In this document: positions 1 through 64,000 of the stretch, piece after piece
Layout: every line of letters begins with the position of its first letter
How positions within the stretch are numbered: position 1 is the stretch's first letter
Assembly: GCA_963700855.1 (NCBI GenBank)
Contig: CAVOYV010000005.1
Location: 70,206 to 134,205, forward strand
DNA: 64,000 nt
Reading direction: 5' to 3'
Source: an uncultured Actinomycetes bacterium
GTDB lineage: Bacteria > Actinomycetota > UBA4738 > HRBIN12
Translations under genes and position numbers: made by a program
The notes under the pieces: model-generated
Database searches by the model: none
Told to the model about the DNA's origin: nothing
The model's input: the letters and a program-made list of their open reading frames with translations, nothing else

Positions 1-657
1 GCGCCGGGTGTGGTGGCGGCCTCCGTCTCCTCGTCGCCCTTGAGGACCCCGAGGATCGCAGCCATCTCGACGTCACCGACCGGGGCATCCGGGCGGACGT
101 CGCGCCCTCGCGCCGAGGCGAGCAAGGCTCGCAGGTTGCCCTCGGCCATCTCCGCCCTGGCTTCGAGCTCCTTCGTCCGCTCGCGAGCGACCTCGCGCGT
201 CGCTCGGCCTCGTCACGCGTCGCTCGGGCTTCCCGAAGCTCTTCCCGCGCCTGACGGAGCTCGGTCCTCATGTCGGCGTTCTCGCGACCCAGATCGATCA
301 GCTTCTCGGCGACGGCACGGCCCAGATCCGAGTAGGCGAGATCGCTCCGTCCGCGGCCTCGGTCGATCGCTCGGTGCGACGTCGCCTCCCCTCGATGGAG
401 CGGGGACGGCGGCCGAGTGCCTCGCGCTCCTCGGGCTCCACCGGGCGAGCGTCCAGCAGCCGGTACGAGCCGTTCGCCGGCTCGAGGCGCCGCCGGGCGA
501 TCAACGCCCGCACCGCCCTCGCGGTCGCGAGCGGATCGGGGTGACCCAGCTCCCGGCCGATCTCGGCGGGTGTCTCGCGGAGCACCTCGCCCACCTCGAC
601 CCGCGACGACACCGCCTCCAGGAAGGCGTTGGCGCGCTGCAGGCTCTCGTCGTTCAT
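1..657 (-). CDS. Hypothetical protein with a winged-helix-like N-terminus and an Arg/Glu-rich coiled coil. The frame appears broken and the 3' end runs off the window.
   Basis: ORF 298..657 (MNDESLQRANAFLEAVSS...ELGHPDPLATARAVRALIARRRLEP) is protein-like for about 85 aa and then degenerates. Other minus frames downstream read DLAYSDLGRAVAEKLIDLGRENADMRTELRQAREELREA and REVARERTKELEARAEMAEGNLRALLA, continuing to position 1. Confidence 0.35.
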
Positions 658-714
658 CCGGGGATGATGCCTGACGGGAGGCCTTGCGCGCCAGTCCCGC
701 CGAGGGCAACGACC

Positions 715-1344
715 TCAGTCGCAGCCCGAGCGACAGCTCGCCAGGAACCCGTACGCGGCCACGTACTCGCCCTGATTCCCGTCCGAGAGGTTGAGCTCAC
801 GGTCGTCCCCGTAGGAGTCCAGGTCGACGATGGGCTCGAGCTCGGGTCGCACCGATCCGATCGTGGCGAGGAACCCACCCACGTCGAGGGAGCCGACCGG
901 ATCGAGCTGGCCCGCACGGAACCGGAGGCGGAGCAGGTACCGCTGGCCTTCCTGCTCCCAGGTCCCTCCGACCGAGAGCTCGGCGGTGGCGGCCTGGAGC
1001 TGTCCCTGATCGAAGTCGCATCGAGCGCTGCCGGGATCGAGCGCGGCGATGCCGCTGACCCCGTCGATCGACCCGTCCTCGAGCAGCCGGACCCGATACG
1101 TGCCCCGCCAATCGCTCCGGCAGGTCCCCCCGACATGGAGACGATGCTCGGTGTCCGCCCTGAACGACCCCGTCCAGATCGGGCGAGCCCCCTCGCTCGG
1201 TGTCTCGGTCGGCTCGGCCGGGCGCGCGCCGGGATCCTCGACGCCGGGCGGGAAGGGATCGGTCCGCGACGCGAACCATGCCCCCGCGGCGGCGCAGAGC
1301 GCGAAGACGACGGCCCAGATCACGACCTTCGCCCACCGCGGCAT
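715..1344 (-). CDS. Membrane-anchored hypothetical protein (N-terminal TM helix, Cys-containing extracytoplasmic domain)
   Basis: 209-aa ORF. MPRWAKVVIWAVVFALCAAAGAWFA is a TM anchor, followed by a non-repetitive beta-rich sequence. It starts 11 nt after the upstream VWA gene stop on the same strand. Confidence 0.6.
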   Translation of the reverse strand: MPRWAKVVIWAVVFALCAAAGAWFASRTDPFPPGVEDPGARPAEPTETPSEGARPIWTGSFRADTEHRLHVGGTCRSDWRGTYRVRLLEDGSIDGVSGIAALDPGSARCDFDQGQLQAATAELSVGGTWEQEGQRYLLRLRFRAGQLDPVGSLDVGGFLATIGSVRPELEPIVDLDSYGDDRELNLSDGNQGEYVAAYGFLASCRSGCD

Positions 1345-1354
1345 GGCGGCGAGA

Positions 1355-3311
1355 CTACCGCGAGGACCCGGAGCGCCGGCGCACGTAGTCGCGCAAGACG
1401 AAGTCGCCCACGCGGTCGTCGTCCATCAGGAACACCCGCCCGCCGGTCAGCTGGGCGAGGCGTTCCATGAACCGCGCGAGCCCTTCCGACTCCTCGAGCA
1501 TGAAGATGTTGAGGGTGACCCCGGTCCGGCTCAGTCGGACGGCCTCGGCGAGGGTGCGCCGGATCGTCTCGGGCTCTGGGGGCCACGCGAAGTACGCCTC
1601 CTCGCCCTCGAGGTGCGCGGTCGGTTCGCCGTCGGTGACCATGATCACCTGCCGCTGCGCCCGAGGATGCTGCGGACAGGAGCCTCCCGGCCAGCAGGAA
1701 CGCGTGCTGCATGTTCGTCCCGTACGTCCGCTCGAACCCGGGCGCCGCCAGGTCCATCGGCGTGAGCCGCCGCGCGTAGTCGCTGAACCCGATCAGGTAG
1801 AGCGTGTCGTGCGGGTACCGGCCCTCGATCAGCGCGTGCAGCGCGAGCGCCATCTTCTTCGCGTGGACCAGGTGCCCGCGCAGCGGCATCGAGAACGACA
1901 GGTCCAACAGGAGCGCGGTCGCGGTCTCGGTCCGCTGCTCGGCCTCCGCGAGCTCGAAGTCCTCGGCGTCGAGACGCACCGCCCCCTCGTCGTCGCGCCC
2001 ACCACGGACGACGGCGTTGAACACGCTGCGCTGAACCGCGATCGTTCCCTGGTCCCCGAACCGCCACGGCCGCGTCTGCCCGGTCGGCTCGGCGAGCCCG
2101 CCCGGGATCGCGCGCCTCGTGGGCCCCCTCCCGGTCGCGGGCGAGCCGCTCGAACACCTTCGTGAGGGCGCGTTCTCCCATCGTGCGGGCGCCGCGTGGG
2201 GTCACCTCCAGTCGCCCGCCCCGACGCTGAACCAGACCGGCGTCCTCCAAGGCTCGCTCGATCTGCTTGAGGCGGCGGAGGTCGCGCACCGCCGGCTCTC
2301 CCAACGCACGCCGGAGCGCGTCTTCGTCGACGTCCGCGAGGGCGGCACCCGGGATAGCTCCCCTTCGAGCGCGCGGTCGAGCTCTTCCAGGTCGTGCTGC
2401 CGCTCGAGCGCGTCGACGGTCGCGGCCATCGGCAGGGTGTCGTCGCCCGTCGACCACGACGGGTCGTCCCACGGCATCGACGGGAAGGCGCCGCGGAGGT
2501 TCGACCCGAGCCGGTCCATCTCGAACGCGAGGTCCATGTCCTGCATCGTCTCGTCGACCAGGTCCTGGAGCTCCGCACGCTGGGACGGGCTGAGCGAGGC
2601 CATCAAGCGCGACATCGCGGCCATCCGACGCGCCATGTCCTCCAGCAGCTCATCCAGGGTCCTCGGGTTCCCCGGGAACAGGTCCCGGTAGCGCGACATG
2701 AAGTCCTCGAAGGCGGGCTGCGTGTCCTCGCCCCGGTTCCGCATCTCGAGCAGGCCGTTGAGCTCCGCGAGCATGTCCTTCATCCGCTCCAGCTGCTCGG
2801 GGGTCACGTCGCGCAGACCCTGCGCCATCGACCGGACGTACGACCCCAGGACCTGTTCCTGGAGGTGCGCCATCAGCTCGTCGAACGCCTGCTGCGCCAC
2901 GGGATCGGTGAACCGGTAGTCGCGAAGCTCGCCGATGCGCCCCGCCACGTCGGGAGGCAGGGCGTCGAGGAACGCCTCACGCATCCTCGCGTCGTCACCG
3001 GCGTCGAACGACAACCGGGTGCGCTCGAGCTCGAGCAGCTCGTCCAGCCTTTCGCGGATCTCCTCGAGAGGCCCGGCGAGATCGACCGCGTCCTCCTCCT
3101 CCTCACGCCGCTCCCGGACCTGTCGGCGGAGGGCGTCGAGACCCGAGAAGCGGCCGCGCATCCCGCGCCGGAGCAGGTTCCGCAGGGCGGCATCGGTCGG
3201 CTCACCCATCAGCACGTCGTCGGCCAGCTCCTCGAGCACCTCCGCCGTCGGGATGTCGGGCTCGAACGGCTCCTGGGTGCCGTCCCACCGCGAGTAACGA
3301 GCGCGCGCCAT
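1355..3311 (-). pseudogene. VWA (von Willebrand A) domain protein, partner of the upstream AAA+ ATPase. The reading frame is broken three times in this assembly.
   Basis: Four consecutive minus-strand ORF pieces join into one protein. The first is 3311->~2365 (MARARYSRWDGTQEPFEPDIP...DALERQHDLEELDRALEGE). The second is ~2365->~2105 (IPGAALADVDEDALRRALGEPAVRDLRRLKQIERALEDAGLV...). The third is ~2105->~1672 (AIPGGLAEPTGQTRPWRFGDQGTIAVQRSVFNAVVRGG...LLLDLSFSM...TNMQHAFLLAGRLLS). The fourth is ~1672->1355 (HPRAQRQVIMVTDGEPTAHL...). DxSxS and VTDGEP are typical VWA/MIDAS elements. Confidence 0.75.
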
Positions 3312-3357
3312 CTGGACCAGGGTAGGGCAGGTCCGTCGGTACGAGGCGCCGCCCGTG

Positions 3358-3750
3358 TCAGCTGATGCCGAGGCCGGTCATGAGCGCCCTGGTCGAAAGG
3401 CCGAACGAGATGAACCCCGCCGCCGCGAAGACCACCCAGGGCGCGATCGGGGGCTTCTCTCCCTCGGCCTGCCGTTGCAGCTCCCGCGCCATGGCGTGCC
3501 CGATCCCGAAGATCACGAGCGGACCGAACCCGTACACGAGGTGGAGCCAGTCGGACGGTCGAAGGCCCATCAGGAGCAGCACGATCCCGATCAGCGCTTG
3601 GACCACCGCGACGACCTGCGCGACCGTGAGCCAGACCCAGAACCGCTCTCCGGGGCCGCGCCGGACGATCGCGGCGCCGAGCCCCCAGACCCACCCGACC
3701 GTGAACACCGCCACGACGGCGAACCCGACGTACCGGTGGATCAGCTCCAT
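3358..3750 (-). CDS. Small integral membrane protein (about 4 TM helices)
   Basis: 130-aa ORF with four hydrophobic stretches (FAVVAVFTVGWVWGLGAAIV, VWLTVAQVVAVVQALIGIVLLLMGL, LHLVYGFGPLVIFGIGHAM, WVVFAAAGFISFGLS). It sits between the AAA+ and VWA genes on the same strand. Confidence 0.65.
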   Translation of the reverse strand: MELIHRYVGFAVVAVFTVGWVWGLGAAIVRRGPGERFWVWLTVAQVVAVVQALIGIVLLLMGLRPSDWLHLVYGFGPLVIFGIGHAMARELQRQAEGEKPPIAPWVVFAAAGFISFGLSTRALMTGLGIS

Positions 3751-3763
3751 GTCAGGGCGGAGT

Positions 3764-5173
3764 CTACGAGCCGCCCGGCGCCGCGTAGCGCGCCACGCCG
3801 CCGTGCTCGTCCTTGTTCAGACGGCGCGACAGGTGCAGTCCCTCGAGCGCGAACTCGAGCGCGCTCGCCGCGACCCCGGGGCTCTCCTCCTCGACGCCCA
3901 GCCGCTGGAGCAGCTTCGCCAACCCGGGGACGTCACCGAACGCATCCAGCAACATCGAGGCCGGCATCAGGTCGCTCGTCTCGACGTCGAGCCCTCGGTC
4001 GAACCGCTCGAGGAGCGGTCCGAGGTCCACCCCGGACACGCGGTGGCGGAAGACGTCGAGGAGCGCCTGCCGAAGCGCTCGCGACACGATCTCGTCCTCG
4101 CGGCCCTCCTCGATCGTGTCGAACTCGATCCGGCCCTGGGACGACGCGATGACCCCCTTGAGGTCGATCACGCGCGGGACCGCCTCGGGCTCGCCCGACC
4201 GGGCCGCCCGGCGGATCGCCGCCGCCTGGAGCGTCTCGAGGTTCCCGATCGAGTACCGAACGCTGATCCCGCTGCGATGGTTCACGTGCGGGGATCGGCG
4301 GAGCTCCTGCGTGAGCGAGGCGACGATCTCCTTCATGAAGCGCGGCACGCGCACCGGCACGTCCCCCCCGGGGACCCCCGCCTCCTGATCCATGATCCGG
4401 ATCTCCTCGTCGGGGGTCTGCGGGTAGTGGGTGCGCACCTGGGTCCCGAACCGGTCCTTGAGCGGCGACACGATCCGCCCCCGGTGCGTGTAGTCGTCCG
4501 GGTTCGCGGTCGCGACCAGGAGCAGGTCGAGCGGCAGACGGATCCGGTAGCCGCGGATCTGGACGTCGCGCTCCTCGAGGATGTTGAACAACGACACCTG
4601 GATCCGCTCGGGGAGATCCGGCAGCTCGTTGATCGCGACGATCCCTCGATGGGTGCGGGGGATCATCCCGTAGTGGATCGTCAGCTCGTCCGTCAGGTAC
4701 CGCCCCTCCGCGACCCGGATCGGGTCGACGTCGCCGATCAGGTCGGCGACCGACGTGTCCGGCGTGGCCAGCTTCTCGCCGTACCGGTCGTCGCGGTGGA
4801 TCCACGCGATCCGCGTCGCGTCCCCGTGCTCGTCCACGAGCGCCCGCCCGTGGGCGGAGATCGGATGGTACGGGTGGTCGTTCGTCTCCGTGCCGGCGAC
4901 GACCGGCAGCCACTCGTCGAGCAGGTCGACGATCGCCCGGACCAGCCGGGTCTTCGCTTGACCTCGCTCGCCCAGGAGGATCAGGTCGTGCCCGGCCACG
5001 ATGCCGCGTTCGAGGGCGGGGAGCACGGAGTCGTCGAAACCGAGGATCCCCGGGAACAGCTCGCCGCCGGAGGCCAGGCGGGCGAGCAGGTTCGCACGGA
5101 GCTCCTGCTTCACCGACCGGTCCGGATAGCCCGAGGCCCGCAGCTCGCCGAGGGTGGCGGGTCGAGGGTCCAT
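3764..5173 (-). CDS. AAA+ ATPase, ChlI/Mg-chelatase-like (sigma-54-interaction-type P-loop)
   Basis: Internal start MDPRPATLGELRASGYPDRSVK at 5173; the longer ORF to 5707 is Arg/Ser junk. Walker A-like LLGERGQAKT, Walker B-like GIVAINELPDL, then VATANPDDYTHRGRIVSPLKDRF. Confidence 0.8.
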   Translation of the reverse strand: MDPRPATLGELRASGYPDRSVKQELRANLLARLASGGELFPGILGFDDSVLPALERGIVAGHDLILLGERGQAKTRLVRAIVDLLDEWLPVVAGTETNDHPYHPISAHGRALVDEHGDATRIAWIHRDDRYGEKLATPDTSVADLIGDVDPIRVAEGRYLTDELTIHYGMIPRTHRGIVAINELPDLPERIQVSLFNILEERDVQIRGYRIRLPLDLLLVATANPDDYTHRGRIVSPLKDRFGTQVRTHYPQTPDEEIRIMDQEAGVPGGDVPVRVPRFMKEIVASLTQELRRSPHVNHRSGISVRYSIGNLETLQAAAIRRAARSGEPEAVPRVIDLKGVIASSQGRIEFDTIEEGREDEIVSRALRQALLDVFRHRVSGVDLGPLLERFDRGLDVETSDLMPASMLLDAFGDVPGLAKLLQRLGVEEESPGVAASALEFALEGLHLSRRLNKDEHGGVARYAAPGGS

Positions 5174-5258
5174 GGGGTCCAGGCTAGACCGGCTCCCGAG
5201 ATACGACTCCCGGCGAGCACCCGTCCGAGACGTCGGCCTCGACCGGTAGGCTCGCCGG

Positions 5259-7184
5259 GTGGGGCCTGACCGCATCCTCGATCCGCTCAACCCGGCGCAG
5301 CGACAGGCGGCGAGCACCGTCCGGGGTCCGGTCGCGATCCTCGCCGGCGCCGGGACCGGCAAGACCACCACGATCACCCACCGGATCGCGTACCAGGTGG
5401 CGACCGGTGCGTTCGACGCGCGCACGATCCTCGCGGTGACCTTCACCGAGAAGGCAGCCAACGAGCTCAAGGCCCGCCTGTCGCGCCTCGGGGTCGACGG
5501 TGTCGAGGCGCGGACGTTCCACGCGGCCGCACTGTCCCAGCTGTCTCGCCTGTGGACGGCCCACGCCGGCTCCCCGCTCCCGGAACTGCTCGACACGAAG
5601 GCCCCGCTGATCGCGTCCCTCGCGAACGCCCTGCCCCCGCCCCACCGCTTCCTGCCGCGCAGCGAGCTCGCCGGCGAGATCGAGTGGGCGAAGAACCGGA
5701 TGGTCACCCCGTCGGCCTACCTCGAGGTCCTCCGGGTCGAGGGTCATGAGCCGCCGATGCCCGCGGAGCTTATGCACCGGGTGTTCGACGGGTACGAGCG
5801 CCGCAAGTCGCGGATCGGCAAGATCGACTTCGAGGATCTCCTCGGGCACGCCGTCCGGCTCTTCGACGAGCATCCCGACGCGGCCGCCGAGGTGCGCGCC
5901 CGGTTCCACGCCTTCACCGTGGACGAGTACCAGGACGTGAACCCGCTGCAGCAGGCGTTGCTCGACCGATGGCTCGGCGACCGGGACGAGATCTGCGTCG
6001 TCGGCGACGACTACCAGACGATCTACGGGTTCACGGGCGCATCCCCGGAGCACCTGCTGGGCTTCCCGACGCGCTACCCCGACGCCACGATCGTGCGACT
6101 CGAGGAGAACTACCGCTCGTCGCCCCAGATCCTCGCCGTGGCGAACGCGTTGACCCCGAAGCTCGGTGGCTTCGAGAAGTCCCTGCGCCCGACCCGTCCG
6201 GATGGACCGAGCCCGACGGCCCGGGCCTTGCCGGATACCGCGGCCGAGGTCACGGCGGTGATCGAGGGCTGTCGGTCGCTGCATCGCGAAGGCATCGCCT
6301 GGGACGCCCTCGCGATCTTGGTCCGGATCAATGCCCGCACCGAGCCCTACGAAGAGGCGCTCGCGGCCGTCGGCATCCCGTACCAGGTGCGTGACGGCTC
6401 ATTCCTGCGCCGTCCCGGTCCCCGAGCGACGCTGTCCCGGCTGCGACGCGCGCAGGCCGCGGGCTCGGTCGCCGACGCGGTACGAGCGGTGACCGACGCG
6501 CTCGGCTACGACCCGGACAACGCGCCTGACATCGACGAGGAGATCACGCGCCAGGCGGACCTCGGCCGCCTCCGCCAGCTCGCGGTGGAGCACGACGATG
6601 CCCACGGCGATGGCGCCACGGTCGGCGGCTTCGTCGAGGAGCTCACGCATCGCTTCGCCACCGACCGCCAGGGGCGCGGCGTCCAGCTGATGACCTATCA
6701 CCGAGCGAAGGGGCTCGAGTTCGACGGCGTCTTCCTCCCGCGGCTCCTCGACGGAGAGCTCCCCTACCGTTCGCGCCGGTCCGAGGCCGACCCCGATGAG
6801 GAGCGGCGCCTGCTGTACGTGGGGATCACGCGAGCACGAACGCACCTGAGCCTGTCGTGGCCGCGAGAGCCTCGGACGCAGCCGAGCCTATTCCTCGAGG
6901 AGCTCGGGGTGCGGCGTGAGGCACCCGCGCCCTCCGCCTCGAGGCCGCGGGTGGCCGCGCCGGGCGGCGGTCCGACGTTCGAGCGCCTGAAGGCCTGGCG
7001 GAGGGACCGCGCTCGAGCGGACGGCGTGCCCGCCTACGTCGTGTTCCACGACGCCACGCTCGCGGCGATCGCCGAGCTCGCCCCCGGCGACCTGGCCGGC
7101 CTCGCGACGGTCTCCGGGGTGGGACCTACGAAGCTCGAGCGCTACGGCGATGAGGTCCTCGCCGTCGTCCGGAAGGGCCCCTAG
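5259..7184 (+). CDS. uvrD2: UvrD/Rep-family SF1 DNA helicase with C-terminal HRDC domain (UvrD2-like)
   Basis: [26 protein letters not shown] (motif I), VDEYQDVNP (motif II), [28 protein letters not shown]. The C-terminal [37 protein letters not shown]...[13 protein letters not shown] is HRDC-like. Confidence 0.85.
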
Positions 7185-7966
7185 CCGGCGGCGATCCAGT
7201 CGGGGACGTCGCCGAGTCGATCGAGCACGACGTCTGGGGCACCCCGTCGCTCGTCGCCCTCCCGGTACTTCCCGGTACGGACCAGCACGCCGGAGCATCC
7301 CACGGCCTTCGCGCCCATCACGTCGCTGAGGACGTCGTCGCCGATCATCGCCGCGCGCGCGGCGGGCACCCCCAACAGGCGAAGGCCCGTCTCGAAGAAC
7401 GCCGGCGCCGGCTTGCCGCAGATGGCCGCGCGTACCCCGGCCGCTTCCTCGAGTCCCGCGACGTAGGCGCCACCGTCGAGCTCCCACCCACGCTCGGTCC
7501 GCCACGAGAGGTTCCGGTGCATCCCGATCAGCGTGGCGCCCTCCATGATCCGCCGGAACATGCCGTTCACGATGTCGTACGCGAAGGCGTCCGAGGCACC
7601 ACCGATCACGAACACGTCCGCGTCCTCCGGCTCCTCCACCCTCGTGACGCCGTCGAGGTCCTCGCCCGGGTCGCCGTCCGTGAGCACGAACACCGGCGCG
7701 CCGGGATGGTGATCGCGGAGGTAGGCGGCGGTGGCGGTGACCGCGGTCACGATCTCGTCGGCGCGGACGTCGAAGCCCGCTCCGCCGAGCGTCCGGGAGA
7801 GATCGCGGCGCGTGTGGGTCGTGGTGTTCGTGATCAACCGGAACGGAACCCCATCACGGCGGAACCGCTCGATGGCTGCGATCGACCCCTCGATCGGCTC
7901 CCAAGACACGGTGAGCACGCCGTCGATGTCGAGCAGGAGACCGTCAACCCGTGCCACGGCGGGCAC
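7181..7966 (-). CDS. HAD-superfamily (subfamily IIA-like) hydrolase
   Basis: LLLDIDGVL (motif I), LITNTT (motif II), GKP..., [16 protein letters not shown] (motif IV). I chose the GTG start at 7966 because the rest of the 498-aa ORF overlaps the upstream gene and is Arg-rich junk; the start is uncertain by a few codons. Confidence 0.75.
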
Positions 7967-7974
7967 ACTAGCGT

Positions 7975-8838
7975 CTAGGAACCGAGCCGGATCCCGAGAG
8001 ACCGACGGACCTGCTCGACGTCGGAGTCCACGTCGACACCTCGGCTCCGGAGCAGCCACTCCTGGTACGGGGCGATGTAGCGGAGCTTCGGCGGCAGCAG
8101 CGGACGGGCGACACGGATCCCGGCGAAGGTCGCCGTCATCGCCGCCTTCTTCGCCGGCGACATCGGGACCCCGTACATCTGCCTCAGGAGCGGGGAGAGC
8201 GTCCCGAAGGCCAGCCGCGAGACGCCGCGAAGGACCGGACGCCATTCGGCCTCCTCCGGTGGATCCAGGAACAGCTCGTAGACGCGGCGTGCCCCCTCCG
8301 TGACCATCAGCTCCCCGCGGTCCTCGAAGTCCGCGAGCCACGCACGCAGGGCGGGGATCGTCGACGGGATCATGTCGCGCGGGATCAGCATCATCTCGGC
8401 CGCGAGCATCTGCTCCTGATGGAACCGTTCCCTTCCGGCGTCGTCGAGCGCCCCGACCGTGAGCTCCTCGAACAGCAGCGCCGAGTCGACCAGGCACGCA
8501 TGCACGTAGAGCAGCAGCACCGGGTCGAGCGCGTCGTAGCGCTTGCCCGTCACCGGGTCGATCCCGTTGATCCGCGTGTGGACGAGGTTGATCTTCTCGG
8601 CGGCCGCGTCGGCCTGAGCCTTGGAGCCGAACGTGACGGTGTAGGTGAGGACCAACGTGCGCTGCAGGCGCTTCCACGGGTCACGTTCGTACATCCCCGT
8701 TTGGTTCGCACCGGCCACCACAAGCGGGTGCGCCGCCTGCATCAGGAGGGCCCGCGCCCCACCGAACAGCACGGTCACCTCTCGATGCACCCGCCAGGAG
8801 ACGCTGTCGGGTCCGAAGTAGCCGAGGTCGGACGTCAT
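7975..8838 (-). CDS. DUF2236 / MpaB-family oxygenase-like protein
   Basis: 287-aa ORF. FGPDSVSWRVHREVTVLFGGARALLMQAAHPLVVAG...HTRING matches my recollection of the DUF2236 N-terminal signature. Confidence 0.7.
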   Translation of the reverse strand: MTSDLGYFGPDSVSWRVHREVTVLFGGARALLMQAAHPLVVAGANQTGMYERDPWKRLQRTLVLTYTVTFGSKAQADAAAEKINLVHTRINGIDPVTGKRYDALDPVLLLYVHACLVDSALLFEELTVGALDDAGRERFHQEQMLAAEMMLIPRDMIPSTIPALRAWLADFEDRGELMVTEGARRVYELFLDPPEEAEWRPVLRGVSRLAFGTLSPLLRQMYGVPMSPAKKAAMTATFAGIRVARPLLPPKLRYIAPYQEWLLRSRGVDVDSDVEQVRRSLGIRLGS

Positions 8839-8882
8839 GCTTCGAGGCTACCTGGGCCGAACCTATGCGAGACGCCTTGAAC

Positions 8883-10567
8883 CTATGCGAGACCTGGATC
8901 CGCCACATGAGGGGCCCGGCGACGGATGTCGGCGGCGACGGACCGGGTCGCCAGCACGATCAAGTGGTTGCGAGCACGAGAGCTCCCGACGCGCAGGTAG
9001 CGCCCGACGTCCTCTCGGTGTCGATCGCCGAGTTCGGCCAGGATCACCACGGGTCGCTCGAGACCCTTGAACCCGTGCACGGTCGACCACAGGACGGTGC
9101 CGTCCTCGACCACGTCGGACAAGACGTAGGGGCCGATCGCACGCCGACGCCACAGGAGGCTCTTCTCGCGCCCCGGCGGCGTCAGGACCACGATGTCGTC
9201 GAGCGCGAGCCCCTCCGAGTCGATCAGGTTCTTCAAGACGACCTCGAGCGTTCGCACCAGCCCGTCCTCTCCGTCGTAGTCGAGGACGTCGACGTCCCGG
9301 CCGGCAGGACCCTTCGCGATCCCCGCGCGTGATCCGGACTCGAAGAACACCGAGACGAACTCCGCGATCGCGCGCGTGTTCCGCAGGTTGTGCGGGAGCG
9401 GCGGCAGGACATCGGTGGGGTCGAGGGGGAGCTCCCCGCCCTCGTAGAGGACCTGGGAGTCATCGGAGAACAGGTAGAGCAGGCCCCGGTCCGGCTCACG
9501 ATGGAGCGCGAGCAGGGCGGGCCACCACCAGGCGCGGAAGTCTTGCGCCTCGTCGACCACGATCGCGCCGTACCGAGGACCGAGCGTCCGCGCCGCCCGC
9601 TCCAGGAGCTCGGGAAGGCGCTCCTCGTAGTACGTGCGGTCGTCCGATCCCGTCGGCGCGGGCACGACGAGACCGGCCTCACGAGCCAGATCGGCACAGA
9701 GCTCGTGGAAGTGGGCGACGTGGAGGTTCTCGACCCCGTCGACGCTGGCTCGCAGGTGCGCGGCAAGCCTGACGTTGAAGCAGGTCAGCAAGGTGGGTCG
9801 ACCAGCCTCGGCCAAGGTGCGCGCGATCGAGGTCGCGAGCAGCGTCTTTCCCGACCCCGGCGGCCCCGTCACCACCGCGCGTGTGCGGTTCAGCACGAAG
9901 GCCTTCGTCCAGGCCTGCTCGTCGGTGAGCTCGACGATCGTGCGGTCCTCTTCGCGGAACAGGAGTTTGAGCGGGTCCGCACCTCGACGGCTGCGCCGAG
10001 CGCCTGCTCGACCGCGAGCATGCCCGACTCGCCGAAGCGCCGGCCCTCGTGGCGCCAGGTGCGCATCACCTCGCGCACCCGGGCTTGCAGGTGATCGAGG
10101 TCGTCACGGTCGATCACGACCGCAGCCGGGGCGCCCGGGTGCGCGTCGCGCCCGTAGATCGCATGCGGCATCGCCACCGAATACCCGAACGAAGGACGCC
10201 ACCTCGACCAGCCCGCCCGCGCCTCCAAGATCCGCACGAGGGAATGCATCTCGTCGCGGGCTTGATGGAACGGATCCTCGTCGAGCTCGTGTCGGCCGCT
10301 GCGACCCCCCTGGGTCCAGCGCCGAGTCTGGGGGTCGTACGTGAGCTCTCCCCCCTTCGCCTCGATCACCAGGAGCCCGTCGACGGGGTGGATCACGACG
10401 AAGTCCGCCTCGCCTTGCTCCAGGCGTCCGTTACGACCGGCGAGCGCCCAATCGACCGAGTGGAAGATCACGTACTCATCGTCGAGTTGCTCCATGAATG
10501 CCTCGTAGAGGAGACGCTCCGCGGAGCTCTCGGTGTGGAGCATGGGGAACGGCACCATCCGCGCCAC
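8883..10567 (-). pseudogene. NERD (PD-(D/E)xK nuclease-related) domain fused to an SF1 UvrD-like helicase. One frame break at about 9980.
   Basis: The N-terminal piece 10567->~9980 carries GEADFVVIHPVDGLLVIEAKGG (a D...ExK nuclease motif). The C-terminal piece reads ...PLKLLFREEDRTIVELTDEQAWTKAFVLNRTRAVVTGPPGSGKT (Walker A), VVDEAQDF (Walker B), HGFKGLERPVVIL, RARNHLIVL. The two pieces join around gtgcggacccgctc. Confidence 0.75.
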
Positions 10568-10628
10568 CCCCGGATGCTAGCCCCCGGGGCATGGACCCCG
10601 ACCACAAAGCAGTAGAGGATTAGGGGCC

Positions 10629-11297
10629 ATGGCGCAACGTTCCCCAGTTCTCGTCGTGCTGTTGATCGCAATCCTGGTCGGATACGTGGCGGGTGGGCGG
10701 CTTCGGCGATTCGACCAGATACACATCCACTGGTGGGCCCTGGCCTTCAGCGGTGTGGCGCTTCAGATGCTCCCCGCTCCGAACATCGCAGGCATCGATT
10801 CCGGCACCACAGGAGCAGCCCAGCTGACCTTGTCCTACAGCCTGCTCCTGGTCTTTCTCATCGTGAACAGGTGGATTCCCGGTTCTCGCGTGATGGCCCT
10901 GGGGCTGCTGCTCAATCTCGCTGTCGTCTCCCTGAATGGAGGGATGCCAGTGAGCGCTGAGGCTATCCAGCGGGCAAGCGGATCGAGCCAACGCCCAACA
11001 ACCGAGACGAGCGCGAAGCACCATCTCCTTACAGAGGAGGACCTACTATCACCGCTTGGTGACGTGATTCCCGTGCCGCCACCGGCAGGAGTCGTTCTAT
11101 CCGTCGGTGACCTCTTGTTGTACGGAGGGATGGCGTGGTTCGTGATTCAGGTCATGCGGGGACGGAGTCGCGTGAACCCTCGGCCGTTGGCGGTGTGGTT
11201 CCCGAAGTACCGGGGGAAGCACGCTCCGGATCACTGGAGGATGCCTGCCCGCTATCGAGTGTCTGCTCACGCTGAAGCAGGGCAGTCGGGAACCTGA
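10629..11297 (+). CDS. DUF5317-like integral membrane protein
   Basis: 222-aa ORF with several TM helices. The NGGMPVS and SVGDLLLYGG motifs match my memory of the DUF5317 family. GAGGA lies 9 nt upstream of the ATG. The C-terminal about 45 aa overlap the convergent kinase gene and may not be real. Confidence 0.6.
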   Translation: MAQRSPVLVVLLIAILVGYVAGGRLRRFDQIHIHWWALAFSGVALQMLPAPNIAGIDSGTTGAAQLTLSYSLLLVFLIVNRWIPGSRVMALGLLLNLAVVSLNGGMPVSAEAIQRASGSSQRPTTETSAKHHLLTEEDLLSPLGDVIPVPPPAGVVLSVGDLLLYGGMAWFVIQVMRGRSRVNPRPLAVWFPKYRGKHAPDHWRMPARYRVSAHAEAGQSGT

Positions 11298-12678
11298 CGG
11301 TGACGGTGGTTCCCTCTCCCGGAGCTGATTGCACGTCGAGGGAGCCTCCGCCCACTTTCGCCCGCTCCCGCATCATTGCCATACCGTAGTGTCCTTCAGG
11401 GCCTGGCGCGGAGGTGTCGAAGCCGATCCCGTTGTCTCGCAATCGCAGGACGATTTCGTCTGCTTCCTCAGCCACGCTGATCCACATATCGGTCGCTTGG
11501 GCATGCTTGAGGGCGTTCATGACACCCTCCCTCGCGACGTGGTAGACAAGCAATGCAATCGGCGCGGGAAGTGGGACCTCCTCCACGTCGCGGTGAAACA
11601 CTACGCCGGAGTCGCGGCCAACTTCGTCAGTGAAGGACTCCAAGGCCTCCGACAACCCCTTCGCGCCAAGCGGTGAGCGGTGGAGATCACGGATAAGCGC
11701 CCGGATCCTGTCGGAGGTGTCCTGCTTGGACTCCCTAATCTTCTCCAGCTGGGCCTCGAGTTCCCGCAGGTCGCCCTTCTCAAGCATCTTTCGCGCGATG
11801 TCAACCTGGAGACTCAGCCTGAAGAGAACCTGGGCAAGATCGTCGTGCAGATAGCCAGCGATCTTCAGTCGCTCGTCGGCCCTCTCTTCCGCCATCGTGT
11901 TGGAGAGCTCACGCAGGATCTCCTCTCGCTCTTGAAGCTCCTTGTGGGCCGCTTCTAGAGCGTGGGTGCGCCGGAACATTTGGCGTGCAAACAGCAGCGG
12001 GGCCAGCACCACAAAGACCGAGAGGAAGCCCAATTGTCCAACTTCGAACAACTTCGCCATCGCCGCACCGAGCACCCCAAGGCCCATGTAGCTGACCAGG
12101 AACTCCTGGCCCTTGGACAGCTGCCGAACGACGGCCAGCGGCGAGAGGCGGTAGATGAGACTGACGAGCACCGCCACGAGGCTGATATTGATTGCGTAGT
12201 CAACAGCCGAGGCGAGTAGAGAGGCCACTGTCAACCAGCCGATGGCCAACTCGACTGGTTCTTGCGGCGTAGCGAGCGAATGAAGAACTGAACTCCCGGC
12301 CCATACTGCGAGCGCCACCTGACATCTGTTGAACACCGCCGTGAGCGGAGCTATCTCTCGCCGATACTCCCGAGGATCCGAGGATCCGAGGAGTGCGGCC
12401 AGGGCCGCTGCGACCGGCGCGTAGAGAATCGCAACGGAAATGAGCAGTGGGAACCCGAGGCCCACTTGGACACCTCGCCACGCGGGCGCGGGCAGCAGTT
12501 CCACGACGGCCACGAGGAGAATCCAAATCGGTAGCTCAGCGATGAGGACGCTGGGATCTCGGGCAATCTCAAACGCCAAGCCACCCAAGGTCGGCACGAT
12601 CACAGCCAGCGCGAAGAGAGAGGCTGCGTTCGGAGCCAGCAGCCGCATGGGGCGTTGCGATGGCTGCGCTTGTGCCAT
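11152..12678 (-). CDS. Membrane sensor histidine kinase, HisKA_3 (NarL-type) class, paralog 1
   Basis: Polytopic N-terminal domain, coiled-coil linker, H-box YLHDDLAQVL, N-box EGVMNALKHAQA, DNGIGF, GMAMMRERAKVGGGSLDVQSAPGEGTTVTVRFP. The start at 12678 (MAQAQPSQRPMRLL) has GGGAGGA immediately upstream. The maximal ORF reaches 12840 but would run through a dense operator-like repeat region. Confidence 0.8.
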   Translation of the reverse strand: MAQAQPSQRPMRLLAPNAASLFALAVIVPTLGGLAFEIARDPSVLIAELPIWILLVAVVELLPAPAWRGVQVGLGFPLLISVAILYAPVAAALAALLGSSDPREYRREIAPLTAVFNRCQVALAVWAGSSVLHSLATPQEPVELAIGWLTVASLLASAVDYAINISLVAVLVSLIYRLSPLAVVRQLSKGQEFLVSYMGLGVLGAAMAKLFEVGQLGFLSVFVVLAPLLFARQMFRRTHALEAAHKELQEREEILRELSNTMAEERADERLKIAGYLHDDLAQVLFRLSLQVDIARKMLEKGDLRELEAQLEKIRESKQDTSDRIRALIRDLHRSPLGAKGLSEALESFTDEVGRDSGVVFHRDVEEVPLPAPIALLVYHVAREGVMNALKHAQATDMWISVAEEADEIVLRLRDNGIGFDTSAPGPEGHYGMAMMRERAKVGGGSLDVQSAPGEGTTVTVRFPTALLQREQTLDSGQASSSDPERASPGTSGTTPPTAEGSRDSVPA

Positions 12679-12828
12679 TCCTCCCGATTTGACCACGCGA
12701 ATGGGGACAACAGCATCAGCCATTCCCGGGATATGGGCCGATACTCCATACGGCGTAGCGCGAAGGAGGACCTTGTCCCCCAGATAGGGGTCCCCCGATA
12801 CTTCGCCCGTGTCCCCTAACCGGGGAGC

Positions 12829-12850
12829 CGCCGGGGTCATGACCCCGGCG
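12829..12850. promoter_or_regulatory. Perfect 22-bp palindrome, candidate operator between kinase 1 and micro-ORF 1
   Basis: CGCCGGGGTCA|TGACCCCGGCG. I checked every one of the 11 base pairs by hand. It lies 34 nt upstream of the micro-ORF 1 ATG. Confidence 0.35.
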
Positions 12851-12883
12851 CACTACAACGAATAGGACGAAAGGGGCCAGACA

Positions 12884-12970
12884 ATGAAGCTCCTCAAGCG
12901 GCTCGCAATCGCCGTTGGATCGCTGACCGCCCTCGTATTGGCTGGTGGCGCGCACTTCAAAGCCGGCTGA
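12884..12970 (+). CDS. Micro-ORF 1, a 28-aa hydrophobic/signal-peptide-like peptide: MKLLKRLAIAVGSLTALVLAGGAHFKAG
   Basis: ATG at 12884 and TGA at 12968-12970, with AAAGGGG about 8 nt upstream. It is a paralog of the micro-ORF at 17049..17138, with only synonymous differences over the last 10 codons. Not in the ORF track because it is under 60 aa. Confidence 0.6.
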   Translation: MKLLKRLAIAVGSLTALVLAGGAHFKAG

Positions 12971-12991
12971 ACGGACCAACCGCAGAGCTGA

Positions 12992-13025
12992 GGCGGCCCG
13001 GCGCTCTGGTCGGGCCGTTTCGCTT
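12992..13025. terminator. Hairpin with T-rich tail between convergent micro-ORF 1 and the SARP-family gene
   Basis: CGGCCCG (12994-13000), a 10-nt loop, CGGGCCG (13011-13017), then TTTCGCTT. Confidence 0.4.
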
Positions 13026-13063
13026 GTCTGGATCACTCGCCCAGTCAGTTGCGTAGTCGCTCG

Positions 13064-16000
13064 CTAGCCGGATAGCTTCCGAGTCCTCTCCAGGGCACCC
13101 TCCGACACGCCCTTGCGCGCGAAGAGTTCACGCGAAAGACCGAGTTCCTTGTCGGCGGCCTCTTGGTCACCCACATCCGAGAGCAGCCTCGCGGCATCTA
13201 GGTGAACCGAAGCTGCCATGGCTAGGAAGTCCGTCCTATCCGCGATTGCAGCCGCCTCCAGAATCAATGAGATGGCGGCTTCCGAATCTCCACGCCCTGC
13301 ATGAAGATTCGCCTGTACCTGGCGCCAAAGAAGTTGAGACGCCCAGTCGTCGTCTGCGGCGAGGCTGCGGCTCTTGTCGGCGGCCGCAGCGGCGAGTTCG
13401 TAGTCGCCCACGCGAAACCATGCCTCCCCGAGGAATCCCTCAACAGTGGACCGGAGGTTGCTTTCCCCCATTTGCGTGAGACGAGTGGCAGATCTCGTGA
13501 GGAGTGCGGCTGCGGCAGCGGGCTCTCGGAGCGCAAGGTGAGTAAGGCCCGCGTAGAGTTCGGCATCCGCCACGCGGAAGGCGCCGCCCACCTCTCGTGC
13601 AAGGCCAAGCCCTTCCTCAAGTCGGCCTCGTGCCCCCGCCTCATCGCCCAGAAGCGCCAGGGCGTATGCCAGCCTCATCACCACCTCGGGGCGGGGTCGA
13701 CGGGTGGGGTTGGACAGCAACTGCTGGCACTGAGCAATGAAGACCGGCAGTGGAGTGGTCCCGTGTAACGCCATGAGTTGCTGCGGGAGATCTACCTCGC
13801 GTTCGTCACCCGCCTCTAACGCGAGCCGCGCACCGTGTTCGAATGCCTCGATTCCTTCATCGAGGCGACCCTGAAGCGTCTGAGCCTCTCCGAGAAGCCG
13901 GTACGCACGCGCGAGACCCGCAAGATCGCCGAGCGAGGACAAGGCCGACACAGCGGCTTCAGCGAATGCCTGGGTCTCAGCAGCCCCGCGCTCCTCCGGG
14001 CGCGTGTAGACGTCGAGCTCCATCAGCTCAATCTCCAGCCTCCACCGGAGCGCTTCATCTCCTGATTCCCTTGACGCGGCAAGTCCGGTGGTAAGTACCT
14101 CTCGCGCCTCATCGAATCGTCCGAGGTCGAAGAGTGCAGCGCCGCGAAGACGTGCAAGATCGCCTCGAAGGTGTTGATCTGATGTCGCACATGCCAGCGC
14201 GCGCTCGAAGAGACTGGCAGCCGCCGTTGCGTCATCGAGCGCGAAGGCCCGTCGACCTGCCGCAGCGAGATGTCCTGCGGCGGCCAAGCCGATCGCGACT
14301 CCATGGCTCCCGTCAGAAGTACCAAGGTGGTACGCCGATTCGAGGTGGAAGCCGATTGTCTCTTCGACCTCGGTGAGTCTGTCCCCAGCCCGATCCGCCA
14401 GCGAAGTCCCTAGCCGCTCATGATCACGAGCTCGCCGATCCCTAGGAATGGCGCTGTAAGCCACGTCACGGATCAGGAGGTGCCTGAATGCGTAGGCACT
14501 GCTTCCCCGGCTTGTGAACCTCCGAAGATCAAGAAGACCCCGCCTACACAGAGAATCAAGAGCTCCGACAAGATCGTCCATCGCGAGATCGGGTCGAACA
14601 TCTCCCAGATCATCCAGGTCGAACTCCCGCCCGACGACGGCAGCGGCTTCAAGGGTATCCCGCTCAGCTCGTGGCAGGAGGTCAACTCGGGCATCAAGCA
14701 AAGCCTTCACGGTCGGCGGAATTGGAACCACACTCAGGTCCTTGGTCGCCTCCCACCGGCCTTCCCGCTGGTGAAGGTGCCCATCGTCGATCAGGACCGA
14801 AAGCACTTCCTCGAGGAATAGCGGATTCCCTTCTGTTGCGCTGGTTATCCGCTCTCTCACAGCCAGGCTCAGGTCACTCGGGCCAAGGAGGCCGCTGAGC
14901 AGCTCGTCCATTTCGGCAGACGTAAGGGGCTCAAGTCGCACGGTCACCGCGTCGGATCCGGCCCCACCCCACGACGGCCTGCGTTCGTCAAGTTCTGGAC
15001 GGGCGCTGCAGACCAGGACGAGGGGTTCACCCACTACGGTGGACGCGACGTACCCGACAAGATCGAGTAGAGGCTTTTCAGCCCACTGAAGATCCTCCAG
15101 AACCGCAACAAGTGGTTGGCGGCGAGCCCCAATTGCAAGGCAGCGCCGTATGGCCCAGAACGTTTCGTCTCGCGTCGAGGACCCATCCGCTACCCCGATG
15201 AAGGCCCCAAGAAGGTCAACCAGCATCTCCCGATCCAGCTCGTTGGCGCTGAACTCCTCGAGTCGACGACGCGCCTCCGAAGCCGCTCGCCCTTCTTCTA
15301 TTCCCACGACACCTCGAACAACGTCGGCGAACGGAGACAGACCCACGTCGCGACCGTATGGAACGCACCGCCCTGCCACGACGTCGACGCGATCGCCAAG
15401 CCCTGCCGTGAACGCCTCGATCAAGCGGGACTTCCCGATGCCGGCAGGACCAAGGACGGCAAGCATTGTCGGGCGCCGGTCTACTATCGCTCGCTGGGCG
15501 GCGTCCCGCAGTCTGACCAGATCACTCTCGCGCCCGATCAGCGGGGCCGAGAGCCGTGGAGCGGCGCGTGTGTCGGCAACATCTCGAAGTCGATAAGCCA
15601 CGAGGGGAGCCTCGTCGTCGTCAATCACAAGAAGCTGCGTCGAATCAACCGCAGCGACAGCACCGGCGAGTCTCAGGGTGGCTACGCCGAGCAGCACCTC
15701 ACCGGGACGGGCCTTTCTGGCCAGGAGGTCGGCAACTTCAACCGGATCATGCGTCAGAAGCCGAACGTCGCTGCCTATCTCAACTAGGACCTCGCCTGTC
15801 GACACGCCCAGACGTACCTCAAGGCCGAGCGCGGCCGCTGCTCGCTTGAGGGCATCGGCCGTTCGAACCGCCCGCTCTGCGTCGTCCTCGTGAACCGCAG
15901 GCAATCCGAATACGCCAAGAAGGCGGCCCGAGCGAGCTGTAGGACACCAACCGTCGAGGTTGGAGACGGCACCCCCGAACAAGTCCGAGATGGCGGTCGT

Positions 16001-16933
16001 AGCTGCCAGGACGTCTTCTGGATCCCCCTTGGGCAGTCGGAGGGCCACGACGGTGACAGTCTTCCGGACCTCACGAGGCTCCACCGCAGGAGGGGCCGCC
16101 TGCATCAGATCCGGGTCCCCCGCGAGTATCCTCCGCTCCAACTCCCCAATAGCCAGACCCGGCTCCATCCCGAGCTGCTCTGACAAATCCCGACGAAGCG
16201 AAGCGAGTTCGGCAAGCGCGTCTGCCTGCCGACCGCTGCGATACAGCGCAAGAGCAGAGAGCTCGCAGATGCGTTCGTCCAGTGGCAGTTCAGCGCGGAG
16301 ACGTAGCAAGTTGGGCAAGGCCTCGGCGTGTTGGCCGAGCGCAAGTTCAGCCTCGCAACTGAGAACAAGCGTCAGGTCGCGCAGGTCTTCCAGCTCACGT
16401 AGGGAACCGGGAGCTAGGCCTGGGAGATCCAGGCCGGCAAGCGGGGCTCCCCGCCACATGGCGCTGGCCTGGCGGAATGCCTCGAGCGCTCGCTCCGTCG
16501 AGCCCTGGGCGAGTAGTTCGCGTCCTTCCTCGACGAGATCTCGGAAGGCAGATGCATCCACTTGATCACGGTCAACAACGAGGGAGTACGCGGAGCCATT
16601 TGTTGCCAGCGCGTCGGAGAATCCCGCGCCTTTGAGGACTGAGCGAATCTTGGAGATATGGACCTGAAGCGAGGTCCTGACTGTGGGAGGCGGGTTGTCA
16701 CCCCAGACGATGTCGATGAGGGTCTCGGCGGCGATCTCCCTGCCCTCCTGCATCACCAGTACAGCGAGAACCGCCTGGACTCGAGGACCACCTACCGCGA
16801 GTTGCCTCCCGTTCACTCGCAGCTCGAGAGGGCCCAGGATGCCGTAATGGACTGACTGATCCACGTGCCCTCCCTGTGGGGCGTCGGCGCCATCAAGTGG
16901 CCGACGGGCCGCACTATCAACGACCCAGGACAC
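13064..16933 (-). CDS. Large multidomain regulator: OmpR-type wHTH + BTAD (SARP), degenerate class III cyclase-homology domain, P-loop STAND/AAA ATPase, C-terminal TPR-like repeats
   Basis: YGILGPLELRVNGRQLAVGGPRVQAVLAVLVM...IDIVWGDNPPPTVRTSLQVHISKIRSVL is wHTH. AMWRGAPLAGL...LALYRSGRQADALAELASLRRDLSEQLGMEPG is BTAD. VTVVALRLP...RLLGVFGLPAVHEDDAERAVRTA...RLGVSTGEVLV is cyclase-like. VLGPAGIGKSRL is the P-loop, and LVAVLEDLQWAE follows. About 450 aa of helical repeats come after. The likely true start is the GTG at 16864 (GGGAGGG 3 nt upstream, giving VDQSVHYGILGPLEL). Confidence 0.85.
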   Translation of the reverse strand: MSWVVDSAARRPLDGADAPQGGHVDQSVHYGILGPLELRVNGRQLAVGGPRVQAVLAVLVMQEGREIAAETLIDIVWGDNPPPTVRTSLQVHISKIRSVLKGAGFSDALATNGSAYSLVVDRDQVDASAFRDLVEEGRELLAQGSTERALEAFRQASAMWRGAPLAGLDLPGLAPGSLRELEDLRDLTLVLSCEAELALGQHAEALPNLLRLRAELPLDERICELSALALYRSGRQADALAELASLRRDLSEQLGMEPGLAIGELERRILAGDPDLMQAAPPAVEPREVRKTVTVVALRLPKGDPEDVLAATTAISDLFGGAVSNLDGWCPTARSGRLLGVFGLPAVHEDDAERAVRTADALKRAAAALGLEVRLGVSTGEVLVEIGSDVRLLTHDPVEVADLLARKARPGEVLLGVATLRLAGAVAAVDSTQLLVIDDDEAPLVAYRLRDVADTRAAPRLSAPLIGRESDLVRLRDAAQRAIVDRRPTMLAVLGPAGIGKSRLIEAFTAGLGDRVDVVAGRCVPYGRDVGLSPFADVVRGVVGIEEGRAASEARRRLEEFSANELDREMLVDLLGAFIGVADGSSTRDETFWAIRRCLAIGARRQPLVAVLEDLQWAEKPLLDLVGYVASTVVGEPLVLVCSARPELDERRPSWGGAGSDAVTVRLEPLTSAEMDELLSGLLGPSDLSLAVRERITSATEGNPLFLEEVLSVLIDDGHLHQREGRWEATKDLSVVPIPPTVKALLDARVDLLPRAERDTLEAAAVVGREFDLDDLGDVRPDLAMDDLVGALDSLCRRGLLDLRRFTSRGSSAYAFRHLLIRDVAYSAIPRDRRARDHERLGTSLADRAGDRLTEVEETIGFHLESAYHLGTSDGSHGVAIGLAAAGHLAAAGRRAFALDDATAAASLFERALACATSDQHLRGDLARLRGAALFDLGRFDEAREVLTTGLAASRESGDEALRWRLEIELMELDVYTRPEERGAAETQAFAEAAVSALSSLGDLAGLARAYRLLGEAQTLQGRLDEGIEAFEHGARLALEAGDEREVDLPQQLMALHGTTPLPVFIAQCQQLLSNPTRRPRPEVVMRLAYALALLGDEAGARGRLEEGLGLAREVGGAFRVADAELYAGLTHLALREPAAAAALLTRSATRLTQMGESNLRSTVEGFLGEAWFRVGDYELAAAAADKSRSLAADDDWASQLLWRQVQANLHAGRGDSEAAISLILEAAAIADRTDFLAMAASVHLDAARLLSDVGDQEAADKELGLSRELFARKGVSEGALERTRKLSG

Positions 16934-16962
16934 CGTAGCCCGAAATGCAGAGTCTGTTTAGA

Positions 16963-16984
16963 CCCCTTTAGGTCCCCTTTTAGG
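16963..16984 (+). promoter_or_regulatory. Two direct repeats, CCCCTTTAGG and CCCCTTTTAGG, 11 nt start-to-start, upstream of micro-ORF 2. Candidate SARP-type box.
   Basis: Repeat 1 is 16963-16972 and repeat 2 is 16974-16984. A -10-like CAGAAT (16994-16999) lies 9 nt downstream of repeat 2, and the ATG of micro-ORF 2 is at 17049. Confidence 0.3.
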
Positions 16985-17048
16985 GGCGCAAAGCAGAATC
17001 GCCTCACAAGCCCCAAGAGACCGGGGCCGACAAGAGGAGGAGGCGGAC

Positions 17049-17138
17049 ATGCTCAAGACCATCCGGCGGATCGCTCTCGCCCTTGGCTCCCTGGCAACCC
17101 TGGCTCTGGCGGGCGGCGCGCACTTCAAGGCTGGCTAA
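17049..17138 (+). CDS. Micro-ORF 2, a 29-aa hydrophobic/signal-peptide-like peptide: MLKTIRRIALALGSLATLALAGGAHFKAG
   Basis: ATG at 17049 and TAA at 17136-17138, with a strong SD GAGGAGGAGG ending 6 nt upstream. Paralog of micro-ORF 1. Not in the ORF track because it is under 60 aa. Confidence 0.6.
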   Translation: MLKTIRRIALALGSLATLALAGGAHFKAG

Positions 17139-17213
17139 GCTACGAGGCAATCTGCCGCGCCAGGGCATCCCTTCGTCGGGAAGCAATCCATATCTGGCGG
17201 GGACACGTGAGAA

Positions 17214-17257
17214 GGGCCGGTCGCGGCGTCTGCAGTTGGAGATGCCGAGACCGGCCC
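17214..17257. terminator. Long imperfect hairpin between convergent micro-ORF 2 and kinase 2
   Basis: GGGCCGGTC (17214-17222) pairs with GACCGGCCC (17249-17257). An inner GGCGTCT/AGATGCC pairing extends the stem. There is no clear T-tract. Confidence 0.3.
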
Positions 17258-17283
17258 TGACTACGCAGACGAGAGCTCTCGGG

Positions 17284-18702
17284 TCAGAGGCGTGGCTTGA
17301 ACCACGCTTCGACGTGAGTGCCACCTCCTGGGCTCGTTCGAACTTCTATTGATCCGCCAGTTGCTTCGGCTCTTTCTCCCATGAGATCGAGTCCGAAGTG
17401 CCGAACATCCCGATCGCGCTCTGGGTCAAATCCCTTGCCATTGTCGGAAACGGTTAGTGAAACCAAGCCGTCCGTACTCCTCAAATCTACCCATGCCTTG
17501 TCCGCGCCAGAGTGGCGCGCCACATTCGTGAGGGCCTCTCGCAGAACCTGATAGATGAGTAGCTCTACTGCTGGGTCGGCTCGCACCGAAGAATCGATGT
17601 CGGACGATATGTCGATCCCGGTCTCGTCATGTACATGAGCTACGAACAGAGATGCGGTTTCCACAAGGCCAGCGTGCCCAACCGGTGACTGCCGGAGACC
17701 GAAGATAACCTCACGAAGGAGAGCCGCGGCCTTCTCTGCCGTCTCGACGACAGCAGGCACGTCCTTCTCGAGATCCAGCAGACGGCCACTTCGGTAGTCC
17801 TGGCGAATGACATGGGCGTGGAGAGTCACTGTGTAGAGAGCCTGCAGCACGTCGTCGTGTAGAGCCTCGGAAATCCGATTCCTCTCGTCTCGCCGCTCAT
17901 CGGCGATGCGTTCGTCAACGCGCATGAGCGCGGCTCCCCTCCGCCGCAACTGCAAGCTGATCCGTTCAAGTCGGTGCGAGTTCAAGAAGACCTGCCTGGC
18001 CAAGGCCACAGGGGCCACAGCTGCGACCAGCGAAACTGGGCCTACGGCCGCGTAGGCTTCAGCAATGAGCAGCCCCGTCAGGGCGAAGCACAAGTAGTGC
18101 GCGGCGAACGCGCCAGGGGAACCGATGTACATCTCCTTGACGACGTCTCGGAGAGCCCGCCGATTGGACACCGACGAGAAGAGAGCAACGCTTGCGTAGT
18201 TGACTGCCGTGTCAGCCACGATAGCTGCGATGGCGGCAGCCAAGGAGACGGGCCACTGCCCAACCTCACCCCCAAGCCAGACGAAGGTGAAGCCAGCGGC
18301 TAGAACGCTAAGGCTCGTCTGTGAGTGATTCCACACTGCCTTTGACAATGCGATCCTCCCCCGCAACTCCGCCTGCGTCGTCGCAGCGACAAGCGCCACT
18401 GCTCCCGCCGGGATCGGGCCGAGAACGAAGGAACACGCGAGCAGAACGGGCAGATCCATCGACAGCGCGGGTCTCGTGCTTCCAAGCGAGACAGTCGCGA
18501 ATGCGGCCGCGGCAGTAGCCACCATCCAGATAGCCAGCTCCCCACCCGCGGCAGGACGCAGGCCCGGATTCAAGTAGACGCCAAGGAGGACGAGGGAAAC
18601 CGCTAGAACCGCACCGACCACGGCCATCAGTCGCACGGTCCAACTCTCCGGTGAGGGCGTTGGCTGTCCCTTGACTCTCGCGTGATCGGTCGTCGCCGAC
18701 AT
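17284..18702 (-). CDS. Membrane sensor histidine kinase, HisKA_3 (NarL-type) class, paralog 2
   Basis: Same architecture as kinase 1: polytopic N-terminus, H-box ALHDDVLQAL, N-box REALTNVARHSGA, DNGKGF, GLDLMGERAEATGGSIEVRTSPGGGTHVEAWF. The start at 18702 (MSATTDHARVKGQ) has GGGGGGAG 3 nt upstream. The maximal ORF extends to 18810. Confidence 0.8.
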   Translation of the reverse strand: MSATTDHARVKGQPTPSPESWTVRLMAVVGAVLAVSLVLLGVYLNPGLRPAAGGELAIWMVATAAAAFATVSLGSTRPALSMDLPVLLACSFVLGPIPAGAVALVAATTQAELRGRIALSKAVWNHSQTSLSVLAAGFTFVWLGGEVGQWPVSLAAAIAAIVADTAVNYASVALFSSVSNRRALRDVVKEMYIGSPGAFAAHYLCFALTGLLIAEAYAAVGPVSLVAAVAPVALARQVFLNSHRLERISLQLRRRGAALMRVDERIADERRDERNRISEALHDDVLQALYTVTLHAHVIRQDYRSGRLLDLEKDVPAVVETAEKAAALLREVIFGLRQSPVGHAGLVETASLFVAHVHDETGIDISSDIDSSVRADPAVELLIYQVLREALTNVARHSGADKAWVDLRSTDGLVSLTVSDNGKGFDPERDRDVRHFGLDLMGERAEATGGSIEVRTSPGGGTHVEAWFKPRL

Positions 18703-18833
18703 GTTCTCCCCCCTCGGTCGGCCCTGTGTGAGCAGCGCCTCGCCAGATGCGTTCTTGTAAAGCACGCGGTCGCTCACAGACAAGACCTCGGGGAGCAGAA
18801 AGAGCGACAAGTTCGGGCAGTACCATCGGCGGC

Positions 18834-19523
18834 ATGAAGCCCCGCGTGCTGCTCGTCGAGGACGAGGAGGCGATCTCCGAACCGCTCGCCGAACTCCTCG
18901 CTCGCGAGGGGTTCGATCCCGAGGTCGCGCCTACGCTCGACGCCGCCGGGCGAGCGCTCCACGCGAACCCACCGGACCTCGTGCTCCTCGACGTGATGCT
19001 GCCCGACGGCGACGGTCGCGAATTCGCCCGCGATATCCGCAAGACCTCGGACGTGCCGATCGTGATGCTCACCGCTCGGGGGGAGGAGATCGACCGGATC
19101 GTCGGCCTCGAGCTCGGCGCGGACGACTACGTCGTGAAGCCGTTCAGTGCCCGCGAGCTGATCGCGAGGATCCACGCGATCCAACGGCGCGGGCGGGGCA
19201 CGGCGCGCCGAGGCACGATCGAGATCGGCGATCTCCAGCTCGACCCGGCCGCCCGCACGTGCACCAAGGGAGGCCAACCGCTCGAGCTTGCCGCGAAGGA
19301 GTTCGATCTGCTCCACATGCTGATGACCGCAGCCGGCACGGTCCTGACCCGAGAGCAGATCATGGACGAGGTGTGGGACCCGCACTGGTTCGGACCGACG
19401 AAGACCCTCGATGTCCACGTCTCGTGGCTCCGGAAGAAGATCGAGGACGATCCCACGGCGCCTCGCTACATCACGACCGTGCGGGGTGTGGGGTTCCGGT
19501 TCGCAACCGTCGAGGACCTCTGA
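18834..19523 (+). CDS. OmpR/PhoB-family response regulator
   Basis: MKPRVLLVEDEEAI...DLVLLDVMLPDGDG...VVKPF is a receiver domain. LELAAKEFDLLHMLM...LDVHVSWLRKKIE...ITTVRGVGFRF is wHTH. Confidence 0.9.
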   Translation: MKPRVLLVEDEEAISEPLAELLAREGFDPEVAPTLDAAGRALHANPPDLVLLDVMLPDGDGREFARDIRKTSDVPIVMLTARGEEIDRIVGLELGADDYVVKPFSARELIARIHAIQRRGRGTARRGTIEIGDLQLDPAARTCTKGGQPLELAAKEFDLLHMLMTAAGTVLTREQIMDEVWDPHWFGPTKTLDVHVSWLRKKIEDDPTAPRYITTVRGVGFRFATVEDL

Positions 19524-19557
19524 GCGGGCTGGCTGGGCAGGAAGGAGACGGGACCCG

Positions 19558-20955
19558 ATGCGTCCGATGCGGCTCCGATCCCGGCTCGTGCTCGCCTTCG
19601 CCTACATCCTGCTCGCGGTGCTCGTCGCGCTCACCGTGCCCCTCGCCGTCAACCTCGCACGCCGCGATCAGGCCCGCCTCGAGACCGACACCCTCCTGAC
19701 GGCGCAGACGCTCGCCGCCTACGTGGGCGCCGAGAACCTCACGGACCTCGATCGCCTCCAGGTGATCGCCGACGCCGCCCCACCGGAGATCGAGCGTGTC
19801 GTGATCATGGGCCTCGACGGCGTCGTGGTCTACGACTCCTCGGGAGGGTCGGTCGGCGCCAACTTCGCGAACGGGCGCCGTCCCGAGGTCGACGAGGCGC
19901 TGCGAGGCTCCCCGAACGCCGAGGTCCGCTACAGCCAGACCGAGGCGCGGAACATCCTGGTGGCCGCCGCGCCGATCATCGACGAAGCTCAGGTCGGTGC
20001 GATCCGGCTCACCCGCGACTTCACCGAGGTCGACGATGCTCGGCGGCAGAGCGTCATCGGGCTGAGCGCGATCGGGGTCGCGGCGCTCGGCGCGGGGGTC
20101 TTGATCGCGTTCGGTCTGGCCGGATCGCTCAGCGAGCCGATCCAGCGGCTCGCGACGACCGCGCGCCGGCTCGGGGGTGGTGATCTCTCCGCCCGCACCG
20201 GCGATGTCGCCGGCAGCGCGGAGGTTCAGGAGCTGGCCGGCTCCTTCGACGAGATGGCCGACCGGCTCGAGCGCGCGGTTCAGGCGCAACGCGAGTTCGT
20301 GGCGAACGCCTCGCATCAGCTCAGGACCCCGCTCACGGGGATGAAGCTGCGGCTCGAGACGGCGGCAGCCGACGCGCCGCCGGGCGACCTCCGCCACCAG
20401 ATCGAGGCGGCGGAACGGGAGGTGGACCGGCTCTCGGCGATCGTGGACCGACTGCTCGCGGTGTCACGCGACATCGAGCGTGGCGTGCCGACCGAGGTCG
20501 AGCTGGGCGACGCCGTCCGCCGCGCGGTCGATCGGTGGTCGGAGCGGGCCAAGCGTAGGGACAGCACCTTGGTCGTCGCCGGACGAACCGCCGCCGTTCA
20601 GGCGAACCCCACCGACGTCGACCAGATCCTCGACAACCTGCTCGACAACGCCCTCGCCTACGCCCCGGGCACGGTCGAGATCGAGACGGGGACGTCGGAT
20701 GGGCGCGCGTGGCTGAGCGTCCGCGACCACGGACCCGGCATCCCCGCGGCGGAACACGAACGCGTCCTCGAGCGCTTCTCCCGGGGGCAGGCCGCCCCGC
20801 CGGGCGGTTCCGGGCTCGGCCTGGCGATCGCTCGAGAGCTGGCGCAGAAGTGGGGCGGTGACCTGACGATCTCCGATCCCCCGGACGGTGGCACATCGAT
20901 CAGGGTCCAGCTCCGGACCGCGACCGAGCCCCACCCACCCGAGGAGAGCCCATGA
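19558..20955 (+). CDS. Sensor histidine kinase (2 TM, HAMP, HisKA, HATPase_c), partner of the OmpR-type regulator
   Basis: MRPMRLRSRLVLAFAYILLAVLVALTV (TM1), H-box FVANASHQLRTPLTG, N-box LDNLLDNALAYAP, DHGPGIP, GGSGLGLAIAREL. GGAGA lies upstream of the ATG at 19558. Confidence 0.85.
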   Translation: MRPMRLRSRLVLAFAYILLAVLVALTVPLAVNLARRDQARLETDTLLTAQTLAAYVGAENLTDLDRLQVIADAAPPEIERVVIMGLDGVVVYDSSGGSVGANFANGRRPEVDEALRGSPNAEVRYSQTEARNILVAAAPIIDEAQVGAIRLTRDFTEVDDARRQSVIGLSAIGVAALGAGVLIAFGLAGSLSEPIQRLATTARRLGGGDLSARTGDVAGSAEVQELAGSFDEMADRLERAVQAQREFVANASHQLRTPLTGMKLRLETAAADAPPGDLRHQIEAAEREVDRLSAIVDRLLAVSRDIERGVPTEVELGDAVRRAVDRWSERAKRRDSTLVVAGRTAAVQANPTDVDQILDNLLDNALAYAPGTVEIETGTSDGRAWLSVRDHGPGIPAAEHERVLERFSRGQAAPPGGSGLGLAIARELAQKWGGDLTISDPPDGGTSIRVQLRTATEPHPPEESP

Positions 20956-21557
20956 CCCCCGTGCCCGTACGCGTCTGGATCGACCCCTCATGTCCCTGGG
21001 TATGGCAGGCGCACCGTTGGCTCCACGACCTCACGCAACAGGGCGAGATCGAGCTCGACTACGCCTTCTTCTCCCTCGAGCTGAACGCGTCCGAGGACCG
21101 CGCGTCCTTCGAGGGGGCGGCACCGCGATACGGCCGCGCGCTCACCGCGCTCGCGTTCGCACGCCGCGAGGGAGGATCACCCGCGGTCACGGCCCTGTAC
21201 GTCGCCCTCGGCTCCCGGCTCCATGAACGGAAGCGCGAGATGGACGACGGGCTCCTCCTGGAGGCGGCCCACGAGGCCGGCCTCGCCGACCTCGCGGGCG
21301 CACCCGACCTCGGGGACGCCCTGATCGAGGAGTTCCACGCGGCGCGTGCCCTCGACGTGTTCGGCGTCCCCACGCTGCAGGTGGCCCAGACCAAGACGAT
21401 GTACGGACCGATCCTGGCGGTCGGACCGACCGGTGAGGACGGCCTCGCCCTGTGGCACGCGGTCGTGGCCCTGCTGGAGCGCGACGTCTTCTTCGAGCTG
21501 AAGCGCTGGCCTCGGGACGTGCGGCCCGGGGGGCTGCCGACCGGCCCCGGCCCTTAA
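20952..21557 (+). CDS. DsbA-family thioredoxin-fold protein with a single-Cys CPWVW motif
   Basis: VWIDPSCPWVWQAHRW resembles the FrnE/DsbA-like CPWC(W/Y) motif, but the second Cys is Val. The ATGA overlap with the kinase stop suggests co-translation. Confidence 0.65.
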   Translation: MTPVPVRVWIDPSCPWVWQAHRWLHDLTQQGEIELDYAFFSLELNASEDRASFEGAAPRYGRALTALAFARREGGSPAVTALYVALGSRLHERKREMDDGLLLEAAHEAGLADLAGAPDLGDALIEEFHAARALDVFGVPTLQVAQTKTMYGPILAVGPTGEDGLALWHAVVALLERDVFFELKRWPRDVRPGGLPTGPGP

Positions 21558-21592
21558 CCGGCTCTTGGGATGACCGGCGCTACGGTGTCGGC

Positions 21593-21937
21593 ATGAAGGG
21601 AGCGTCGCGAGCGGTGCTGTGGTCGGTCTTCGGGGTGCTCGTCGGCATCGCGCTGTCGATGGGGGTCGCCGCGATCGCCGATCCCGGCACCGACGATCCG
21701 GCTGCCGAGGTGACGATCTCGGTCCCCAGCGCGAGCGCCTCGCCCGAGCGCACACCGGAACCGAAGACCACCGACGACCCGACCCGCACACCCTCGCCCA
21801 CCGAGAAGCCGCCGTCGCCGAGCCCTCGACCCACGTCCGCCACGACCGCCCCGAGCCCCTCGGACGACGACGGGGATGACGGGGACGATGAGCACGACGG
21901 GGACGATGAAGACGACCACGACGACGAGGACGACTGA
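21593..21937 (+). CDS. Small membrane-anchored protein with a Pro/Thr/Ser-rich linker and an Asp/Glu/His-rich tail
   Basis: MKGASRAVLWSVFGVLVGIALSMGVAAIA is a TM anchor. It is followed by PERTPEPKTTDDPTRTPSPTEKPPSPSPRPTS and then DDDGDDGDDEHDGDDEDDHDDEDD. Confidence 0.5.
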   Translation: MKGASRAVLWSVFGVLVGIALSMGVAAIADPGTDDPAAEVTISVPSASASPERTPEPKTTDDPTRTPSPTEKPPSPSPRPTSATTAPSPSDDDGDDGDDEHDGDDEDDHDDEDD

Positions 21938-21979
21938 GCCGGCCCCCTCACCCGTGAAGCCAGGTACCATCGCTGCAGC

Positions 21980-22075
21980 AACCGAAGGGGAGTATCCCCT
22001 CGATCCGTCGTCGTCAATACGGCCTTCCAGCCCGGCGATGTGATGGCCGCACCGGCCGGGAGAGACCTTCGGGAA
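21980..22075 (+). promoter_or_regulatory. Probable yybP-ykoY (Mn2+) riboswitch in the TerC leader
   Basis: GAAGGGGAGTA (21984-21994), GTCGTCAATAC (about 22010-22020) and GGGAGAGACCTTC (22058-22070) match the conserved GGGGAGUA / GUCGUCAAU / AGACCUU elements I recall from the L. lactis and B. subtilis representatives. GAAGG (21984-21988) can pair with CCTTC (22066-22070) as P1. It lies directly upstream of a TerC gene, the classic context. Confidence 0.6.
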
Positions 22076-22118
22076 GGAAAGGCGGCGGAGCCGCCCCTGA
22101 CCGAAGGAGCAAGGCCGA

Positions 22119-23135
22119 GTGCAGATCGAGCCGTGGATGTGGGCAGCGTTCGTCGGATTCATCCTCGCGATGCTGACCCTGGACCTCTTCGTTGTCCACA
22201 AGGACGCCCACGAGGTGTCGTTCCGTGAGGCGGCGACCTGGAGCGTCATCTGGGTCGCGCTCGGGCTGTCGTTCGGCGTCCTGATCTGGGTCTGGCAGGG
22301 TCCGGAGCTGGCAGGTGAGTACCTCGCGGGCTACCTGATCGAGAAGAGCCTCTCGGTCGACAACATCTTCGTGTTCGCGCTCGTGTTCGGGTACTTCGCG
22401 GTGCCGCAGAAGTACCAGCACCGGGTGCTGTTCTGGGGGATCCTCGGCGCGCTCGTGTTCCGCGCGATCTTCATCTTCGCGGGCACCGAGCTGCTCGACC
22501 GGTTCCACTGGATGATCTTCGTGTTCGGAGGCTTCCTGGTCTTCACGGGGATCAAGATGCTCCGCCACCGCGACGAGCACGTGGACCCGGGGCGCAACCC
22601 GGTCCTGCGACTGATGAAGCGGTTCATCCCCACGACCGACGAGTACGTGGGTCAGAAGCTCTTCGTGCGTCAGGCCGGCCGACGGCTGGCGACCCCGCTG
22701 TTCGCGGTCCTGGTCGTGATCGAGACGACCGACATCATCTTCGCGGTCGACTCGATCCCGGCGATCTTGGCCGTGACCGAAGAACCGTTCCTCGTGTTCA
22801 CCTCGAACGCGTTCGCGATCTTGGGGCTCCGGGCCTTGTACTTCCTGCTCGCCGGGATGATGGACCGCTTCGCCTACCTGAAGCTCGGGCTGGCGGCCGT
22901 GTTGATCTTCGTCGGCGTGAAGATGCTGATCACCGACATCTACCACGTGCCGATCTGGGCCAGTCTGACCGTGATCGGGGTCACGATCGGGGTCTCGATC
23001 GTCGCCTCGCTGCGCAGGCCCCCGCCGGCGGGCGAGCCCATCGGTCACGGCGTGCCCTTGATGCTGCCAACCAGCCCTGACGGCGATGGCCCTTCCGGTG
23101 AAGGCGGCATCCGTGAGAGCATGCGGGAGCGATGA
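22119..23135 (+). CDS. TerC-family integral membrane protein (putative Mn2+/metal exporter)
   Basis: YLIEKSLSVDNIFVFALVF and DIIFAVDSIPAILAVT are the duplicated TerC signature. GTG start with GAAGGAG 9 nt upstream. Confidence 0.9.
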   Translation: MQIEPWMWAAFVGFILAMLTLDLFVVHKDAHEVSFREAATWSVIWVALGLSFGVLIWVWQGPELAGEYLAGYLIEKSLSVDNIFVFALVFGYFAVPQKYQHRVLFWGILGALVFRAIFIFAGTELLDRFHWMIFVFGGFLVFTGIKMLRHRDEHVDPGRNPVLRLMKRFIPTTDEYVGQKLFVRQAGRRLATPLFAVLVVIETTDIIFAVDSIPAILAVTEEPFLVFTSNAFAILGLRALYFLLAGMMDRFAYLKLGLAAVLIFVGVKMLITDIYHVPIWASLTVIGVTIGVSIVASLRRPPPAGEPIGHGVPLMLPTSPDGDGPSGEGGIRESMRER

Positions 23136-23638
23136 GGGAGGAACAGCCCAGGGCTGAGGGGGCCGGGCCGGATCCCGACGACGACCCGTCGTCGTTGCAC
23201 CTCGCCGGACGGCATGAGGTGTGGGGGGACGACCCGGAGGAGATCGCGGCGAGCCGCGTCGTCGACGAGTTCGCCGGCGACGAGGAGGTCCAGCGCCGCT
23301 GGCACGACCATGCCGCGTTCGCGCCGATCAAGGTCGTGGCGCGGTTCATCCGCCAGAGCGGCAAGCGCATCGCGGTCACGATCGTCGGGTTCACGGTGCT
23401 CGTGCTGGGCGTGGCGATGCTCGTCCTCCCCGGCCCCGGTCTCGTTCTGATCATCGTCGGGCTCGGCATCTTGTCGAGCGAGTACGTGTGGGCGCAGCGG
23501 CTCCTCCGCAAGGCGAAGGAGAAGGCCGAGCAAGCGAAGGACACCGTCCTGCGCCGCAACAACGACACGCCCGACGATGACACCGCGGTCGACGGCACCG
23601 CGATCGAGGAACCGCACGACGATGGCACGACGACCTAA
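23132..23638 (+). CDS. PGPGW-domain membrane protein
   Basis: VTIVGFTVLVLGVAMLVLPGPGLVLIIVGLGILSSEYVWAQRLL. ATGA overlap with the TerC stop. Confidence 0.7.
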   Translation: MREEQPRAEGAGPDPDDDPSSLHLAGRHEVWGDDPEEIAASRVVDEFAGDEEVQRRWHDHAAFAPIKVVARFIRQSGKRIAVTIVGFTVLVLGVAMLVLPGPGLVLIIVGLGILSSEYVWAQRLLRKAKEKAEQAKDTVLRRNNDTPDDDTAVDGTAIEEPHDDGTTT

Positions 23639-23879
23639 CCCTGGCCCATGGGCCGCATCCTCCTGGGCACGTCGAATGAGTCGCCAGTGATCCCACTCAG
23701 CGCTGTGCCCGATCCATCCGGAACAGAAGGACCTGAAGCGCGTCGCGGTCGGCCGTTGGAGAACACGATGCTGCCGCGACGAGAGCGAGGGCGTTCCGCT
23801 CCGAGGCGCGAACCTCGACCATAGAAAGGCCTCATCGGGCCGTGAGCACCGCGAGCTCCATGAGGACTAGTCTCCTCTC

Positions 23880-24605
23880 GTGCAGGTCGATCGCGTCACC
23901 GCCTCGAAGACATCGGCGCTCGATGCAGCGCGCTTCCTGTCGGTCGGCGTCGCCACTGGTTTCATCGCCGGCTTGCTGATCGGCGGGGTGGGCGGGCGGC
24001 TCGCGATGCTCGTGCTTCGCCTTACGTCCGATCCGGCCCTGCACGGCATGCTCACCGATGACGAGTTCACGATCGGGGTCGTCAGCGGCGAGACGTTCTT
24101 CCTCCTCGCGGCCACGGCGCTCGTCGGCGCGATCGGGGGTGTGCTGTACCTCATCGCGCGCACGTGGGTTCCGCGGCGCGCCCGGGGCTGGGCCAGCGCC
24201 GTCGTCTTCGGATCGATCGGCGCGGCGTTCTCGATCCGCCCCGGAGGGATCGACTTCACGTTGCTGTCGCCGATCCCGCTCGCCGCGGTCATGTTCGTCG
24301 CCCTGCCGGTCGCGTACGGCCTCGTCCTCTCATGGGCGATCGAGCGTGCGCTCGAGCGCCCGGCGTCGAACCGCATCGCGGTGTTCCTCGGACTTCTGCC
24401 TCTCGCCCCGCTCGCGTTGCTCGGGGGCATCGGCGCCGTGATCGCCTTCGGCGCCATCGTGGTCTGGGAGATGGAAAGGAGCGCACCCCGGGTCGCCGCG
24501 ATGTGGCATTCGGCGCCGGTCGTATGGGCGGGCCGCGCCCTGTTGCTGATCGTGGCCGTGCGCTTCTTCTTCGAGGCTGCCAGCGACACGCTCGAGGTGC
24601 TTTGA
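23880..24605 (+). CDS. Polytopic membrane protein, function unknown
   Basis: 241-aa ORF with 6-7 hydrophobic helices and no recognisable motif. Confidence 0.55.
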   Translation: MQVDRVTASKTSALDAARFLSVGVATGFIAGLLIGGVGGRLAMLVLRLTSDPALHGMLTDDEFTIGVVSGETFFLLAATALVGAIGGVLYLIARTWVPRRARGWASAVVFGSIGAAFSIRPGGIDFTLLSPIPLAAVMFVALPVAYGLVLSWAIERALERPASNRIAVFLGLLPLAPLALLGGIGAVIAFGAIVVWEMERSAPRVAAMWHSAPVVWAGRALLLIVAVRFFFEAASDTLEVL

Positions 24606-24671
24606 CGCCGACCGTCAAGATCGGGACGTCGATCTGTTCGCCGGTTATCCGACGGAGGAGGTGCCCTCTGA

Positions 24672-25111
24672 CTACCAGAGCTGCGCCTCGGACCCGTGGA
24701 AGAGCCACCACTTCCAACCGTCCGGCGTGCGACGAAGAACACCGGCGAGGCGATACCGAGTCTTGCGTTGGGACTCTGCCATCACGAGTTCAGACACTCC
24801 GACTCGCACGACGATCGCCGTGTCTCCGCGGATGGTGACGCGGTACGGCTCCGGGAACTCCAAGGACCAGGACACGATACGAGGGCCGACCTCAGCCCAG
24901 AGAGAGCGCATGACCGGAACGATCGCCGCGGTCCTTCGCACTCTTCGTCTTCGCCCGATCCGATGAACATGAAGTCTTCCGTGCAGAGGCGCGCTGCCGA
25001 CTCGTAGTCGTGCCGGTCCCAGGCGTCATCGAACGCCCGAACACACTCCATGACGCGAGACTCGTCCGAAGCCACGGTCCCTTCCCCGTCAGCATCCATG
25101 GACGACATCAT
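24672..25111 (-). pseudogene. NTF2/SnoaL-like (DUF4440-like) small protein, one frame break at about 24945
   Basis: N-terminal piece MMSSMDADGEGTVASDESRVMECVRAFDDAWDRHDYESAARLCTEDFMFIGSGEDEE. C-terminal piece ...AIVPVMRSLWAEVGPRIVSWSLEFPEPYRVTIRGDTAIVVRVGVSELV...LAGVLRRTPDGWKWWLFHGSEA. The total length of 440 nt is not a multiple of 3. Confidence 0.55.
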
Positions 25112-25160
25112 GCTCCAGTCGAGGAGCGGTCCGTCGCAGCCGAACCCGTAGGCTGGTCGC

Positions 25161-26081
25161 GTGAGCGGCACGATCAAGATCGGTACGTCGTCGTGGACCG
25201 ACCCCTCGCTCGTGAAGGAGGGAGGCTTCTACCCCACAGGAGCCAAGAGCGCCGAGGCCCGCCTGCGCTTCTACGCCTCGAGGTTCCCCCTGGTCGAGGT
25301 CGACTCCTCGTACTACTACCCGCCGAGCGAGAAGAACTCGGTCCTGTGGATCGAGCGGACCCCGCCGGACTTCACGTTCAACATCAAGGCCTACTCACTG
25401 CTCACGAACCACCCGACCCGGCCCGACTCGATCTACAAGGACCTGCAGCCGCAGCTCCCGGAGGGCAAGCGTTTCGTCTACCGGGAGCACCTGCCGGACC
25501 CGGTGGTCGAGGAGGTCTGGCAGCGGTTCCGCGACGCGCTGATGCCGCTGCACTCCGCGGGGAAGCTGGGCGCGGTGCTGTTCCAGTTCCCGCAGTGGTT
25601 CCCGATCTCGCGGCGGAACAAGGCCTACATCGAGGAGTGCGCGGCGCGGATGGGCGACATGCGGATCGCGGTCGAGTTCCGGCATCGCTCCTGGATGGAG
25701 GAACGCAACGCGGAGGAGACGTTGGCCTTCCTGGAGGAACGGCGTCTGCCCTACGTGTGCGTCGACATGCCGCAGGGGTTCGAGTCGAGCCTGCCGCCCG
25801 TGGCGGCCGCGACCGCGGACGACCTGGCGATGGTGCGGTTCCACGGACGCAACGTCGACGCGTGGGAAGTCAAGTCGGACACGGCGTCCTCGCGCTTCGC
25901 CTACGACTACCGGCAGGAGGAGCTGGCCGAGTGGGTGCCCCGGATCGAGGGGCTGGCATCGCAGGCACGCGAGACGCACGTGTTGATGAACAACTGCTAC
26001 CGGGACTTCGCGGTGCGCAACGCGCACGAGCTGGGCGACCTGCTCCACGTCGACCTCGACGAGGAGACCCGCGCGACCTGA
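25161..26081 (+). CDS. DUF72-family protein
   Basis: IKIGTSSWTDPSL...FYP...RLRFYASRFPLVEVDSSYYYPP...FTFNIKAY...LGAVLFQFPQWF is a typical DUF72 pattern. Confidence 0.85.
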   Translation: MSGTIKIGTSSWTDPSLVKEGGFYPTGAKSAEARLRFYASRFPLVEVDSSYYYPPSEKNSVLWIERTPPDFTFNIKAYSLLTNHPTRPDSIYKDLQPQLPEGKRFVYREHLPDPVVEEVWQRFRDALMPLHSAGKLGAVLFQFPQWFPISRRNKAYIEECAARMGDMRIAVEFRHRSWMEERNAEETLAFLEERRLPYVCVDMPQGFESSLPPVAAATADDLAMVRFHGRNVDAWEVKSDTASSRFAYDYRQEELAEWVPRIEGLASQARETHVLMNNCYRDFAVRNAHELGDLLHVDLDEETRAT

Positions 26082-26096
26082 GCCGGCGAGGTGGGC

Positions 26097-27497
26097 TCAG
26101 ACCGCGAGGGTGGCCTGGCCCGGGCGCACGGGCATGGAGCGACGGGAGGGGGTGGCGCCCGGGCCAGGCACGCGCACGTCGACCCGCAGCTCCAGGATCG
26201 GAGGCGGGTAGCCGGACGCGGAGAGCACCGTGGGCTCCTTCCACGGCGCGAAGATCAACGGGGCCGGAACGTCGGCGAGCTCGCGGACGTACCGGCGGAC
26301 GTAGTCGCCCGACGGATCGAACCGCTCGGCCTGGCGGACCGGGTTGAAGCTCCGGGAGCGGCGCGGGTCGGTGCCGGTGCCGGCGACCCACTGCCACCCG
26401 CCGGTGTTGTTCGCGGGATCGCCGTCGACGAGCCAGCGCATGAAGACCTTCGCCCCCTCCTGCCACGGGATCCCGAGGCGGCGGGTGAGGAAGCTCGCGA
26501 CCACCATCCGTGCGCGGTTGTGGATCCAGCCCTCGCGCCGGAGCTGCCGCATCCCGGCGTCGACGAGCGGGACGCCGGTCGTGCCCGCCTCCCAGCGGGA
26601 AAGGAGATCGGCCGCGTCGGCGGGCAGCGGAGGGACGTCGGGCGGCGACTCCCGGTAGTCGCGCCAGGCGAGGGTCGGGTCGTGCGCGAGCAGCTGCCCG
26701 AAGAAGTCGCGCCAGGCGAGCTGGCGGACGAGCTCCGCGGCGCCTCCCCCGACCGCGCCGGCTCGGGCGACGACCTCGTTCGCCGAGACGCTCCCGAACC
26801 GCAGGTACGGAGACAGCCGCGAGGTGGCGTCGGCCGCAAGGTCGTTGCGGAGATCGGCGTAGTCTCCAGCGTCGCCGTCGAGGTACGCGGCGAGGTGCGT
26901 GCGGGCGTTGGACTCACCTCCCGGCGGCAGGTCGATCGACTCAGGGGACACCGTCGAGGGGTCGACGGGAGGGCCCGGATCGAACGAGGCCGGGAGGCTC
27001 ACGCGCTCGGGCGCGGGCAGCACGCCACGGCGGGGCGCCTGCGCCCACGACCGGTGGTACGGCGTGAACACCGAGTAGACGTCCTTGCCGGCGGGGAGCA
27101 CCTCGCCGGGCTCGACCACCGCGGTGCCGGGGTGGACGTGCAAGGTCACACGACGCACGGCGAGCGCCTCGCGGAGCGCCTCCTCGCGCCGTCGCGCGGT
27201 GACGCTGACGTCGGACGTCAGGTGGACCGACGTCGCGCCCGTCTCATCGACGACCCGAAGGACCGCGGCGACGACCTCTCCCCGTCGGGTGGCGAGCCGG
27301 CCGCCGCGCTGCTGGAGCGACCGGTCGAGGTCGGCGAGCGACTCCATCAGGAACCGGGCTCGGTTCGGCGAGATCGCGAGCATCGCGGGGTCGACGACGA
27401 ACAGCGGGACGACCTCGCCGCCCTCCGCCACGGCGGCGGTGAGGGCGGGGTGATCGTGGACCCGCAGGTCACGCGTGAACAGCACGACCGCGGTCAT
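26097..27497 (-). CDS. phr: Deoxyribodipyrimidine photolyase (cryptochrome/photolyase family)
   Basis: VVLFTRDLRVHDHPAL, TSRLSPYLRFGSVS, WRDFF, TGVPLVDAGMRQL..EGWIHNRARMVVASFL, DGDPANNTGGWQWVAGTG. Confidence 0.9.
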   Translation of the reverse strand: MTAVVLFTRDLRVHDHPALTAAVAEGGEVVPLFVVDPAMLAISPNRARFLMESLADLDRSLQQRGGRLATRRGEVVAAVLRVVDETGATSVHLTSDVSVTARRREEALREALAVRRVTLHVHPGTAVVEPGEVLPAGKDVYSVFTPYHRSWAQAPRRGVLPAPERVSLPASFDPGPPVDPSTVSPESIDLPPGGESNARTHLAAYLDGDAGDYADLRNDLAADATSRLSPYLRFGSVSANEVVARAGAVGGGAAELVRQLAWRDFFGQLLAHDPTLAWRDYRESPPDVPPLPADAADLLSRWEAGTTGVPLVDAGMRQLRREGWIHNRARMVVASFLTRRLGIPWQEGAKVFMRWLVDGDPANNTGGWQWVAGTGTDPRRSRSFNPVRQAERFDPSGDYVRRYVRELADVPAPLIFAPWKEPTVLSASGYPPPILELRVDVRVPGPGATPSRRSMPVRPGQATLAV

Positions 27498-27563
27498 GGA
27501 CCCAGGGTAGGACCGCGGGGGTGGCTCCGAGGGATCAGAACCTCTGCGCTTGCCGGCAGGTGG

Positions 27564-28601
27564 TCACGGTGTGCACGAACCAGCCGGGGTCAGGACGCTC
27601 GTGCCCTCGACCCCAGGTCCCGAGCACTCGATCACCGCGACCTGCGCGGGAGCCTGGTCGTCGGGTGCCGTGCTCATCTGGACCTCGACGGGAAGCATCG
27701 TGACCCACGGGAACTCGATCGCGGCCGCCTCGAGGAGCGGATCGCCGGTCGGCACCGTCGTGTCGTCCATCGCGTAGACGAACAGGTAGCCGGCGCCGAC
27801 CTCGCCGCACGACGGGTCCTCCACCTCCGCGGCAGGAACCTGCAGCGACGAGGTCCCGCTCTGCAGGGCGAGGGCGAACTCGGACGTCTCACGGCAGCCG
27901 TTCGAGGCGACCAGCCCTGCGTGCGCGGAACGGCCCTCGGGGAGCGTGAGCTCGAAGCCGACCTGCGAGCCTGCGAGGAGGGCGGGTGACATCCCGAGGG
28001 GCGAGCGGGTCTGCAGATCCTCGCTGGTCACCGACACCACGCTCCAGACACCGCCGTCGCCGCCCTCGCCCGGCTGGTCGACGACCAGGGTCAGGGACGG
28101 CCGCCGTTCACAGGCCGCGTTGCCCGGGCAGGGTGGCGCGGCGACGAAGACCCGGCCCTCGGCGAGCGCGTCGATCTCGTCGACCCGAGGGTCATCCCAC
28201 GCGAGGACGGTCGCCAGGAAGCGCCGAACCACCTGCTCAGGGTCGAGTCGCCACTCGACGGCAGGGGTTCCTGCATCGACCGCGTCCTGCACGCTCGCCA
28301 GGAGCTCGCGATCGCCCGGCCGTGCCCAGTTCTCGGGCCACAGGTAGGGCGTTGCGGGCAGCTCCCACGCCGCCGCGCCGGTCGGGCTCTCGCCCGGCGT
28401 CGGCTCCGTTCCCCCGTCCCCGATCGTGTTCACGATGACGAGCCCACCGGCGATCGCGACCGACAACCCGACCACGAGTGCGCTCCTCGCGCGGCGTCGG
28501 TTCCGGCGGTCACGGGCATGCCGTAGCCGCTCGATCGCGTCCGTGGACTCAGGTGCCCGCTCCCCCAGCCGCTCCAGCCTGCTCTTCAGCTCATCGGTCA
28601 T
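27564..28601 (-). CDS. Membrane-anchored protein downstream of an ECF sigma factor (putative anti-sigma factor)
   Basis: Overlaps the sigma-factor stop by 11 nt. It has a short cytoplasmic N-terminus, a single TM helix (ALVVGLSVAIAGGLVIV), and a roughly 280-aa Cys-containing extracytoplasmic domain. Confidence 0.5.
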   Translation of the reverse strand: MTDELKSRLERLGERAPESTDAIERLRHARDRRNRRRARSALVVGLSVAIAGGLVIVNTIGDGGTEPTPGESPTGAAAWELPATPYLWPENWARPGDRELLASVQDAVDAGTPAVEWRLDPEQVVRRFLATVLAWDDPRVDEIDALAEGRVFVAAPPCPGNAACERRPSLTLVVDQPGEGGDGGVWSVVSVTSEDLQTRSPLGMSPALLAGSQVGFELTLPEGRSAHAGLVASNGCRETSEFALALQSGTSSLQVPAAEVEDPSCGEVGAGYLFVYAMDDTTVPTGDPLLEAAAIEFPWVTMLPVEVQMSTAPDDQAPAQVAVIECSGPGVEGTSVLTPAGSCTP

Positions 28602-29103
28602 CGTCGGCCTCCAGCGCCTCGCGGAGCCGCGCCCGCCCGTCCTGGGCGAGCCGGCGAACGGTCACGTCACGGACCCCCATCGCGGTCCCGGCCTCGGCCG
28701 ATCCGTAGCCCAGCAGCTCGGTCAGCACGACCGCCTGACGCTGGCGGAACGTCAGGGTCGCGAGCGCTCTGGCCACCGCGTCGCGCTCGTCGGCCTCGGC
28801 GAACAGATCGCCGCCGTTCGCCAGCCCGACCGCGCGCCTCGCGGCCCGGGTGGCGCGTCGCAACGCGCTCCGGTGCCGGTTCATCGCGGTCCGGTACAGG
28901 TAGCCGGTCGGATCGGCCATCGACGCGACCCGGTCCCAGCGCTCCCACACGGCGATGAACGTGTCCTGGAGCAGCTCCTCGGCCTCTTCGGGGTTCCCGG
29001 TCAGGACCACGAGCGCACGCAGCAACCGGGCTCGCTCGGCTTCGAAGAACGCCTCGAACGCGAGCGGTTCGGTCACCGCGGGTGCCGCCGTGGTCGTGTC
29101 CAT
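28591..29103 (-). CDS. ECF (group IV) sigma-70 family factor
   Basis: The start MDTTTAAPAV is at 29103. Region 2 is EEAEELLQDTFIAVWERW...YLYRTAMN. Region 4 is LTFRQRQAVVLTELLGYGSAEAGTAMGVRDVTVRRLAQDGRARL. Confidence 0.8.
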   Translation of the reverse strand: MDTTTAAPAVTEPLAFEAFFEAERARLLRALVVLTGNPEEAEELLQDTFIAVWERWDRVASMADPTGYLYRTAMNRHRSALRRATRAARRAVGLANGGDLFAEADERDAVARALATLTFRQRQAVVLTELLGYGSAEAGTAMGVRDVTVRRLAQDGRARLREALEADDDR

Positions 29104-29179
29104 CCCCCCATGAACGCCGAACCTACCCGCAGCGTTCATCCACCGCCCCGATCTCGGGCGCCCGGGTACGCTCGGAACC

Positions 29180-30325
29180 ATGCTGATGGGGGGACGTCGG
29201 TACAGGGTCGCGACGGTTCGGGGCATCCCGCTGTTCGTCGACGCGGGATGGCTCCTGATCGCCGTCCTCTACGTGACGCTGCAGTACCTGGGCCTGTCCG
29301 GCTCGGCCTGGCGGCCGACCGACGGCGAGGCGATGGCGCTCGCGGCGCTCAGCTTCGTCCTGTTCTTCGGCGGGGTGCTCATCCACGAGAGCGCGCACGC
29401 CGTGGTCGCGCGCGGGTTCGACCTCCCGGTCGCCGGGATCACCTTCGTCTTCTGGGGAGGGGCGACGGAGACGCGTGCCGATGCGAAGGGGCCGCTCGTC
29501 GAGTTCCTGGTGGCCGCCGCAGGCCCGGTGAGCACGCTGCTGCTGGCCGCGGGGTTCACGATCGCGCACACGGCGATGGAGCCGAGCCTCGCGCGCGAGG
29601 TCGTCGGGCAGCTCGCACGGCTCAACCTCCTGTTCGCCGGTCTCAACGCCCTGCCGGGGTTCCCGCTCGACGGCGGCCGGGTGCTGCTGGCCACGGCCTG
29701 GGGGATCACCCGGAGCCGGCGGACGGGACTGCGGGTCGCCGGCTGGGGCGGCCTCCTCGTCGGCGCCGGGTTCCTCGCCCTCGCGGCGAACGCCGTCGTG
29801 AACGGCGGCGACATCGGCGGGGCGTTCTTCTTCGGATACCTGGGGGCGGTGCTCCTGGCGACCGGCCGTTCGATGTCGCAGCGGATCGACCTGCGCGACC
29901 GCCTGGTCGCCGGCACGGTCGCCGACGCGATGCGGCCGTCGCCCCCCGCGATCCCGGCGTCGACGAGCCTGTCCCACGCCCTCGATCTGGGGCTGCGCGA
30001 GCGTCCGACCCAGGCGTTCCCGGTGGTCGACGCGGGCCGGGTCGTCGGGACGGTCTCGTTCGAGGGCGCCCGGAAGGTCGGCGGACGCGACCCGCTGCGG
30101 CCGGTGCGCGACGCGATGACCCCGATCAACCAGACCCCGACGCTCGCGCCGACCGACACGCTGGACGATGCGTTCGAGTGGCTGGGCGGGCGCGAGGCGA
30201 TGGTCCTGCGCGACGGGGCGCTCGTGGGGGTCCTGGGACCCCCCGACGTCGAGCGCTGGTACCGGCAACGCTTCGAGGCACGCGCGTCCGAGCCGGGCGG
30301 CGCGCCGCCGAGGCCGGACCTTTGA
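29180..30325 (+). CDS. M50-family (site-2 protease-like) membrane metalloprotease with a C-terminal CBS pair
   Basis: HESAH zinc motif, NLLFAGLNALPGFPLDGGRVL (NxxPxxxLDG), then two CBS-like repeats (VADAMRPSPPAI...FPVVDAGRVVG and VRDAMTPINQ...AMVLRDGALVG). Confidence 0.85.
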   Translation: MLMGGRRYRVATVRGIPLFVDAGWLLIAVLYVTLQYLGLSGSAWRPTDGEAMALAALSFVLFFGGVLIHESAHAVVARGFDLPVAGITFVFWGGATETRADAKGPLVEFLVAAAGPVSTLLLAAGFTIAHTAMEPSLAREVVGQLARLNLLFAGLNALPGFPLDGGRVLLATAWGITRSRRTGLRVAGWGGLLVGAGFLALAANAVVNGGDIGGAFFFGYLGAVLLATGRSMSQRIDLRDRLVAGTVADAMRPSPPAIPASTSLSHALDLGLRERPTQAFPVVDAGRVVGTVSFEGARKVGGRDPLRPVRDAMTPINQTPTLAPTDTLDDAFEWLGGREAMVLRDGALVGVLGPPDVERWYRQRFEARASEPGGAPPRPDL

Positions 30326-33244
30326 GTGTCATCCCCGACCGGTAGCATCCGAGTCGTGGCGGCCCCGCCCTTCTCCCCCGACGACGCGCAACGGCAGGTC
30401 CTCGAGCATCGCGCCGGACCCCTGCTGGTGACCGGCGCGGCCGGCTCGGGCAAGACCGCCGTGCTCCGTGAGCGGTTCGCGCAGCTGCTCGAGGGCGGTG
30501 CCGACCCCGAGCGGACCGTGCTCGTGGTCGGCTCGATCCGGGCGCGCAACGACGCTCGCACGTTCCTGCTCGACCGCCTGTCGGCGTCGCTCCCGGGGCT
30601 GCAGGTCCTGACCGTCCACGGGCTCGCGCACCGCGTGCTCAAGGAGCGGTTCGCGGCGATCGGTTACGCCGAACCGCCCGAGGTCTGGTCGGCCGCCGAA
30701 CAGTTCGCGAAGGTCAGGGAGCTGCTCGACGGGCAGGACCCCGCCGACTGGCCCGCCTACGGGCACCTGTTGTCGATGCGGGGGTTCGCCGACGAGGTCC
30801 GCGGCTTCCTGCTCCGCGCCCAGGAGGACCTGCGCACCCCCGAGTGGATCGACGAGGCTGCGACCACCCGTGGGCTCGCCGGCTGGCATGAGCTCGCCCG
30901 GTTCCTCCGCGAGTACCAGCAGGTCCTGGACGATCTGAACGCGGTCGACTTCGCCGCGCTCGTCCAGCGAGCGGGGGCCGCCCTGGAGCACGACCCCTCG
31001 CCGATCGTCGACCACGTGCTGGTCGACGACTTCCAGGACACGACGCTCGCCGCCGAGGCGCTGCTGCGTGGCCTGGGCGCGGACGACGTGGGCGTGGCCG
31101 CGAACCCGGACGCCCACGTCTTCTCCTTCCAGGGGACGACCCGCGTCCCGCTCGAGCGGTTCGCGACCGAGAGCTTCCCGGGGGCCGACACGGTCGAACT
31201 GACGACGCCGCACCGTCCCGCGATCGCGCCCGCCGTCGACGCGTGGGTCGCGCCCCACACCTCCGAGGAGCACACCACGATCGCCCGCGAGCTCCGGCGC
31301 CTGCACGTCGACGAGGAGGTCCCGTGGTCGGGGCTCGCGGTCGTGGTGCGGCGCCAGGGACCGCACGTCGCCGGGCTGCTGCGCGCGCTCGACGACGCCG
31401 GCGTCCCGCGTGCCGTCCCCGAGCGCGGACTGTCCCTCGTGTCGCAGCCGGCGACGATCCCCTACGTCCTGGCGCTGCGGTGGCTGGTCGCCGACCCCGC
31501 GGCGCGCGACGAGCTGATCGAGTCGCTGCTCACCTCCGACGTCGTCGGGCTGTCCCCCGCGGCGGCGCGCGGCCTGATCAGGCTGACGAAGTCGACCGGG
31601 CCGGGGCCGCGCGCCGCGGGGAACGCCCTGGAGCGCACCGACGGCCTGAGCCCCGAGGAGGCCGCGTCGGTCGAGGCCGCGCGCGAGACGCTCGACAAGG
31701 CCGCGTTGTTCGCGGGGATGTCGGTCCAAGACGCGTTCAAGGTCCTGTGGGAGGAGCTGCCGTGTTCGTCCCGGCTGGTCGCCGAGGGCGGTCCCGAGCT
31801 CGACGTCGTCGTCACGTTCGCGAACGTGATCTCCGAGGCCAGCGAGCAGGGCGACGCGAGCGTCCAGGCGTTCCTCGAGGCGCTCGACGCCGGCGAGCAC
31901 GGTCCGGGCTGGGCGGCGCGCGAGGCCGGCGGCGCCGACGCCGTGCAGGTGCTGACCGCCCACGGCGCCGCCGGCCTGGAGTTCGACACCGTGATCGTGT
32001 CCGGCGCCGCCGAGGGGAGCTTCCCCTCGCTCCATCGCCCCGAGCCGATGTTCGACCTGGCCGTCCTGACGCACCCGCGCAGCCGCTCGGAGCACCTGCG
32101 TGAACGACTCCAGGACGAGCGACGGTTGTTCCGTCTGGTCCTCGGACGCGCGCGCCGCCGGGTCCTGCTCGTGGCCGCCGACACCCACCCCGACGTCGAC
32201 GAGCTCGCCCAGCGGTCGCGCTTCGTCGACGAGCTCGACGGGGTCGTCTGGCGACCGGCCCCCGGTTCGGCGCCCGACGATCCCGTGAGCGTCAGGGAGG
32301 CCGCCACCCTGTGGCGGCGCGAGCTCGCCGATCCGCAGGCCGACGCGTGGCGCCGGCTCGCGGCGCTCGACGGGCTCCACGCGCTCGGCGTCGACCCTGC
32401 CCGATGGTGGTTCACGCTCGACTGGACCGAGACCGGCCGGCCGCTGCACGAGACCCTCCGGCTGTCGTTCTCCCGACTGAGCACGCTCGACAACTGTGAG
32501 CTCGAACACGTCCTGGGCGACGAGCTCGGGCTCGGACGTCGTGCCGGCTACCAGGCGTGGGTCGGCAAGCTCGTCCACGCGATCGTCGAGGACGTCGACA
32601 CCGGGAGGATCGGCAACACGAAAGCAGAGATCCTCGACGAGGTCGCCCGGCGCTGGCGCGAACAGGAGTTCCCCTCGAGGGCCGTGGCCCACGCCTACCG
32701 CACGCTCGTCGAGACGAAGATGCTCCCGAACTGGTGGCACGGGTACGGCGAGGGGCAGTCGCTCGCGAACGAGCGGTTCTTCGAGTTCGAGTTCGACGGC
32801 GCGACGATCGTCGGGGTGATCGACCGGATCGGGCTCGCGAGCGGTGGCACCCGGATCACCGACTTCAAGACGGGCAACCCCGACAACGGGCCGAAGGCCG
32901 AGGACAGCCTCCAGCTCGGCATCTACTACCTCGCGGTCCAGGAGTGCGAGGACCTCGCCGAGTTCCGCCCCGTGAAGGCAGTGGAGCTCGCGTACGTGAA
33001 GGGCCACTGGAAGACCGGCGACCTGGTCACGAAGGCCTGGGCGGTCACGGATCCGCGCGCCGAGCCGTACCAGGAGCGGATGAAGGCCGAGCTGAGCCGT
33101 CTGATCGCGAAGAAGAAGGAGCTGATCGCCTCGGAGGTCTACCGGCCGAACCCGGCCGCAGACTGCCACTGGTGCGAGTTCCGCTCGCTCTGTCCGTTGT
33201 GGCCCGAAGGGCAGCCGCTGTTCGACCCGGAGGTCGTCCGATGA
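30326..33244 (+). CDS. adnA: AdnA-like helicase-nuclease subunit (UvrD-like motor plus C-terminal RecB-type nuclease with a Cys cluster)
   Basis: LLVTGAAGSGKTAV, VLVDDFQDT, TAHGAAGLEFDTVIV, C-terminal GVIDRI...TDFKTG and CHWCEFRSLCPLW. Translationally coupled (ATGA) to the following paralogous gene, as in mycobacterial adnAB. The start could instead be the GTG at 30356. Confidence 0.8.
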   Translation: MSSPTGSIRVVAAPPFSPDDAQRQVLEHRAGPLLVTGAAGSGKTAVLRERFAQLLEGGADPERTVLVVGSIRARNDARTFLLDRLSASLPGLQVLTVHGLAHRVLKERFAAIGYAEPPEVWSAAEQFAKVRELLDGQDPADWPAYGHLLSMRGFADEVRGFLLRAQEDLRTPEWIDEAATTRGLAGWHELARFLREYQQVLDDLNAVDFAALVQRAGAALEHDPSPIVDHVLVDDFQDTTLAAEALLRGLGADDVGVAANPDAHVFSFQGTTRVPLERFATESFPGADTVELTTPHRPAIAPAVDAWVAPHTSEEHTTIARELRRLHVDEEVPWSGLAVVVRRQGPHVAGLLRALDDAGVPRAVPERGLSLVSQPATIPYVLALRWLVADPAARDELIESLLTSDVVGLSPAAARGLIRLTKSTGPGPRAAGNALERTDGLSPEEAASVEAARETLDKAALFAGMSVQDAFKVLWEELPCSSRLVAEGGPELDVVVTFANVISEASEQGDASVQAFLEALDAGEHGPGWAAREAGGADAVQVLTAHGAAGLEFDTVIVSGAAEGSFPSLHRPEPMFDLAVLTHPRSRSEHLRERLQDERRLFRLVLGRARRRVLLVAADTHPDVDELAQRSRFVDELDGVVWRPAPGSAPDDPVSVREAATLWRRELADPQADAWRRLAALDGLHALGVDPARWWFTLDWTETGRPLHETLRLSFSRLSTLDNCELEHVLGDELGLGRRAGYQAWVGKLVHAIVEDVDTGRIGNTKAEILDEVARRWREQEFPSRAVAHAYRTLVETKMLPNWWHGYGEGQSLANERFFEFEFDGATIVGVIDRIGLASGGTRITDFKTGNPDNGPKAEDSLQLGIYYLAVQECEDLAEFRPVKAVELAYVKGHWKTGDLVTKAWAVTDPRAEPYQERMKAELSRLIAKKKELIASEVYRPNPAADCHWCEFRSLCPLWPEGQPLFDPEVVR

Positions 33245-36200
33245 GCCTGCCGACCACCGTCGCACCCGAGATCGTCGACGCGCTCGGCGCGATACCGACC
33301 GAGGAGCAGTGGACCGCGATCGCGTGGCCGCTCGAACCCAACGTGCTCGTGGCCGGAGCCGGCTCGGGCAAGACGTCGGTGATGGCCGCGAGGGTCGTCT
33401 ACCTGGCGCTGGCCGCGCTCGAGCGGATCGACGCGCCGGGCGTGATGCCCGGCAACGTCCTGTGTCTCACCTTCACGAACAAGGCGACCGAGAACCTGCG
33501 GGTCCGGGTCCGCCGCGCTCTGTCGGCCCTTGCCATGCCCGAGGGTGAGGAACCCGAGATCGCCAACTACCACGGGTTCGCCGCCGGTCTGCTGGACAGG
33601 TACGGGGTGCTCGCCGGGTACGAGCCGGGAGCCAGGGTGCTCTCGCAGGCGCAGCGTGAGGAGCTGTGCGGTCGTGTGCTCGACACGATGACCTTCGAGG
33701 TCGCGAAGGCCACCTATCAGCCCTCGCTCGTGGCGAAGATCCTCGAGCTCGACGATCAGATGCAGAACCACCGGGTGTCGCCGACCGACGCGCTGGCGTG
33801 GCTCGACGCTCGGCTCGAGCAGCTGAAGGGCCACCGCTCCGATCGCTCGTACCTGGCGGCTGAGGAACGGATCGAGCTCACACGGGCGGCCGCCGGCTAC
33901 CGGGAGCTGAAGCGCGAGCTGGGGGTGATCGACTTCGGCGACCAGATCGACCGCGCGATCGACGTCATCGGCCGTCACCCCGAGATCGTCGCCGACCACC
34001 GCGCTCGCTTCCAGGCCGTGCTGCTCGACGAGTACCAGGACACGAACGTCGCCCAGGCCGAGCTGATGGAACTGCTCTTCGGCGACGGCCATCCGGTGAC
34101 CGCGGTCGGCGACCCCGATCAGAACATCTACGCGTGGCGTGGGGCGTCGCTCTACAACCTGTTCCGGTTCCCGACGTCGTTCGCCCGAACAGGCGGTCAG
34201 GCCGCCGCCCGTCTTCCCCTCTTCACGAACTTCCGTTCGGGGGCGCGGATCCTCGCGGCCGCCGACGCGATCATCGGGCAGGTGCCGGTCGACCAACGGC
34301 CCGACCCCGACAAACAGCTGCGCCCGCACCCGCCGAACGGCGAGGGCGAGGTTCGGATCGCCCGCGTGATGGACGAGTGGTCCGAGGCCACGGCGATCGC
34401 CGCGCGTGCCGTCGAGCTGCACGACGCTGGCTCGCCGTGGTCGGAGATGGCGGTGCTGTGCCGGACCTCGCGGCTGTTCGGGCTCCTGCGGCGTGCCTTC
34501 GACGAGCGCGGCGTCCCGGTCGAGATCCTCGGGCTCGCCGGGCTCCTCAAGCAGCCCGAGGTGATGGAGGTCCTCGCCTACGCTCGCGCGGTCCAGGACC
34601 CCACCGCCAGCGCCGCGCTCGCTCGGATCGCGATGGGTCCCCGGTACCGGGTCGGCTTCAAGGACCTCGCGCTCGTCGCGCGCCTCGCCACCGTGCAGAC
34701 GAGACGTCTGAAGGAGGACTACGAGCTCTCCGAGGACGACGCCGAGGCCGAGCCGTTCCTGCTCGCCGAGGCGCTGGAGCGGCTCGACGAGATCGAGGGG
34801 CTCTCGCCCGAGGCCCTCGAACGTCTCGGGGCGTTCCGCGACGAGCTCCGTGAGCTGAGGGCCGAGGCCCGGCGCCCGGTCGGGGAGTTCCTGTCCGAGG
34901 TCATGCGGCGGATCGGCATCCTGGAGGAGCTCGACGCCGAGCTCGACCTGGAACACGGTGCCACCGCGCGCCGGAACCTCGCGGCGTTCCTGGATGAGGT
35001 CCACGGCTTCGCACCGGTGCAGGGCGAGCTGACGCTGCGGGCGTTCCTCGACTACGTCGAGGCCGTCGAGAAACTCGACAAGCAGGAGTGGGCGCCGGTC
35101 CAGCCCTCGGACGCCGATTCGGTCAAGGTCATGACGATCCACGTCGCGAAGGGTCTCGAGTTCGACCACGTCTTCGTCCCCGGGTTCGCCCACGGCACCC
35201 TGCCGAACCCCGCGATCCCGCAGAACCCGGCGGAGCGTGGCAAGTCGCTCGACTTCGAGCTCCGGGGCGACGCCGACATCTTGCCCCGGTACGACGGCAA
35301 CCTCTCCCGTTTCCGCGACGCGCTGAGAGCCCAGGAGATCGTCGAGGAGCGCCGGACGGCGTACGTGGCGCTCACCCGGGCCCGCAGGACCCTCCAGATC
35401 AGCGGGGCCTTCTGGTACGGCGACAACGCCTGGCCGAAGAAGCCGAGCGCGTTCCTCGACGAGCTCCTCGACTGGGGGGAGTCGTCGGGCCTCGCGACCG
35501 TCGCGCGCGGACCCGCCGAGGCGGGCGAACTGAACCCGATGCTCGGTCTGCGCCAGCGGTTCGTCCGCGATTGGCCGGGCCCGGCGTTCCCCACCGCCCC
35601 GGATCCGATGTTCCCCGAGGGCTGGCGTGCAGCGGCACGCGACGGCGTCCTCCAGCCGACGCTCCTGGCGGCTCTCGGCCAGACCGAGCGCGCAGCGTTC
35701 GACGCGCTCGCGTCGGATCGGCGCCGCCAAGCCGCCCACCTGCTCGACCGCGAGAGGACCGACGCGCAGGCACCACCTCCCCGTGTGCCGGCGACCCTGT
35801 CGGCGAGCGCGCTCGTTGACCACGCGACCTGTCCGAAGCGCTTCTACTGGACGACCGTGCGTCCGCTCCCACGCTTCAGCGGCCCGGCCGCCCGGATCGG
35901 CACCGACATCCACCGGTGGATCGAGCGCCGGGCCAGCGGACAGGGACAGCTGCTCGAGACCGACGACACCGTCGACCTGACCCACGAGGAGCTCGTGGGG
36001 GACCCGGGGCGGATCGAGCGGCTGCGTCAGGCGTTCCTCTCCTCGCCGTACGCGGATCGCACGCCCCTGTTCGCCGAGCGTGCGTTCCTGCTTCGCATGG
36101 CGGGGTTCGCCGTGGGCGGCCGGATCGACGCGATCTTCGGCGAGCCCGACGGACCGTGGGAGGTGGTCGACTGGAAGACCGGCTCGTCGGAGGCCGACCC

Positions 36201-36468
36201 CTTGCAGCTGGAGCTGTACGGCCTCGCGTGCGTCGAGGTCTGGCGCAAACGGCCCGAGGACGTGACGTTGACCTACTTCTACCTGGGTCGCGGTGAGGTG
36301 TCGTCGCGCCCGATGGGCGACCCCGACGAGGTTCGCGACCGCCTGGCCGAGTCGCTCGCGCGGATCGCCGAGGGGGCGTTCGATCCAGCGCCGGGGCGCG
36401 CGTGCCGCTTCTGCGACTTCCGGTCGTTCTGCGACGCGGGGATGGCCTGGCTGGCCGAGAACCGGTAG
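33241..36468 (+). CDS. adnB: AdnB-like helicase-nuclease subunit
   Basis: Start MSLPTTVAPEIV at 33241. VLVAGAGSGKTSVM, LLDEYQDTN, NFRSG, TIHVAKGLEFDHVFV, VALTRAR, CPKRFYW, GRIDAIF...VVDWKTG, CRFCDFRSFC. Confidence 0.8.
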   Translation: MSLPTTVAPEIVDALGAIPTEEQWTAIAWPLEPNVLVAGAGSGKTSVMAARVVYLALAALERIDAPGVMPGNVLCLTFTNKATENLRVRVRRALSALAMPEGEEPEIANYHGFAAGLLDRYGVLAGYEPGARVLSQAQREELCGRVLDTMTFEVAKATYQPSLVAKILELDDQMQNHRVSPTDALAWLDARLEQLKGHRSDRSYLAAEERIELTRAAAGYRELKRELGVIDFGDQIDRAIDVIGRHPEIVADHRARFQAVLLDEYQDTNVAQAELMELLFGDGHPVTAVGDPDQNIYAWRGASLYNLFRFPTSFARTGGQAAARLPLFTNFRSGARILAAADAIIGQVPVDQRPDPDKQLRPHPPNGEGEVRIARVMDEWSEATAIAARAVELHDAGSPWSEMAVLCRTSRLFGLLRRAFDERGVPVEILGLAGLLKQPEVMEVLAYARAVQDPTASAALARIAMGPRYRVGFKDLALVARLATVQTRRLKEDYELSEDDAEAEPFLLAEALERLDEIEGLSPEALERLGAFRDELRELRAEARRPVGEFLSEVMRRIGILEELDAELDLEHGATARRNLAAFLDEVHGFAPVQGELTLRAFLDYVEAVEKLDKQEWAPVQPSDADSVKVMTIHVAKGLEFDHVFVPGFAHGTLPNPAIPQNPAERGKSLDFELRGDADILPRYDGNLSRFRDALRAQEIVEERRTAYVALTRARRTLQISGAFWYGDNAWPKKPSAFLDELLDWGESSGLATVARGPAEAGELNPMLGLRQRFVRDWPGPAFPTAPDPMFPEGWRAAARDGVLQPTLLAALGQTERAAFDALASDRRRQAAHLLDRERTDAQAPPPRVPATLSASALVDHATCPKRFYWTTVRPLPRFSGPAARIGTDIHRWIERRASGQGQLLETDDTVDLTHEELVGDPGRIERLRQAFLSSPYADRTPLFAERAFLLRMAGFAVGGRIDAIFGEPDGPWEVVDWKTGSSEADPLQLELYGLACVEVWRKRPEDVTLTYFYLGRGEVSSRPMGDPDEVRDRLAESLARIAEGAFDPAPGRACRFCDFRSFCDAGMAWLAENR

Positions 36469-36471
36469 GGC

Positions 36472-36843
36472 TCAGCGCCGGCTGCGCGCGTCGAGCCGTT
36501 CGATCTGCTCGTCGAAGCGACGGTAGCCGGCCGCCGGGTCGTAGCCGCCGTCGGTCACCCCGGGGACGAACCGCGCGTGCAGGCCGGTCTCGGCCGTGGC
36601 GCGGGTCTGGGCGGTGGCGCGGAACCACTCCAGATCGCCCGGCTGGATCACGACGCTGCCCGACGTGCCCAGGCGACGGTAGGCCCCGTCGTCCACCGCG
36701 ACCGGGGTGGGGCGGAACGCGTGGGCGAGCGTGCTGGCGACCTCTGCGTCCTGCGCGTCGATCGAGACGGCGCGCCCGTCCCACGACGCGGTCGCGACGA
36801 CGTCCTGCTGTTCGTCGTCGGGACGCATGAACTCGACCTTCAT
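36472..36843 (-). CDS. Hypothetical protein
   Basis: 123-aa ORF with non-repetitive composition (MKVEFMRPDDEQQDVVATASWDGRAVSIDAQD...). No motif recognised. Confidence 0.45.
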   Translation of the reverse strand: MKVEFMRPDDEQQDVVATASWDGRAVSIDAQDAEVASTLAHAFRPTPVAVDDGAYRRLGTSGSVVIQPGDLEWFRATAQTRATAETGLHARFVPGVTDGGYDPAAGYRRFDEQIERLDARSRR

Positions 36844-36881
36844 GGTCCTGAGCGTACCCGCAGGCCCGTCGGCCCGACCGG

Positions 36882-37304
36882 CTACTGCGTCTGGGAGTTG
36901 CTGACGCGGCGGAACATCCGCGCGAGCTCGGCCATCATGTGTGCCGACAGATCAGGGTCGTCGCGGAGGGCCTTCAGGAAGTCGTCGCGCCGAAGGATCA
37001 GCAGGGTCATCGGGGTCTCGCTGGACACCGTCGCGGATCGAGGTCCGCCGTCCAGCACCGCGATCTCGCCGAAGTGATCGCCGGGGAGCATGCGACCCAG
37101 GAACTTCCGCCCCACGGTCACCTTCGCCTGGCCCGTCAGCACGACGTAGAAGGCGTCCCCCGGTTCCCCCTGGCGCACGATCGAGTGGTCGGCCATGTAG
37201 TCGCCCACCTCGCAGAGGCTGGCGAGGTGCTTCAGTTGGCGCCTCGAGAGCCCCCGGAACATCGGGACGAGCTCCAACACGCTCTCGAGCTTCGACTTGG
37301 CCAC
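36882..37304 (-). CDS. Stand-alone cyclic-nucleotide-binding domain protein
   Basis: GTG start at 37304 with AGGAGGG upstream. LVPMFRGLSRRQLKHLA...IVRQGEPGDAFYVVLTG...GDHFGEIAVLDGGPRSATV is a cNMP-binding fold including the FGE...R(S/T)A phosphate-binding cassette. Confidence 0.75.
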   Translation of the reverse strand: MAKSKLESVLELVPMFRGLSRRQLKHLASLCEVGDYMADHSIVRQGEPGDAFYVVLTGQAKVTVGRKFLGRMLPGDHFGEIAVLDGGPRSATVSSETPMTLLILRRDDFLKALRDDPDLSAHMMAELARMFRRVSNSQTQ

Positions 37305-37412
37305 GATCGTTCCCTCCTGGTCTGTTGCCGGACAGCCTATCCGCTCGGCTCCCCGTGCGGGAACGGCCGTGTCGGTGCCCGCGGGTATGGTCGCGCGCCT
37401 GGGGTGGTGCCG

Positions 37413-37991
37413 ATGAGTACACGCCCGTCGGGCGTCGTCGAACCGCTCCCCCTCGTGGTCCTGAGGACCGGTCAGATGCCGGTTCGACAGGGCGAGCCCT
37501 GCGCGGGCCTGTGGCGCGTCCAGACCGGTCTGCTCTGCGCGGCGATCGTGAGCGGCGACGGGCGCGAGCTGTGGCTCGACGTGATGGGACCGGGCGACCT
37601 GGTCGGCGACACCGCCGGGGTTCACGCGGCCTGGACCGTCAGGGCCCTGCGACCCACGCGACTGGTGGCGGCCCGACGCGCCTGGGGGACCGACGCGCTG
37701 GCCGACCGCACGGCGCGGCTCGCGTCGACCGTCGCCGACCTCGCGTGGCTCGACGTACCCGGACGGGTCGAGGGCCGCCTGCGCGATCTGGCGGATCGGT
37801 TCGGCCGGCCGGTCCCCGGCGGCGTCGAGATCCCGTTCGCGCTGCGCCACGACGATCTGGCGCCGCTCGCCGCCACCACCCGGGAGTCGACCAGCCGCGC
37901 GATCCGCGACCTGACCGAGGCCGGGCGGATCGCCAAGGTCGGCCGGGGACGCTACGTGGTGCGGACCCCGCCACGCGGTCTCGGCGGATAG
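37413..37991 (+). CDS. Crp/Fnr-family transcriptional regulator
   Basis: Effector-domain-like N-terminus (GLWRVQTGLLCAAIVSGDGRELWLDVMGPGDLVGD). The C-terminal HTH is DLAPLAATTRESTSRAIRDLTEAGRI. Confidence 0.7.
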   Translation: MSTRPSGVVEPLPLVVLRTGQMPVRQGEPCAGLWRVQTGLLCAAIVSGDGRELWLDVMGPGDLVGDTAGVHAAWTVRALRPTRLVAARRAWGTDALADRTARLASTVADLAWLDVPGRVEGRLRDLADRFGRPVPGGVEIPFALRHDDLAPLAATTRESTSRAIRDLTEAGRIAKVGRGRYVVRTPPRGLGG

Positions 37992-37996
37992 GGCTC

Positions 37997-38857
37997 TCAG
38001 GTGTCCTGGAGCAGGGCCAGGCTGCAGGATGCGCAGTAGCTGCCAGCACCCTTCACCGGGCGCCCGCACCGCCGACACGCCTTCGGGGCGGACACGGACC
38101 AGACCTGCGACTTCCCCCGGCCCTCGGCCTGGACTCGGCCCTCGGAACGCAGCTTCCGCAGATGCGCGGTGACGGACCGGGCGGCGAGCGGATGCACCTC
38201 GACCGGGTGGTCGTCGTAGATGCCGGCGACCAGCTCGTCGAGCGTCCGCGGACCGTCCGCGAGCCCGGCGAGGATCTGCGCCTCGCGCTCGGCCCGGTGG
38301 GTCAGGTACTCCCGCAGCTTCGCGACGCCGTCGAGCACGGTCGGCCCATGTCCGGGGTAGATCGTGCGCGGCGCCAGAGCGAGCATCCGCTCGAGCGACG
38401 CCAGGTACTTCGCCAGATCGCCGTCGGGCGGGTCGATGAAGCTGGTTCCTCGGCCCAGGACCGCGTCGCCGGTGAACAGGGCGCGCTCGTCCGCCAGGTG
38501 GTACACGACGTGGTCGCTCGAGTGCCCGGGGGCGTGCAGCGCCGTGACCGCCACGTCGCCGGCACGGAAGACCTGCCCGTCACGGATCGGCTCGGCTCCT
38601 TCGAAGCGCCAGGCGTGCAGCGGCGCACCGACCGACGCGGCGAACGCGGCGGCACCTTCCGCATGATCCTCGTGCGAGTGCGTCAGCAGGACCGCACCCA
38701 CGCGACCGGCCGCCGCCACCACCTCATCGGCATGCCCCGCGTCGGCGGGTCCGGGGTCCATCACCAGCGCAGGCTCGGCGCCGACGATCCACGTGTTCGT
38801 CCCCTCGAGCGTGTACACGCTCGGGTTGGGGGCCAGCACCCGGACGATCCGGAGCAT
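37997..38857 (-). CDS. MBL-fold metallo-hydrolase with a C-terminal winged-helix and Cys4 ribbon
   Basis: LLTHSHEDHAEG (HxHxDH), HAPGHSSDH, then C-terminal CRRCGRPVKGAGSYCASC. The start MLRIVRV is at 38857, and ATGA overlaps the upstream Nudix stop. Confidence 0.8.
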   Translation of the reverse strand: MLRIVRVLAPNPSVYTLEGTNTWIVGAEPALVMDPGPADAGHADEVVAAAGRVGAVLLTHSHEDHAEGAAAFAASVGAPLHAWRFEGAEPIRDGQVFRAGDVAVTALHAPGHSSDHVVYHLADERALFTGDAVLGRGTSFIDPPDGDLAKYLASLERMLALAPRTIYPGHGPTVLDGVAKLREYLTHRAEREAQILAGLADGPRTLDELVAGIYDDHPVEVHPLAARSVTAHLRKLRSEGRVQAEGRGKSQVWSVSAPKACRRCGRPVKGAGSYCASCSLALLQDT

Positions 38858-39508
38858 CAGCCCTCCTCCATCACCGAGCGAGGCATCGAGGTCTCCTCCT
38901 CGGGGGTGGGATCGCGCGTCTCGAACCGCAGAGAACGGACCTCGGCGACCGTCGCGCACCCCGCCAGGTGCGTCAACGTCAGCCACGTCGGCCAGTAGAG
39001 CTTGTGCGCGCCGGCGTCCCACTCCTGCAGGAGCGTCTCCGGATGGATCCACCACGCGTCCGCCGCCTCGACACCGTCGGGGATGGGCTCGAGCCCGACC
39101 GGACCCGTGAGCGAGTAGTAGCGGGCGTCGAAGCGCACGGGGACCTCGGGCGGCGCCACCCAGTGCGCCATCTCCGACAGATCGTCGACGGACGGCGGCA
39201 TCGCGTCGACCGCCGCGAACGGCGACGCGGGACCGGCCGCCACGAGTCCCGCGGCGGTGAGCGCCAGGCCGACCTCCTCGATCAGCTCCCGGATCGCAGC
39301 CGCCCGCTGCGTCTGGGAGGCGTCGGCGAACCAGCGGAGCGCGTGCGCCTCGTCCTCGGGGTCGACGGCGCCCCCGGGGAACGCCACGTATCCGGGGAGG
39401 AAGCGGCTCTCGTCGCTTCGACGCACGACCAGGATCCTCCGGCCCCGAACCCCCGGGTCGCACGCAGATCGCCGAGGCCGCGGCGCGGATCGGGCGCTCC
39501 TGCTCCAT
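38857..39508 (-). pseudogene. NUDIX hydrolase, one frame break at about 39445
   Basis: N-terminal piece MEQERPIRAAASAICVRPGGSGPE (ATG at 39508). The remainder is ILVVRRSDESRFLPGYVAFPGGAVDPEDE...AAIRELIEEVGL (Nudix box GGx5Ex7REx2EExG). The junction lies in a C/G-run region, ggccccgaacccccggg. Confidence 0.65.
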
Positions 39509-39543
39509 GGGCCCCCATCCTCTCAGGTCGCATACTCGCAGGC

Positions 39544-40599
39544 GTGACCGACCGGGTGCGCCGCGCGATCGAGACCGCGATCCAGGAGCAGGGTCCGCTC
39601 ACGTTCGCCGGGTTCATGGAGCACGCCCTGTACGGTCCCGGCGGCTTCTACGAGGACCCGCCGGTCGGCGAGGCCGGGGACTTCGTGACCAGCCCGCACG
39701 TCCATCCGGTCTTCGGCGAGCTGCTGGCACGGGCGTTGCGGGAGCTCTGGGACCTGCTCGAGCGACCGGACCCGTGGCGCGTCTGCGAGGCGGGAGCCGG
39801 CGACGGGACCCTGGCGCGGCAGCTGCTCGACGCCCTTGCCGACACCCCGGTCGAGTACGAAGCGGTCGAGATCAGCCCGGGGGCCCGCCGCGCCCTCGCC
39901 GAGGTGGGTATCGAGCACGTCACCGAGGAGCTGGACGGCCCCGCCCACGTCGTGGTCGCGAACGAGTTGCTCGACAACCTCCCGTTCCGGGTCGTGCGCG
40001 ATGACCGGGAGGTTCGGATCGGCGTCGAGGACGGGCGCTTGGTCGAGGTGCTCGCCGAGCCCGACGACGACCTGAGGGCAGCCTGGCCGACGGGCGCGCC
40101 GGACGACGAGGACATCGTCGTGCCTCTCGGGGCCTTCGCCTTCATCGACCGGATCGCCGACGTCCTCGCACCCGGGTACGCGCTCCTGATCGACTACGGG
40201 GGCGTAGGGACGGCGGGGGGTCCGCTCCACGGGTACCGCGGTCACCGCGTGATCGAGGACGTGGTGGAGGACCCGGGCACCTCGGATGTGACCGCGGGGG
40301 TCGACTTCGACGCCGTCGCGCGCCGTGCAGAGGCGTCGGGGCTTCGGGCCTTCCCGCCCGTGACCCAGCACGACGCGCTGATCGCGCTCGGTTTCGAGGC
40401 GTGGTTCCGTGACGAGCTCACGCGTCAGCACGACGCGCTGGAGGCCCGCGACGGGCTCGCGGCGGTCCGGACGTGGTCCGGTCGGTCGCGTGCCTCGATC
40501 CTCGCCGATCCCAGCAGCCTCGGCCGGTTCCGGTGGCTCCTGCTCGCCACGCCGGGTCTGCCGGCTCCCGCCTGGCTCGAGCGCGTGCTGGCTCAGTAG
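39544..40599 (+). CDS. Class I SAM-dependent methyltransferase, DUF185/MidA (NDUFAF7)-like
   Basis: FAGFMEHALYGPGGFY...DFVTSPHVHPVFGELLA...VCEAGAGDGTLARQLL...VVANELLDNLPF. Confidence 0.75.
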   Translation: MTDRVRRAIETAIQEQGPLTFAGFMEHALYGPGGFYEDPPVGEAGDFVTSPHVHPVFGELLARALRELWDLLERPDPWRVCEAGAGDGTLARQLLDALADTPVEYEAVEISPGARRALAEVGIEHVTEELDGPAHVVVANELLDNLPFRVVRDDREVRIGVEDGRLVEVLAEPDDDLRAAWPTGAPDDEDIVVPLGAFAFIDRIADVLAPGYALLIDYGGVGTAGGPLHGYRGHRVIEDVVEDPGTSDVTAGVDFDAVARRAEASGLRAFPPVTQHDALIALGFEAWFRDELTRQHDALEARDGLAAVRTWSGRSRASILADPSSLGRFRWLLLATPGLPAPAWLERVLAQ

Positions 40600-42020
40600 G
40601 CGATCGCCCAGGTGGCGGTCTCGGTACCCGCCCCGCCGCACACGACGCACGACGCGCCGGGGTCCTCCCGCTCGATCGGGAGGAACCGGATCGTCGCCTT
40701 CGTGTCGGCCTTGACCTTCGCTTCGCAGTCGGCGCCGCCGCACCACGCGCCGACGACGAAGCCTCCCTGGCCCGCGATCGCGTCGCGGAGGTCGTCGTAC
40801 CCACCCGCTCGGTGCGTGTTCGCCTCGCGGAAGGCCACCGCGTCGTCGAACAGCGCCTGCTGGATCTCGGGCATCAGCCCGGTGAGCACGTCCAGCACGC
40901 CGCCGAGCGGCACGGCCGTCTTCTCGCCGGTGTCACGCCGAGCCAACGTCACCTGCTCGGCGTCGAGGTCGCGGGGCCCGACCTCGACGCGGACGGGGAC
41001 CCCGCGAAGCTCGTGGTCGGCGAACTTGAACCCAGGCCGGAGGTCGTCGCGGTCGTCGACCTTCACGCGGAGCCCGGCCGCGCGCCACTCCTCGGCCATC
41101 CGCGCCGCCGCCTCGAGCACGCGCGCCTTCTCGTCGTCGCTGCGGAAGATCGGCACGATCACGACCTGGAACGGCGCCACCTTCGGGGGCAGCCGCAGCC
41201 CCTTGTCGTCGCCGTGGGCCATGATCAGCCCGCCCACGAGCCGGGTCGACGTGCCCCACGAGGTCGCCTCGGCGAAGTGCTCCTCTCCGTCGCGCCCCAG
41301 GAACTTCACGCCGTAGGCCTTCGCGAAGTTCTGTCCCAGGTAGTGCGACGTCCCGGACTGCAGCGCCTTGCGGTCGCGCATCAGCGCCTCGATCGTGAGG
41401 GTCTCGACGGCGCCGGGGAAGCGCTCGGCGGCGGTCTTGCGCCCCTTGTGGACCGGCACCGCCATCGTGCCCTCGACCACCTCCCGGTAGGCCTCGAGCA
41501 TCCGCACGGTCTCGTCCCATGCTTCGGCGGCGGTCTCGTGCGCGGTGTGCCCCTCCTGCCACAGGAACTCGGTGGTCCGCAGGAACAGGCGGGGTCGCAG
41601 CTCCCAGCGCACGATGTTCGCCCATTGGTTGTAGAGCAGCGGCAGGTCACGGTAGCTCTGCACCCAGCGCGAATACGTGTCCCAGATGATCGTCTCGGAC
41701 GTGGGGCGAAGGACGAGCGGCTCGCCCAGCTCCTCGCCGCCGGCGTGCGTGACCACGGCGACCTCGGGCGCGAACCCCTCGACGTGCTCCTTCTCGCGCT
41801 CGAGCAGCCGCGCGGGGATCATCATCGGGAAGTAGAGGTTCTGGTGTCCGGTCCGCTTGATCTCGGCGTCCATCGCGCCCTGGATCGCTTCCCAGATCGC
41901 GAACCCGTACGGCTTGATCACCATCGTGCCGCGGGCGAGCGAGTTCTCCGCCAGGTCGGCCTGGCGGACCACCTCTTGGTACCAGCCGGGGAAGTCGTCG
42001 GTCTGCGTGGGAAGCGCCAT
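40593..42020 (-). CDS. proS: Proline--tRNA ligase (archaeal/eukaryote-like type)
   Basis: The start MALPTQTDDFPGWYQEVVRQADLAE is at 42020. VIKPYGFAIWE, RPTSETII, FLWQEGHTAH, SWGTSTRLVGGLIMAHGDDKGL. The C-terminal Zn-binding-like sequence is WCGGADCE...CVVCG. Confidence 0.9.
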   Translation of the reverse strand: MALPTQTDDFPGWYQEVVRQADLAENSLARGTMVIKPYGFAIWEAIQGAMDAEIKRTGHQNLYFPMMIPARLLEREKEHVEGFAPEVAVVTHAGGEELGEPLVLRPTSETIIWDTYSRWVQSYRDLPLLYNQWANIVRWELRPRLFLRTTEFLWQEGHTAHETAAEAWDETVRMLEAYREVVEGTMAVPVHKGRKTAAERFPGAVETLTIEALMRDRKALQSGTSHYLGQNFAKAYGVKFLGRDGEEHFAEATSWGTSTRLVGGLIMAHGDDKGLRLPPKVAPFQVVIVPIFRSDDEKARVLEAAARMAEEWRAAGLRVKVDDRDDLRPGFKFADHELRGVPVRVEVGPRDLDAEQVTLARRDTGEKTAVPLGGVLDVLTGLMPEIQQALFDDAVAFREANTHRAGGYDDLRDAIAGQGGFVVGAWCGGADCEAKVKADTKATIRFLPIEREDPGASCVVCGGAGTETATWAIAY

Positions 42021-42085
42021 CAGGCTGGCAAGGATACGCGTGCGGGCGGGGCTCCGGCCGAAGGCCGGAGCCCCGCGGTGCCGGG

Positions 42086-42694
42086 TCAGCTCCCAACCGC
42101 GCGGATCATCGTGCTCATGAGCACGTCGCCCGTGCTCGTGTCCGGGTTCGTCGCGCAGCTCACGACGTACGTGCCCGGGATGAGCGACATCGACAGCGTC
42201 TGCTGCCGTGCGTCCGAGGGTGCGGATTGCTCCCAGTAGACCATCCACGGCGGTGGCTCATCCGAGCTCCGGCTGTTCACCGCGCGGACGACCTGCTCAT
42301 AGGTGATCCCCGGCTCCACCTGCCAGACGATCAACGTGGAGTCGGCCACCGTCGCCGCGTAGGTGAAGGCCACCATGGTCCGGGCGTTCACCTCGGCGGG
42401 GCCGCTGTACGTGCAGTTGGCGCCGTCGAACGCGACGAACGCCTCCGCCTCCGTCCCGGCCGTGTACGCGGGCGGCGCGACCGTCTCGGTGACCTGCTCG
42501 GTGACCGTGACGGTCTCGGTCTCGGTCGGCGCCACGTTCCATCCGATCAGGTACCCGATCAGACCACCGACGAGCAGGGCGACGACCACCGCGATCCACA
42601 TGCGTCCCGCCGGACGACTCGGGGCCGCCGGACCTCCAACATCCGGCGCCCGCCCAGCAGGAGCATGTTCCTTCTCAGGGGCTCTCATCGACAT
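42086..42694 (-). CDS. Membrane-anchored hypothetical protein
   Basis: 202-aa ORF with a TM helix (MWIAVVVALLVGGLIGYLIGW) followed by a Thr/Glu-rich linker and a beta-rich domain. Confidence 0.5.
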   Translation of the reverse strand: MSMRAPEKEHAPAGRAPDVGGPAAPSRPAGRMWIAVVVALLVGGLIGYLIGWNVAPTETETVTVTEQVTETVAPPAYTAGTEAEAFVAFDGANCTYSGPAEVNARTMVAFTYAATVADSTLIVWQVEPGITYEQVVRAVNSRSSDEPPPWMVYWEQSAPSDARQQTLSMSLIPGTYVVSCATNPDTSTGDVLMSTMIRAVGS

Positions 42695-42858
42695 GGCCCC
42701 TTCCCCCTTCTCCCCCCTCGCTCGTGCCGATGGTCGCTCCCCGCGGACCTACGGGATGGAGGCGGATGCCCCTTCCCGACACAGGTACGCGGATCGACCT
42801 CCTGGAAGGAAGACGCCCCAGCCCCACGGAACCTTGCGGTGAGCGCGTCGAACGGCGG

Positions 42859-44061
42859 CTACTTGTCGACGTCGCCGACGACGAAGAAGATCGAGCCGAG
42901 GATCGAGATCAGGTCGGGCACCAGCGTGCCGGGTAGGACCGCCGGGATCACGCTGACGTTCGAGAAGCTCGCGGTCCGCATCTTCAGGCGGTACGGCGTC
43001 TTCTTCCCGTTGCCGACCAGGTAGTAGCCCATCACCCCGAGCGGGTTCTCGGTCCGCACGTAGACCTCGCCCTCGGGGATCGTCATCTTCTTGGGCATGC
43101 CGCTCGCCCGGTAGGGACCCGGGGGCAGCTTGTCGAGGCACTGCTCGATGATGTTGCAGCTCTGCTTGATCCGCTCGACCAGCACCCACAGACGATCGTA
43201 GCTGTCGCCGCGCTGGCCGACGGGGACCTCGAACTCGACCTCGCCGTACTTCTCGTACGGGTCGTCCTTGCGCGGGTCCATCGGGACGCCCGTCGCTTGC
43301 AGGGTGGGTCCGGAACACCCGTACTGGAGCGCGAGCGCGGGTGTGATCGGACCGATGTCGCGACACCGGGCGAAGATGATCTCGTTGCCCATGATCAGGG
43401 TCTCGTACTCCCTCACCACCCCGCGGACGGCCTCGATCACCTCACCGGCTCGCTTCACGAAGCCGCGGGGCAGATCGTCCTTGAGCCCGCCCACCCGCGC
43501 GTAGGAGTGGTGCATCCGCGCCCCGGTGGCCGACTCCATCAGGTCGGAGACCATCTCGCGCTCTCGGAACGCGTAGAAGATGGGTGTCATCGCGCCGAGC
43601 TCGAGCGGATACGAGCCCATGAACACCAGGTGGTTCAAGATCCGGTTCAGCTCGGCCATCATCGTTCGGATCCACTGCGCCCGGTCGGGGACGTCGATCC
43701 CCAGGAGTCGCTCGACCGCGATCGTCCACCCGAGCTCGTTGTTGAACGCGCTCAACCAGTCGTGCCGATTCATCAGCACGAGGGTCTGCCGCGCGTCACG
43801 GAACTCGGCGAGCTTCTCGGCGCCACGATGCATGTAGCCGATCACCGGCTCGGCCCGTGTGATGACCTCGCCGTCGAGCTCGATCACGACCCGAAGCACG
43901 CCGTGCGTGGACGGGTGCTGCGGCCCGATGTTGAGGATCATCGCCTCGGTCTGGAGCTCACCGGCGGGGATGATGTCGACCCCTCCGCCCCGGACGAGGT
44001 TCATCGTGTCGGAACTCTGGAACGCAGGACGGACCGGGGTGTCGACCATCGTGGGGGGCAT
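42859..44061 (-). CDS. nuoD: NuoD-like protein (NADH-quinone oxidoreductase subunit D / 49-kDa family), solitary copy
   Basis: NIGPQHPSTHGVLR, GYMHRGAEK, RILNHL, RMHHSYARVGG. The C-terminal VGDVDK is typical of NuoD. No other nuo genes lie within at least 20 kb on either side. Confidence 0.85.
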   Translation of the reverse strand: MPPTMVDTPVRPAFQSSDTMNLVRGGGVDIIPAGELQTEAMILNIGPQHPSTHGVLRVVIELDGEVITRAEPVIGYMHRGAEKLAEFRDARQTLVLMNRHDWLSAFNNELGWTIAVERLLGIDVPDRAQWIRTMMAELNRILNHLVFMGSYPLELGAMTPIFYAFREREMVSDLMESATGARMHHSYARVGGLKDDLPRGFVKRAGEVIEAVRGVVREYETLIMGNEIIFARCRDIGPITPALALQYGCSGPTLQATGVPMDPRKDDPYEKYGEVEFEVPVGQRGDSYDRLWVLVERIKQSCNIIEQCLDKLPPGPYRASGMPKKMTIPEGEVYVRTENPLGVMGYYLVGNGKKTPYRLKMRTASFSNVSVIPAVLPGTLVPDLISILGSIFFVVGDVDK

Positions 44062-44123
44062 CGTACCGAAGGGGTGCTCCTGCGGCGACCCCGCGCCCGA
44101 GCCCGGGCGGTAGGCTGCGTGTC

Positions 44124-45506
44124 ATGGCAGGCGACGCCCGGCGGAAGGTCCCCTCGGTCGACGCGTTGCTTCGCTCCGGGCCGGGACAGCGTGCCACCGC
44201 GGTGATGGGGCGGGCGGTGCTCAAGCGCGAGATCGCGGCCGCGCTCGATGAGGTCAGGGCAGCCGCCACGCGCGGCGAGGAACCGCCGATCGCCGACGAG
44301 ATCCTCGCGACCGCGGTCTCGAAGGCCCGCGTCGTCGCGTTCGGCCTGACCCCGGTGATCAACGCGACGGGCGTGATCTTGCACACGAACCTCGGCCGTG
44401 CGCCGCTCGCCGACGCCTCGGTGAAGGCGGCGGTGAAGGCGGCGACGCACTACTCGGCGCTCGAGGTCGACCCCGACAGCGGCGTTCGGGGCAAGCGCGG
44501 GACCCGGGCCGACACCTTGCTGTCGGCGATCACCGGGGCCGAGGACGCCCTCGTCGTGAACAACTGCGCGGCGGCGCTGCTGCTCGCGCTCGCTGCGATC
44601 GCGAAGGGGAAGCCGGTCCTGGTGAGCCGCGGCGAGCTGATCGAGATCGGCGGCGAGTTCCGGATCCCCGACATCATGTCGGCCTCGGGTGCGAAGCTGG
44701 TCGAGGTCGGCACCACGAACCGGACCCGGCTCGCCGACTACCGCGCGGCCCTGACCGACCGGACCGCGGCGATCCTCAAGGTCCACCCCTCGAACTACCG
44801 GGTGGTCGGCTTCACCGCCGAGACCTCGCCGGCCCAGCTCGCCGGACTGGCGAAGAAGGCCGGGATCCCGCTGCTGTACGACGTCGGCTCGGGCCTGCTC
44901 GATCGTGAACGCGGCTTCCCCGGCGACGAGCCCACGGTGCACGGCGCGCTCGAGGACGGGGCGGATCTCGTGACGTTCAGCGGCGACAAGCTGCTCGGGG
45001 GGCCGCAGGCCGGGCTGATCGTCGGTCGCGCGGAGGCGATCGCGCGGCTGCGGCGGCATCCGATCGCGCGCGCGGTGCGCGTCGACAAGATCCAGCTGGC
45101 GGCGCTCGAGGCGACCCTGATGCTGTACGCCACCGGCCGGCATCAGGAGATCCCCGTCCACCGCATGATCCACGTCCCGCTCGACGTGGTCGCGAAGCGC
45201 GCCCACCTGCTGGCCGAGACGATCGGCGGCGACCTCGAGGGCGCGCACGTCGTTCGCTGCGAGTCGACCGTCGGCGGCGGCTCGATGCCCGGCATGGTCC
45301 TGCCCTCGTGGGGCATCCGCGTCCGGGTCCCGGACCCGTCGGCGTTCGCCGGCCGCCTGCGGACCGGCCGACCGTCCGTCTTCTGCCGCGTCGCCGACGA
45401 CCACGTGGTGCTCGACGTCCGCACCGTCACCGACGAGCAGGTCCCCCACCTGGCTCGCGCGATCCTCTACGCCCTGGAAGGCGACGACCTGATCGACGAG
45501 GACTGA
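44124..45506 (+). CDS. selA: L-seryl-tRNA(Sec) selenium transferase
   Basis: PVINATGVILHTNLGRAPL, EVDPDSGVRGKRG, VSRGELIEIGGEFRIPDIM, FSGDKLLGGPQAG (PLP Lys). Confidence 0.9.
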   Translation: MAGDARRKVPSVDALLRSGPGQRATAVMGRAVLKREIAAALDEVRAAATRGEEPPIADEILATAVSKARVVAFGLTPVINATGVILHTNLGRAPLADASVKAAVKAATHYSALEVDPDSGVRGKRGTRADTLLSAITGAEDALVVNNCAAALLLALAAIAKGKPVLVSRGELIEIGGEFRIPDIMSASGAKLVEVGTTNRTRLADYRAALTDRTAAILKVHPSNYRVVGFTAETSPAQLAGLAKKAGIPLLYDVGSGLLDRERGFPGDEPTVHGALEDGADLVTFSGDKLLGGPQAGLIVGRAEAIARLRRHPIARAVRVDKIQLAALEATLMLYATGRHQEIPVHRMIHVPLDVVAKRAHLLAETIGGDLEGAHVVRCESTVGGGSMPGMVLPSWGIRVRVPDPSAFAGRLRTGRPSVFCRVADDHVVLDVRTVTDEQVPHLARAILYALEGDDLIDED

Positions 45507-45509
45507 CGC

Positions 45510-47336
45510 GTGACGGGGGAGCTGCGCGTCGTCGCCACGGCCGGTCACGTCGACCACGGGAAGTCCTCGCTGATCGTCCGGCTCACCGGGATCGACCCCG
45601 ACCGCTGGGCCGAGGAGAAGCGCCGCGGCCTCACGATCGACCTGGGCTACGCGTGGGCGACGCTCCCCTCGGGCCGCGAGATCGGGTTCGTGGACGTGCC
45701 CGGCCACGAACGCTTCATCGGCAACATGCTGGCGGGGGTCGGTCCGGTCCGTCTGGTGCTGTTCGTGGTCGCCGCGGACGAGGGATGGAAACCGCAGTCC
45801 GAAGAGCACCTCCAGATCCTCGACGTGCTCGGCGTCGCCGGGGGGGTCGTCGCGCTGACGAAGCGCGACCTGGTCGACGACGAGACGCTCGCGATCGCGA
45901 TCGACGAGGTGCGCGAACGGGTCGCCGGCACCGGGCTGGCGGACGCGCCGATCGTCCCGGTGAGCGCGTCGTCGGGCGAGGGGATCGACGTGCTCGTCGA
46001 CGCGATCGACGAGATGCTCACCGCGGCGCCGTCTCCCGAAGAGCGCCGGCCCCGTCTGTTCGTCGACCGGGTGTTCACGATCACCGGAGCGGGGACGGTG
46101 GTCACCGGCACGCTCGAAGGCGACTGCCTGGACGCGCAGGACGAGATCGAGCTGCAGCCGGCGGGGATCCGGGCGCGGATCCGCTCGCTCCAGACCCACA
46201 AGCACCGCGAGGACCGCGCGTGCCCGGTGACCCGCGTGGCGGCGAACCTCGTGGGCGTCGAGCGGGATGCGGTGGGACGCGGCGATGCGCTCGTGCGGCC
46301 CGAGCAGTGGCGCCCCACGCGCACGTTCGACGCCTGGGTCCGGCCGGTCCGCGGCCTCGAGGCGATCCCGGCCCGCGGCGCCTTCAAGGTCCACGCGGGC
46401 GCCGCCGAAGCCGACGCGAGGATCCGGATCGCGACGGCCCCCGACGGTCGCACGTTCGCCCGGATCTCCCTGTCGCGGCCGCTCACGCTCGATGTCGGCG
46501 AGCGATTCGTGCTCCGCGAGTCGGGACGGCGTGCCACGGTGGGCGGCGGGACGGTCCTCGACGTCGGCCCGGTGGGCGTGTTCGGGAAGGAACGGTCACT
46601 CGCCTACCTCGCGCGGATCGCCGACGGGCAGCGTGCCGATCTGCCCGCGATCGTGGTCGGTCACCGCGGCGCGATCCGTGCCGACGACCTGCGTCCGATG
46701 GTCGGCGCCGAGCCCCCCGCCGACCTGGTGGCGGGCGCCTGGTGCGTCGACCCCGAGATCCGGTCCGCAGCGGCGCGCGACCTCACCCTGATGCTCGACG
46801 GCTACCACGACCTCCACCCGCTCGCAGACGGCGCCCCGCTCGCCGACGTCCGGACCGTGGTCATGGGAGCGCTCGACCGCGCCGGAGCCCCGAAGGACGG
46901 GGGGCTGGCCGACGCCCTGCTCGACGGGACCGAGGGCGTGGTGCGGACCGCCACGACGGTGCGGCTCGCCCGCCACCGGGTCGCCCTGGACGATCGCACG
47001 GACGAGGTCGATGGACTCCTTGCCGCGGTCTCCGGAGACCGCGAGGCCACGCCGCCCTCGGTCGAGGAGCTCGTGGCGACGGGGATCGATCGCGATGTCT
47101 TGGAGGCGGCATCTCGGGCCGGCCTGGTCGTGAGGATCACGAACGAGCTCGTGGTCGCGCCGACCCTGGTCGACCGGGCCCTCGCGTTGATCCGCGAGAA
47201 GGCCGAGCAGGGCACCACGGTGAGCGAGCTCCGAGAGCACCTGGGGACGAGCCGCAAGTACGCGGTCCCGCTCGTCGAGTGGATGGACCGCGAGGGCCTG
47301 ACCCGTCGACGCGGCGACCTACGCTTCCCGCGCTGA
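45510..47336 (+). CDS. selB: Selenocysteine-specific translation elongation factor
   Basis: GHVDHGKSSL (G1), DVPGHERF (G3), TKRD (G4), followed by about 300 aa of winged-helix-type C-terminus. It lies immediately after selA. Confidence 0.9.
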   Translation: MTGELRVVATAGHVDHGKSSLIVRLTGIDPDRWAEEKRRGLTIDLGYAWATLPSGREIGFVDVPGHERFIGNMLAGVGPVRLVLFVVAADEGWKPQSEEHLQILDVLGVAGGVVALTKRDLVDDETLAIAIDEVRERVAGTGLADAPIVPVSASSGEGIDVLVDAIDEMLTAAPSPEERRPRLFVDRVFTITGAGTVVTGTLEGDCLDAQDEIELQPAGIRARIRSLQTHKHREDRACPVTRVAANLVGVERDAVGRGDALVRPEQWRPTRTFDAWVRPVRGLEAIPARGAFKVHAGAAEADARIRIATAPDGRTFARISLSRPLTLDVGERFVLRESGRRATVGGGTVLDVGPVGVFGKERSLAYLARIADGQRADLPAIVVGHRGAIRADDLRPMVGAEPPADLVAGAWCVDPEIRSAAARDLTLMLDGYHDLHPLADGAPLADVRTVVMGALDRAGAPKDGGLADALLDGTEGVVRTATTVRLARHRVALDDRTDEVDGLLAAVSGDREATPPSVEELVATGIDRDVLEAASRAGLVVRITNELVVAPTLVDRALALIREKAEQGTTVSELREHLGTSRKYAVPLVEWMDREGLTRRRGDLRFPR

Positions 47337-47816
47337 ACCTTCCGCGGCGTGGACGGCCGCGGTGACGGTGACCTCGACGCTCGCGCCGAGCGGCAGCGAT
47401 GCCATCCCGATCGCCGCCCGGGCGTGCTGCCCCCGATCCCCCAGGACGTCGACCAGCAGCTCGGAGGCCCCGTTCGCCACCTTCGGATGGTCGACGAACC
47501 CGGGCACCGACGCCACGTAGACCGTGACCTGGACGATCCGCTCGAGCCGGGCGAACGAGCCACCGAGCGCGTGATGCAGCGCGGAGAGGGCCTGGAGCGC
47601 CGCGCGCCGCGCAGCCTCGGCGCCCTCGTCCACGTCGACCCGGTCGCCGAGGTGACCGGGGTGCAGGACCACCCCGTCCACGTTCGGGACCTGACCGGAG
47701 ACCACCGCGAGCCCGCCGTGGACCACGCATGGCACGTACGCGGCGACCGCCGACGGGGGCGGGGGGAGCTCCAGACCCAGCTGTTCCAGACGTTCGAAGA
47801 TCGCGTCGTCGTTCAT
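47319..47816 (-). CDS. RidA/YjgF-family protein
   Basis: LAVVSGQVP...IVQVTVYVASVPGF...ARAAIGMASLPLGASVEVTVTAAV. Its 3' end overlaps the selB stop by 18 nt (convergent). Confidence 0.8.
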   Translation of the reverse strand: MNDDAIFERLEQLGLELPPPPSAVAAYVPCVVHGGLAVVSGQVPNVDGVVLHPGHLGDRVDVDEGAEAARRAALQALSALHHALGGSFARLERIVQVTVYVASVPGFVDHPKVANGASELLVDVLGDRGQHARAAIGMASLPLGASVEVTVTAAVHAAEGSAREA

Positions 47817-47855
47817 GGGCTCATCCTGGCAGGCGGGCGATGCGGGAGCCAGGCG

Positions 47856-48179
47856 TCAGTCGGCGCACTGGGTCGAGTTCAACTCGGATCCGATGAACCG
47901 GATCAGATCCTCGTTCCCGGTGCCCGTCCGCTCGATCTGCTCCGACTCCGAGTCCTGCGCGTCCGCCTCCATCTCCAGGAGCGCCGCGCACTCTCCCGCC
48001 GCCGACAGCCGCTCGATCTCGGTCTGGAGGCCGGCGTCGTAGTTCTCCCAGTCCACGACGGACGCGGGGTCGGAGCGCAGGAGGAGCAGCACCGCGACCG
48101 CCACGACCACGACCACCGCGGCGATGAGGACCACCACCCATCGCCGGTACCGCCAGATCTCGGGGGTCGTGTCGCTCAA
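47856..48179 (-). CDS. Small membrane-anchored protein
   Basis: 107-aa ORF with a TM helix (WVVVLIAAVVVVVAVAVLLLL) and an acidic domain containing two Cys. Confidence 0.45.
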   Translation of the reverse strand: MSDTTPEIWRYRRWVVVLIAAVVVVVAVAVLLLLRSDPASVVDWENYDAGLQTEIERLSAAGECAALLEMEADAQDSESEQIERTGTGNEDLIRFIGSELNSTQCAD

Positions 48180-48183
48180 CGGG

Positions 48184-48396
48184 TCAGCCCATGACGAACA
48201 TCAGCCAGATCAGGGCGCCCACGGCCACGACGCCGAGGACCACCAGCCAGGCCCAACGACGGACGCGCACGACCTCGGGCGTCCCGGTCCGCTCGCTCTT
48301 CGGGAAGTCACCTTCGAGGCGCCATCCGTCGGCCGGCCGGCCGCCCGTGACCCACCCCTTCTGGAACCGTCCGGGGGGAGGAGGAGGGTCGCTCAT
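48184..48396 (-). CDS. Small C-terminally anchored membrane protein
   Basis: The start MSDPPPPPGRFQKGW is at 48396. The C-terminal TM helix is WAWLVVLGVVAVGALIWLMFVMG. Confidence 0.4.
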   Translation of the reverse strand: MSDPPPPPGRFQKGWVTGGRPADGWRLEGDFPKSERTGTPEVVRVRRWAWLVVLGVVAVGALIWLMFVMG

Positions 48397-48439
48397 GGGG
48401 TCATCCAAGCACCGGTCTCGTGACGGCGCAACCACGCGC

Positions 48440-48736
48440 TCAGCTGGCCTGCGCGGCGGCATCCGCCTCGCGGGAGCGCAGCACCGCACGTCGCTCCATC
48501 TCGTTGAGACCCCCCCACACGCCGTGGGACTCGCGGGCGGCGAGCGCGTACTCCAGGCAGGGCTCGCGGACGGGACAACGGCTGCAGATCGACTTCGCGA
48601 CGGCCTCGCGGGCGAGCTTCTCCTCGCGCTTCTCGAACCACGGCGGCGCGAAGAAGTAGCCTGCGTCCTGCCCCCGGCAGGCCGCGCTTTCCCACCACGA
48701 TCCGCGTGCCACGTCCATCACCCGGTCATACGGCAC
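48440..48736 (-). CDS. WhiB-family Fe-S transcriptional regulator
   Basis: AACRGQD...CSRCPVREPCLEYA (C-Xn-C-X2-C-X5-C) followed by GVWGG and a basic tail. Confidence 0.85.
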   Translation of the reverse strand: MPYDRVMDVARGSWWESAACRGQDAGYFFAPPWFEKREEKLAREAVAKSICSRCPVREPCLEYALAARESHGVWGGLNEMERRAVLRSREADAAAQAS

Positions 48737-48783
48737 CGCGGTGACGGGGGATCCCCCGTCACCGGAACGTCACATGCCGCGAT

Positions 48784-50124
48784 CTACGCGGGGGCGGTGT
48801 GCTCGGCGTCGGTCGACGGCTCGACCTCGACCTTGAGCACGAGGCCGTCCACCCCGCGCACCCGGACCCTGGAGCCCGGGGGGATCGCCTCACCGAGGCT
48901 CCGGCCCCGCCACAGGGCCCCCTTCACGAAGACCGGGCCGTCGGGCGCGAGGCGGCCCCGCGCCTCCCCCACGAGCCCGATCAACCCGCGCTGGGTCGAC
49001 AAGATCCGGTCCCGCGACTGGATCGCGACCGTCAGTCCGAACCCGTAGTAGAGAGCCGCACCCACGACCATGCCGCCGATCAGCCACGGGGAGATCTGCA
49101 CGGCCTCGGCGACCCCCCCATAGACAAGGATCGATCCCGCCACGAACAGCACCCCGCCGGCGATCGACAGCAGCGCCAGACGTCTGAGCTGGACGTCGAG
49201 GACCAGCAGGAGGTTGCCGGCGAGCAGCAGCGCGAGCCCCAGCCAGTCGGGCGGCACGATCACGATCCCGTAGACGCCGAGGGCCAGCAGGAACAGGCCC
49301 GCGAACCCCGCGAACCCGAACCCGGGCTGCGTGAGCTCGAACGCCAGGCAGGCGATGCCCGCCAGCACCAGCACGTAGATCATCGACGGGGACGCCACGC
49401 CGTGCTGGATCCGTTTGATCGGACCGGGCTCGTTGAACCGGATCGTCACGCCGACCCCGGCCTCGACATCCTCGTCGGTGGTGGCGATCGCCGTGTTCAG
49501 GACCGTAGGCCCCGACGGCGTGGGCACCTCCGTACCGTCGAGCTGGTTCAGGAGCTCGGGGACCGACAGGGCCGCGTACTCGGCGAAGCCTCCCTGCATC
49601 GCCTGCTCCGCGGTGAGCGCCTGGTCCTCGAGGGACCGGTCCACCTCTCGGCCACGCGACGCGAGCCATCCGTCGATCTTCCCGTCGAGGTCGGGCCACC
49701 TGCGCGTAGGGTCGAGCAGATCCACCGGGTTCAGCGGACCGGTCTGGGATCCGGGCGCGACGGCGGCGACCGACGACGCGTACATCAGGAGCAGCCCGCC
49801 GCCGCTCGCGCGCGCCGGCACGGTCCCGACCCACACGATCACCGGGACCGGCAGGTTCGCCACGCGATCGGCGAGCGCCTCGGCGTCTTCTCCGAGGGTT
49901 CCCGACGAGTCGAGCTGGAGCACGACGACCGCGCCGTCGGCGACGGCGACGTCGAGACGCTCGTTCAGGAAGCCGAGGAGCGGCCCGTCGATCGCTCCCT
50001 CGATCTTGATCACGTCGATCGGTGGGTCCTCGTCCGTCGACTGCGCCCAGGCCACGCCCGTCCACGCGGTCAGCGCGACCACGAGCACGGCGAGGAGACG
50101 ACCGGAGCGAGGGGGGACACGCAT
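48784..50124 (-). CDS. NfeD-family membrane-bound ClpP-class serine protease
   Basis: Signal peptide, ClpP-like domain (VVLQLDSSGTL...GGGLLLMYAS), 4-5 TM helices, and a C-terminal OB-like NfeD domain (GLVGEARGRLAPDGPVFVKGALWRGRS...VRVRGVDGLVLKVE). Confidence 0.8.
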   Translation of the reverse strand: MRVPPRSGRLLAVLVVALTAWTGVAWAQSTDEDPPIDVIKIEGAIDGPLLGFLNERLDVAVADGAVVVLQLDSSGTLGEDAEALADRVANLPVPVIVWVGTVPARASGGGLLLMYASSVAAVAPGSQTGPLNPVDLLDPTRRWPDLDGKIDGWLASRGREVDRSLEDQALTAEQAMQGGFAEYAALSVPELLNQLDGTEVPTPSGPTVLNTAIATTDEDVEAGVGVTIRFNEPGPIKRIQHGVASPSMIYVLVLAGIACLAFELTQPGFGFAGFAGLFLLALGVYGIVIVPPDWLGLALLLAGNLLLVLDVQLRRLALLSIAGGVLFVAGSILVYGGVAEAVQISPWLIGGMVVGAALYYGFGLTVAIQSRDRILSTQRGLIGLVGEARGRLAPDGPVFVKGALWRGRSLGEAIPPGSRVRVRGVDGLVLKVEVEPSTDAEHTAPA

Positions 50125-50198
50125 GTGGCGTTCATGCTACGAGGGCGCCACGCACGGCGACCCGGCGGTCGGACCGGGGTATCCTCGCAGGTACACCC

Positions 50199-52706
50199 AT
50201 GTCTCGGCGCACGGATCCTTCCCACCGGGCGGCCCGCCGACCCGTCACCGATCGCTGGGGTTTCAAGCCCGTGGCGTTGCTCCTGTTGGTCCCGGTGATC
50301 GCGGTGACCGCCGGACTCACCGCCGTGGTGCTCGCCCCGCCCTTCATCGGTATGAGCCTGGGCGTCCGCGAGCTGGATCGCCGTCTCACGGCGGCGGGTG
50401 CGGACTTCGACAGGATCCCGAAGTTCCCCCAGCGCTCCACGATCTACGCGGCCGACGGGACCACCGAGCTCGCCCGTGTGTACCTCGACAACCGCGAGAT
50501 CGTGACCCTCCGGGAGGTCAGTCCGATCGCGCGCCGCGCCGTGATCGCGATCGAGGACTCGGCGTTCTACGAGCACGGCGGGATCAACCTCAGTTCGATC
50601 TTCCGCGCGGGGCTCGAGAACCTGCGTGCCGGCGAGGTCGTCGAGGGTGGGTCCACGATCACCCAGCAGCTCGTACGTCAGACGCTGGGGCTGGACGCCG
50701 ACGACGAGAGCCTCGAGCGCAAGCTCCGGGAAGCGGCGCTGGCGATGCGCGTCGAGAACCGGTACCCGAAGGACCGGATCCTCGCGATGTACCTGAACTA
50801 CATGTTCTTCGGCAACAACGTCTACGGGATCGGCACGGCGTCCGAGTACTACTTCGGGCATCCCGCCTCCGAGCTCACGTTGACGGAGGCGGCGTTGCTC
50901 GCCGGTCTCCTCAACGCCCCCTCCCGGTACGACCCGATCGACCGGCCCCGGCACGCTCGCCTGCGGCGCGACGACGTGATCAACGCGATGATGCGTGAGG
51001 GCTTCCTCACGCCGGAACGCGCCGAGGTGGCGAAGTCACGCCCGATCAGGCTCTCGCCCACCGCCGGGCAGCTCAAGAGGACGGTCCCGCCGTTCATCGT
51101 GTCCTACGTGAAGGACCAGATCGTCCAGGACCCGAACGGATGGTACTCCTCGCTCGGCCAGACGCCGGAGGCCCGGACGCGCGCGCTGACGGAGGGCGGG
51201 CTCGACATCGTCACGACGTTCGACGCCGAGTGGCAAGACGCCGCGCAGGCGGCGGCGAACGAGCCGTGGGCGAGGCCGCCGTACCACCCGGACAAGGAGC
51301 CCCCGGCCGACGTGGGGATCACGTCGGTCGACGTCGAGACCGGTGCGATCCGGATGATGCTGTCGGGCAAGAACTACCTGCAGGACCAGGTCAACACGGT
51401 CACCACCGCGCACCAGCCGGGATCGTCGTTCAAGCCGTTCATCCTCGCCGCCGCGCTCGAGCAGGGCATCCCGCCCACCGCCTCGTACTCGGGTGTCCAG
51501 GGCACGATCGACGACCCTCGGTGCGAGACGGACGGCGCCCCGTGGATCGTCTACAACGCCGAGGGCTACAGCCGCGGCTCCATGGATCTCTGGGACGCCA
51601 CCGCCGACTCGGTCAACGCCGTGTTCGCGCGGCTGATCCTCGACGTCGGTCTCGAGAACACGGTCGAGGTCGCCCAGCGGATGGGCATCATGACGCCGCT
51701 GTCGCCGGTGTGCTCGCTGGCGACCGGCTCGGTCGACGTCAGCCCGCTGGATCAGGCCGCCGGCTACCAGACGCTCGCGAACGGTGGGATCCACTGCAGG
51801 CCGTTCGCGGTGAACGAGATCCGGCGGGGCGAGCAGATCCTCTTCCGCCACCGCCCCGACTGCTCACGCGTGCTCACCAAGACGATCGCGAACATCGTGA
51901 CCCAGATGCTCGAAGGCGTCGTCACGTCGGGAACCGCGGCGAGCGTCTTCTCGAGCGGGTGGGGGGAATGGCCCGTCGTCGGCAAGACGGGCACCGCCGA
52001 CGACAACCGAGCCGTCTGGTTCGTGGGCTACACGCGGCAGGTGGCCACGGCCGTATGGGTCGGATCGCAGGGCGACCCGTACGACCTCGATGAGTTCTGG
52101 GGCTACGACGTGTTCGGTGGATCGGTCGCGGCCCCGATATGGCGTTCGTACATGATGCGGATCATGCCGCAGTACCCGCCGGTGCGGTTCCCCGAGCCCG
52201 AGCTGCGCACCGTCCCGTCGGTCGTGGGGCTGTCCGAGGAGGAGGCCCGCGACGTCCTGCTCGAAGCGAGGTTCAAGGTCCGCACCGAGGTGATCGGCTC
52301 CTACCGTCCGGCCGGGATCGTCGCCGATCAGAGCCCGTACGGCGGGTACAGCACGATCCCTGGCGCGACCGTGACGATCTACGTGAGCAACGGCATCGCG
52401 CCGACGGTGACGGTTCCGGACCTACGGAAGCTCTCGCTCGCCGACGCGACGGCGCTGTTGCGGGCCTCGAACCTGTTCGTCAGCGTCGTCGAGGAGCTGG
52501 TCGAGGACGAAGCGCTCGCCGACACGGTGCTCCGGCAGACCCCGAAGCCGGGAACCCCGATCGAGGAGGGCTCGACGGTCACGATCACGGTCGGGGTCGC
52601 GCCCGAGGAGGAGCCGCCCGGCCAGGGCGAGGGCCAAGGCGGGGGCCAGGGCCAGGGCCAAGGCGGGGGGCAGGACCAAGGCGGGGGCCAGGGCGAGGGC
52701 GACTGA
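50199..52706 (+). CDS. ponA: Class A penicillin-binding protein (transglycosylase + transpeptidase) with two C-terminal PASTA domains and a Gly/Gln-rich tail
   Basis: IAIEDSAFYEHGGI, GGSTITQQL, RKLREA (GT51). SSFKP, SRG (SxN-type) and KTGT (transpeptidase). Two VP..VGLS/LRKLS...PASTA-like repeats. Tail GQGEGQGGGQGQGQGGGQDQGGGQGEGD. Confidence 0.9.
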   Translation: MSRRTDPSHRAARRPVTDRWGFKPVALLLLVPVIAVTAGLTAVVLAPPFIGMSLGVRELDRRLTAAGADFDRIPKFPQRSTIYAADGTTELARVYLDNREIVTLREVSPIARRAVIAIEDSAFYEHGGINLSSIFRAGLENLRAGEVVEGGSTITQQLVRQTLGLDADDESLERKLREAALAMRVENRYPKDRILAMYLNYMFFGNNVYGIGTASEYYFGHPASELTLTEAALLAGLLNAPSRYDPIDRPRHARLRRDDVINAMMREGFLTPERAEVAKSRPIRLSPTAGQLKRTVPPFIVSYVKDQIVQDPNGWYSSLGQTPEARTRALTEGGLDIVTTFDAEWQDAAQAAANEPWARPPYHPDKEPPADVGITSVDVETGAIRMMLSGKNYLQDQVNTVTTAHQPGSSFKPFILAAALEQGIPPTASYSGVQGTIDDPRCETDGAPWIVYNAEGYSRGSMDLWDATADSVNAVFARLILDVGLENTVEVAQRMGIMTPLSPVCSLATGSVDVSPLDQAAGYQTLANGGIHCRPFAVNEIRRGEQILFRHRPDCSRVLTKTIANIVTQMLEGVVTSGTAASVFSSGWGEWPVVGKTGTADDNRAVWFVGYTRQVATAVWVGSQGDPYDLDEFWGYDVFGGSVAAPIWRSYMMRIMPQYPPVRFPEPELRTVPSVVGLSEEEARDVLLEARFKVRTEVIGSYRPAGIVADQSPYGGYSTIPGATVTIYVSNGIAPTVTVPDLRKLSLADATALLRASNLFVSVVEELVEDEALADTVLRQTPKPGTPIEEGSTVTITVGVAPEEEPPGQGEGQGGGQGQGQGGGQDQGGGQGEGD

Positions 52707-52724
52707 CCCGCCGACGGCCGAGGC

Positions 52725-53177
52725 TCACTGGCCCAGCCGAGCCCGCACCTTCTGCTGGACGACGGTGCCGTCGACCCGGCCCTTGGCCTTCGACATGATC
52801 GCGCCCATCACCTTGCCCAGTTCCGTCACCGAGGTCGCCCCGGTGCTCGCGATCGCCTCGTCGACGATCGCGTCCACCTGCGCATCGGATAGCTGCGCGG
52901 GCGCGTAGGCGGCCAGGACGTCGCGCTCGGCCCGCTCCTTGTCCGCGAGCTCCTGACGCCCCGCCCCCTCGAACGCCTCGATCGACTCGGAGCGCTTCTT
53001 GACCTCCTTGCCAGCCACCTCGCGCACCTCGTCGTCCGAGAGCTCGTGCAGGACGTCCTTCTCCTTGTTCGTGATCGCGGCGGCGAGCATCCGGAGTGCC
53101 CCCAGACGGGTGCGCTCGCCCGCCTTGAGGGCCTGGGTCATCTCCTCATGAAGCTGGTCCTTGAGCGAAGCGGCCAC
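52725..53177 (-). CDS. GatB/YqeY-domain protein
   Basis: LKDQLHEEMTQALKAGERTRLGALRMLAAAITNKE...GKVMGAIMSKAKGRVDG. Confidence 0.85.
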   Translation of the reverse strand: MAASLKDQLHEEMTQALKAGERTRLGALRMLAAAITNKEKDVLHELSDDEVREVAGKEVKKRSESIEAFEGAGRQELADKERAERDVLAAYAPAQLSDAQVDAIVDEAIASTGATSVTELGKVMGAIMSKAKGRVDGTVVQQKVRARLGQ

Positions 53178-53192
53178 CGTAGACTCCTCCTC

Positions 53193-54071
53193 GTGCCTTC
53201 CCCTGCCGTCGTCGTCTCCGCGGTCCTCGCCCTCGGTGTGGCGTGCGTGCTGTGGGGCATCTTCGTGGAGCGGTCCCGCTACGGCGTGCGCCGGTACCGC
53301 GTCGCCATCCTACCGACGGCCGAGGGGCCGGACCGGCTGGAGGTCCTGCACCTCTCGGACCTCCACTTCGTGCGCGGCGACGCCAAGAAGGCCCGGTTCC
53401 TGGCGTCCCTCCCACAGGCCGACGTCACCATCGTGACGGGCGACTTCCTCGCCGAGCCAGAAGCGGTCGAACGCGCCGTCGAGGCGGTTCGCCCGGTCCG
53501 TGGCCGGTTCGCCTCGTGGTTCGTGCTCGGTTCGAACGATCACTTCGCCCCCCGGCGGCTGAACTACCTCGCGTACTTCTGGCGCACCCGACCGAGGCGG
53601 GTCGCGACCGTCGGGCGCGGACGCGACCTCGTGGCCGGGCTCGAAGGCGACGGATGGGTCGACCTCACCAACAGCCGTCGCGGGACCGCGCTCGACGGCC
53701 TGCCGATCGAGCTGCTCGGCCTGGACGACGCGCACATCCGCAGGCACGACCTGCGCGTGGCCCCCCGTGAGCGCCTCGACCGCCTGGGCGTCGCCGTGAT
53801 GCACTCCCCCGACTCCGCGCCGGAGACCGCCGCGCTCGGCTACGACCTGCTGGTCGCCGGTCACACCCACGGAGGACAGGTGTGCCTGCCGGTCGTCGGG
53901 GCCCTCGTGACGAACAGCGTGATGCCCCGGCGTCTCGTCTCCGGGCTGATCCGGATGGGATCGGCGATCCTCCACACGTCGCCGGGGATCGGCACGAGCA
54001 AGTACGCGCCCTTCCGGTTCTGGTGCCGGCCCGAGGCGACGGTGCTCGAGCTGGTGCGACGCCCGGTCTGA
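53193..54071 (+). CDS. Membrane-anchored metallophosphoesterase
   Basis: HLSDLHF, TGDF, GSNDH, GHTHGGQ. GTG start at 53193, after the divergent YqeY gene. Confidence 0.8.
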   Translation: MPSPAVVVSAVLALGVACVLWGIFVERSRYGVRRYRVAILPTAEGPDRLEVLHLSDLHFVRGDAKKARFLASLPQADVTIVTGDFLAEPEAVERAVEAVRPVRGRFASWFVLGSNDHFAPRRLNYLAYFWRTRPRRVATVGRGRDLVAGLEGDGWVDLTNSRRGTALDGLPIELLGLDDAHIRRHDLRVAPRERLDRLGVAVMHSPDSAPETAALGYDLLVAGHTHGGQVCLPVVGALVTNSVMPRRLVSGLIRMGSAILHTSPGIGTSKYAPFRFWCRPEATVLELVRRPV

Positions 54072-54109
54072 GGTCCCCCCCGATGGCTGGCGCTACACTG
54101 GAACCTCCT

Positions 54110-54183
54110 CGGGACGTAGCGCAGCTTGGTAGCGCGCAGCGTTCGGGACGCTGAGGTCGCGGGTTCAAATCCCGCCGTCCCGA
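54110..54183 (+). tRNA. tRNA-Pro (anticodon CGG)
   Basis: Hand-folded cloverleaf. Acceptor CGGGACG/CGTCCCG, D arm GCGC/GCGC, anticodon stem CAGCG/CGCTG with loop TTCGGGA, T arm GCGGG-TTCAAAT-CCCGC, discriminator A. CCA is not encoded. Confidence 0.85.
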
Positions 54184-54194
54184 CCCGAGGGAGC

Positions 54195-54219
54195 GGGGGC
54201 GGACCATCGGTCCGCCCCC
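54195..54219 (+). terminator. Perfect 11-bp hairpin immediately after tRNA-Pro
   Basis: GGGGGCGGACC-ATC-GGTCCGCCCCC. No T-tract follows. Confidence 0.45.
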
Positions 54220-54354
54220 GCAACCGTCTCGGCAGCCGAGAACCGTTGCGCCCGAACGTCTGTTCGTCGCGTGTTTGACGCTCGTTCAGGTCGGCGGCTA
54301 GGGTGTGGGTCGCGAAGGCTCGGCTCGACCGAGCCTTCGGGCTATCCGGACGTT

Positions 54355-55458
54355 ATGCGGACGACCACGAGATCATCCACACGAACCAGGTTCGCGAGGC
54401 TCCTGGCCGCGGCCCTCATCGTGATCCCCACCGCCCTCGCCGCCCTCCCCACCGTCTCGATCGCCCAACCCACCGAGCAAGAGGTCCAGAGCGCCAGAAC
54501 CCGTCTCGCATCGTTGAACCACGATCTCGAGACGGCGATCGAGGCGTGGAACGAGGCGCGGTACCAGCTCACGCAGACGCAGGCGCGCCTGGCGGAGGCG
54601 AAGCGGCTGAAGGCCGCCGCCGAGGCCGAGGCTGCCGACGCACGCCAGCAGCTGTCCGACCGCGCGGTCGACGCCTACACCGGCTTCGGGTCGCAGCTCG
54701 ACGTGCTGCTCGGCGCCGACGACTTCAACGAGTTCTCGGACCGGCTCGAGTTCCTGGGCGCGATCGCCGAATCCGACGCCGACCTCGCCGCCCGGGCCGA
54801 CGCCGCCGGTCAGCGCGCCCAGTGGGCCGCCGAGGAGCTCGCCGCCGCCGAGGCCGAGGCGCAGGAGCGGGTCGACGCGATGGCCGGCCGGCGCGAGGAG
54901 ATCGCGTCGATGCTCGACCAGCAAGAGGCGATCTACCAGGAGCTGTCGGCCGAGTGGCAGGACTACCAGGAGGCGCAGGCGATCCTGGCCGCGCAGCGCG
55001 AAGCGCTGGAAGCCGCGGCGCAGGAGGAGACCCTCGAGGCCACCAGCACGCCACAGTTCACCCCGGACCCGCCGAGCGACCCGCCACCGGTGAGCGGCGC
55101 CGCCGGCGTGGCGGTCCAGGCTGCGTACTCCGTGCTCGGCGCGCCGTACGTGTTCGGCTCCTCGAACCCAGCCGTCGGGCTCGACTGCTCGGGCGTCACC
55201 TCGTACGCGTGGGCGCAGGCGGGCGTCTACCTCCCGCACTCGGCGGCCGCGCAGCGGGCCGCCCTGCCGGAGGTCCCGCTCTCGGAGGTTCAGCCCGGCG
55301 ACATCATCTACTACGGGAACTTCGGTCCCCACGTCGCGATCTACGTGGGCGGCGGGCAGATCATCCACGCCACCAGCCCGGCCCCGGGCGGCCAGGCGCG
55401 GATCGACTCGCTCTACGGGTACGACACCCCGTGGAGCGCGCACCGCGTCAGCGGCTGA
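54355..55458 (+). CDS. RipA-like secreted peptidoglycan hydrolase (coiled-coil N-domain plus NlpC/P60 C-domain)
   Basis: Signal peptide MRTTTRSSTRTRFARLLAAALIVIPTALAALP, a long Ala/Glu/Gln coiled coil, and C-terminal GAPYVFGSS...GLDCSGVTSYAW...GDIIYYG...HVAIYVG (Cys-His catalytic pair). Confidence 0.85.
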   Translation: MRTTTRSSTRTRFARLLAAALIVIPTALAALPTVSIAQPTEQEVQSARTRLASLNHDLETAIEAWNEARYQLTQTQARLAEAKRLKAAAEAEAADARQQLSDRAVDAYTGFGSQLDVLLGADDFNEFSDRLEFLGAIAESDADLAARADAAGQRAQWAAEELAAAEAEAQERVDAMAGRREEIASMLDQQEAIYQELSAEWQDYQEAQAILAAQREALEAAAQEETLEATSTPQFTPDPPSDPPPVSGAAGVAVQAAYSVLGAPYVFGSSNPAVGLDCSGVTSYAWAQAGVYLPHSAAAQRAALPEVPLSEVQPGDIIYYGNFGPHVAIYVGGGQIIHATSPAPGGQARIDSLYGYDTPWSAHRVSG

Positions 55459-55501
55459 CCTACCCTCGCGCGCGGCCGCACACCCCGCTACGCTCCCACG
55501 C

Positions 55502-56134
55502 GTGAACGACGAGCTCGCCCTCGTGGAGCGCCTGCGCGCCGGCGACGAGGCGGCCTTCGCTCACCTCCTCGATACCCTCGGTCCGTCGATGCGCCGCGTG
55601 GCCCGGATGTACGTGTCGACCGACGCGGTCGCCGACGAGGTCGTGCAGGAGGCGTGGATCGGCGTCCTCAAGGGTCTCGACGGGTTCGAGGGCCGGGCCA
55701 GCCTGCGGACCTGGATCTTCCGGATCCTGGTCAACATCGCGAAGACCCGCGGCGTCAAGGAGGCGCGCAGCGTCCCGTTCGCGACGCTCGCCGGCGACGA
55801 TCTCGACCAGCCGACCTGGGATCCCAGCGTATTCCTGGGGCCCGCAGAGGAGTGGGCCGGGCACTGGTCGACCCTCCCGTTCGACTGGCGCGGGCTCCCC
55901 GAGGATCGGGTGGGCGGTGCGGAGACCCTGCGGGCGATCGGCGAGGCGATCGGCGGGCTCCCCCCGATGCAGGCCGAGGTGATCCGGCTGCGCGACGTCA
56001 TGGGCTGGACCTCCGAGGAGGTCCGTAACGCCTTGGATCTGACCGACACCAATCAACGGGTCCTCCTGCACCGCGCGAGGGCGAGCGTTCGCCGAGCGCT
56101 GGAGGACCACTTCCGGAGCGTGAGCGAGGCATGA
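55502..56134 (+). CDS. ECF sigma-70 family factor
   Basis: Region 2 is ADEVVQEAWIGVLKGLDGFEGRASLRTWIFRILVNIA. Region 4 is LPPMQAEVIRLRDVMGWTSEEVRNALDLTDTNQRVLLHRARASVRRAL. GTG start. Confidence 0.85.
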   Translation: MNDELALVERLRAGDEAAFAHLLDTLGPSMRRVARMYVSTDAVADEVVQEAWIGVLKGLDGFEGRASLRTWIFRILVNIAKTRGVKEARSVPFATLAGDDLDQPTWDPSVFLGPAEEWAGHWSTLPFDWRGLPEDRVGGAETLRAIGEAIGGLPPMQAEVIRLRDVMGWTSEEVRNALDLTDTNQRVLLHRARASVRRALEDHFRSVSEA

Positions 56135-56385
56135 GCGTGACCGAAGGGCTGACCTGTCGCGAGCTGGTGGAGCTGGTGAGCGCGTACCTCGACGGCGACC
56201 TGTCGCCGGTCGAGGCGGGGCGCGTCGAGGAGCACGTCGCCGACTGCGACGGCTGCGAGATGGTCCTCGATGAGTTCCGCGACACGATCCGGCTCACCGG
56301 GATGCTCTCGGAGGAGGCGGTCACGCCCACGCAGCGCGACACGCTGCTCGGGGCGTTCCGCGACTGGAAGGCCGGCCGGGGCTAG
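56131..56385 (+). CDS. Soluble zinc-binding (ZAS, HxxxCxxC) anti-sigma factor
   Basis: 84 aa. LTCRELVELVSAYLDGDL...EEHVADCDGC matches C-x25-H-x3-C-x2-C as in RsrA/RshA. ATGA overlap with the sigma gene. Confidence 0.8.
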   Translation: MSVTEGLTCRELVELVSAYLDGDLSPVEAGRVEEHVADCDGCEMVLDEFRDTIRLTGMLSEEAVTPTQRDTLLGAFRDWKAGRG

Positions 56386-56591
56386 CCGCCGGCCAGCAGC
56401 GCGTCCAGGTCGGCCAGCCGCACCTTCGCCTGCTGGGCCAGCGCGTCGTTCCCGATCGCCTCGGCCTCGTGGAGCGCCCTGCCCAGGAGGTCGGCGGCTT
56501 GCTGCGCCCGCTGGTCGCCCTTCGATGCCGTGGCGTACTTGAGCTTCTCGTCGGCCTTCACGATCAACTCGAAGATCTCGGCCGGCTCCAT
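56382..56591 (-). CDS. Small helical protein translationally coupled to the thioredoxin reductase gene
   Basis: MEPAEIFELIVKADEKLKYATASKGDQRAQQAADLLGRALHEAEAIG... Its ATG at 56591 overlaps the TGA of the upstream gene (ATGA). Confidence 0.45.
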   Translation of the reverse strand: MEPAEIFELIVKADEKLKYATASKGDQRAQQAADLLGRALHEAEAIGNDALAQQAKVRLADLDALLAGG

Positions 56592-57803
56592 CAGTGCTCC
56601 TCCCGGGCCTCGAACCGGTCGAGCCACTGCCGGATCTGGATCGCGACCGCGGCGCCCTCGCCGACCGCGCTGGCGAGCTGCTTCGTCGAGCCCCGACGGA
56701 CGTCGCCGGCGGCGAACACTCCGGCCAGGTTCGTCATGAAGGTCGCGGGGTCCGTCACGACGAACCCCTGCGGGTCGAGCTCCACGCCGTCCCCGAGGAA
56801 CCCCGTGTTCGGGTCGAGGCCGATGAAGACGAAGGCGCCGGCCGGATGGTGCTCCTCGAGCTCGCCGGTGTCACGATCCTCGATCACGACGGTCCCCAGC
56901 TTGCCGCCGTCCTTCGCCACGAAGGCCTTGACGGCGTGACGGAGCTCGACCTCCATCTTCGGGTGCGATCGCACCTTGTCCTGGAGCAGCTTCGAGCCAC
57001 GCAGCTGGTCGCCGTACTCGACCACCGTGACCTTGTCGGCGAACTGCGCGAGGAACAGGCCCTCCTCGAGACCCGAGTTCCCGCCCCCGATCACGATCAG
57101 CTCCTCGGCACCCTTGATAGAAGGGGCCGTCGCAGGTGGCACAGAAGTGGATCCCGGCGCCGATCAGTTCCTCCTCGCCCTCGGCGCCGGTCCTCCGATA
57201 GGACGACCCGGTGGCGATCAGCACCGCCTCGGCCTCGTAGGTGTCCCCCGTCGCGGTCTCGACGCGCAGCTCGTCGCCGTCGCGATGGATCCCCGTGACG
57301 GAGACGGCCTGAAGCATCTCGACCCCGTAACGCTCGGCCTGCTTCACGAACCGCTCTGCCAGCTCGGCGCCGGCGATCCCGTCGGGGAAGCCCGGGTAGT
57401 TGTCGAAGCGCTCGGTCACGCTCGCCTGCCCTCCGAGGCCCTTCGAGTCGATCACGAGCACGTCGAGGTTCTCGCGGGCGCCGTAGATCGCGGTCGTCAG
57501 CCCGGCGGGGCCGCCGCCGATCACGATCAGGTCGTAGACGTGCATCTTCGCCTGCCGGGCGAGGCCGAGCTTGTCGGCGAGCTCCTCGTTCGACGGCTCG
57601 GCCAGGTGGGTCCCGTCGGGGAACACCACCGTCGGGATGATCCGCTTGCCGCCGTTGCGCTCTTCGACCAGCGCCTGGAGGTCGTCACGACCGTCGATGT
57701 CGTGCCACAGGTAGTGGACCCGCTGATCGGTCAGGAACTTCTTCGCTCGGCGGCAGTCGGGGCACCAGGCGGCGCCGTAGACCTCGATCGCTCCGTCCGT
57801 CAT
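56591..57803 (-). CDS. trxB: Glutaredoxin/NrdH-like domain fused to thioredoxin-disulfide reductase. One frame break at about 57116.
   Basis: N-terminal EVYGAAWCPDCRRAKKFL (CxxC redoxin). Then DLIVIGGGPAGLTTAIY (FAD), CATCDGPFY (redox CxxC) | KGAEELIVIGGGNSGLEEGLFL (NADPH), GVFAAGDV. The break looks like one extra base between TAT and AAG in ttctatcaagggtgcc. Confidence 0.8.
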
Positions 57804-57862
57804 GTCTCGCGCTCCTCGGTCCTCGGTGGGTTCGGGCTGGTGCAGGGAACCGTCTGCGGCGA

Positions 57863-57890
57863 CAACGCTCGCGTTACGCCGAGCCTTCCC
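57863..57890 (-). promoter_or_regulatory. SigR/SigH-type ECF promoter candidate upstream of the redoxin-TrxR gene
   Basis: The minus strand reads GGGAAG (57890-57885), an 18-nt spacer, then GTTG (57866-57863). It ends 59 nt upstream of the ATG at 57803. From memory, the consensus for thiol-stress ECF sigmas is GGAAT-N18-GTT. Confidence 0.35.
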
Positions 57891-58001
57891 GAGTGACGCG
57901 GCGGCGAAGCCTCCGGGAACGCACCGGGAACATCCGGCGCGGCCCCTGGCGCGTGCAGCCGGCGCCCGCCACCATCAGCCCGACACGGAAAGGAGACCGC
58001 G

Positions 58002-58208
58002 GTGGCCACGACGTTCCACGACGATCCTCGCCGGCTGGTGCTCCGTATGCTCGACCACCACGCGGGCGAGGGGTACACCGTCGGCCAGCTGGCCCGCACG
58101 ATCGGGCTCCCCCTGTCGACGGTGACGACGGCGCTCGGCGAGCTGGTGTCCGTCGGGCTCGTACGCGTCGACGACGACGAGTACCTCTCGACGCTGCAGC
58201 TCGACTAG
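58002..58208 (+). CDS. Small winged-helix (MarR/ArsR-like) protein
   Basis: 68 aa. YTVGQLARTIGLPLSTVTTALGELVSVGLV is HTH-like. AAAGGAG lies 5 nt upstream of the GTG. Confidence 0.45.
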   Translation: MATTFHDDPRRLVLRMLDHHAGEGYTVGQLARTIGLPLSTVTTALGELVSVGLVRVDDDEYLSTLQLD

Positions 58209-58264
58209 CGCAACCGGCGCCATCACCCCTCCTCCGCACCAGACGTCCCCCGCATGTGGACGGG

Positions 58265-58651
58265 TCAGCGCGGGGTTTCGACCGGGAGTCCGGCGGCCGC
58301 AGCGGCGTCCGCCTGTCGCAGGTCGTACGTGACGAAGGCCTCGAGGTCGGCGCCGAGCTGCAGGGCCGACGCCAGGTGGATCGCATCGAGGGTCCGCAGC
58401 TGCGAGGGACCGAGCGTCGACGCGATCCGCAGCGTGGGTCGATCGAGCGCGAGGAGCGCGACGGCGGACAGCACCGGACCGCACACATCGTGGTCGGTGA
58501 CGCGCCTCGCCGCCCGGGTCACCTCCACCTCCACGAGCGAGCTCGACACGAGACGGCGTCCGCGGACCCTGCCGCCGAGCGCCTCGGACTCGGGCTCGTC
58601 GAGACAGAGCTTCGCCACAGCGGACGCATCCAGGTAGAGGACCGCCGGCAT
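58265..58651 (-). CDS. vapC: PIN-domain toxin (VapC)
   Basis: LYLDASAVAKL (first acidic residue), SSLVEVEV, LRTLDAIHLASAL, TYD. The ATGA overlap with the upstream antitoxin is a typical VapBC layout. Confidence 0.85.
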   Translation of the reverse strand: MPAVLYLDASAVAKLCLDEPESEALGGRVRGRRLVSSSLVEVEVTRAARRVTDHDVCGPVLSAVALLALDRPTLRIASTLGPSQLRTLDAIHLASALQLGADLEAFVTYDLRQADAAAAAGLPVETPR

Positions 58652-58950
58652 CAGACGGTGTCCTCACGCTGCTCGTCGAGCGCCCGCATGATCGCGCGGC
58701 TCGTCGCCCGGCTCGGCTTCGTCGTCGTGGACAAGACATCGTCGATCGAGCGGGACGGCATGATCACGCGTCCATCCCCGGCGAGCCGCTCGAGCACGTC
58801 GACGCTCGCGGGCAGGGGCGTCAGCCGGGCCACCGGACGGCCGTGGTCGGTCACCACGAGCGAATCCCCCTTCTGCACCCTCCGCAGGTAGACGGAGAGA
58901 TTCTGGCGGAGCTCTCTGACGCCCACGCGTTCCGGCAGGTCAGAGGTCAT
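58651..58950 (-). CDS. vapB: Phd/YefM-type antitoxin (VapB role)
   Basis: MTSDLPERVGVRELRQNLSVYLRRVQKGDSLVVTDHGRPVARLTPL is the classic Phd/YefM N-terminus. ATG at 58950. Confidence 0.8.
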   Translation of the reverse strand: MTSDLPERVGVRELRQNLSVYLRRVQKGDSLVVTDHGRPVARLTPLPASVDVLERLAGDGRVIMPSRSIDDVLSTTTKPSRATSRAIMRALDEQREDTV

Positions 58951-58970
58951 GTAGCACAATGTAGCACAAC
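58951..58970 (-). promoter_or_regulatory. Tandem 10-nt direct repeat abutting the antitoxin start codon (candidate operator with an embedded -10)
   Basis: The minus strand reads TGA-GTTGTGCTAC-ATTGTGCTAC-ATG. TACATT (fits TANNNT) ends 7 nt before the ATG, and there is no room for an SD. This suggests a leaderless vapB transcript. Confidence 0.4.
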
Positions 58971-59881
58971 TCAGACGAGGGCTGCGAGGGACCCGGCCTC
59001 GGTGCGGATCGCGGCGCCCTCGTGCAGCCGGTCGAGCCACGCGACCGGCAGACCGTCGACGCCGTGGAGGGCACCCAGCAGGGCTCCGGCGACGGCGGCG
59101 TTCGTGTCCGTGTCGCCGCCCAGGCCGACCACCCGGCGGAGCCCCTCCTCGAACCCGACGCCCTCCGCGGCCACCTGCAGCCCGATCCCCGCGGTGAACA
59201 GCGTGAACCCCATGTCGGGCCCGTCGATCGTGGCGGGCGCGGCCGGCCTCGTCGACCAGGTAGGCGAGCTCCTCGCCGCCCTCGTCGTCCTCCACGGCAT
59301 GGACCGCCTCCACCACGGCATCGCGCGGAGGCTCGCCGCGGACGAGCGCCGCGACGGCGAGGGTCACCGCCAGGCATGCGGTCCGGCACCGCATGTCCCA
59401 GTGGGTGAGGCACGACAGCGCGGGCGCCTCCTCGACCAGGCGCTCGGGCTCGCGAGCCCGGACGACCCCGAGCGGCGCGCAGTACATCACGGAGCCGTTG
59501 CCCGCGCTCACCTCGGGGCCACGCCGCTCGAACACGGCCCGCGCGGGTTCCTCGGTCCCACGCTCCGCCTCGCGCAGGGCCGCGCGCGTCTGGTTCCCCA
59601 CGTCGGGCGGTCCGGTCGCGAGCCACGCGCAGGTGTCGCGCACGCACGTCGTCCAGATCGAGCGCACCGCTCGATGGTCGATCAGCGACGTCCACAGGTT
59701 CCGCGCCATCGCGGTGTCGTCGGTCCACGTGCCCGGGCGACAGGCCCATCCACGGCCGCTCGAACGCGGGGAGCGGCGACGGGATCGACGACGCCCGCTG
59801 GAACTCGTACGGCGCGCCGAGCGCGTCGCCGAGCGCCAGTCCCAGGATGGACCCGGTCGCTCGTTGCCTCGTCGCCTCCAC
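58971..59881 (-). pseudogene. ADP-ribosylglycohydrolase-family protein, two frame breaks (about 59733 and 59245)
   Basis: The first piece is MEATRQRATGSILGLALGDALGAPYEFQ...GLSPG. The second is TWTDDTAMARNLWTSL...GNGSVMYCAPLG...ELAYLVDEAGRA. The third is ATIDGPDMGFTLFTAG...GLGGDTDTNAAVAGALLGALHG... Confidence 0.7.
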
Positions 59882-59900
59882 GCGACGATGCTAGCCCCCG

Positions 59901-60212
59901 ATGGACGAGGCTCCGCGCCCGCGATCCCAGATCCGCTTCGACGCGCTCGGGGTCGCGCTCATGGTCGCGGCGCTGGCGATCGGACTGGTGAACCGTGCGA
60001 TCCTCCCGGCCGCCGACGAGTGCCGCCGGATCAGCCCCGTCTCGCCCTTCCTGCTGTCCGCGAGCGTGATCGCCTTCGGCTTCGGGCTGGTCCGATGCCT
60101 GGTCGGCCCGGCCCGCCGCTACGGCACGATCGTGATGGTGGCGGTGGCGGCGCTGCTCGTCGCGCTCGCCCTGTTCGCGGCCGCGAACATCGACTCGCTC
60201 GACTGCGGCTGA
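59901..60212 (+). CDS. Small membrane protein (3 TM helices)
   Basis: 103-aa ORF. ALGVALMVAALAIGLV, FLLSASVIAFGFGLV, IVMVAVAALLVALALFAAA. Confidence 0.45.
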   Translation: MDEAPRPRSQIRFDALGVALMVAALAIGLVNRAILPAADECRRISPVSPFLLSASVIAFGFGLVRCLVGPARRYGTIVMVAVAALLVALALFAAANIDSLDCG

Positions 60213-60263
60213 CGCATCTTCGCAGGTCACAGCCTTGGAACGTCTGGTAGCCTGGCCAGCCGT

Positions 60264-60867
60264 ATGCAGAAGAGCGGCCCCAAGCACAAGACCTGTCGAC
60301 GCGTCGGCGCCCCCCTGTGTGGGCGTCCGAACTGCCCATCCGAGAAGCGGCCCTACCCTCCCGGCCAGCACGGTCGTGGCCGCAAGCGCATCTCCGAGTA
60401 CCAGACACGCCTGGTCGAGAAGCAGAAGCTCCGCGCGATCTACGGCGTGAACGAGAAGCAGATGCGCGCCTACTACGAGAAGGCCACGCGGCATCAGGGT
60501 GTGACCGGCGAGGTGATGATCCGGCAGCTCGAGACGCGGATCGACACGGTCTGCCTGCGTCTTGGGTTCGCGCTCACGACCAGCCAGGCTCGACAGCTCG
60601 TCAGCCACGGCCACGTCTCGCTCGACGGCCGTCGCCTCGACGTGCCGAGCGCGCAGGTCAAGCCGGGTCAGACGATCACGCTGTCCGACAAGGCCCGCAA
60701 CTTCGTGTTCGTCCGCGAGGCCCTCGAGATCACGCCGGAGCCGCCGCCGTACCTCTACCGGAACAAGGACGAGGTCAGCGGCACCCTCTCCCGGCTGCCC
60801 GAGCGCGACGAGATCCCCGCTCCCGGTGCCGCTGGAAGAGCGGTTGATCGTCGAGTTCTACTCGTAG
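60264..60867 (+). CDS. rpsD: 30S ribosomal protein S4 (Cys-containing zinc-ribbon-type N-terminus). One extra base near the 3' end breaks the frame.
   Basis: CRRVGAPLCGRPNCPSEKRPYPPGQHG, YQTRLVEKQKLRAIYG, RLGFALTTSQARQLVSHGHVSLDGRRLDVPSAQVKPG. The expected end IPLPVPLEERLIVEFYS* is in the +1 frame after the C-run at 60815-60818. The length of 604 nt is 3n+1. Confidence 0.85.
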
Positions 60868-61364
60868 GCCCGGCGGACCTCCTCGGTCGCTCGCTCCATC
60901 GCCGCGCAGACCTCGTGTGCCTGCTCCGCCGTGAGCTCCGACCGCAGGACCGTGAAGCACACCTCCTCCTCGGCGGAAAGGTGTTCCTCGAGCACGTCGT
61001 GGAGCCGGCCGAGGATCCGCTCGAGCCGCGCCTCCGCCGGGGAGCCTGACTCCGGCAGGGACCGGCGCGCCTGATCGAGTTCGTCGGTCAGGCGGGCCAG
61101 CTCCTGATGCTGCTTCGTCATCTCGATCGACCGCAGCTGCGAGCCCGTCACCTTGCGGAGCACGGGGAAGACCGTGCGCCCCTCGCCGACCGCGTGCGGC
61201 ATCAGGTCGTGGGCCAACGCTTCCTCCAGCGCGCCGGTCAGCACGAGCAGCCGCTGGGTCGACGAACCGCCCACGGCCGCCTCGGCCTCACCGATCGACG
61301 TCACGAGCGGCACGAAGTGCTCGTGGCGTTCGCTGAGGGAACCGGGTGTGCCGGTGGTCGTCAT
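60858..61364 (-). CDS. Hemerythrin-like (HHE cation-binding) domain protein
   Basis: The start MTTTGTPGS is at 61364. HEHFVPLV...LMPHAVGEGRTVFPVL...QHQEL...LEEHLSAEEEVCF shows spaced His/Glu ligand patterns. Confidence 0.65.
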   Translation of the reverse strand: MTTTGTPGSLSERHEHFVPLVTSIGEAEAAVGGSSTQRLLVLTGALEEALAHDLMPHAVGEGRTVFPVLRKVTGSQLRSIEMTKQHQELARLTDELDQARRSLPESGSPAEARLERILGRLHDVLEEHLSAEEEVCFTVLRSELTAEQAHEVCAAMERATEEVRRAYE

Positions 61365-61471
61365 CGTGGACCTCCTTCCCGCCCTCGCCGGGCGGTCACC
61401 ACCACGCCCCCACCGTAGGACCACCGTCGCCGCACCGGATGGGTCACCGGTCCCATCGGCGGAGGGACGGC

Positions 61472-62299
61472 TCAGCCGTGCTCCTCAGCCAGCAGCGAGA
61501 GGAACCGCGTGGCGATCCACGGTCGGATCCCGCTCGGCATCGCCAGGTAGTGCCCGTCGACGACCTCCGAGACCGACTCCCACGCGCGAAGCATGCCGTG
61601 AGCGTTCGAGGAGAAGCGGGTCGACAGGCCGGCCACGACCGCGACGTCGGGGTCGGCCGAGCGGACCTGCGCTGCTGCCGCCTCGACGAACGCGGCGTAG
61701 TCGGCCGGTCGCTCCTGCAATTCCTGGGCCTGGATCTCGACGACGTCGGCGACCGAGGCGGCCGCGTACGGCACCCCGCACCGCACGAACGCCTCCTCGT
61801 TCGTCTCGCCCTCGTCGGCGGCGCACACCGCGTCGGCGACCTGCATCAGGTTCTGGTGCGGCGTGACGATCACCTGGTCGTAGCCGGCCGACCGTGCGAC
61901 GGCGGCGAACGTCCGCATCGCGTTGATCGGGTCGCGACGCTCGTCGGCCGGCGTGGCCTTCCACCGCTCGGGGTCGTACATCACGACCTCCACGTCGTCG
62001 GGGATCCGGCCCGCCTCGTGGTCGGCCACGAACGTTTCGAGGCTCGCCCACGCGGCACCGCGGGTCGCCCCCTTCCATCCGTCGTTCAGGACGACCGAGT
62101 CGGAGCGATCGAAGTAGAGGCGGGCGACAGGCGGGTCGAACCGGAAGATCCGCCCGACCGTGCCGGAGGCGGCGATCCATCGCTGGCCCAGCGGCGGACG
62201 CTCCGGCAGGAAGCGCGGCACGAGGAGCGCGCCCATCGCGAGCACCACCAGGGGCGCCGCGAGCAGGGCCCAGAGCCGCCACCCCGTGGGCATCCGCAT
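61472..62299 (-). CDS. Membrane-anchored hypothetical protein
   Basis: 275-aa ORF with an N-terminal TM helix (WRLWALLAAPLVVLAMGALLV) and a globular domain with no motif I recognise. Confidence 0.5.
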   Translation of the reverse strand: MRMPTGWRLWALLAAPLVVLAMGALLVPRFLPERPPLGQRWIAASGTVGRIFRFDPPVARLYFDRSDSVVLNDGWKGATRGAAWASLETFVADHEAGRIPDDVEVVMYDPERWKATPADERRDPINAMRTFAAVARSAGYDQVIVTPHQNLMQVADAVCAADEGETNEEAFVRCGVPYAAASVADVVEIQAQELQERPADYAAFVEAAAAQVRSADPDVAVVAGLSTRFSSNAHGMLRAWESVSEVVDGHYLAMPSGIRPWIATRFLSLLAEEHG

Positions 62300-62318
62300 G
62301 CCCTCACCGTATCGCCGC

Positions 62319-62927
62319 TCAGTCGGGCGGACGGAGGGACGCGCGGACGAAGGCCACGACCTCTTCCTCGCGTCGCTTCAGCGACGATCGGGCGTCGTCG
62401 GCGCCCATGAACGACGACAGGACGCTCGCCTCGGTGAGCGATCCGATCACCGCCGTGTACAGCGTGAACAGCAGCAGCGCCGGGTCCTGCCTTCGGATCT
62501 CACCGGCGTCCATCCCTGCCTGCAGGAAGACGATCGCTCCCTCGCGCAGCGGATCGAGCGCGGCCGCGAAGCGGTCGAACGCGTTGGGGCCCAGCCGTCC
62601 CGCCTCCCGGATGAACATCGGGAACTCGGGCCACTCCTCGGCCAGGGCGTACACCGCGCGGATCACCGCCTCGGCGCGCTCCCCCGGCTCGGCCGGCGCG
62701 TCGAGGGCGTGCTCGATGTCCTGGGCGACCCGCCGGCCGGCGGCCGCGAGGCAGGCCTCGAGCAGGTCGTCCTTCGTCGGGAAGTAGTACAGGAGCGTCT
62801 GCTTGCGGATCCCGACCGCCTGCGCGATCTGGTCGAGCGACGCCCCCTGGTAGCCCTCGCGCCCGAAGGCGCGGATCGCCTCCTCGACGATCGTGGTCCG
62901 CCGCTCCGCCCCCCCCTGGCGCGGCAC
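62319..62927 (-). CDS. TetR-family transcriptional regulator
   Basis: IVEEAIRAFGREGYQGASLDQIAQAVGIRKQTLLYYFPTKDDLL is the TetR HTH. Confidence 0.85.
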   Translation of the reverse strand: MPRQGGAERRTTIVEEAIRAFGREGYQGASLDQIAQAVGIRKQTLLYYFPTKDDLLEACLAAAGRRVAQDIEHALDAPAEPGERAEAVIRAVYALAEEWPEFPMFIREAGRLGPNAFDRFAAALDPLREGAIVFLQAGMDAGEIRRQDPALLLFTLYTAVIGSLTEASVLSSFMGADDARSSLKRREEEVVAFVRASLRPPD

Positions 62928-62931
62928 GGGC

Positions 62932-63840
62932 TCAGCTCCAGGCCTTCGGGCGACCTCGCCTGGGCACCGGCTTCGAGCCCTCCCAGGTCCGGCGCCAGGT
63001 CGGACCGGGAGGTCCGAGCAGCGACGGGGTCTCCTCGCGTTCGGCCCGCTGGAGCGACTCCCACCAGCTGGTGCGATCCTCGTCGAACAGCTGCGAGACC
63101 GCCTGCTGCATCCGCAGCGACAGTTGCTGGTGGGTCTCGCCGGGATCGGGGTACAGCGCCTTGCCGTAGCGGACCGTCACGACCGGCCGGCCCTCGCGCG
63201 GCCAGAAGGTCCCCTTCGGCATCGCCTGGAAGGCGCCGACGATCGCGATCGGCACGAGCCCGACGTTCAGCTCGAGCGCGAGCCGCGACGACCCGTGACG
63301 GAACCGCTGCATGTGCCCGTCGGTCGAGCGCGTCCCCTCCGGGAACACGACGATCGACCACCCGTCGGCCACCAGCTCGCGGGCCTTGTCGATCGCGGTG
63401 CGACCCCCCTTGGCCCGATCGATCGGGAACGCCCCGTAGACCAGGGCCGTGAACGCCTGACGCCACCACACGTCGAAGAAGTAGTCGCGCGCGGCGCCGA
63501 CCGCGGTCCTTCGCTGGAACCGGTCGGGCAACGTGGACATGATCAGCGTCGCGTCCAGGTGGCTCGAGTGGTTCGAGTAGAAGAGCACCGGACCCCGCAC
63601 GTCGCGCAGCTCGTCCAGCCCGTAGACCCGCAACGAGATCTGCGTCTTCGCGAGCGGGAGCATCGCGCCGTTCAAGATCGTCTGCCGCGCAGCCACTCCA
63701 GCCTCGGTCCGCGCCCAGTCGGTCGGGAACCCCTCGTCGTAGGACTCCTCGACGAACGGCTCCGCCGAGCGCGGCACGATCGAGCGACGTCCCCACCGGA
63801 ACCCCCGGGACATCTCCTTCAGTTCGTCCATCGCACCCAT
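62932..63840 (-). CDS. Lysophospholipid (1-acyl-sn-glycerol-3-phosphate, PlsC-family) acyltransferase
   Basis: NHSSHLD (HX4D), FPEGTRS, and the IPIAIVG block. GGGGAG SD upstream of the ATG at 63840. Confidence 0.85.
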   Translation of the reverse strand: MGAMDELKEMSRGFRWGRRSIVPRSAEPFVEESYDEGFPTDWARTEAGVAARQTILNGAMLPLAKTQISLRVYGLDELRDVRGPVLFYSNHSSHLDATLIMSTLPDRFQRRTAVGAARDYFFDVWWRQAFTALVYGAFPIDRAKGGRTAIDKARELVADGWSIVVFPEGTRSTDGHMQRFRHGSSRLALELNVGLVPIAIVGAFQAMPKGTFWPREGRPVVTVRYGKALYPDPGETHQQLSLRMQQAVSQLFDEDRTSWWESLQRAEREETPSLLGPPGPTWRRTWEGSKPVPRRGRPKAWS

Positions 63841-63850
63841 GCCGGCTCCC

Positions 63851-64000
63851 CTACTGCACGTCCGCGATCATCAGCGGCGGCGCGTGGAAGTACGTGATCT
63901 TCGGGCTGGACCCCACGGTGTCGGTCGCCATCTCGAGCGCGTCGCGCAGCGAGTCGGCGCGCCGGTACCCGAGGCGCCGGACGCTCTTGGGCTCCCCGCC
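63851..64000 (-). CDS. 3' end of an unidentified CDS (partial; continues beyond the window)
   Basis: The minus-strand frame reads ...GEPKSVRRLGYRRADSLRDALEMATDTVGSSPKITYFHAPPLMIADVQ*, stopping 10 nt before the PlsC-like start. No family assigned. Confidence 0.3.
   Translation of the reverse strand, partial: GGEPKSVRRLGYRRADSLRDALEMATDTVGSSPKITYFHAPPLMIADVQ

Follow-up and report, generated by a model that had tools for sequence, protein, structure and literature searches.

Sensor kinases of the intramembrane-sensing type, such as LiaS and BceS, depend on accessory membrane proteins. Small membrane proteins can also be induced by one regulator to act on the kinase of another pathway, as with YoaI and with SafA in the route from EvgS/EvgA through SafA to PhoQ. 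The enterobacterial PhoQ partner MgrB has 47 residues, including a periplasmic Cys-containing region, and its gene is not adjacent to phoQ. MgrB is a small N-in/C-out membrane protein which regulates its sensor kinase, and regulatory circuits in turn govern how MgrB is expressed (PMC8404706, PMC12648545). Among transcriptional regulators, AfsR is a large SARP with NTPase and TPR regions that directly activates the adjacent small-protein gene afsS via direct repeats in the promoter (PMC10972967). The microproteins described here resemble MgrB in being predicted single-pass N-in/C-out proteins for which binding to a kinase within the membrane is proposed. Unlike MgrB, to which they show no sequence similarity, they end in a tail of only 3-5 residues, their gene always adjoins that of a kinase, and both kinases lack an outside domain.

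In the window, meaning the whole 64-kb stretch of DNA analysed, the gene order DUF5317 (+), HK1 (-), pep1 (+), SARP (-), pep2 (+), HK2 (-) given by the first-pass annotation was confirmed, as were both of its micro-ORFs. The HK1-side, ancestral copy pep1 (12884-12970, + strand) has 28 codons and encodes 28 residues (MKLLKRLAIAVGSLTALVLAGGAHFKAG), and the SARP-side copy pep2 (17049-17138, + strand), annotated at NCBI as a hypothetical protein, has 29 codons and encodes 29 residues (MLKTIRRIALALGSLATLALAGGAHFKAG). Several features indicate that both are genuine genes, far beyond chance. The codons of their shared C-terminus differ synonymously, and each gene carries a Shine-Dalgarno site and a downstream hairpin. 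Every pep locus has such a site, an ATG or GTG start and a hairpin downstream; the Shine-Dalgarno sites are strong and exposed, and the hairpins lie 20-50 nt past the stop codon in nearly all relatives. Summed entropy over the three codon positions of the family is 19.8, 9.7 and 35.6, with the third position dominating the variation. Moreover, the exact pep sequences are also called by public pipelines.

No homology of pep1 or pep2 to any named family was found. On comparative grounds, they are paralogues in a new family, as yet without a name, of single-pass membrane microproteins of 27-29 residues. Relatives occur in more than 100 loci of uncultured Actinomycetota (35 from genomes, 70 from metagenomes), and the family is confined to a clade of these bacteria. 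Each member starts with a basic stub, M-(K/R)-x-x-(K/R)-R, predicted to be cytoplasmic, followed by a predicted 17-residue Ala/Gly/Ser/Leu helix, the motif A-G-G-A-H and a predicted outside tail of 3-5 residues of the form His-(aromatic/aliphatic)-(K/R)-hydrophobic. The alignment is free of indels and the start codon always lies 23 residues ahead of the His. Among 52 peptides, K/R-19, R-18, A-4, A-1 (52/52), H0 and K/R+2 are invariant, G-3 occurs in 51, A-14, A-8 and S-11 each reach at least 90%, and position +1 is aromatic in 39. Only H-x-(K/R)-x of the tail is conserved, so that the HFKAG ending noted in the first-pass annotation is not a constant feature. Nor are the peptides Tat signals, one half of the Sec/Tat-type label given there, because the twin arginines are not a constant feature either (KR in 29/52, RR in 23/52). 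Mean pairwise identity among the peptides is 65%; a different measure, useful for scale only, places HK1 sensor relatives at 44-57% identity to the window protein, with a mean column identity of 57%. Conservation of the hydrophobic part equals or exceeds that of the neighbouring proteins, and its helical periodicity peaks at 100 degrees without reaching significance (permutation p = 0.23).

The peptide-ascertained scan yielded 35 genuine loci, as against 16 chance matches inside long ORFs. HK1 adjoins pep in 30 of these 35; of the other five, one is cut by the locus edge, one has an IS3 insertion and three are orphan or degenerate copies. Conversely, among metagenome loci ascertained through HK1 with at least 290 nt upstream of it, pep is present in all 70. 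HK2 was found in 28/30 HK1-ascertained loci and DUF5317 downstream of HK1 in 31 of the 33 metagenome loci with room for it. The conserved core thus reads HK2 -> <- pep | HK1 -> <- DUF5317, with pep divergently transcribed from HK1. SARP is an accessory gene that travels with an extra pep copy. The two-peptide module is not the basic unit, since the ancestral state is a single pep gene, and SARP came in with the second copy as a later addition. Taken together, these comparisons support a genuine functional connection of the peptide with both kinases and with SARP.

HK1 occupies an open frame at 11152-12840 on the - strand (11152-12723 with a later start) and combines a MASE9-like membrane domain, whose match lies below the Pfam cut-off, with HisKA_3 and HATPase_c. 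Its start is probably ATG 12678 or 12723, inside 12840, because conserved pep promoter DNA fills 12741-12830. HK2 (17284-18702, - strand; 472 aa in the annotated form) is a paralogue of the same architecture, 30% identical to HK1 over sensor and core. Each of the two spans the membrane about seven times and lacks an outside domain of any size, and the kinase core is LiaS-like by NCBIfam similarity. The DUF5317 membrane protein (10629-11297, + strand; Pfam PF17248, E = 2.9e-26) has five predicted TM helices and a small extracytoplasmic beta-domain, the only outside domain among the core components. KHH, D138, D145 and SxGD are invariant in its alignment, and the segment that codes for its basic C-terminal tail shares 146 nt with the 3' end of HK1. 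Its AF2 model has a pLDDT of 78.6, and a fold search against the PDB gave no match. HisKA_3-type kinases that lack an outside sensor domain and have co-encoded membrane partners recall LiaF-LiaS and BceAB-BceS. In contrast to those systems, the accessory role falls here to DUF5317 and a 28-aa peptide, the kinases are two paralogues and no response regulator is linked, none of the NarL type being found within the 64-kb window.

The control regions of the two pep copies differ. Ahead of pep1 lies a promoter-like block, TTGTCC-N18-GATACT (12773-12802, + strand), which occurs exactly once in the window, holds the palindrome CCCCC-N5-GGGG in its 18-nt spacer and recurs as TTG-N21-GATAST in 98 of 112 pep copies. 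Upstream of it, in the region between the divergent pep1 and HK1, a candidate operator palindrome, ATAC-N10-GTAG (12741-12758), is conserved across pep upstream alignments, with CTAC-N10-GTAG in relatives. A second palindrome, GTCCCC-N5-GGGGA (12811-12826, + strand), falls in the predicted pep1 5' leader, and nearly every HK1-side copy retains it as (G/A)TCCCCC-N3-5-GGGG. The HK1-side copy would have its own sigma-70-like promoter, and its palindromes may be feedback sites for an unlinked cognate regulator. A terminator-like element follows pep1 (12985-13025, + strand), made of a GC-rich hairpin with a 13-bp stem and then GUUUCGCUUGU, and where pep2 and HK2 converge, a long GC hairpin (17213-17258, z = -4.5) is a candidate bidirectional terminator.

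Upstream of pep2, three direct heptads, TTAGACC, TTAGGTC and TTAGGGG (16958-16986, + strand), spaced by 10 and 12 nt, form a candidate SARP operator; the array is unique in the window (expected 0.00). A -10-like hexamer, CAGAAT (16994-16999, + strand), read from the sequence, lies 7 nt past the last heptad. Two or three TTAG heptads with 11-nt spacing precede 9 of 10 second-type pep copies, and in 8 of the 9 heptad-bearing copies a hexamer of the form NANNNT again follows at 7 nt. This architecture fits the definition of a SARP site (PMC10972967). The neighbouring SARP/STAND regulator (13064-16933, - strand) carries Trans_reg_C (OmpR-type winged helix), BTAD, a cyclase-like/AAA_16 NTPase region and TPR by Pfam and NCBIfam. 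Its relatives adjoin the extra pep copy in L001, L012, L021, L022, L034 and L063, and the SARP gene is divergent from the second-type pep in 7/7 cases with a visible SARP 5' end. Because the extra copy sits behind classical SARP operator architecture, the likeliest role for pep2 is that of a SARP target, comparable to afsS under AfsR, or of a SafA-like connector; SARP would most simply act on pep2, and not the reverse. A large NTPase/TPR SARP beside a small-protein gene with direct repeats closely recalls AfsR and afsS of Streptomyces, with activation here inferred. Unlike AfsR, whose repeats read CGTT(T/C)ATCGNN, this regulator faces TTAG heptads, and its middle region is cyclase-like/AAA_16, a trait of the PimR-type SARP-LAL regulators.

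The short tail after the His differs among genomes. In 6/7 genomes it is identical in both pep copies, with synonymous codon differences, even though the bodies have diverged at 7-10 of 18 residues; the exception is L001, whose two copies carry different tails. Fewer than 1% of equally diverged between-genome peptide pairs have the same tail. SARP-side copies are closer to each other than to their own HK1-side copy, so the duplication is old and tail identity has been maintained; partial gene conversion of the 3' end is a less likely cause of that identity. Genome-specific yet matched between diverged copies, the tail looks like a specificity determinant. Its covariation with HK1, HK2 or DUF5317 columns was not above control positions.

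The reading that we prefer, with a probability of about one half, is that the microprotein is a membrane-resident accessory or tethered ligand of the intramembrane-sensing kinases. It would stay in the membrane, bound to the sensing complex of HK1/HK2, perhaps joined by DUF5317 as the sole source of an outside domain, and would there set kinase activity. The tail would contact a co-evolving partner. Of the alternatives in the first-pass annotation, an MgrB/SafA-like modulator is the one favoured by the comparative data, namely the conserved indel-free helix, the interfacial tail and the SARP operator at pep2. Tuning of sensor kinases is probably its role, rather than service as a secreted pheromone. 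However, the n-h-c layout and the small -3/-1 residues would fit a signal-peptidase I site equally well.

On that ground the peptide could instead be a signal-peptide-only precursor, inserted N-in/C-out and cut after A-G-G-A to free H-x-(K/R)-x(-x), a tetra- or pentapeptide signal beginning with the invariant His; we regard this as less probable. The freed peptide would be read outside by HK1/HK2 in an Agr/Com-like manner, and their sensor domains are indeed membrane-only, like those of AgrC and ComD. Alternatively, it would be re-imported to the SARP TPR as in RNPP systems, and SARP-driven pep2 would yield positive feedback, a loop in which a regulator beside the peptide gene is also expected. 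The tail, variable among genomes and matching between old paralogues, is pherotype-like. As in the RNPP/Rgg systems (Phr-Rap, SHP-Rgg, PapR-PlcR), a short peptide gene with a variable, specificity-like C-terminus is divergent from a TPR regulator apparently controlling it. The Phr/SHP-like pro-peptide proposed earlier gains from this divergence and apparent control and from the near-invariant -3/-1 residues. Against it, the TPR protein is a SARP/STAND activator and not an RNPP receptor. Furthermore, the leader is the most conserved part of pep and of fixed length, unlike ordinary signal peptides; the aromatic-basic-hydrophobic tail is of the kind usually seen where a helix leaves the membrane at its interface; and processing, export or Opp genes are not conserved near pep loci. 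To our knowledge, no mature product of 3-5 residues directly after a signal peptide has been described, which also counts against this reading. Agr itself (AgrB-AgrD-AgrC) similarly unites a small peptide, a polytopic membrane protein of about 200 aa and a polytopic kinase in one locus, but Pfam assigned neither DUF5317 nor the peptides to an AgrB/AgrD family, pep lacks the Cys that a thiolactone would need, DUF5317 is without a PDB fold match and the Pfam-scanned neighbour genes have no LytTR domain.

Less likely still is that the microprotein serves DUF5317 as a small subunit or assembly factor, as KdpF, CydX and AcrZ do in their complexes, and is linked to the kinases only via DUF5317. DUF5317 does belong to the same conserved core, and the invariant His/Asp cluster of its outside domain faces the side of the membrane where the invariant tail His is also predicted to lie. 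Yet pep has its promoter region in common with HK1 and not with DUF5317, orphan and SARP-side copies have no DUF5317 alongside, and a covariation signal is absent. A type-I-toxin-like or membrane-perturbing peptide, as the first-pass annotation had also considered, would suit a small hydrophobic product with its own promoter and terminator, but is very improbable because synteny with HK1 is strict and vertical (70/70), neither mobile nor patchy, and the exposed Shine-Dalgarno site, the small-residue conservation pattern, which is unlike that of pore-forming toxins, and an Rfam search without a match also speak against it.

For the membrane-resident accessory, the SARP/STAND/TPR protein, switched on by its own input, would activate pep2 and raise the microprotein dose. 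The proposed route from SARP through pep2 to HK1/HK2 follows the logic of SafA and YoaI, with the differences from SafA that the inducer is a SARP/STAND protein and not a response regulator, and that the microprotein has a second copy whose wiring is constitutive. If this is true, a second signal would be fed into the kinases, with the connector logic of EvgA -> SafA -> PhoQ in the layout of AfsR -> afsS.

The micro-ORFs and flanking genes described in the first-pass annotation were found as stated when this region of the window was re-examined. The two paralogous microprotein genes, pep1 (12884-12970, forward strand) and pep2 (17049-17138, forward strand), encode MKLLKRLAIAVGSLTALVLAGGAHFKAG and MLKTIRRIALALGSLATLALAGGAHFKAG, respectively. 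They are accompanied by DUF5317, a polytopic membrane protein gene (10629-11297, forward strand), by the sensor kinase genes HK1 (11152-12840, reverse strand) and HK2 (17284-18702, reverse strand), and by a regulator gene of the SARP/STAND/TPR type (13064-16933, reverse strand). The 1289-aa product of the last, hereafter SARP, combines Trans_reg_C, BTAD, AAA_16 and TPR domains with a cyclase/NTPase-like middle region, and HK1 carries a sub-threshold MASE9 membrane domain followed by HisKA_3 and HATPase_c. AAAGGGG precedes pep1 and GGAGGAGG precedes pep2, with GC-rich hairpins located 3' of both genes. Their shared C-terminus is encoded by synonymous codons (GGA/GGC, TCG/TCC, TTG/CTG, GCT/GCG, AAA/AAG and GCC/GCT). 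Genes of 27-29 codons are called unevenly by annotation pipelines, and pep2 appears as a 'hypothetical protein' in the NCBI annotation. The G+C content of the module (10300-18700) is 0.58-0.66, compared with 0.68-0.73 on either side. Additionally, the module is embedded in a larger conserved neighbourhood, both in the window (8883-10567 and 18747-20955) and in the related loci L001, L003, L014 and others, where genes for a NERD-domain protein and an SF1-type helicase lie beyond DUF5317 and an OmpR-type regulator and a HAMP kinase are divergent from HK2.

The extent of the family was determined in two ways. A degenerate DNA pattern for GS.x.L.LAGGAH, scanned across 185,579 species genomes, returned 51 loci, among which 35 hold a 27-29-codon ORF with its stop 3-5 codons past the conserved His; 33 of these are labelled as Actinomycetota or Actinomycetes MAGs. 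The remaining 16 come from other phyla or from cultured strains and are chance matches inside long ORFs, and since about 9 such matches are expected, their number is roughly at chance level. They include the only cultured actinobacterium matched, Desertimonas flava, as well as the other two cultured strains, Bordetella petrii and Sphingobium chungbukense; every carrier of the family is uncultured. Two genuine module contigs, L054 (DASTLN010000137.1) and L053, are labelled Dehalococcoidia and 'bacterium', which likely reflects binning or labelling issues because all other carriers are Actinomycetota. In every genuine copy, a GGAGG-type SD sequence lies 6-9 nt ahead of the ATG or GTG start, and a hairpin follows the stop at 20-50 nt. 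HK1 is adjacent in 30 of the 35 loci, while one is cut by the locus edge, one is interrupted by IS3 and three are orphan or degenerate. The interrupted locus (L034) lacks HK1 because of an IS3-type insertion, with an OrfA-like transposase (7002-7280) lying between the promoter of the HK1-side copy and the expected HK1 site. The same locus holds a frameshifted SARP-side copy (4633-4720), L010 has a copy without a proper N-terminus (5418-5504), and L012 has two tandem SARP-side copies (7017-7240), making three in all.

As the DNA pattern imposed the core motif, the family was re-ascertained through the kinase. An alignment of the HK1 sensor (A1) retrieved 80 loci from metagenome contigs, in which a peptide HMM gave matches at E <= 1e-6 and noise at E > 3, and none in between. 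The peptide gene lies on the opposite strand in 70 of 70 loci whose DNA extends 290 nt or more upstream of the sensor match. DUF5317 follows HK1 in 31 of the 33 loci with room, and an HK2-type kinase precedes it in 28 of 30. Contigs carrying HK2 relatives share the same order: the OmpR regulator and HAMP kinase pointing away from HK2, then HK1 in the direction of HK2 after a gap of ~350 bp, then DUF5317 convergent with HK1, and finally the NERD helicase; the gap contains one peptide gene on the opposite strand. Judged from gene order, there is a real four-gene core, to which an optional SARP/pep unit is added. The co-occurrence of five gene types, proposed earlier as a check, holds for the peptide with HK1 (70/70), and HK2 is also present in 28/30 of the HK1 loci; SARP is optional and comes with an extra peptide copy.

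The anatomy of the peptide was counted over 52 unique kinase-ascertained proteins, with positions numbered from the conserved His (H0). Their length is fixed, the start codon always lying 23 residues before the His with zero indels. R-18, A-4, A-1 and H0 are invariant, as is the presence of K or R at -19 and +2. G-3 occurs in 51 and G-2 in 48 of the proteins, and conservation reaches 90% or more at A-14, A-8 and S-11. An aromatic residue occupies +1 in 39 of them, and +3 is hydrophobic. The summed entropy of 19.8, 9.7 and 35.6 at the three codon positions is, at the level of the alignment, the signature of a translated gene. Like the small membrane-protein regulators of sensor kinases, the proteins have fewer than 100 aa and a single TM helix; their N-terminus is basic, and hydropathy averages 2.0 over the 17-residue core of pep1 and 1.5 over that of pep2. 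The peptides had been described as Sec/Tat-type signal peptides with almost no mature domain. The Sec-type layout is borne out by a K/R-rich n-region, an h-region of ~13 residues and an AGGA c-region (A-1 in 52/52, G-3 in 51/52). So is the near absence of a mature domain: in all of the more than 100 genes, only 3-5 residues follow the putative cleavage site, and the Sec property of directing export of a mature domain is lacking. The Tat part had to be dropped, as the twin-arginine motif S/T-R-R-x-F-L-K is not conserved: 29 of the 52 proteins have K at -19 and 23 have R, with no F-L-K context.

Sequence searches of Pfam, NCBIfam and PDB with the peptides at permissive thresholds gave zero matches, including none to MgrB, SafA or other named small proteins, and tblastn against plasmids gave none either. 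Helical periodicity of conservation and small residues peaked at 100 degrees without reaching significance (p = 0.23 for conservation), and thus no packing face is claimed for the helix. A double-glycine leader of the ComC/bacteriocin kind was rejected, the leader being hydrophobic, devoid of the conserved acidic/hydrophobic spacing and without a C39 ABC transporter among the called neighbour genes. A leader peptide or attenuator was likewise rejected, with a terminator 3' of the peptide gene and a convergent next gene.

The invariant His is followed by a variable tail, and the HFKAG of the window is one among ~30 variants. Seven genomes with two diverged peptide copies were compared, and in six of them both copies end alike, in HFKAG (twice), HFRAG, HIRF (twice, one copy frameshifted), HMRF or HFKIN. 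These matched copies still differ at 7-10 of 18 body residues, and in most their tail codons differ synonymously (AAA/AAG, GCC/GCT, CGC/AGG/CGG). Between genomes, by comparison, fewer than 1% of the pairs that differ at 7-10 body positions have the same tail. SARP-side copies differ from one another across genomes at 4-6 positions, versus 7-10 from their own HK1-side copy, and share a derived Thr at -11 or -8; being closest to one another, they indicate an old duplication with tail identity maintained. The sole exception is L001, with HFRAG on the HK1 side and HWRVP on the other, and its SARP-side copy (8567-8656; MKKLQRIFLALGTLAAFAMGGGAHWRVP) reads GGGAH in place of AGGAH. From these comparisons, the tail looks like a specificity determinant. 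It is genome-specific and paralogue-matched in 6/7 genomes, a pattern predicted equally by a membrane-tethered ligand and by a receptor-matched pheromone. Mutual information between tail positions and columns of HK1, HK2 and DUF5317 showed no signal above control peptide positions, except for K/R(+2) with one column of HK1, a signal that probably stems from clade structure; the analysis gave no pointer to which partner reads the tail.

The candidate partners are themselves distinctive. HK1 and HK2 are paralogues with 30% identity over sensor and core, ~7 hydrophobic segments, conserved intramembrane polar residues, short loops only and intact H, N and G boxes, an architecture that marks them as intramembrane-type sensors. 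In the literature searched, MASE9 is described only as the membrane sensor domain of HD-GYP proteins. A query with E. coli NarL found no NarL-type regulator in the window or related loci, and the neighbouring OmpR-type regulator has a HAMP kinase of its own. DUF5317 is more conserved than the kinases (~60% identity). Its structural model (pLDDT 78.6) comprises five helices and a small beta-domain, predicted by the positive-inside rule to lie outside the membrane, and the invariant residues there (KHH, D138, D145 and SxGD) could constitute a metal site or an active site. The model had no PDB match at E<=0.001, and a literature search on DUF5317 found no papers. The convergent genes HK1 and DUF5317 share 143-152 nt at their 3' ends in all three genomes checked (window 11152-11297; L001 7628-7779; L003 13110-13252). 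The overlap is regarded as real since the DUF5317 tail within it (RENPRPLAMWF.YRGKHAP.HWRMPARYR) is conserved at the protein level, and it might link expression of HK1 to that of DUF5317.

The two types of peptide copy differ in their promoters, which were delineated by cross-locus alignment, a generic promoter/terminator scan having given nothing useful. The HK1-side copies, 98 of the 112 copies in all, have CTAC-N10-GTAG followed by TTGTSS-N18-GATAST, whose spacer contains a CCCCC-N5-GGGG palindrome, and a second palindrome, (G/A)TCCCCC-N3-5-GGGG, in the leader; for pep1 these lie at 12741-12758, 12773-12802 and 12811-12826. An Rfam scan of 10000-19500 at E<=1 returned zero matches, so that no known riboswitch or sRNA accounts for the conserved intergenic DNA. 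In 9 of 10 copies away from HK1 there are two or three direct repeats of a TTAG heptad (in one case TTAC), spaced by 10-12 nt and mostly by 11, and the last of them lies 7 nt before a NANNNT hexamer. SARP sites are heptameric direct repeats, classically of 11-bp units, upstream of or overlapping the -35 (PMC10972967), and pep2 shows this arrangement of 2-3 heptads with a period of ~11 bp. Its heptad triplet (16958-16986), a putative SARP operator, is unique in the 64 kb (expected 0.00) and is followed by the hexamer CAGAAT (16994-16999). The divergence of pep2 from the TPR regulator, pointed out in the first-pass annotation, recurs in all seven loci where the SARP 5' end is visible (window, L022, L012, L021, L063, L001 and L034). 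The pair is placed either between HK2 and pep1 or after DUF5317, so SARP and its peptide copy travel together. A distant SARP in L013 has no neighbouring peptide. Activation of pep2 by SARP is the simplest reading of the seven divergent pairs and their SARP-type repeats, control being read here from operator architecture only.

Taken as a sequence-based interpretation, the favoured reading, with a probability of about 0.5, is that the peptide is a microprotein that stays in the membrane and acts on the kinase complex. It is favoured because individual residues as well as the length of the hydrophobic part are conserved, the tail resembles an interfacial helix end, the kinases have no sensor domain of their own, and SARP appears to act on a peptide gene in a connector layout; the link to the kinase is one of genetic linkage (70/70 loci). 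A secreted-peptide signal is a less likely alternative, to which the nearly invariant -3 and -1 positions and the specificity-like tail would be suited, and a pheromone feedback loop also shows a regulator-controlled peptide gene; against it, the neighbourhood has no conserved export/processing or oligopeptide import genes, which may nevertheless be encoded elsewhere. In its fullest form, as peptide-based cell-cell or cell-envelope signalling that would have no described precedent in Actinomycetota, it is rather unlikely. The 'signal-peptide-only' gene would yield a genome-specific H-x-K/R-x tetra- or pentapeptide, which either signal peptidase or the membrane protein DUF5317 would release and the two intramembrane-sensing orphan kinases would read. 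SARP would drive the second precursor copy as an amplification loop, and the tail variants would be pherotypes. That the peptide is instead a subunit of DUF5317 is considered quite improbable. The type-I toxin alternative raised earlier is highly improbable in view of the strict synteny with HK1, in place of the patchy, mobile distribution and antisense partner of toxins, and of the lack of any Rfam family in 10000-19500, although an antisense RNA may exist.

Compared with known systems, the small-protein kinase regulators MgrB, SafA and YoaI (PMC8404706, PMC12648545) are closest in working but are not homologous to the peptide. The SARP arm resembles AfsR -> afsS in layout and logic, an adjacent small gene being activated, again without homology. 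The TPR protein had been likened to RNPP/Rgg-type receptors, a comparison that fails on its Trans_reg_C, BTAD, AAA_16 and TPR composition (SARP/STAND); in NCBIfam it best matches AfsR-like families and a cyclase/kinase fusion. Unlike Agr, with its AgrB peptidase, AgrD precursor and AgrC/LytTR, the Pfam-scanned genes contain no such domains, and the DUF5317 model is without a PDB match. The module thus falls outside the RNPP, Agr, Tat and type-I toxin classes, and no actinobacterial counterpart of the peptide was found in the reviews and literature searched.

Nearly all small membrane proteins known to tune sensor kinases come from Enterobacteria, and none from Actinomycetota appeared in the reviews searched. 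The family offers a clean comparative case, with its perfect link to two orphan intramembrane-sensing kinases, a short tail behaving as a co-evolving specificity determinant and a second copy wired to a SARP/STAND regulator. If the proposed reading holds, it would show how kinases without a sensor domain can get input, reveal a large SARP with a non-antibiotic target gene and place DUF5317 in a functional context for the first time. Genes of 27-29 codons can be core parts of signalling modules.

Follow-up and report, generated by a model that had tools for sequence, protein, structure and literature searches.

A SARP-STAND regulator with a conserved, degenerate cyclase-homology domain

The regulator gene and its locus

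The window analyzed here, a stretch of 64,000 nucleotides from an uncultured Actinomycetes bacterium, encodes on its minus strand a large regulator whose domains follow the order winged HTH (wHTH) and BTAD, together the SARP module, then a cyclase-homology domain (CHD), an AAA_16 STAND ATPase and TPR. The maximal open reading frame (13064-16933) has 1289 codons. The true start is probably the GTG at 16864, since a Shine-Dalgarno sequence, GGGAGG, lies 4 nt upstream and the resulting 1266 aa fits the lengths of homologues (1265-1272 aa). The features of the locus are as follows.

13064..16864, minus strand: gene for the SARP/pseudo-cyclase/AAA_16 STAND/TPR regulator, from the likely start codon (maximal ORF to 16933)
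16124..16786, minus strand: SARP module, wHTH (Trans_reg_C, residues 50-106) and BTAD (residues 125-270), by Pfam, PDB and NCBIfam
15578..16072, minus strand: degenerate class III CHD, residues ~288-452, by phmmer, alignments, profiles, AF2 and Foldseek
15038..15544, minus strand: AAA_16 STAND NTPase with Walker A GPAGIGKS (K501) and Walker B LEDLQW (D614), by Pfam and motifs
13067..14245, minus strand: C-terminal TPR/helical-repeat sensor region, with Pfam TPR matches at residues 897-1037 and helical from there to the C-terminus
16955..16983, minus strand: three direct repeats, CTAAAAGGGGA / CCTAAAGGGGT / CTAAACA, with an 11-12 bp period, a putative SARP operator in the gap that separates the regulator gene from the divergent micro-ORF
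17049..17138, plus strand: divergent 29-codon micro-ORF MLKTIRRIALALGSLATLALAGGAHFKAG, a likely co-regulated target
12884-12970, plus strand: paralogue of the micro-ORF

A layout of SARP head, cyclase-like segment, STAND ATPase and TPR had been proposed by a sequence-only reading of this DNA, and Pfam, phmmer, profiles, AF2 and Foldseek all bear it out. In Pfam, Trans_reg_C scores 27.7 bits against a cut-off of 26.2 and BTAD scores 111.9 bits (E=4.4e-32), and the head, an intact OmpR-type winged HTH followed by BTAD as in the SARP family, finds AfsR (8hvr, E=8.7e-34) and EmbR (2fez, E=5e-27) in the PDB. AAA_16 covers residues 464-632 in Pfam (E=2.2e-17; 64.5 bits, cut-off 32.6); with both Walker motifs intact and a helical/TPR sensor behind it, this domain belongs to the AAA_16 (MalT/LAL) clade of STAND NTPases, and an alignment to TIGR03903 spans residues 337-863. 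Single TPR matches fall under the curated Pfam cut-offs, and homologues bear TPR_12 or TPR_MalT, which is consistent with a TPR tail. Across the whole protein, Pfam returned neither a GerE/LuxR HTH nor an NB-ARC match.

The triple (C)TAAAG repeat occurs once in the 2.5-Mb assembly and is kept upstream of six orthologues (loci L001, L002, L003/4, L039 and L042); the micro-ORF adjoins the orthologues in L001, L002, L003, L004 and L042. The distance from the repeats to -10-like hexamers differs among orthologous loci, and a scan with the sigma-70 consensus found no promoter. Genes within ~8 kb encode MPAB_Lcp_cat, helicase/NERD and DUF5317 proteins, two HisKA_3 kinases, an OmpR-type response regulator with a HAMP kinase, an Rv2466c-like protein and TerC. 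No biosynthetic gene cluster was found in this neighborhood, and the orthologue loci are similar.

The cyclase-homology domain and its catalytic positions

The Pfam cyclase model misses the CHD: PF00211 matched neither the whole regulator at E<=1 nor the isolated ~190-aa gap between BTAD and AAA_16 at E<=10. Even so, sequence comparisons and the predicted structure make the homology secure, and the two checks that bear on the earlier assignment of this segment as a cyclase-homology domain, a profile search and a structure prediction, both give cyclases. By phmmer, the segment finds cyclases only in the PDB and, on its own, 6410 matches among 1.84 billion representatives. Five non-SARP matches were inspected, and four of them (~950-1000 aa) combine PF00211 with AAA_16, and in the fifth (595 aa) PF00211 stands alone; P0124, which the segment matches at E=1e-19, itself has PF00211 at E=3.9e-21. 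The segment aligns collinearly with the canonical members of the family and also with nine paralogues encoded in the same genome. A family profile finds Cya2 in the PDB at E=6e-31, and a profile built from the degenerate clade alone retrieves cyclases only (E=3.7e-4). The AF2 model of the domain has a pLDDT of 92 and a pTM of 0.87, and Foldseek pairs it with Cya2 (2w01, E=1e-14, TM 0.76-0.78), all of the top 50 matches being class III cyclases.

The alignments place the canonical catalytic positions in three stretches.

16037..16039, minus strand: codon of R299, which occupies the first metal-binding Asp position
15926..15940, minus strand: T332 (substrate Lys position) to G336 (second metal Asp position), in WCPTARSGRLL
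15725..15739, minus strand: E399 (transition-state Asn position) to L403 (transition-state Arg position), in HDPVEVADLL

All five positions are exchanged, and a 7-residue deletion after R299 takes out the phosphate-binding loop, leaving none of the catalytic features of a class III cyclase: no metal Asp pair, phosphate loop, Lys, or transition-state Asn or Arg. The motif alignments of the sequence-only reading were largely right. It had correctly reported the loss of the first metal Asp and the change of the transition-state Asn to Glu; it was also right that the second metal Asp is gone, but the Arg that it placed there is R337, the residue next to the aligned G336, and it overlooked the loss of the transition-state Arg. 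As every canonical catalytic residue is replaced, catalysis by the CHD is very unlikely, and the regulator would be expected to synthesize neither cAMP nor cGMP.

Family, constraint and possible roles

The architecture is not new. Proteins with the SARP-CHD-AAA_16-TPR layout number in the thousands (at least 2541 matches at E<=1e-3, and at least 6807 at E<=1e-20 in a second search), run to ~1230-1300 aa, mostly have a degenerate CHD, and are hosted by Actinomycetota, Chloroflexota, Rokubacteria and others, among them cultured Nonomuraea, Actinomadura and Actinoplanes. A frequent JGI name for members is ‘class 3 adenylate cyclase/DNA-binding SARP family transcriptional activator’, and another database name is ‘BTAD domain-containing putative transcriptional regulator’; we found no experimental study of the layout in the searchable literature. 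The idea of a hybrid between AfsR and Rv0386 layouts therefore survives as a description of the combination (SARP head, CHD-AAA_16-TPR body, no LuxR HTH) and not as a claim of novelty, given this very large existing family and the published precedent of the SARP-LAL class (PimR, SanG). Among the matches listed, 49 of 120 have a Pfam-detectable CHD. The full DKDNR set is present in just 6 of 117 family members, and D-K-D..R is kept in 27 of 116; on a tree built from the NTPase, this state changed at least 11 times. The window's copy belongs to a narrow clade (a single cluster at <=1e-30 and another at 48% identity in a 50%-identity library), which is fully degenerate and has invariant replacement residues of its own. 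Encoded in the same 2.5-Mb genome, the nine paralogues carry PF00211 (E=1e-9 to 1e-24) and retain D/K/D/N/R at the catalytic positions; they are 32-38% identical to the regulator across CHD and NTPase, in alignments that start between residues ~283 and ~337, and several bear N-terminal zinc ribbons in place of the SARP head.

Within its clade, the CHD is better conserved than any other part of the regulator, with a mean pairwise identity of 67% against 55-62% for the other domains (P0001-P0016). Among 10 sequences, each 60-84% identical to the window's copy, 47 CHD columns are invariant, and neither R299 nor E399 varies within the clade. Because the domain is the most conserved one and these two replacements are fixed, the dead CHD is best read as functional rather than decaying. 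Strong constraint is what has been demonstrated; the role in dimerization or ligand sensing suggested by the sequence-only reading would be an interpretation of that constraint. A comparison of R299/E399 co-variation had only 3-4 independent changes available and so lacks power.

We consider it rather probable that the protein is a SARP activator governed by a STAND switch, with the pseudo-cyclase as its structural or dimerizing relay, and that it acts on the triple repeat; loss of activity, dimerization and DNA binding are all inferred from sequence. In such a scheme, the SARP head, the AAA_16 NTPase with its Walker A and B motifs and the TPR sensor tail would form a signal-switched transcription activator, and the pseudo-cyclase would be retained as a structural module, most likely a dimerizing or spacing relay: when the NTPase-TPR body oligomerizes in response to nucleotide and signal, this relay would place the SARP heads with the right spacing on tandem DNA repeats. 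The regulator probably targets the triple (C)TAAAG repeat between its own promoter and the divergent 29-codon gene, which may encode a membrane peptide, so that autoregulation would be combined with control of the micro-ORF, as with PimR on three heptamers at an 11-bp period. The protein may have originated by fusion of a SARP head with a CHD-AAA_16-TPR protein like the nine intact in-genome copies, after which the cyclase would have lost catalysis, an event that appears to have been repeated in the family. Dimers of class III cyclases have two-fold symmetry, whereas SARP heads sit head-to-tail on direct repeats, so a simple dimerizer role would need flexible linkers.

Other readings of the CHD differ in how they account for its constraint and its lost residues. 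It is highly doubtful that the domain is a decaying, functionless remnant acting as a mere linker. The loss of all catalytic residues, the silence of the Pfam model and the commonness of degeneration in the family would fit such decay, but the elevated identity, the invariant columns and the confidently predicted fold already disfavor it. Extremely improbable, in our view, is a CHD that remains an active cyclase through non-canonical or shifted catalytic residues. Asp residues do lie close by (GDPED, HEDD), and some class III cyclases, such as Rv0386, tolerate unusual substrate-defining residues. However, canonical members of the family, which retain a metal Asp pair of their own, conserve GDPE and HEDDA as well, so they do not substitute for the lost residues, and the shifted Asp pair that the sequence-only reading had named as evidence against a dead domain is not the case. 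The exchange of all five core positions, with the charge reversed at two (the changes include Asp to Arg, Arg to Leu and Asn to Glu), together with the deleted phosphate loop, likewise speaks against activity.

A ligand sensor seems unlikely; in this reading, the former active site, remodeled and lined by invariant residues (R299, G336-R337, H396-D397, E399), might bind a nucleotide or another small molecule and so tune the STAND switch by allostery. In heterodimeric class III cyclases the degenerate sites are known as regulatory pockets, the forskolin site of mammalian adenylyl cyclases being the analogy, and the substituted pocket residues are invariant in a clade in which this domain is the most conserved and its fold is kept. 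Against this, the loop deletion and the absence of both metal ligands make canonical nucleotide binding unlikely, and the regulator already has a dedicated sensor in its TPR region. We give still less credence to a pseudo-cyclase that pairs with the intact CHDs of the nine paralogues, silencing its partner or tethering the regulator to cyclase complexes. Each class III active site draws residues from both subunits, so such heterodimers would silence the partner's cyclase; intact copies are at hand in the genome, and the regulator lacks both half-site residue sets. The paralogues are, however, unlinked to the locus, the orthologues travel with their own operator and micro-ORF and with no cyclase gene, and ~35% identity does not point to a co-evolving interface. 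A more specific proposal, which we hold to be improbable, is that R299 of one subunit and E399 of the other form reciprocal salt bridges across a cyclase-type dimer interface, a constitutive or switchable lock that would set SARP-head geometry, or else that the same surface pairs with the nine intact paralogues and wires transcription to cAMP signaling. If this rebuilt surface were real, the repeated loss of catalysis across thousands of SARP-CHD-STAND proteins would identify the cyclase fold as a general oligomerization relay in STAND transcription factors, and an overlooked vestigial domain might exist in SARP-LAL antibiotic regulators.

The relay reading that we favor bears on a broader question. 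In actinomycetes, large SARP/STAND regulators govern antibiotic production and development, and it is poorly understood how the central and C-terminal regions of these proteins gate the head that binds DNA. While no new kind of system is revealed here, this regulator keeps a cyclase fold without its chemistry and under constraint above that of any other of its domains, in a family of thousands across which degeneration recurs. It offers a testable hypothesis for signal relay, with a pseudo-enzyme as the oligomerization module, and a clean example of an enzyme turned scaffold, for which the intact paralogues in the same genome are natural controls.

Comparison with known regulators

The SARP-LAL class, defined by a SARP head on a LAL-type ATPase half without a LuxR HTH (PMC3367932, PMC10972967), includes PimR of Streptomyces natalensis, PteR/FilR, ScnRI, SanG and PolR, and shares with our regulator the N-terminal SARP head and a ‘guanylate cyclase / LAL’ ATPase-type C-terminal half that lacks the LuxR HTH. 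According to PMC5930380, PimR binds three directly repeated heptamers separated by 4-bp spacers, and the putative operator here has three (C)TAAAG repeats at an 11-12 bp period. SARP-LAL proteins are said to lack a cyclase signature, and no cyclase-fold domain is described for them in PMC3367932, PMC10972967 and PMC5930380, whereas our regulator has a complete, folded (by prediction), dead CHD between BTAD and ATPase; for SARP-LAL proteins this comparison uses their published descriptions. The published statement that these regulators merely ‘resemble guanylate cyclases’ may deserve re-examination. They are also situated in antibiotic gene clusters, unlike the regulator, whose neighbors are two HisKA_3 kinases, a DUF5317 protein and micro-ORFs.

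AfsR of Streptomyces coelicolor, known in complex with RNAP (8hvr, 8jke, 8k60), has a homologous SARP head and the same logic of SARP, STAND NTPase and TPR. It has no cyclase-fold insert and its NTPase is NB-ARC (PMC10972967), whereas the regulator has a CHD and, by Pfam, an AAA_16 (MalT/LAL) NTPase. The regulator falls outside the AfsR subfamily, scoring 154 bits against the cut-off of 1430 for the NCBIfam AfsR model (NF053617) and matching it over residues 18-286 only. The large SARPs on Streptomyces plasmids that we compared are NB-ARC types without a CHD. Proteins of the mycobacterial Rv0386 type and the widespread CHD-AAA_16-TPR proteins share the order of CHD, AAA_16 and TPR with the regulator; the Rv0386 type adds a C-terminal LuxR HTH to an active N-terminal cyclase, whereas the regulator has neither and is predicted to bind DNA through its N-terminal SARP head. 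The database family of SARP-CHD-AAA_16-TPR proteins has an architecture identical to the regulator's, and in it some members keep a Pfam-detectable CHD and few the full catalytic set.

A cyclase-homology domain between the SARP head and the NTPase

The regulator is encoded by a single long ORF (13064-16933, minus strand; 1289 codons at its maximal extent). Its homologues are 1265-1272 aa long and carry Walker A about 22 residues earlier than the maximal ORF does, and at GTG 16864 a GGGAGG ends 4 nt upstream while the conserved (F/Y)GILGPLE follows six codons downstream, exactly as in orthologues. Given these lengths, offsets and placements, the product is probably a protein of 1266 aa starting at GTG 16864. 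Residue numbers here are those of the maximal ORF (P0001).

Domains of the regulator detected directly by Pfam
Residues 50-106, minus strand: Trans_reg_C
Residues 125-270, minus strand: BTAD (E=4.4e-32)
Residues 464-632, minus strand: AAA_16 (score 64.5 bits; cut-off 32.6)
Residues 897-1037, minus strand: TPR (several weak matches)

The head matches AfsR (8hvr, E=8.7e-34) and EmbR in the PDB, and the NTPase has both an intact Walker A, GPAGIGKS (K501), and an intact Walker B, LEDLQW (D614). Alignment to the NCBIfam AfsR model is limited to residues 18-286, the NCBIfam TOMM kinase/cyclase fusion model aligns to residues 337-863, and a Pfam search of the whole protein gave no match to GerE/LuxR or NB-ARC.

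The sequence-only reading had placed a class III cyclase-homology domain (CHD) after BTAD. PF00211, the Pfam cyclase model, is silent on the regulator, both across the whole protein and in the isolated gap segment at E<=10. Homology was therefore established by other routes, and six lines besides Pfam, drawn from sequence comparison and modelling, agree in identifying the gap at residues 271-463 as such a domain. Searched with phmmer, the gap segment finds five PDB entries, all class III cyclases (Rv1900c at 0.002, Cya2 at 0.0095), and on its own yields 6410 matches at E<=1e-3 among 1.84 billion representative proteins, with 371 at <=1e-10. Four of the five non-SARP matches checked are proteins of about 950-1000 aa with PF00211 and AAA_16 in which the matched stretch is N-terminal; P0124, a non-SARP protein matching the segment at E=1e-19, has its own PF00211 at E=3.9e-21, and P0125, a non-SARP match of 595 aa, has PF00211 alone. 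In a MAFFT alignment, the query CHD is collinear throughout with own-genome paralogues and with family members whose cyclase domains Pfam can detect. A profile built from 34 family segments matches Cya2 (2w01) in the PDB at E=6e-31 over positions 5-178 of 198, and one built from ten degenerate-clade sequences only still matches cyclases alone (E=3.7e-4 to 6.6e-3). The AlphaFold2 model, made with the family alignment, has a mixed alpha/beta strand-helix pattern (pLDDT 92, pTM 0.87), and its best 50 Foldseek matches in the PDB are all class III cyclases, Cya2 first (E=1e-14, TM 0.76-0.78). The family profile also matched 6yii, labelled 'Transcriptional regulator'; this is actually the Pycsar cyclase PaPycC and has no bearing here.

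Catalytic positions were read against own-genome paralogues, canonical family members and a HMMER alignment to Cya2, with the reference motifs F-x-D-[LV]-x-x-S-T, E-K-F-I-G-D, R-[IV]-G-[IV]-N-T-G-E-V and T-G-D-x-V-N-x-A-x-R-L.

Catalytic positions of the query CHD
Metal Asp1: R299
Phosphate-binding loop (directly follows Asp1): lost through a 7-residue deletion after R299
Substrate Lys: T332
Metal Asp2: G336
Asn of NTG: S378
Transition-state Asn: E399
Transition-state Arg: L403
Beta4 Arg: kept, as R374

All three motif alignments proposed by eye hold in these comparisons, with two amendments: the second metal Asp is indeed lost, but the residue aligned to it is Gly, the proposed Arg being the next one; and the losses named earlier are real but incomplete, since the second transition-state residue, Arg, has gone as well. 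GDPE and HEDDA, two acidic stretches nearby, are no less conserved in canonical members whose own Asp pair is intact, which rules them out as shifted catalytic residues; a displaced metal-binding pair, the objection that reading had raised against itself, is thus not the case. Catalysis by the query CHD is, from its sequence, very unlikely.

Constraint on the domain and degeneration across the family

The query belongs to a fully degenerate clade, represented by 16 proteins (P0001-P0016) with 50-76% identity to it across the searched residues 1-500. No region is better conserved among them than the CHD, whose mean pairwise identity is 67% (wHTH 58%, BTAD 59%, NTPase 59-62%, TPR 55%), and a ten-sequence CHD alignment has 47 invariant columns that include R299 and E399, the replacements of Asp1 and Asn. 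This pattern argues for purifying selection for a new role rather than decay. The clade is narrow, with a single 50%-identity cluster at <=1e-30 and a second at 48% identity. A cluster look-up returned metagenomic members only. A search of contigs of 185,579 species representatives found no close relatives (best 34-36% identical) and no Streptomyces members of the family. The large SARPs examined on Streptomyces plasmids are of the NB-ARC type, and no more than about 35-70 residues separate their BTAD from the P-loop.

The SARP-CHD-AAA_16-TPR architecture is not unusual in databases. Residues 1-500 gave at least 2541 matches, and nearly all of those listed span 95% of the query stretch and are 1200-1300 aa long; precomputed PF00211 is present in 49 of the 120 matches listed and in none of the 17 closest. 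Searching from the homologue of Nonomuraea gerenzanensis (NZ_LT559118.1; 5842-9690, plus strand, of locus L043) gave at least 6807 matches at E<=1e-20, among them cultured Nonomuraea, Actinomadura and Actinoplanes, under the NCBI name 'BTAD domain-containing putative transcriptional regulator'. That homologue has BTAD (143-284), AAA_16 (499-665), TPR and the same cryptic domain as the query, with no PF00211 match in its 215-residue BTAD-AAA_16 gap. A cultured actinomycete carries the SARP/cryptic-CHD/AAA_16/TPR layout under an annotation limited to that name. The architecture is a common, uncharacterised variant of large SARP/STAND (SARP-LAL-like) regulators.

Across the family, the catalytic set D-K-D-N-R is kept in 6 of 117 members, and a further 21 have D-K-D..R with the Asn replaced. 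A FastTree tree of the NTPase region, with 116 sequences, requires no fewer than 11 changes of the D-K-D..R state, so degeneration is recurrent. A test on the NTPase-based tree for co-variation of a basic Asp1 position with an acidic Asn position had just 3-4 independent changes to draw on, and so no power.

The query's own 2.5-Mb assembly encodes nine paralogues, 32-38% identical to it (loci L030-L038: G000:C1:549396, C7:133421, C5:280526, C1:529687, C3:26045, C5:278121, C1:140603, C1:107317 and C4:61359). Three of the matches begin at query residue ~283-285 and the others at ~302 to ~337. In each of the nine, PF00211 (E=1e-9 to 1e-24) precedes AAA_16; several also carry a zinc ribbon (DZR) at the N-terminus. 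With nine CHD(PF00211)-AAA_16(-TPR) proteins in a genome that is 82% complete, cyclase-STAND signalling proteins are markedly expanded. Most keep their catalytic residues intact; the L033 copy aligns to no more of the cyclase model than its C-terminal two-thirds, and the copy at C1:106604-108450 is apparently split in two pieces.

Upstream repeats, neighbouring genes and base composition

Features around the regulator
8883-9896, minus strand: AAA/UvrD_C helicase-like ORF
9890-10567, minus strand: NERD-domain ORF, overlapping the helicase-like ORF by a few bases
~10600-18800: low-GC3 block (DUF5317, kinase, micro-ORF, regulator, second micro-ORF, second kinase)
11152-12840, minus strand: HisKA_3 kinase
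12884-12970, plus strand: micro-ORF paralogue MKLLKRLAIAVGSLTALVLAGGAHFKAG, 28 codons, Shine-Dalgarno
16955-16983, minus strand: three direct repeats CTAAAAGGGGA-CCTAAAGGGGT-CTAAACA, upstream of the regulator within a divergent region of 185 bp
17049-17138, plus strand: micro-ORF MLKTIRRIALALGSLATLALAGGAHFKAG, 29 codons, strong Shine-Dalgarno, divergent from the regulator
17284-18810, minus strand: HisKA_3 kinase
18747-19523, plus strand: OmpR/PhoB-type response regulator, the sole adjacent one
19411-20955, plus strand: HAMP/HisKA kinase, its partner

The repeat pattern, (C)TAAA(A)G at an 11-12 bp period, occurs once in the 2.5-Mb assembly. Upstream of six orthologous regulator genes, in L001, L002, L003/4, L039 and L042, lie related TAAAG repeats with the same period, and they are kept even where the neighbouring gene is another. 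Their SARP-box geometry resembles the PimR operator, three heptamers with 4-bp spacers (PMC5930380), making them a putative operator. A sigma-70 consensus scan of 12800-17300 found no promoter. At L040 (~2380-2440), upstream of the gene for the more distant orthologue P0015, TAAAG repeats are missing; in their place, two ATAGCCG copies at a distance of 22 bp stand ahead of a -10-like hexamer, TAGGCT, and this pair may be a diverged operator.

The micro-ORF at 17049-17138 is conserved in L001, L002, L003, L004 and L042, where peptides ending AGGAHW(K/R)xG adjoin orthologous regulator or kinase genes; NCBIfam has no match for either micro-ORF peptide. No NarL/LuxR-type response regulator lies near the two flanking HisKA_3 kinases, and no biosynthetic genes surround the regulator. 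Also nearby are DUF5317, MPAB_Lcp_cat and a NERD/helicase pair; orthologue loci have the kinases, DUF5317 and MPAB in common with the window. The NERD/helicase pair (8883-10567) is inserted between MPAB_Lcp_cat and DUF5317, and is missing there in L001.

Genes from ~10.6 to 18.8 kb have a GC3 of 0.64-0.71, against 0.87-0.95 elsewhere in the window. Regulator orthologues in L001, L002, L003, L039 and L040 have host-like GC3 (0.81-0.92), as does the same gene set in the related contigs L001 and L002, while in the closest relative, L042, the orthologue has a GC3 of 0.66 in a 63% GC contig and the gene set 0.66-0.74. Recent transfer was rejected because the block is just 65-74% identical in nucleotides to the nearest loci. 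This would fit an ancient exchange in which a lower-GC relative's copy took the place of a syntenic module.

A probable role and relation to known regulators

The regulator combines a SARP head, an intact NTPase, a TPR tail and a highly conserved cyclase fold without catalytic residues. By analogy with MalT/AfsR-type STAND proteins, signal sensing by the TPR region would permit nucleotide-dependent oligomerisation. The pseudo-cyclase, derived from a domain functional only as a dimer, most likely relays this assembly to the SARP heads, two or three of which would sit on the repeats and bring in RNA polymerase, activating the promoter of the regulator itself or the micro-ORF, or both of them.

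It is conceivable that the pseudo-cyclase instead senses a ligand through a rebuilt pocket, which we consider unlikely, or that it pairs with the intact cyclases among the nine paralogues, which seems less probable still. A functionless linker is disfavoured, as such a role sits poorly with the clade's most conserved region and its invariant R299 and E399. Residual cyclase activity is likewise disfavoured, given that the catalytic residues are replaced in both paralogue and family alignments and that GDPE and HEDDA are no substitutes. The pseudo-cyclase reading, as first noticed in the sequence, is confirmed as an observation and well supported.

What is new is a complete, constrained and apparently catalytically dead cyclase fold between a SARP head and an NTPase, together with its recurrent degeneration across the family. 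We found no literature on BTAD with Guanylate_cyc, or on SARP with pseudoenzyme and cyclase. The layout had been described as a hybrid of AfsR and Rv0386; as a novelty this does not stand, because the SARP-LAL class, with PimR as its prototype and PteR/FilR, ScnRI, SanG and PolR as other members, is a published precedent (PMC3367932, PMC5930380, PMC10972967). These three papers describe no cyclase-fold domain in SARP-LAL regulators. The putative operator of the query has a triple-repeat geometry like that of PimR, and by published description the query resembles the SARP-LAL class.
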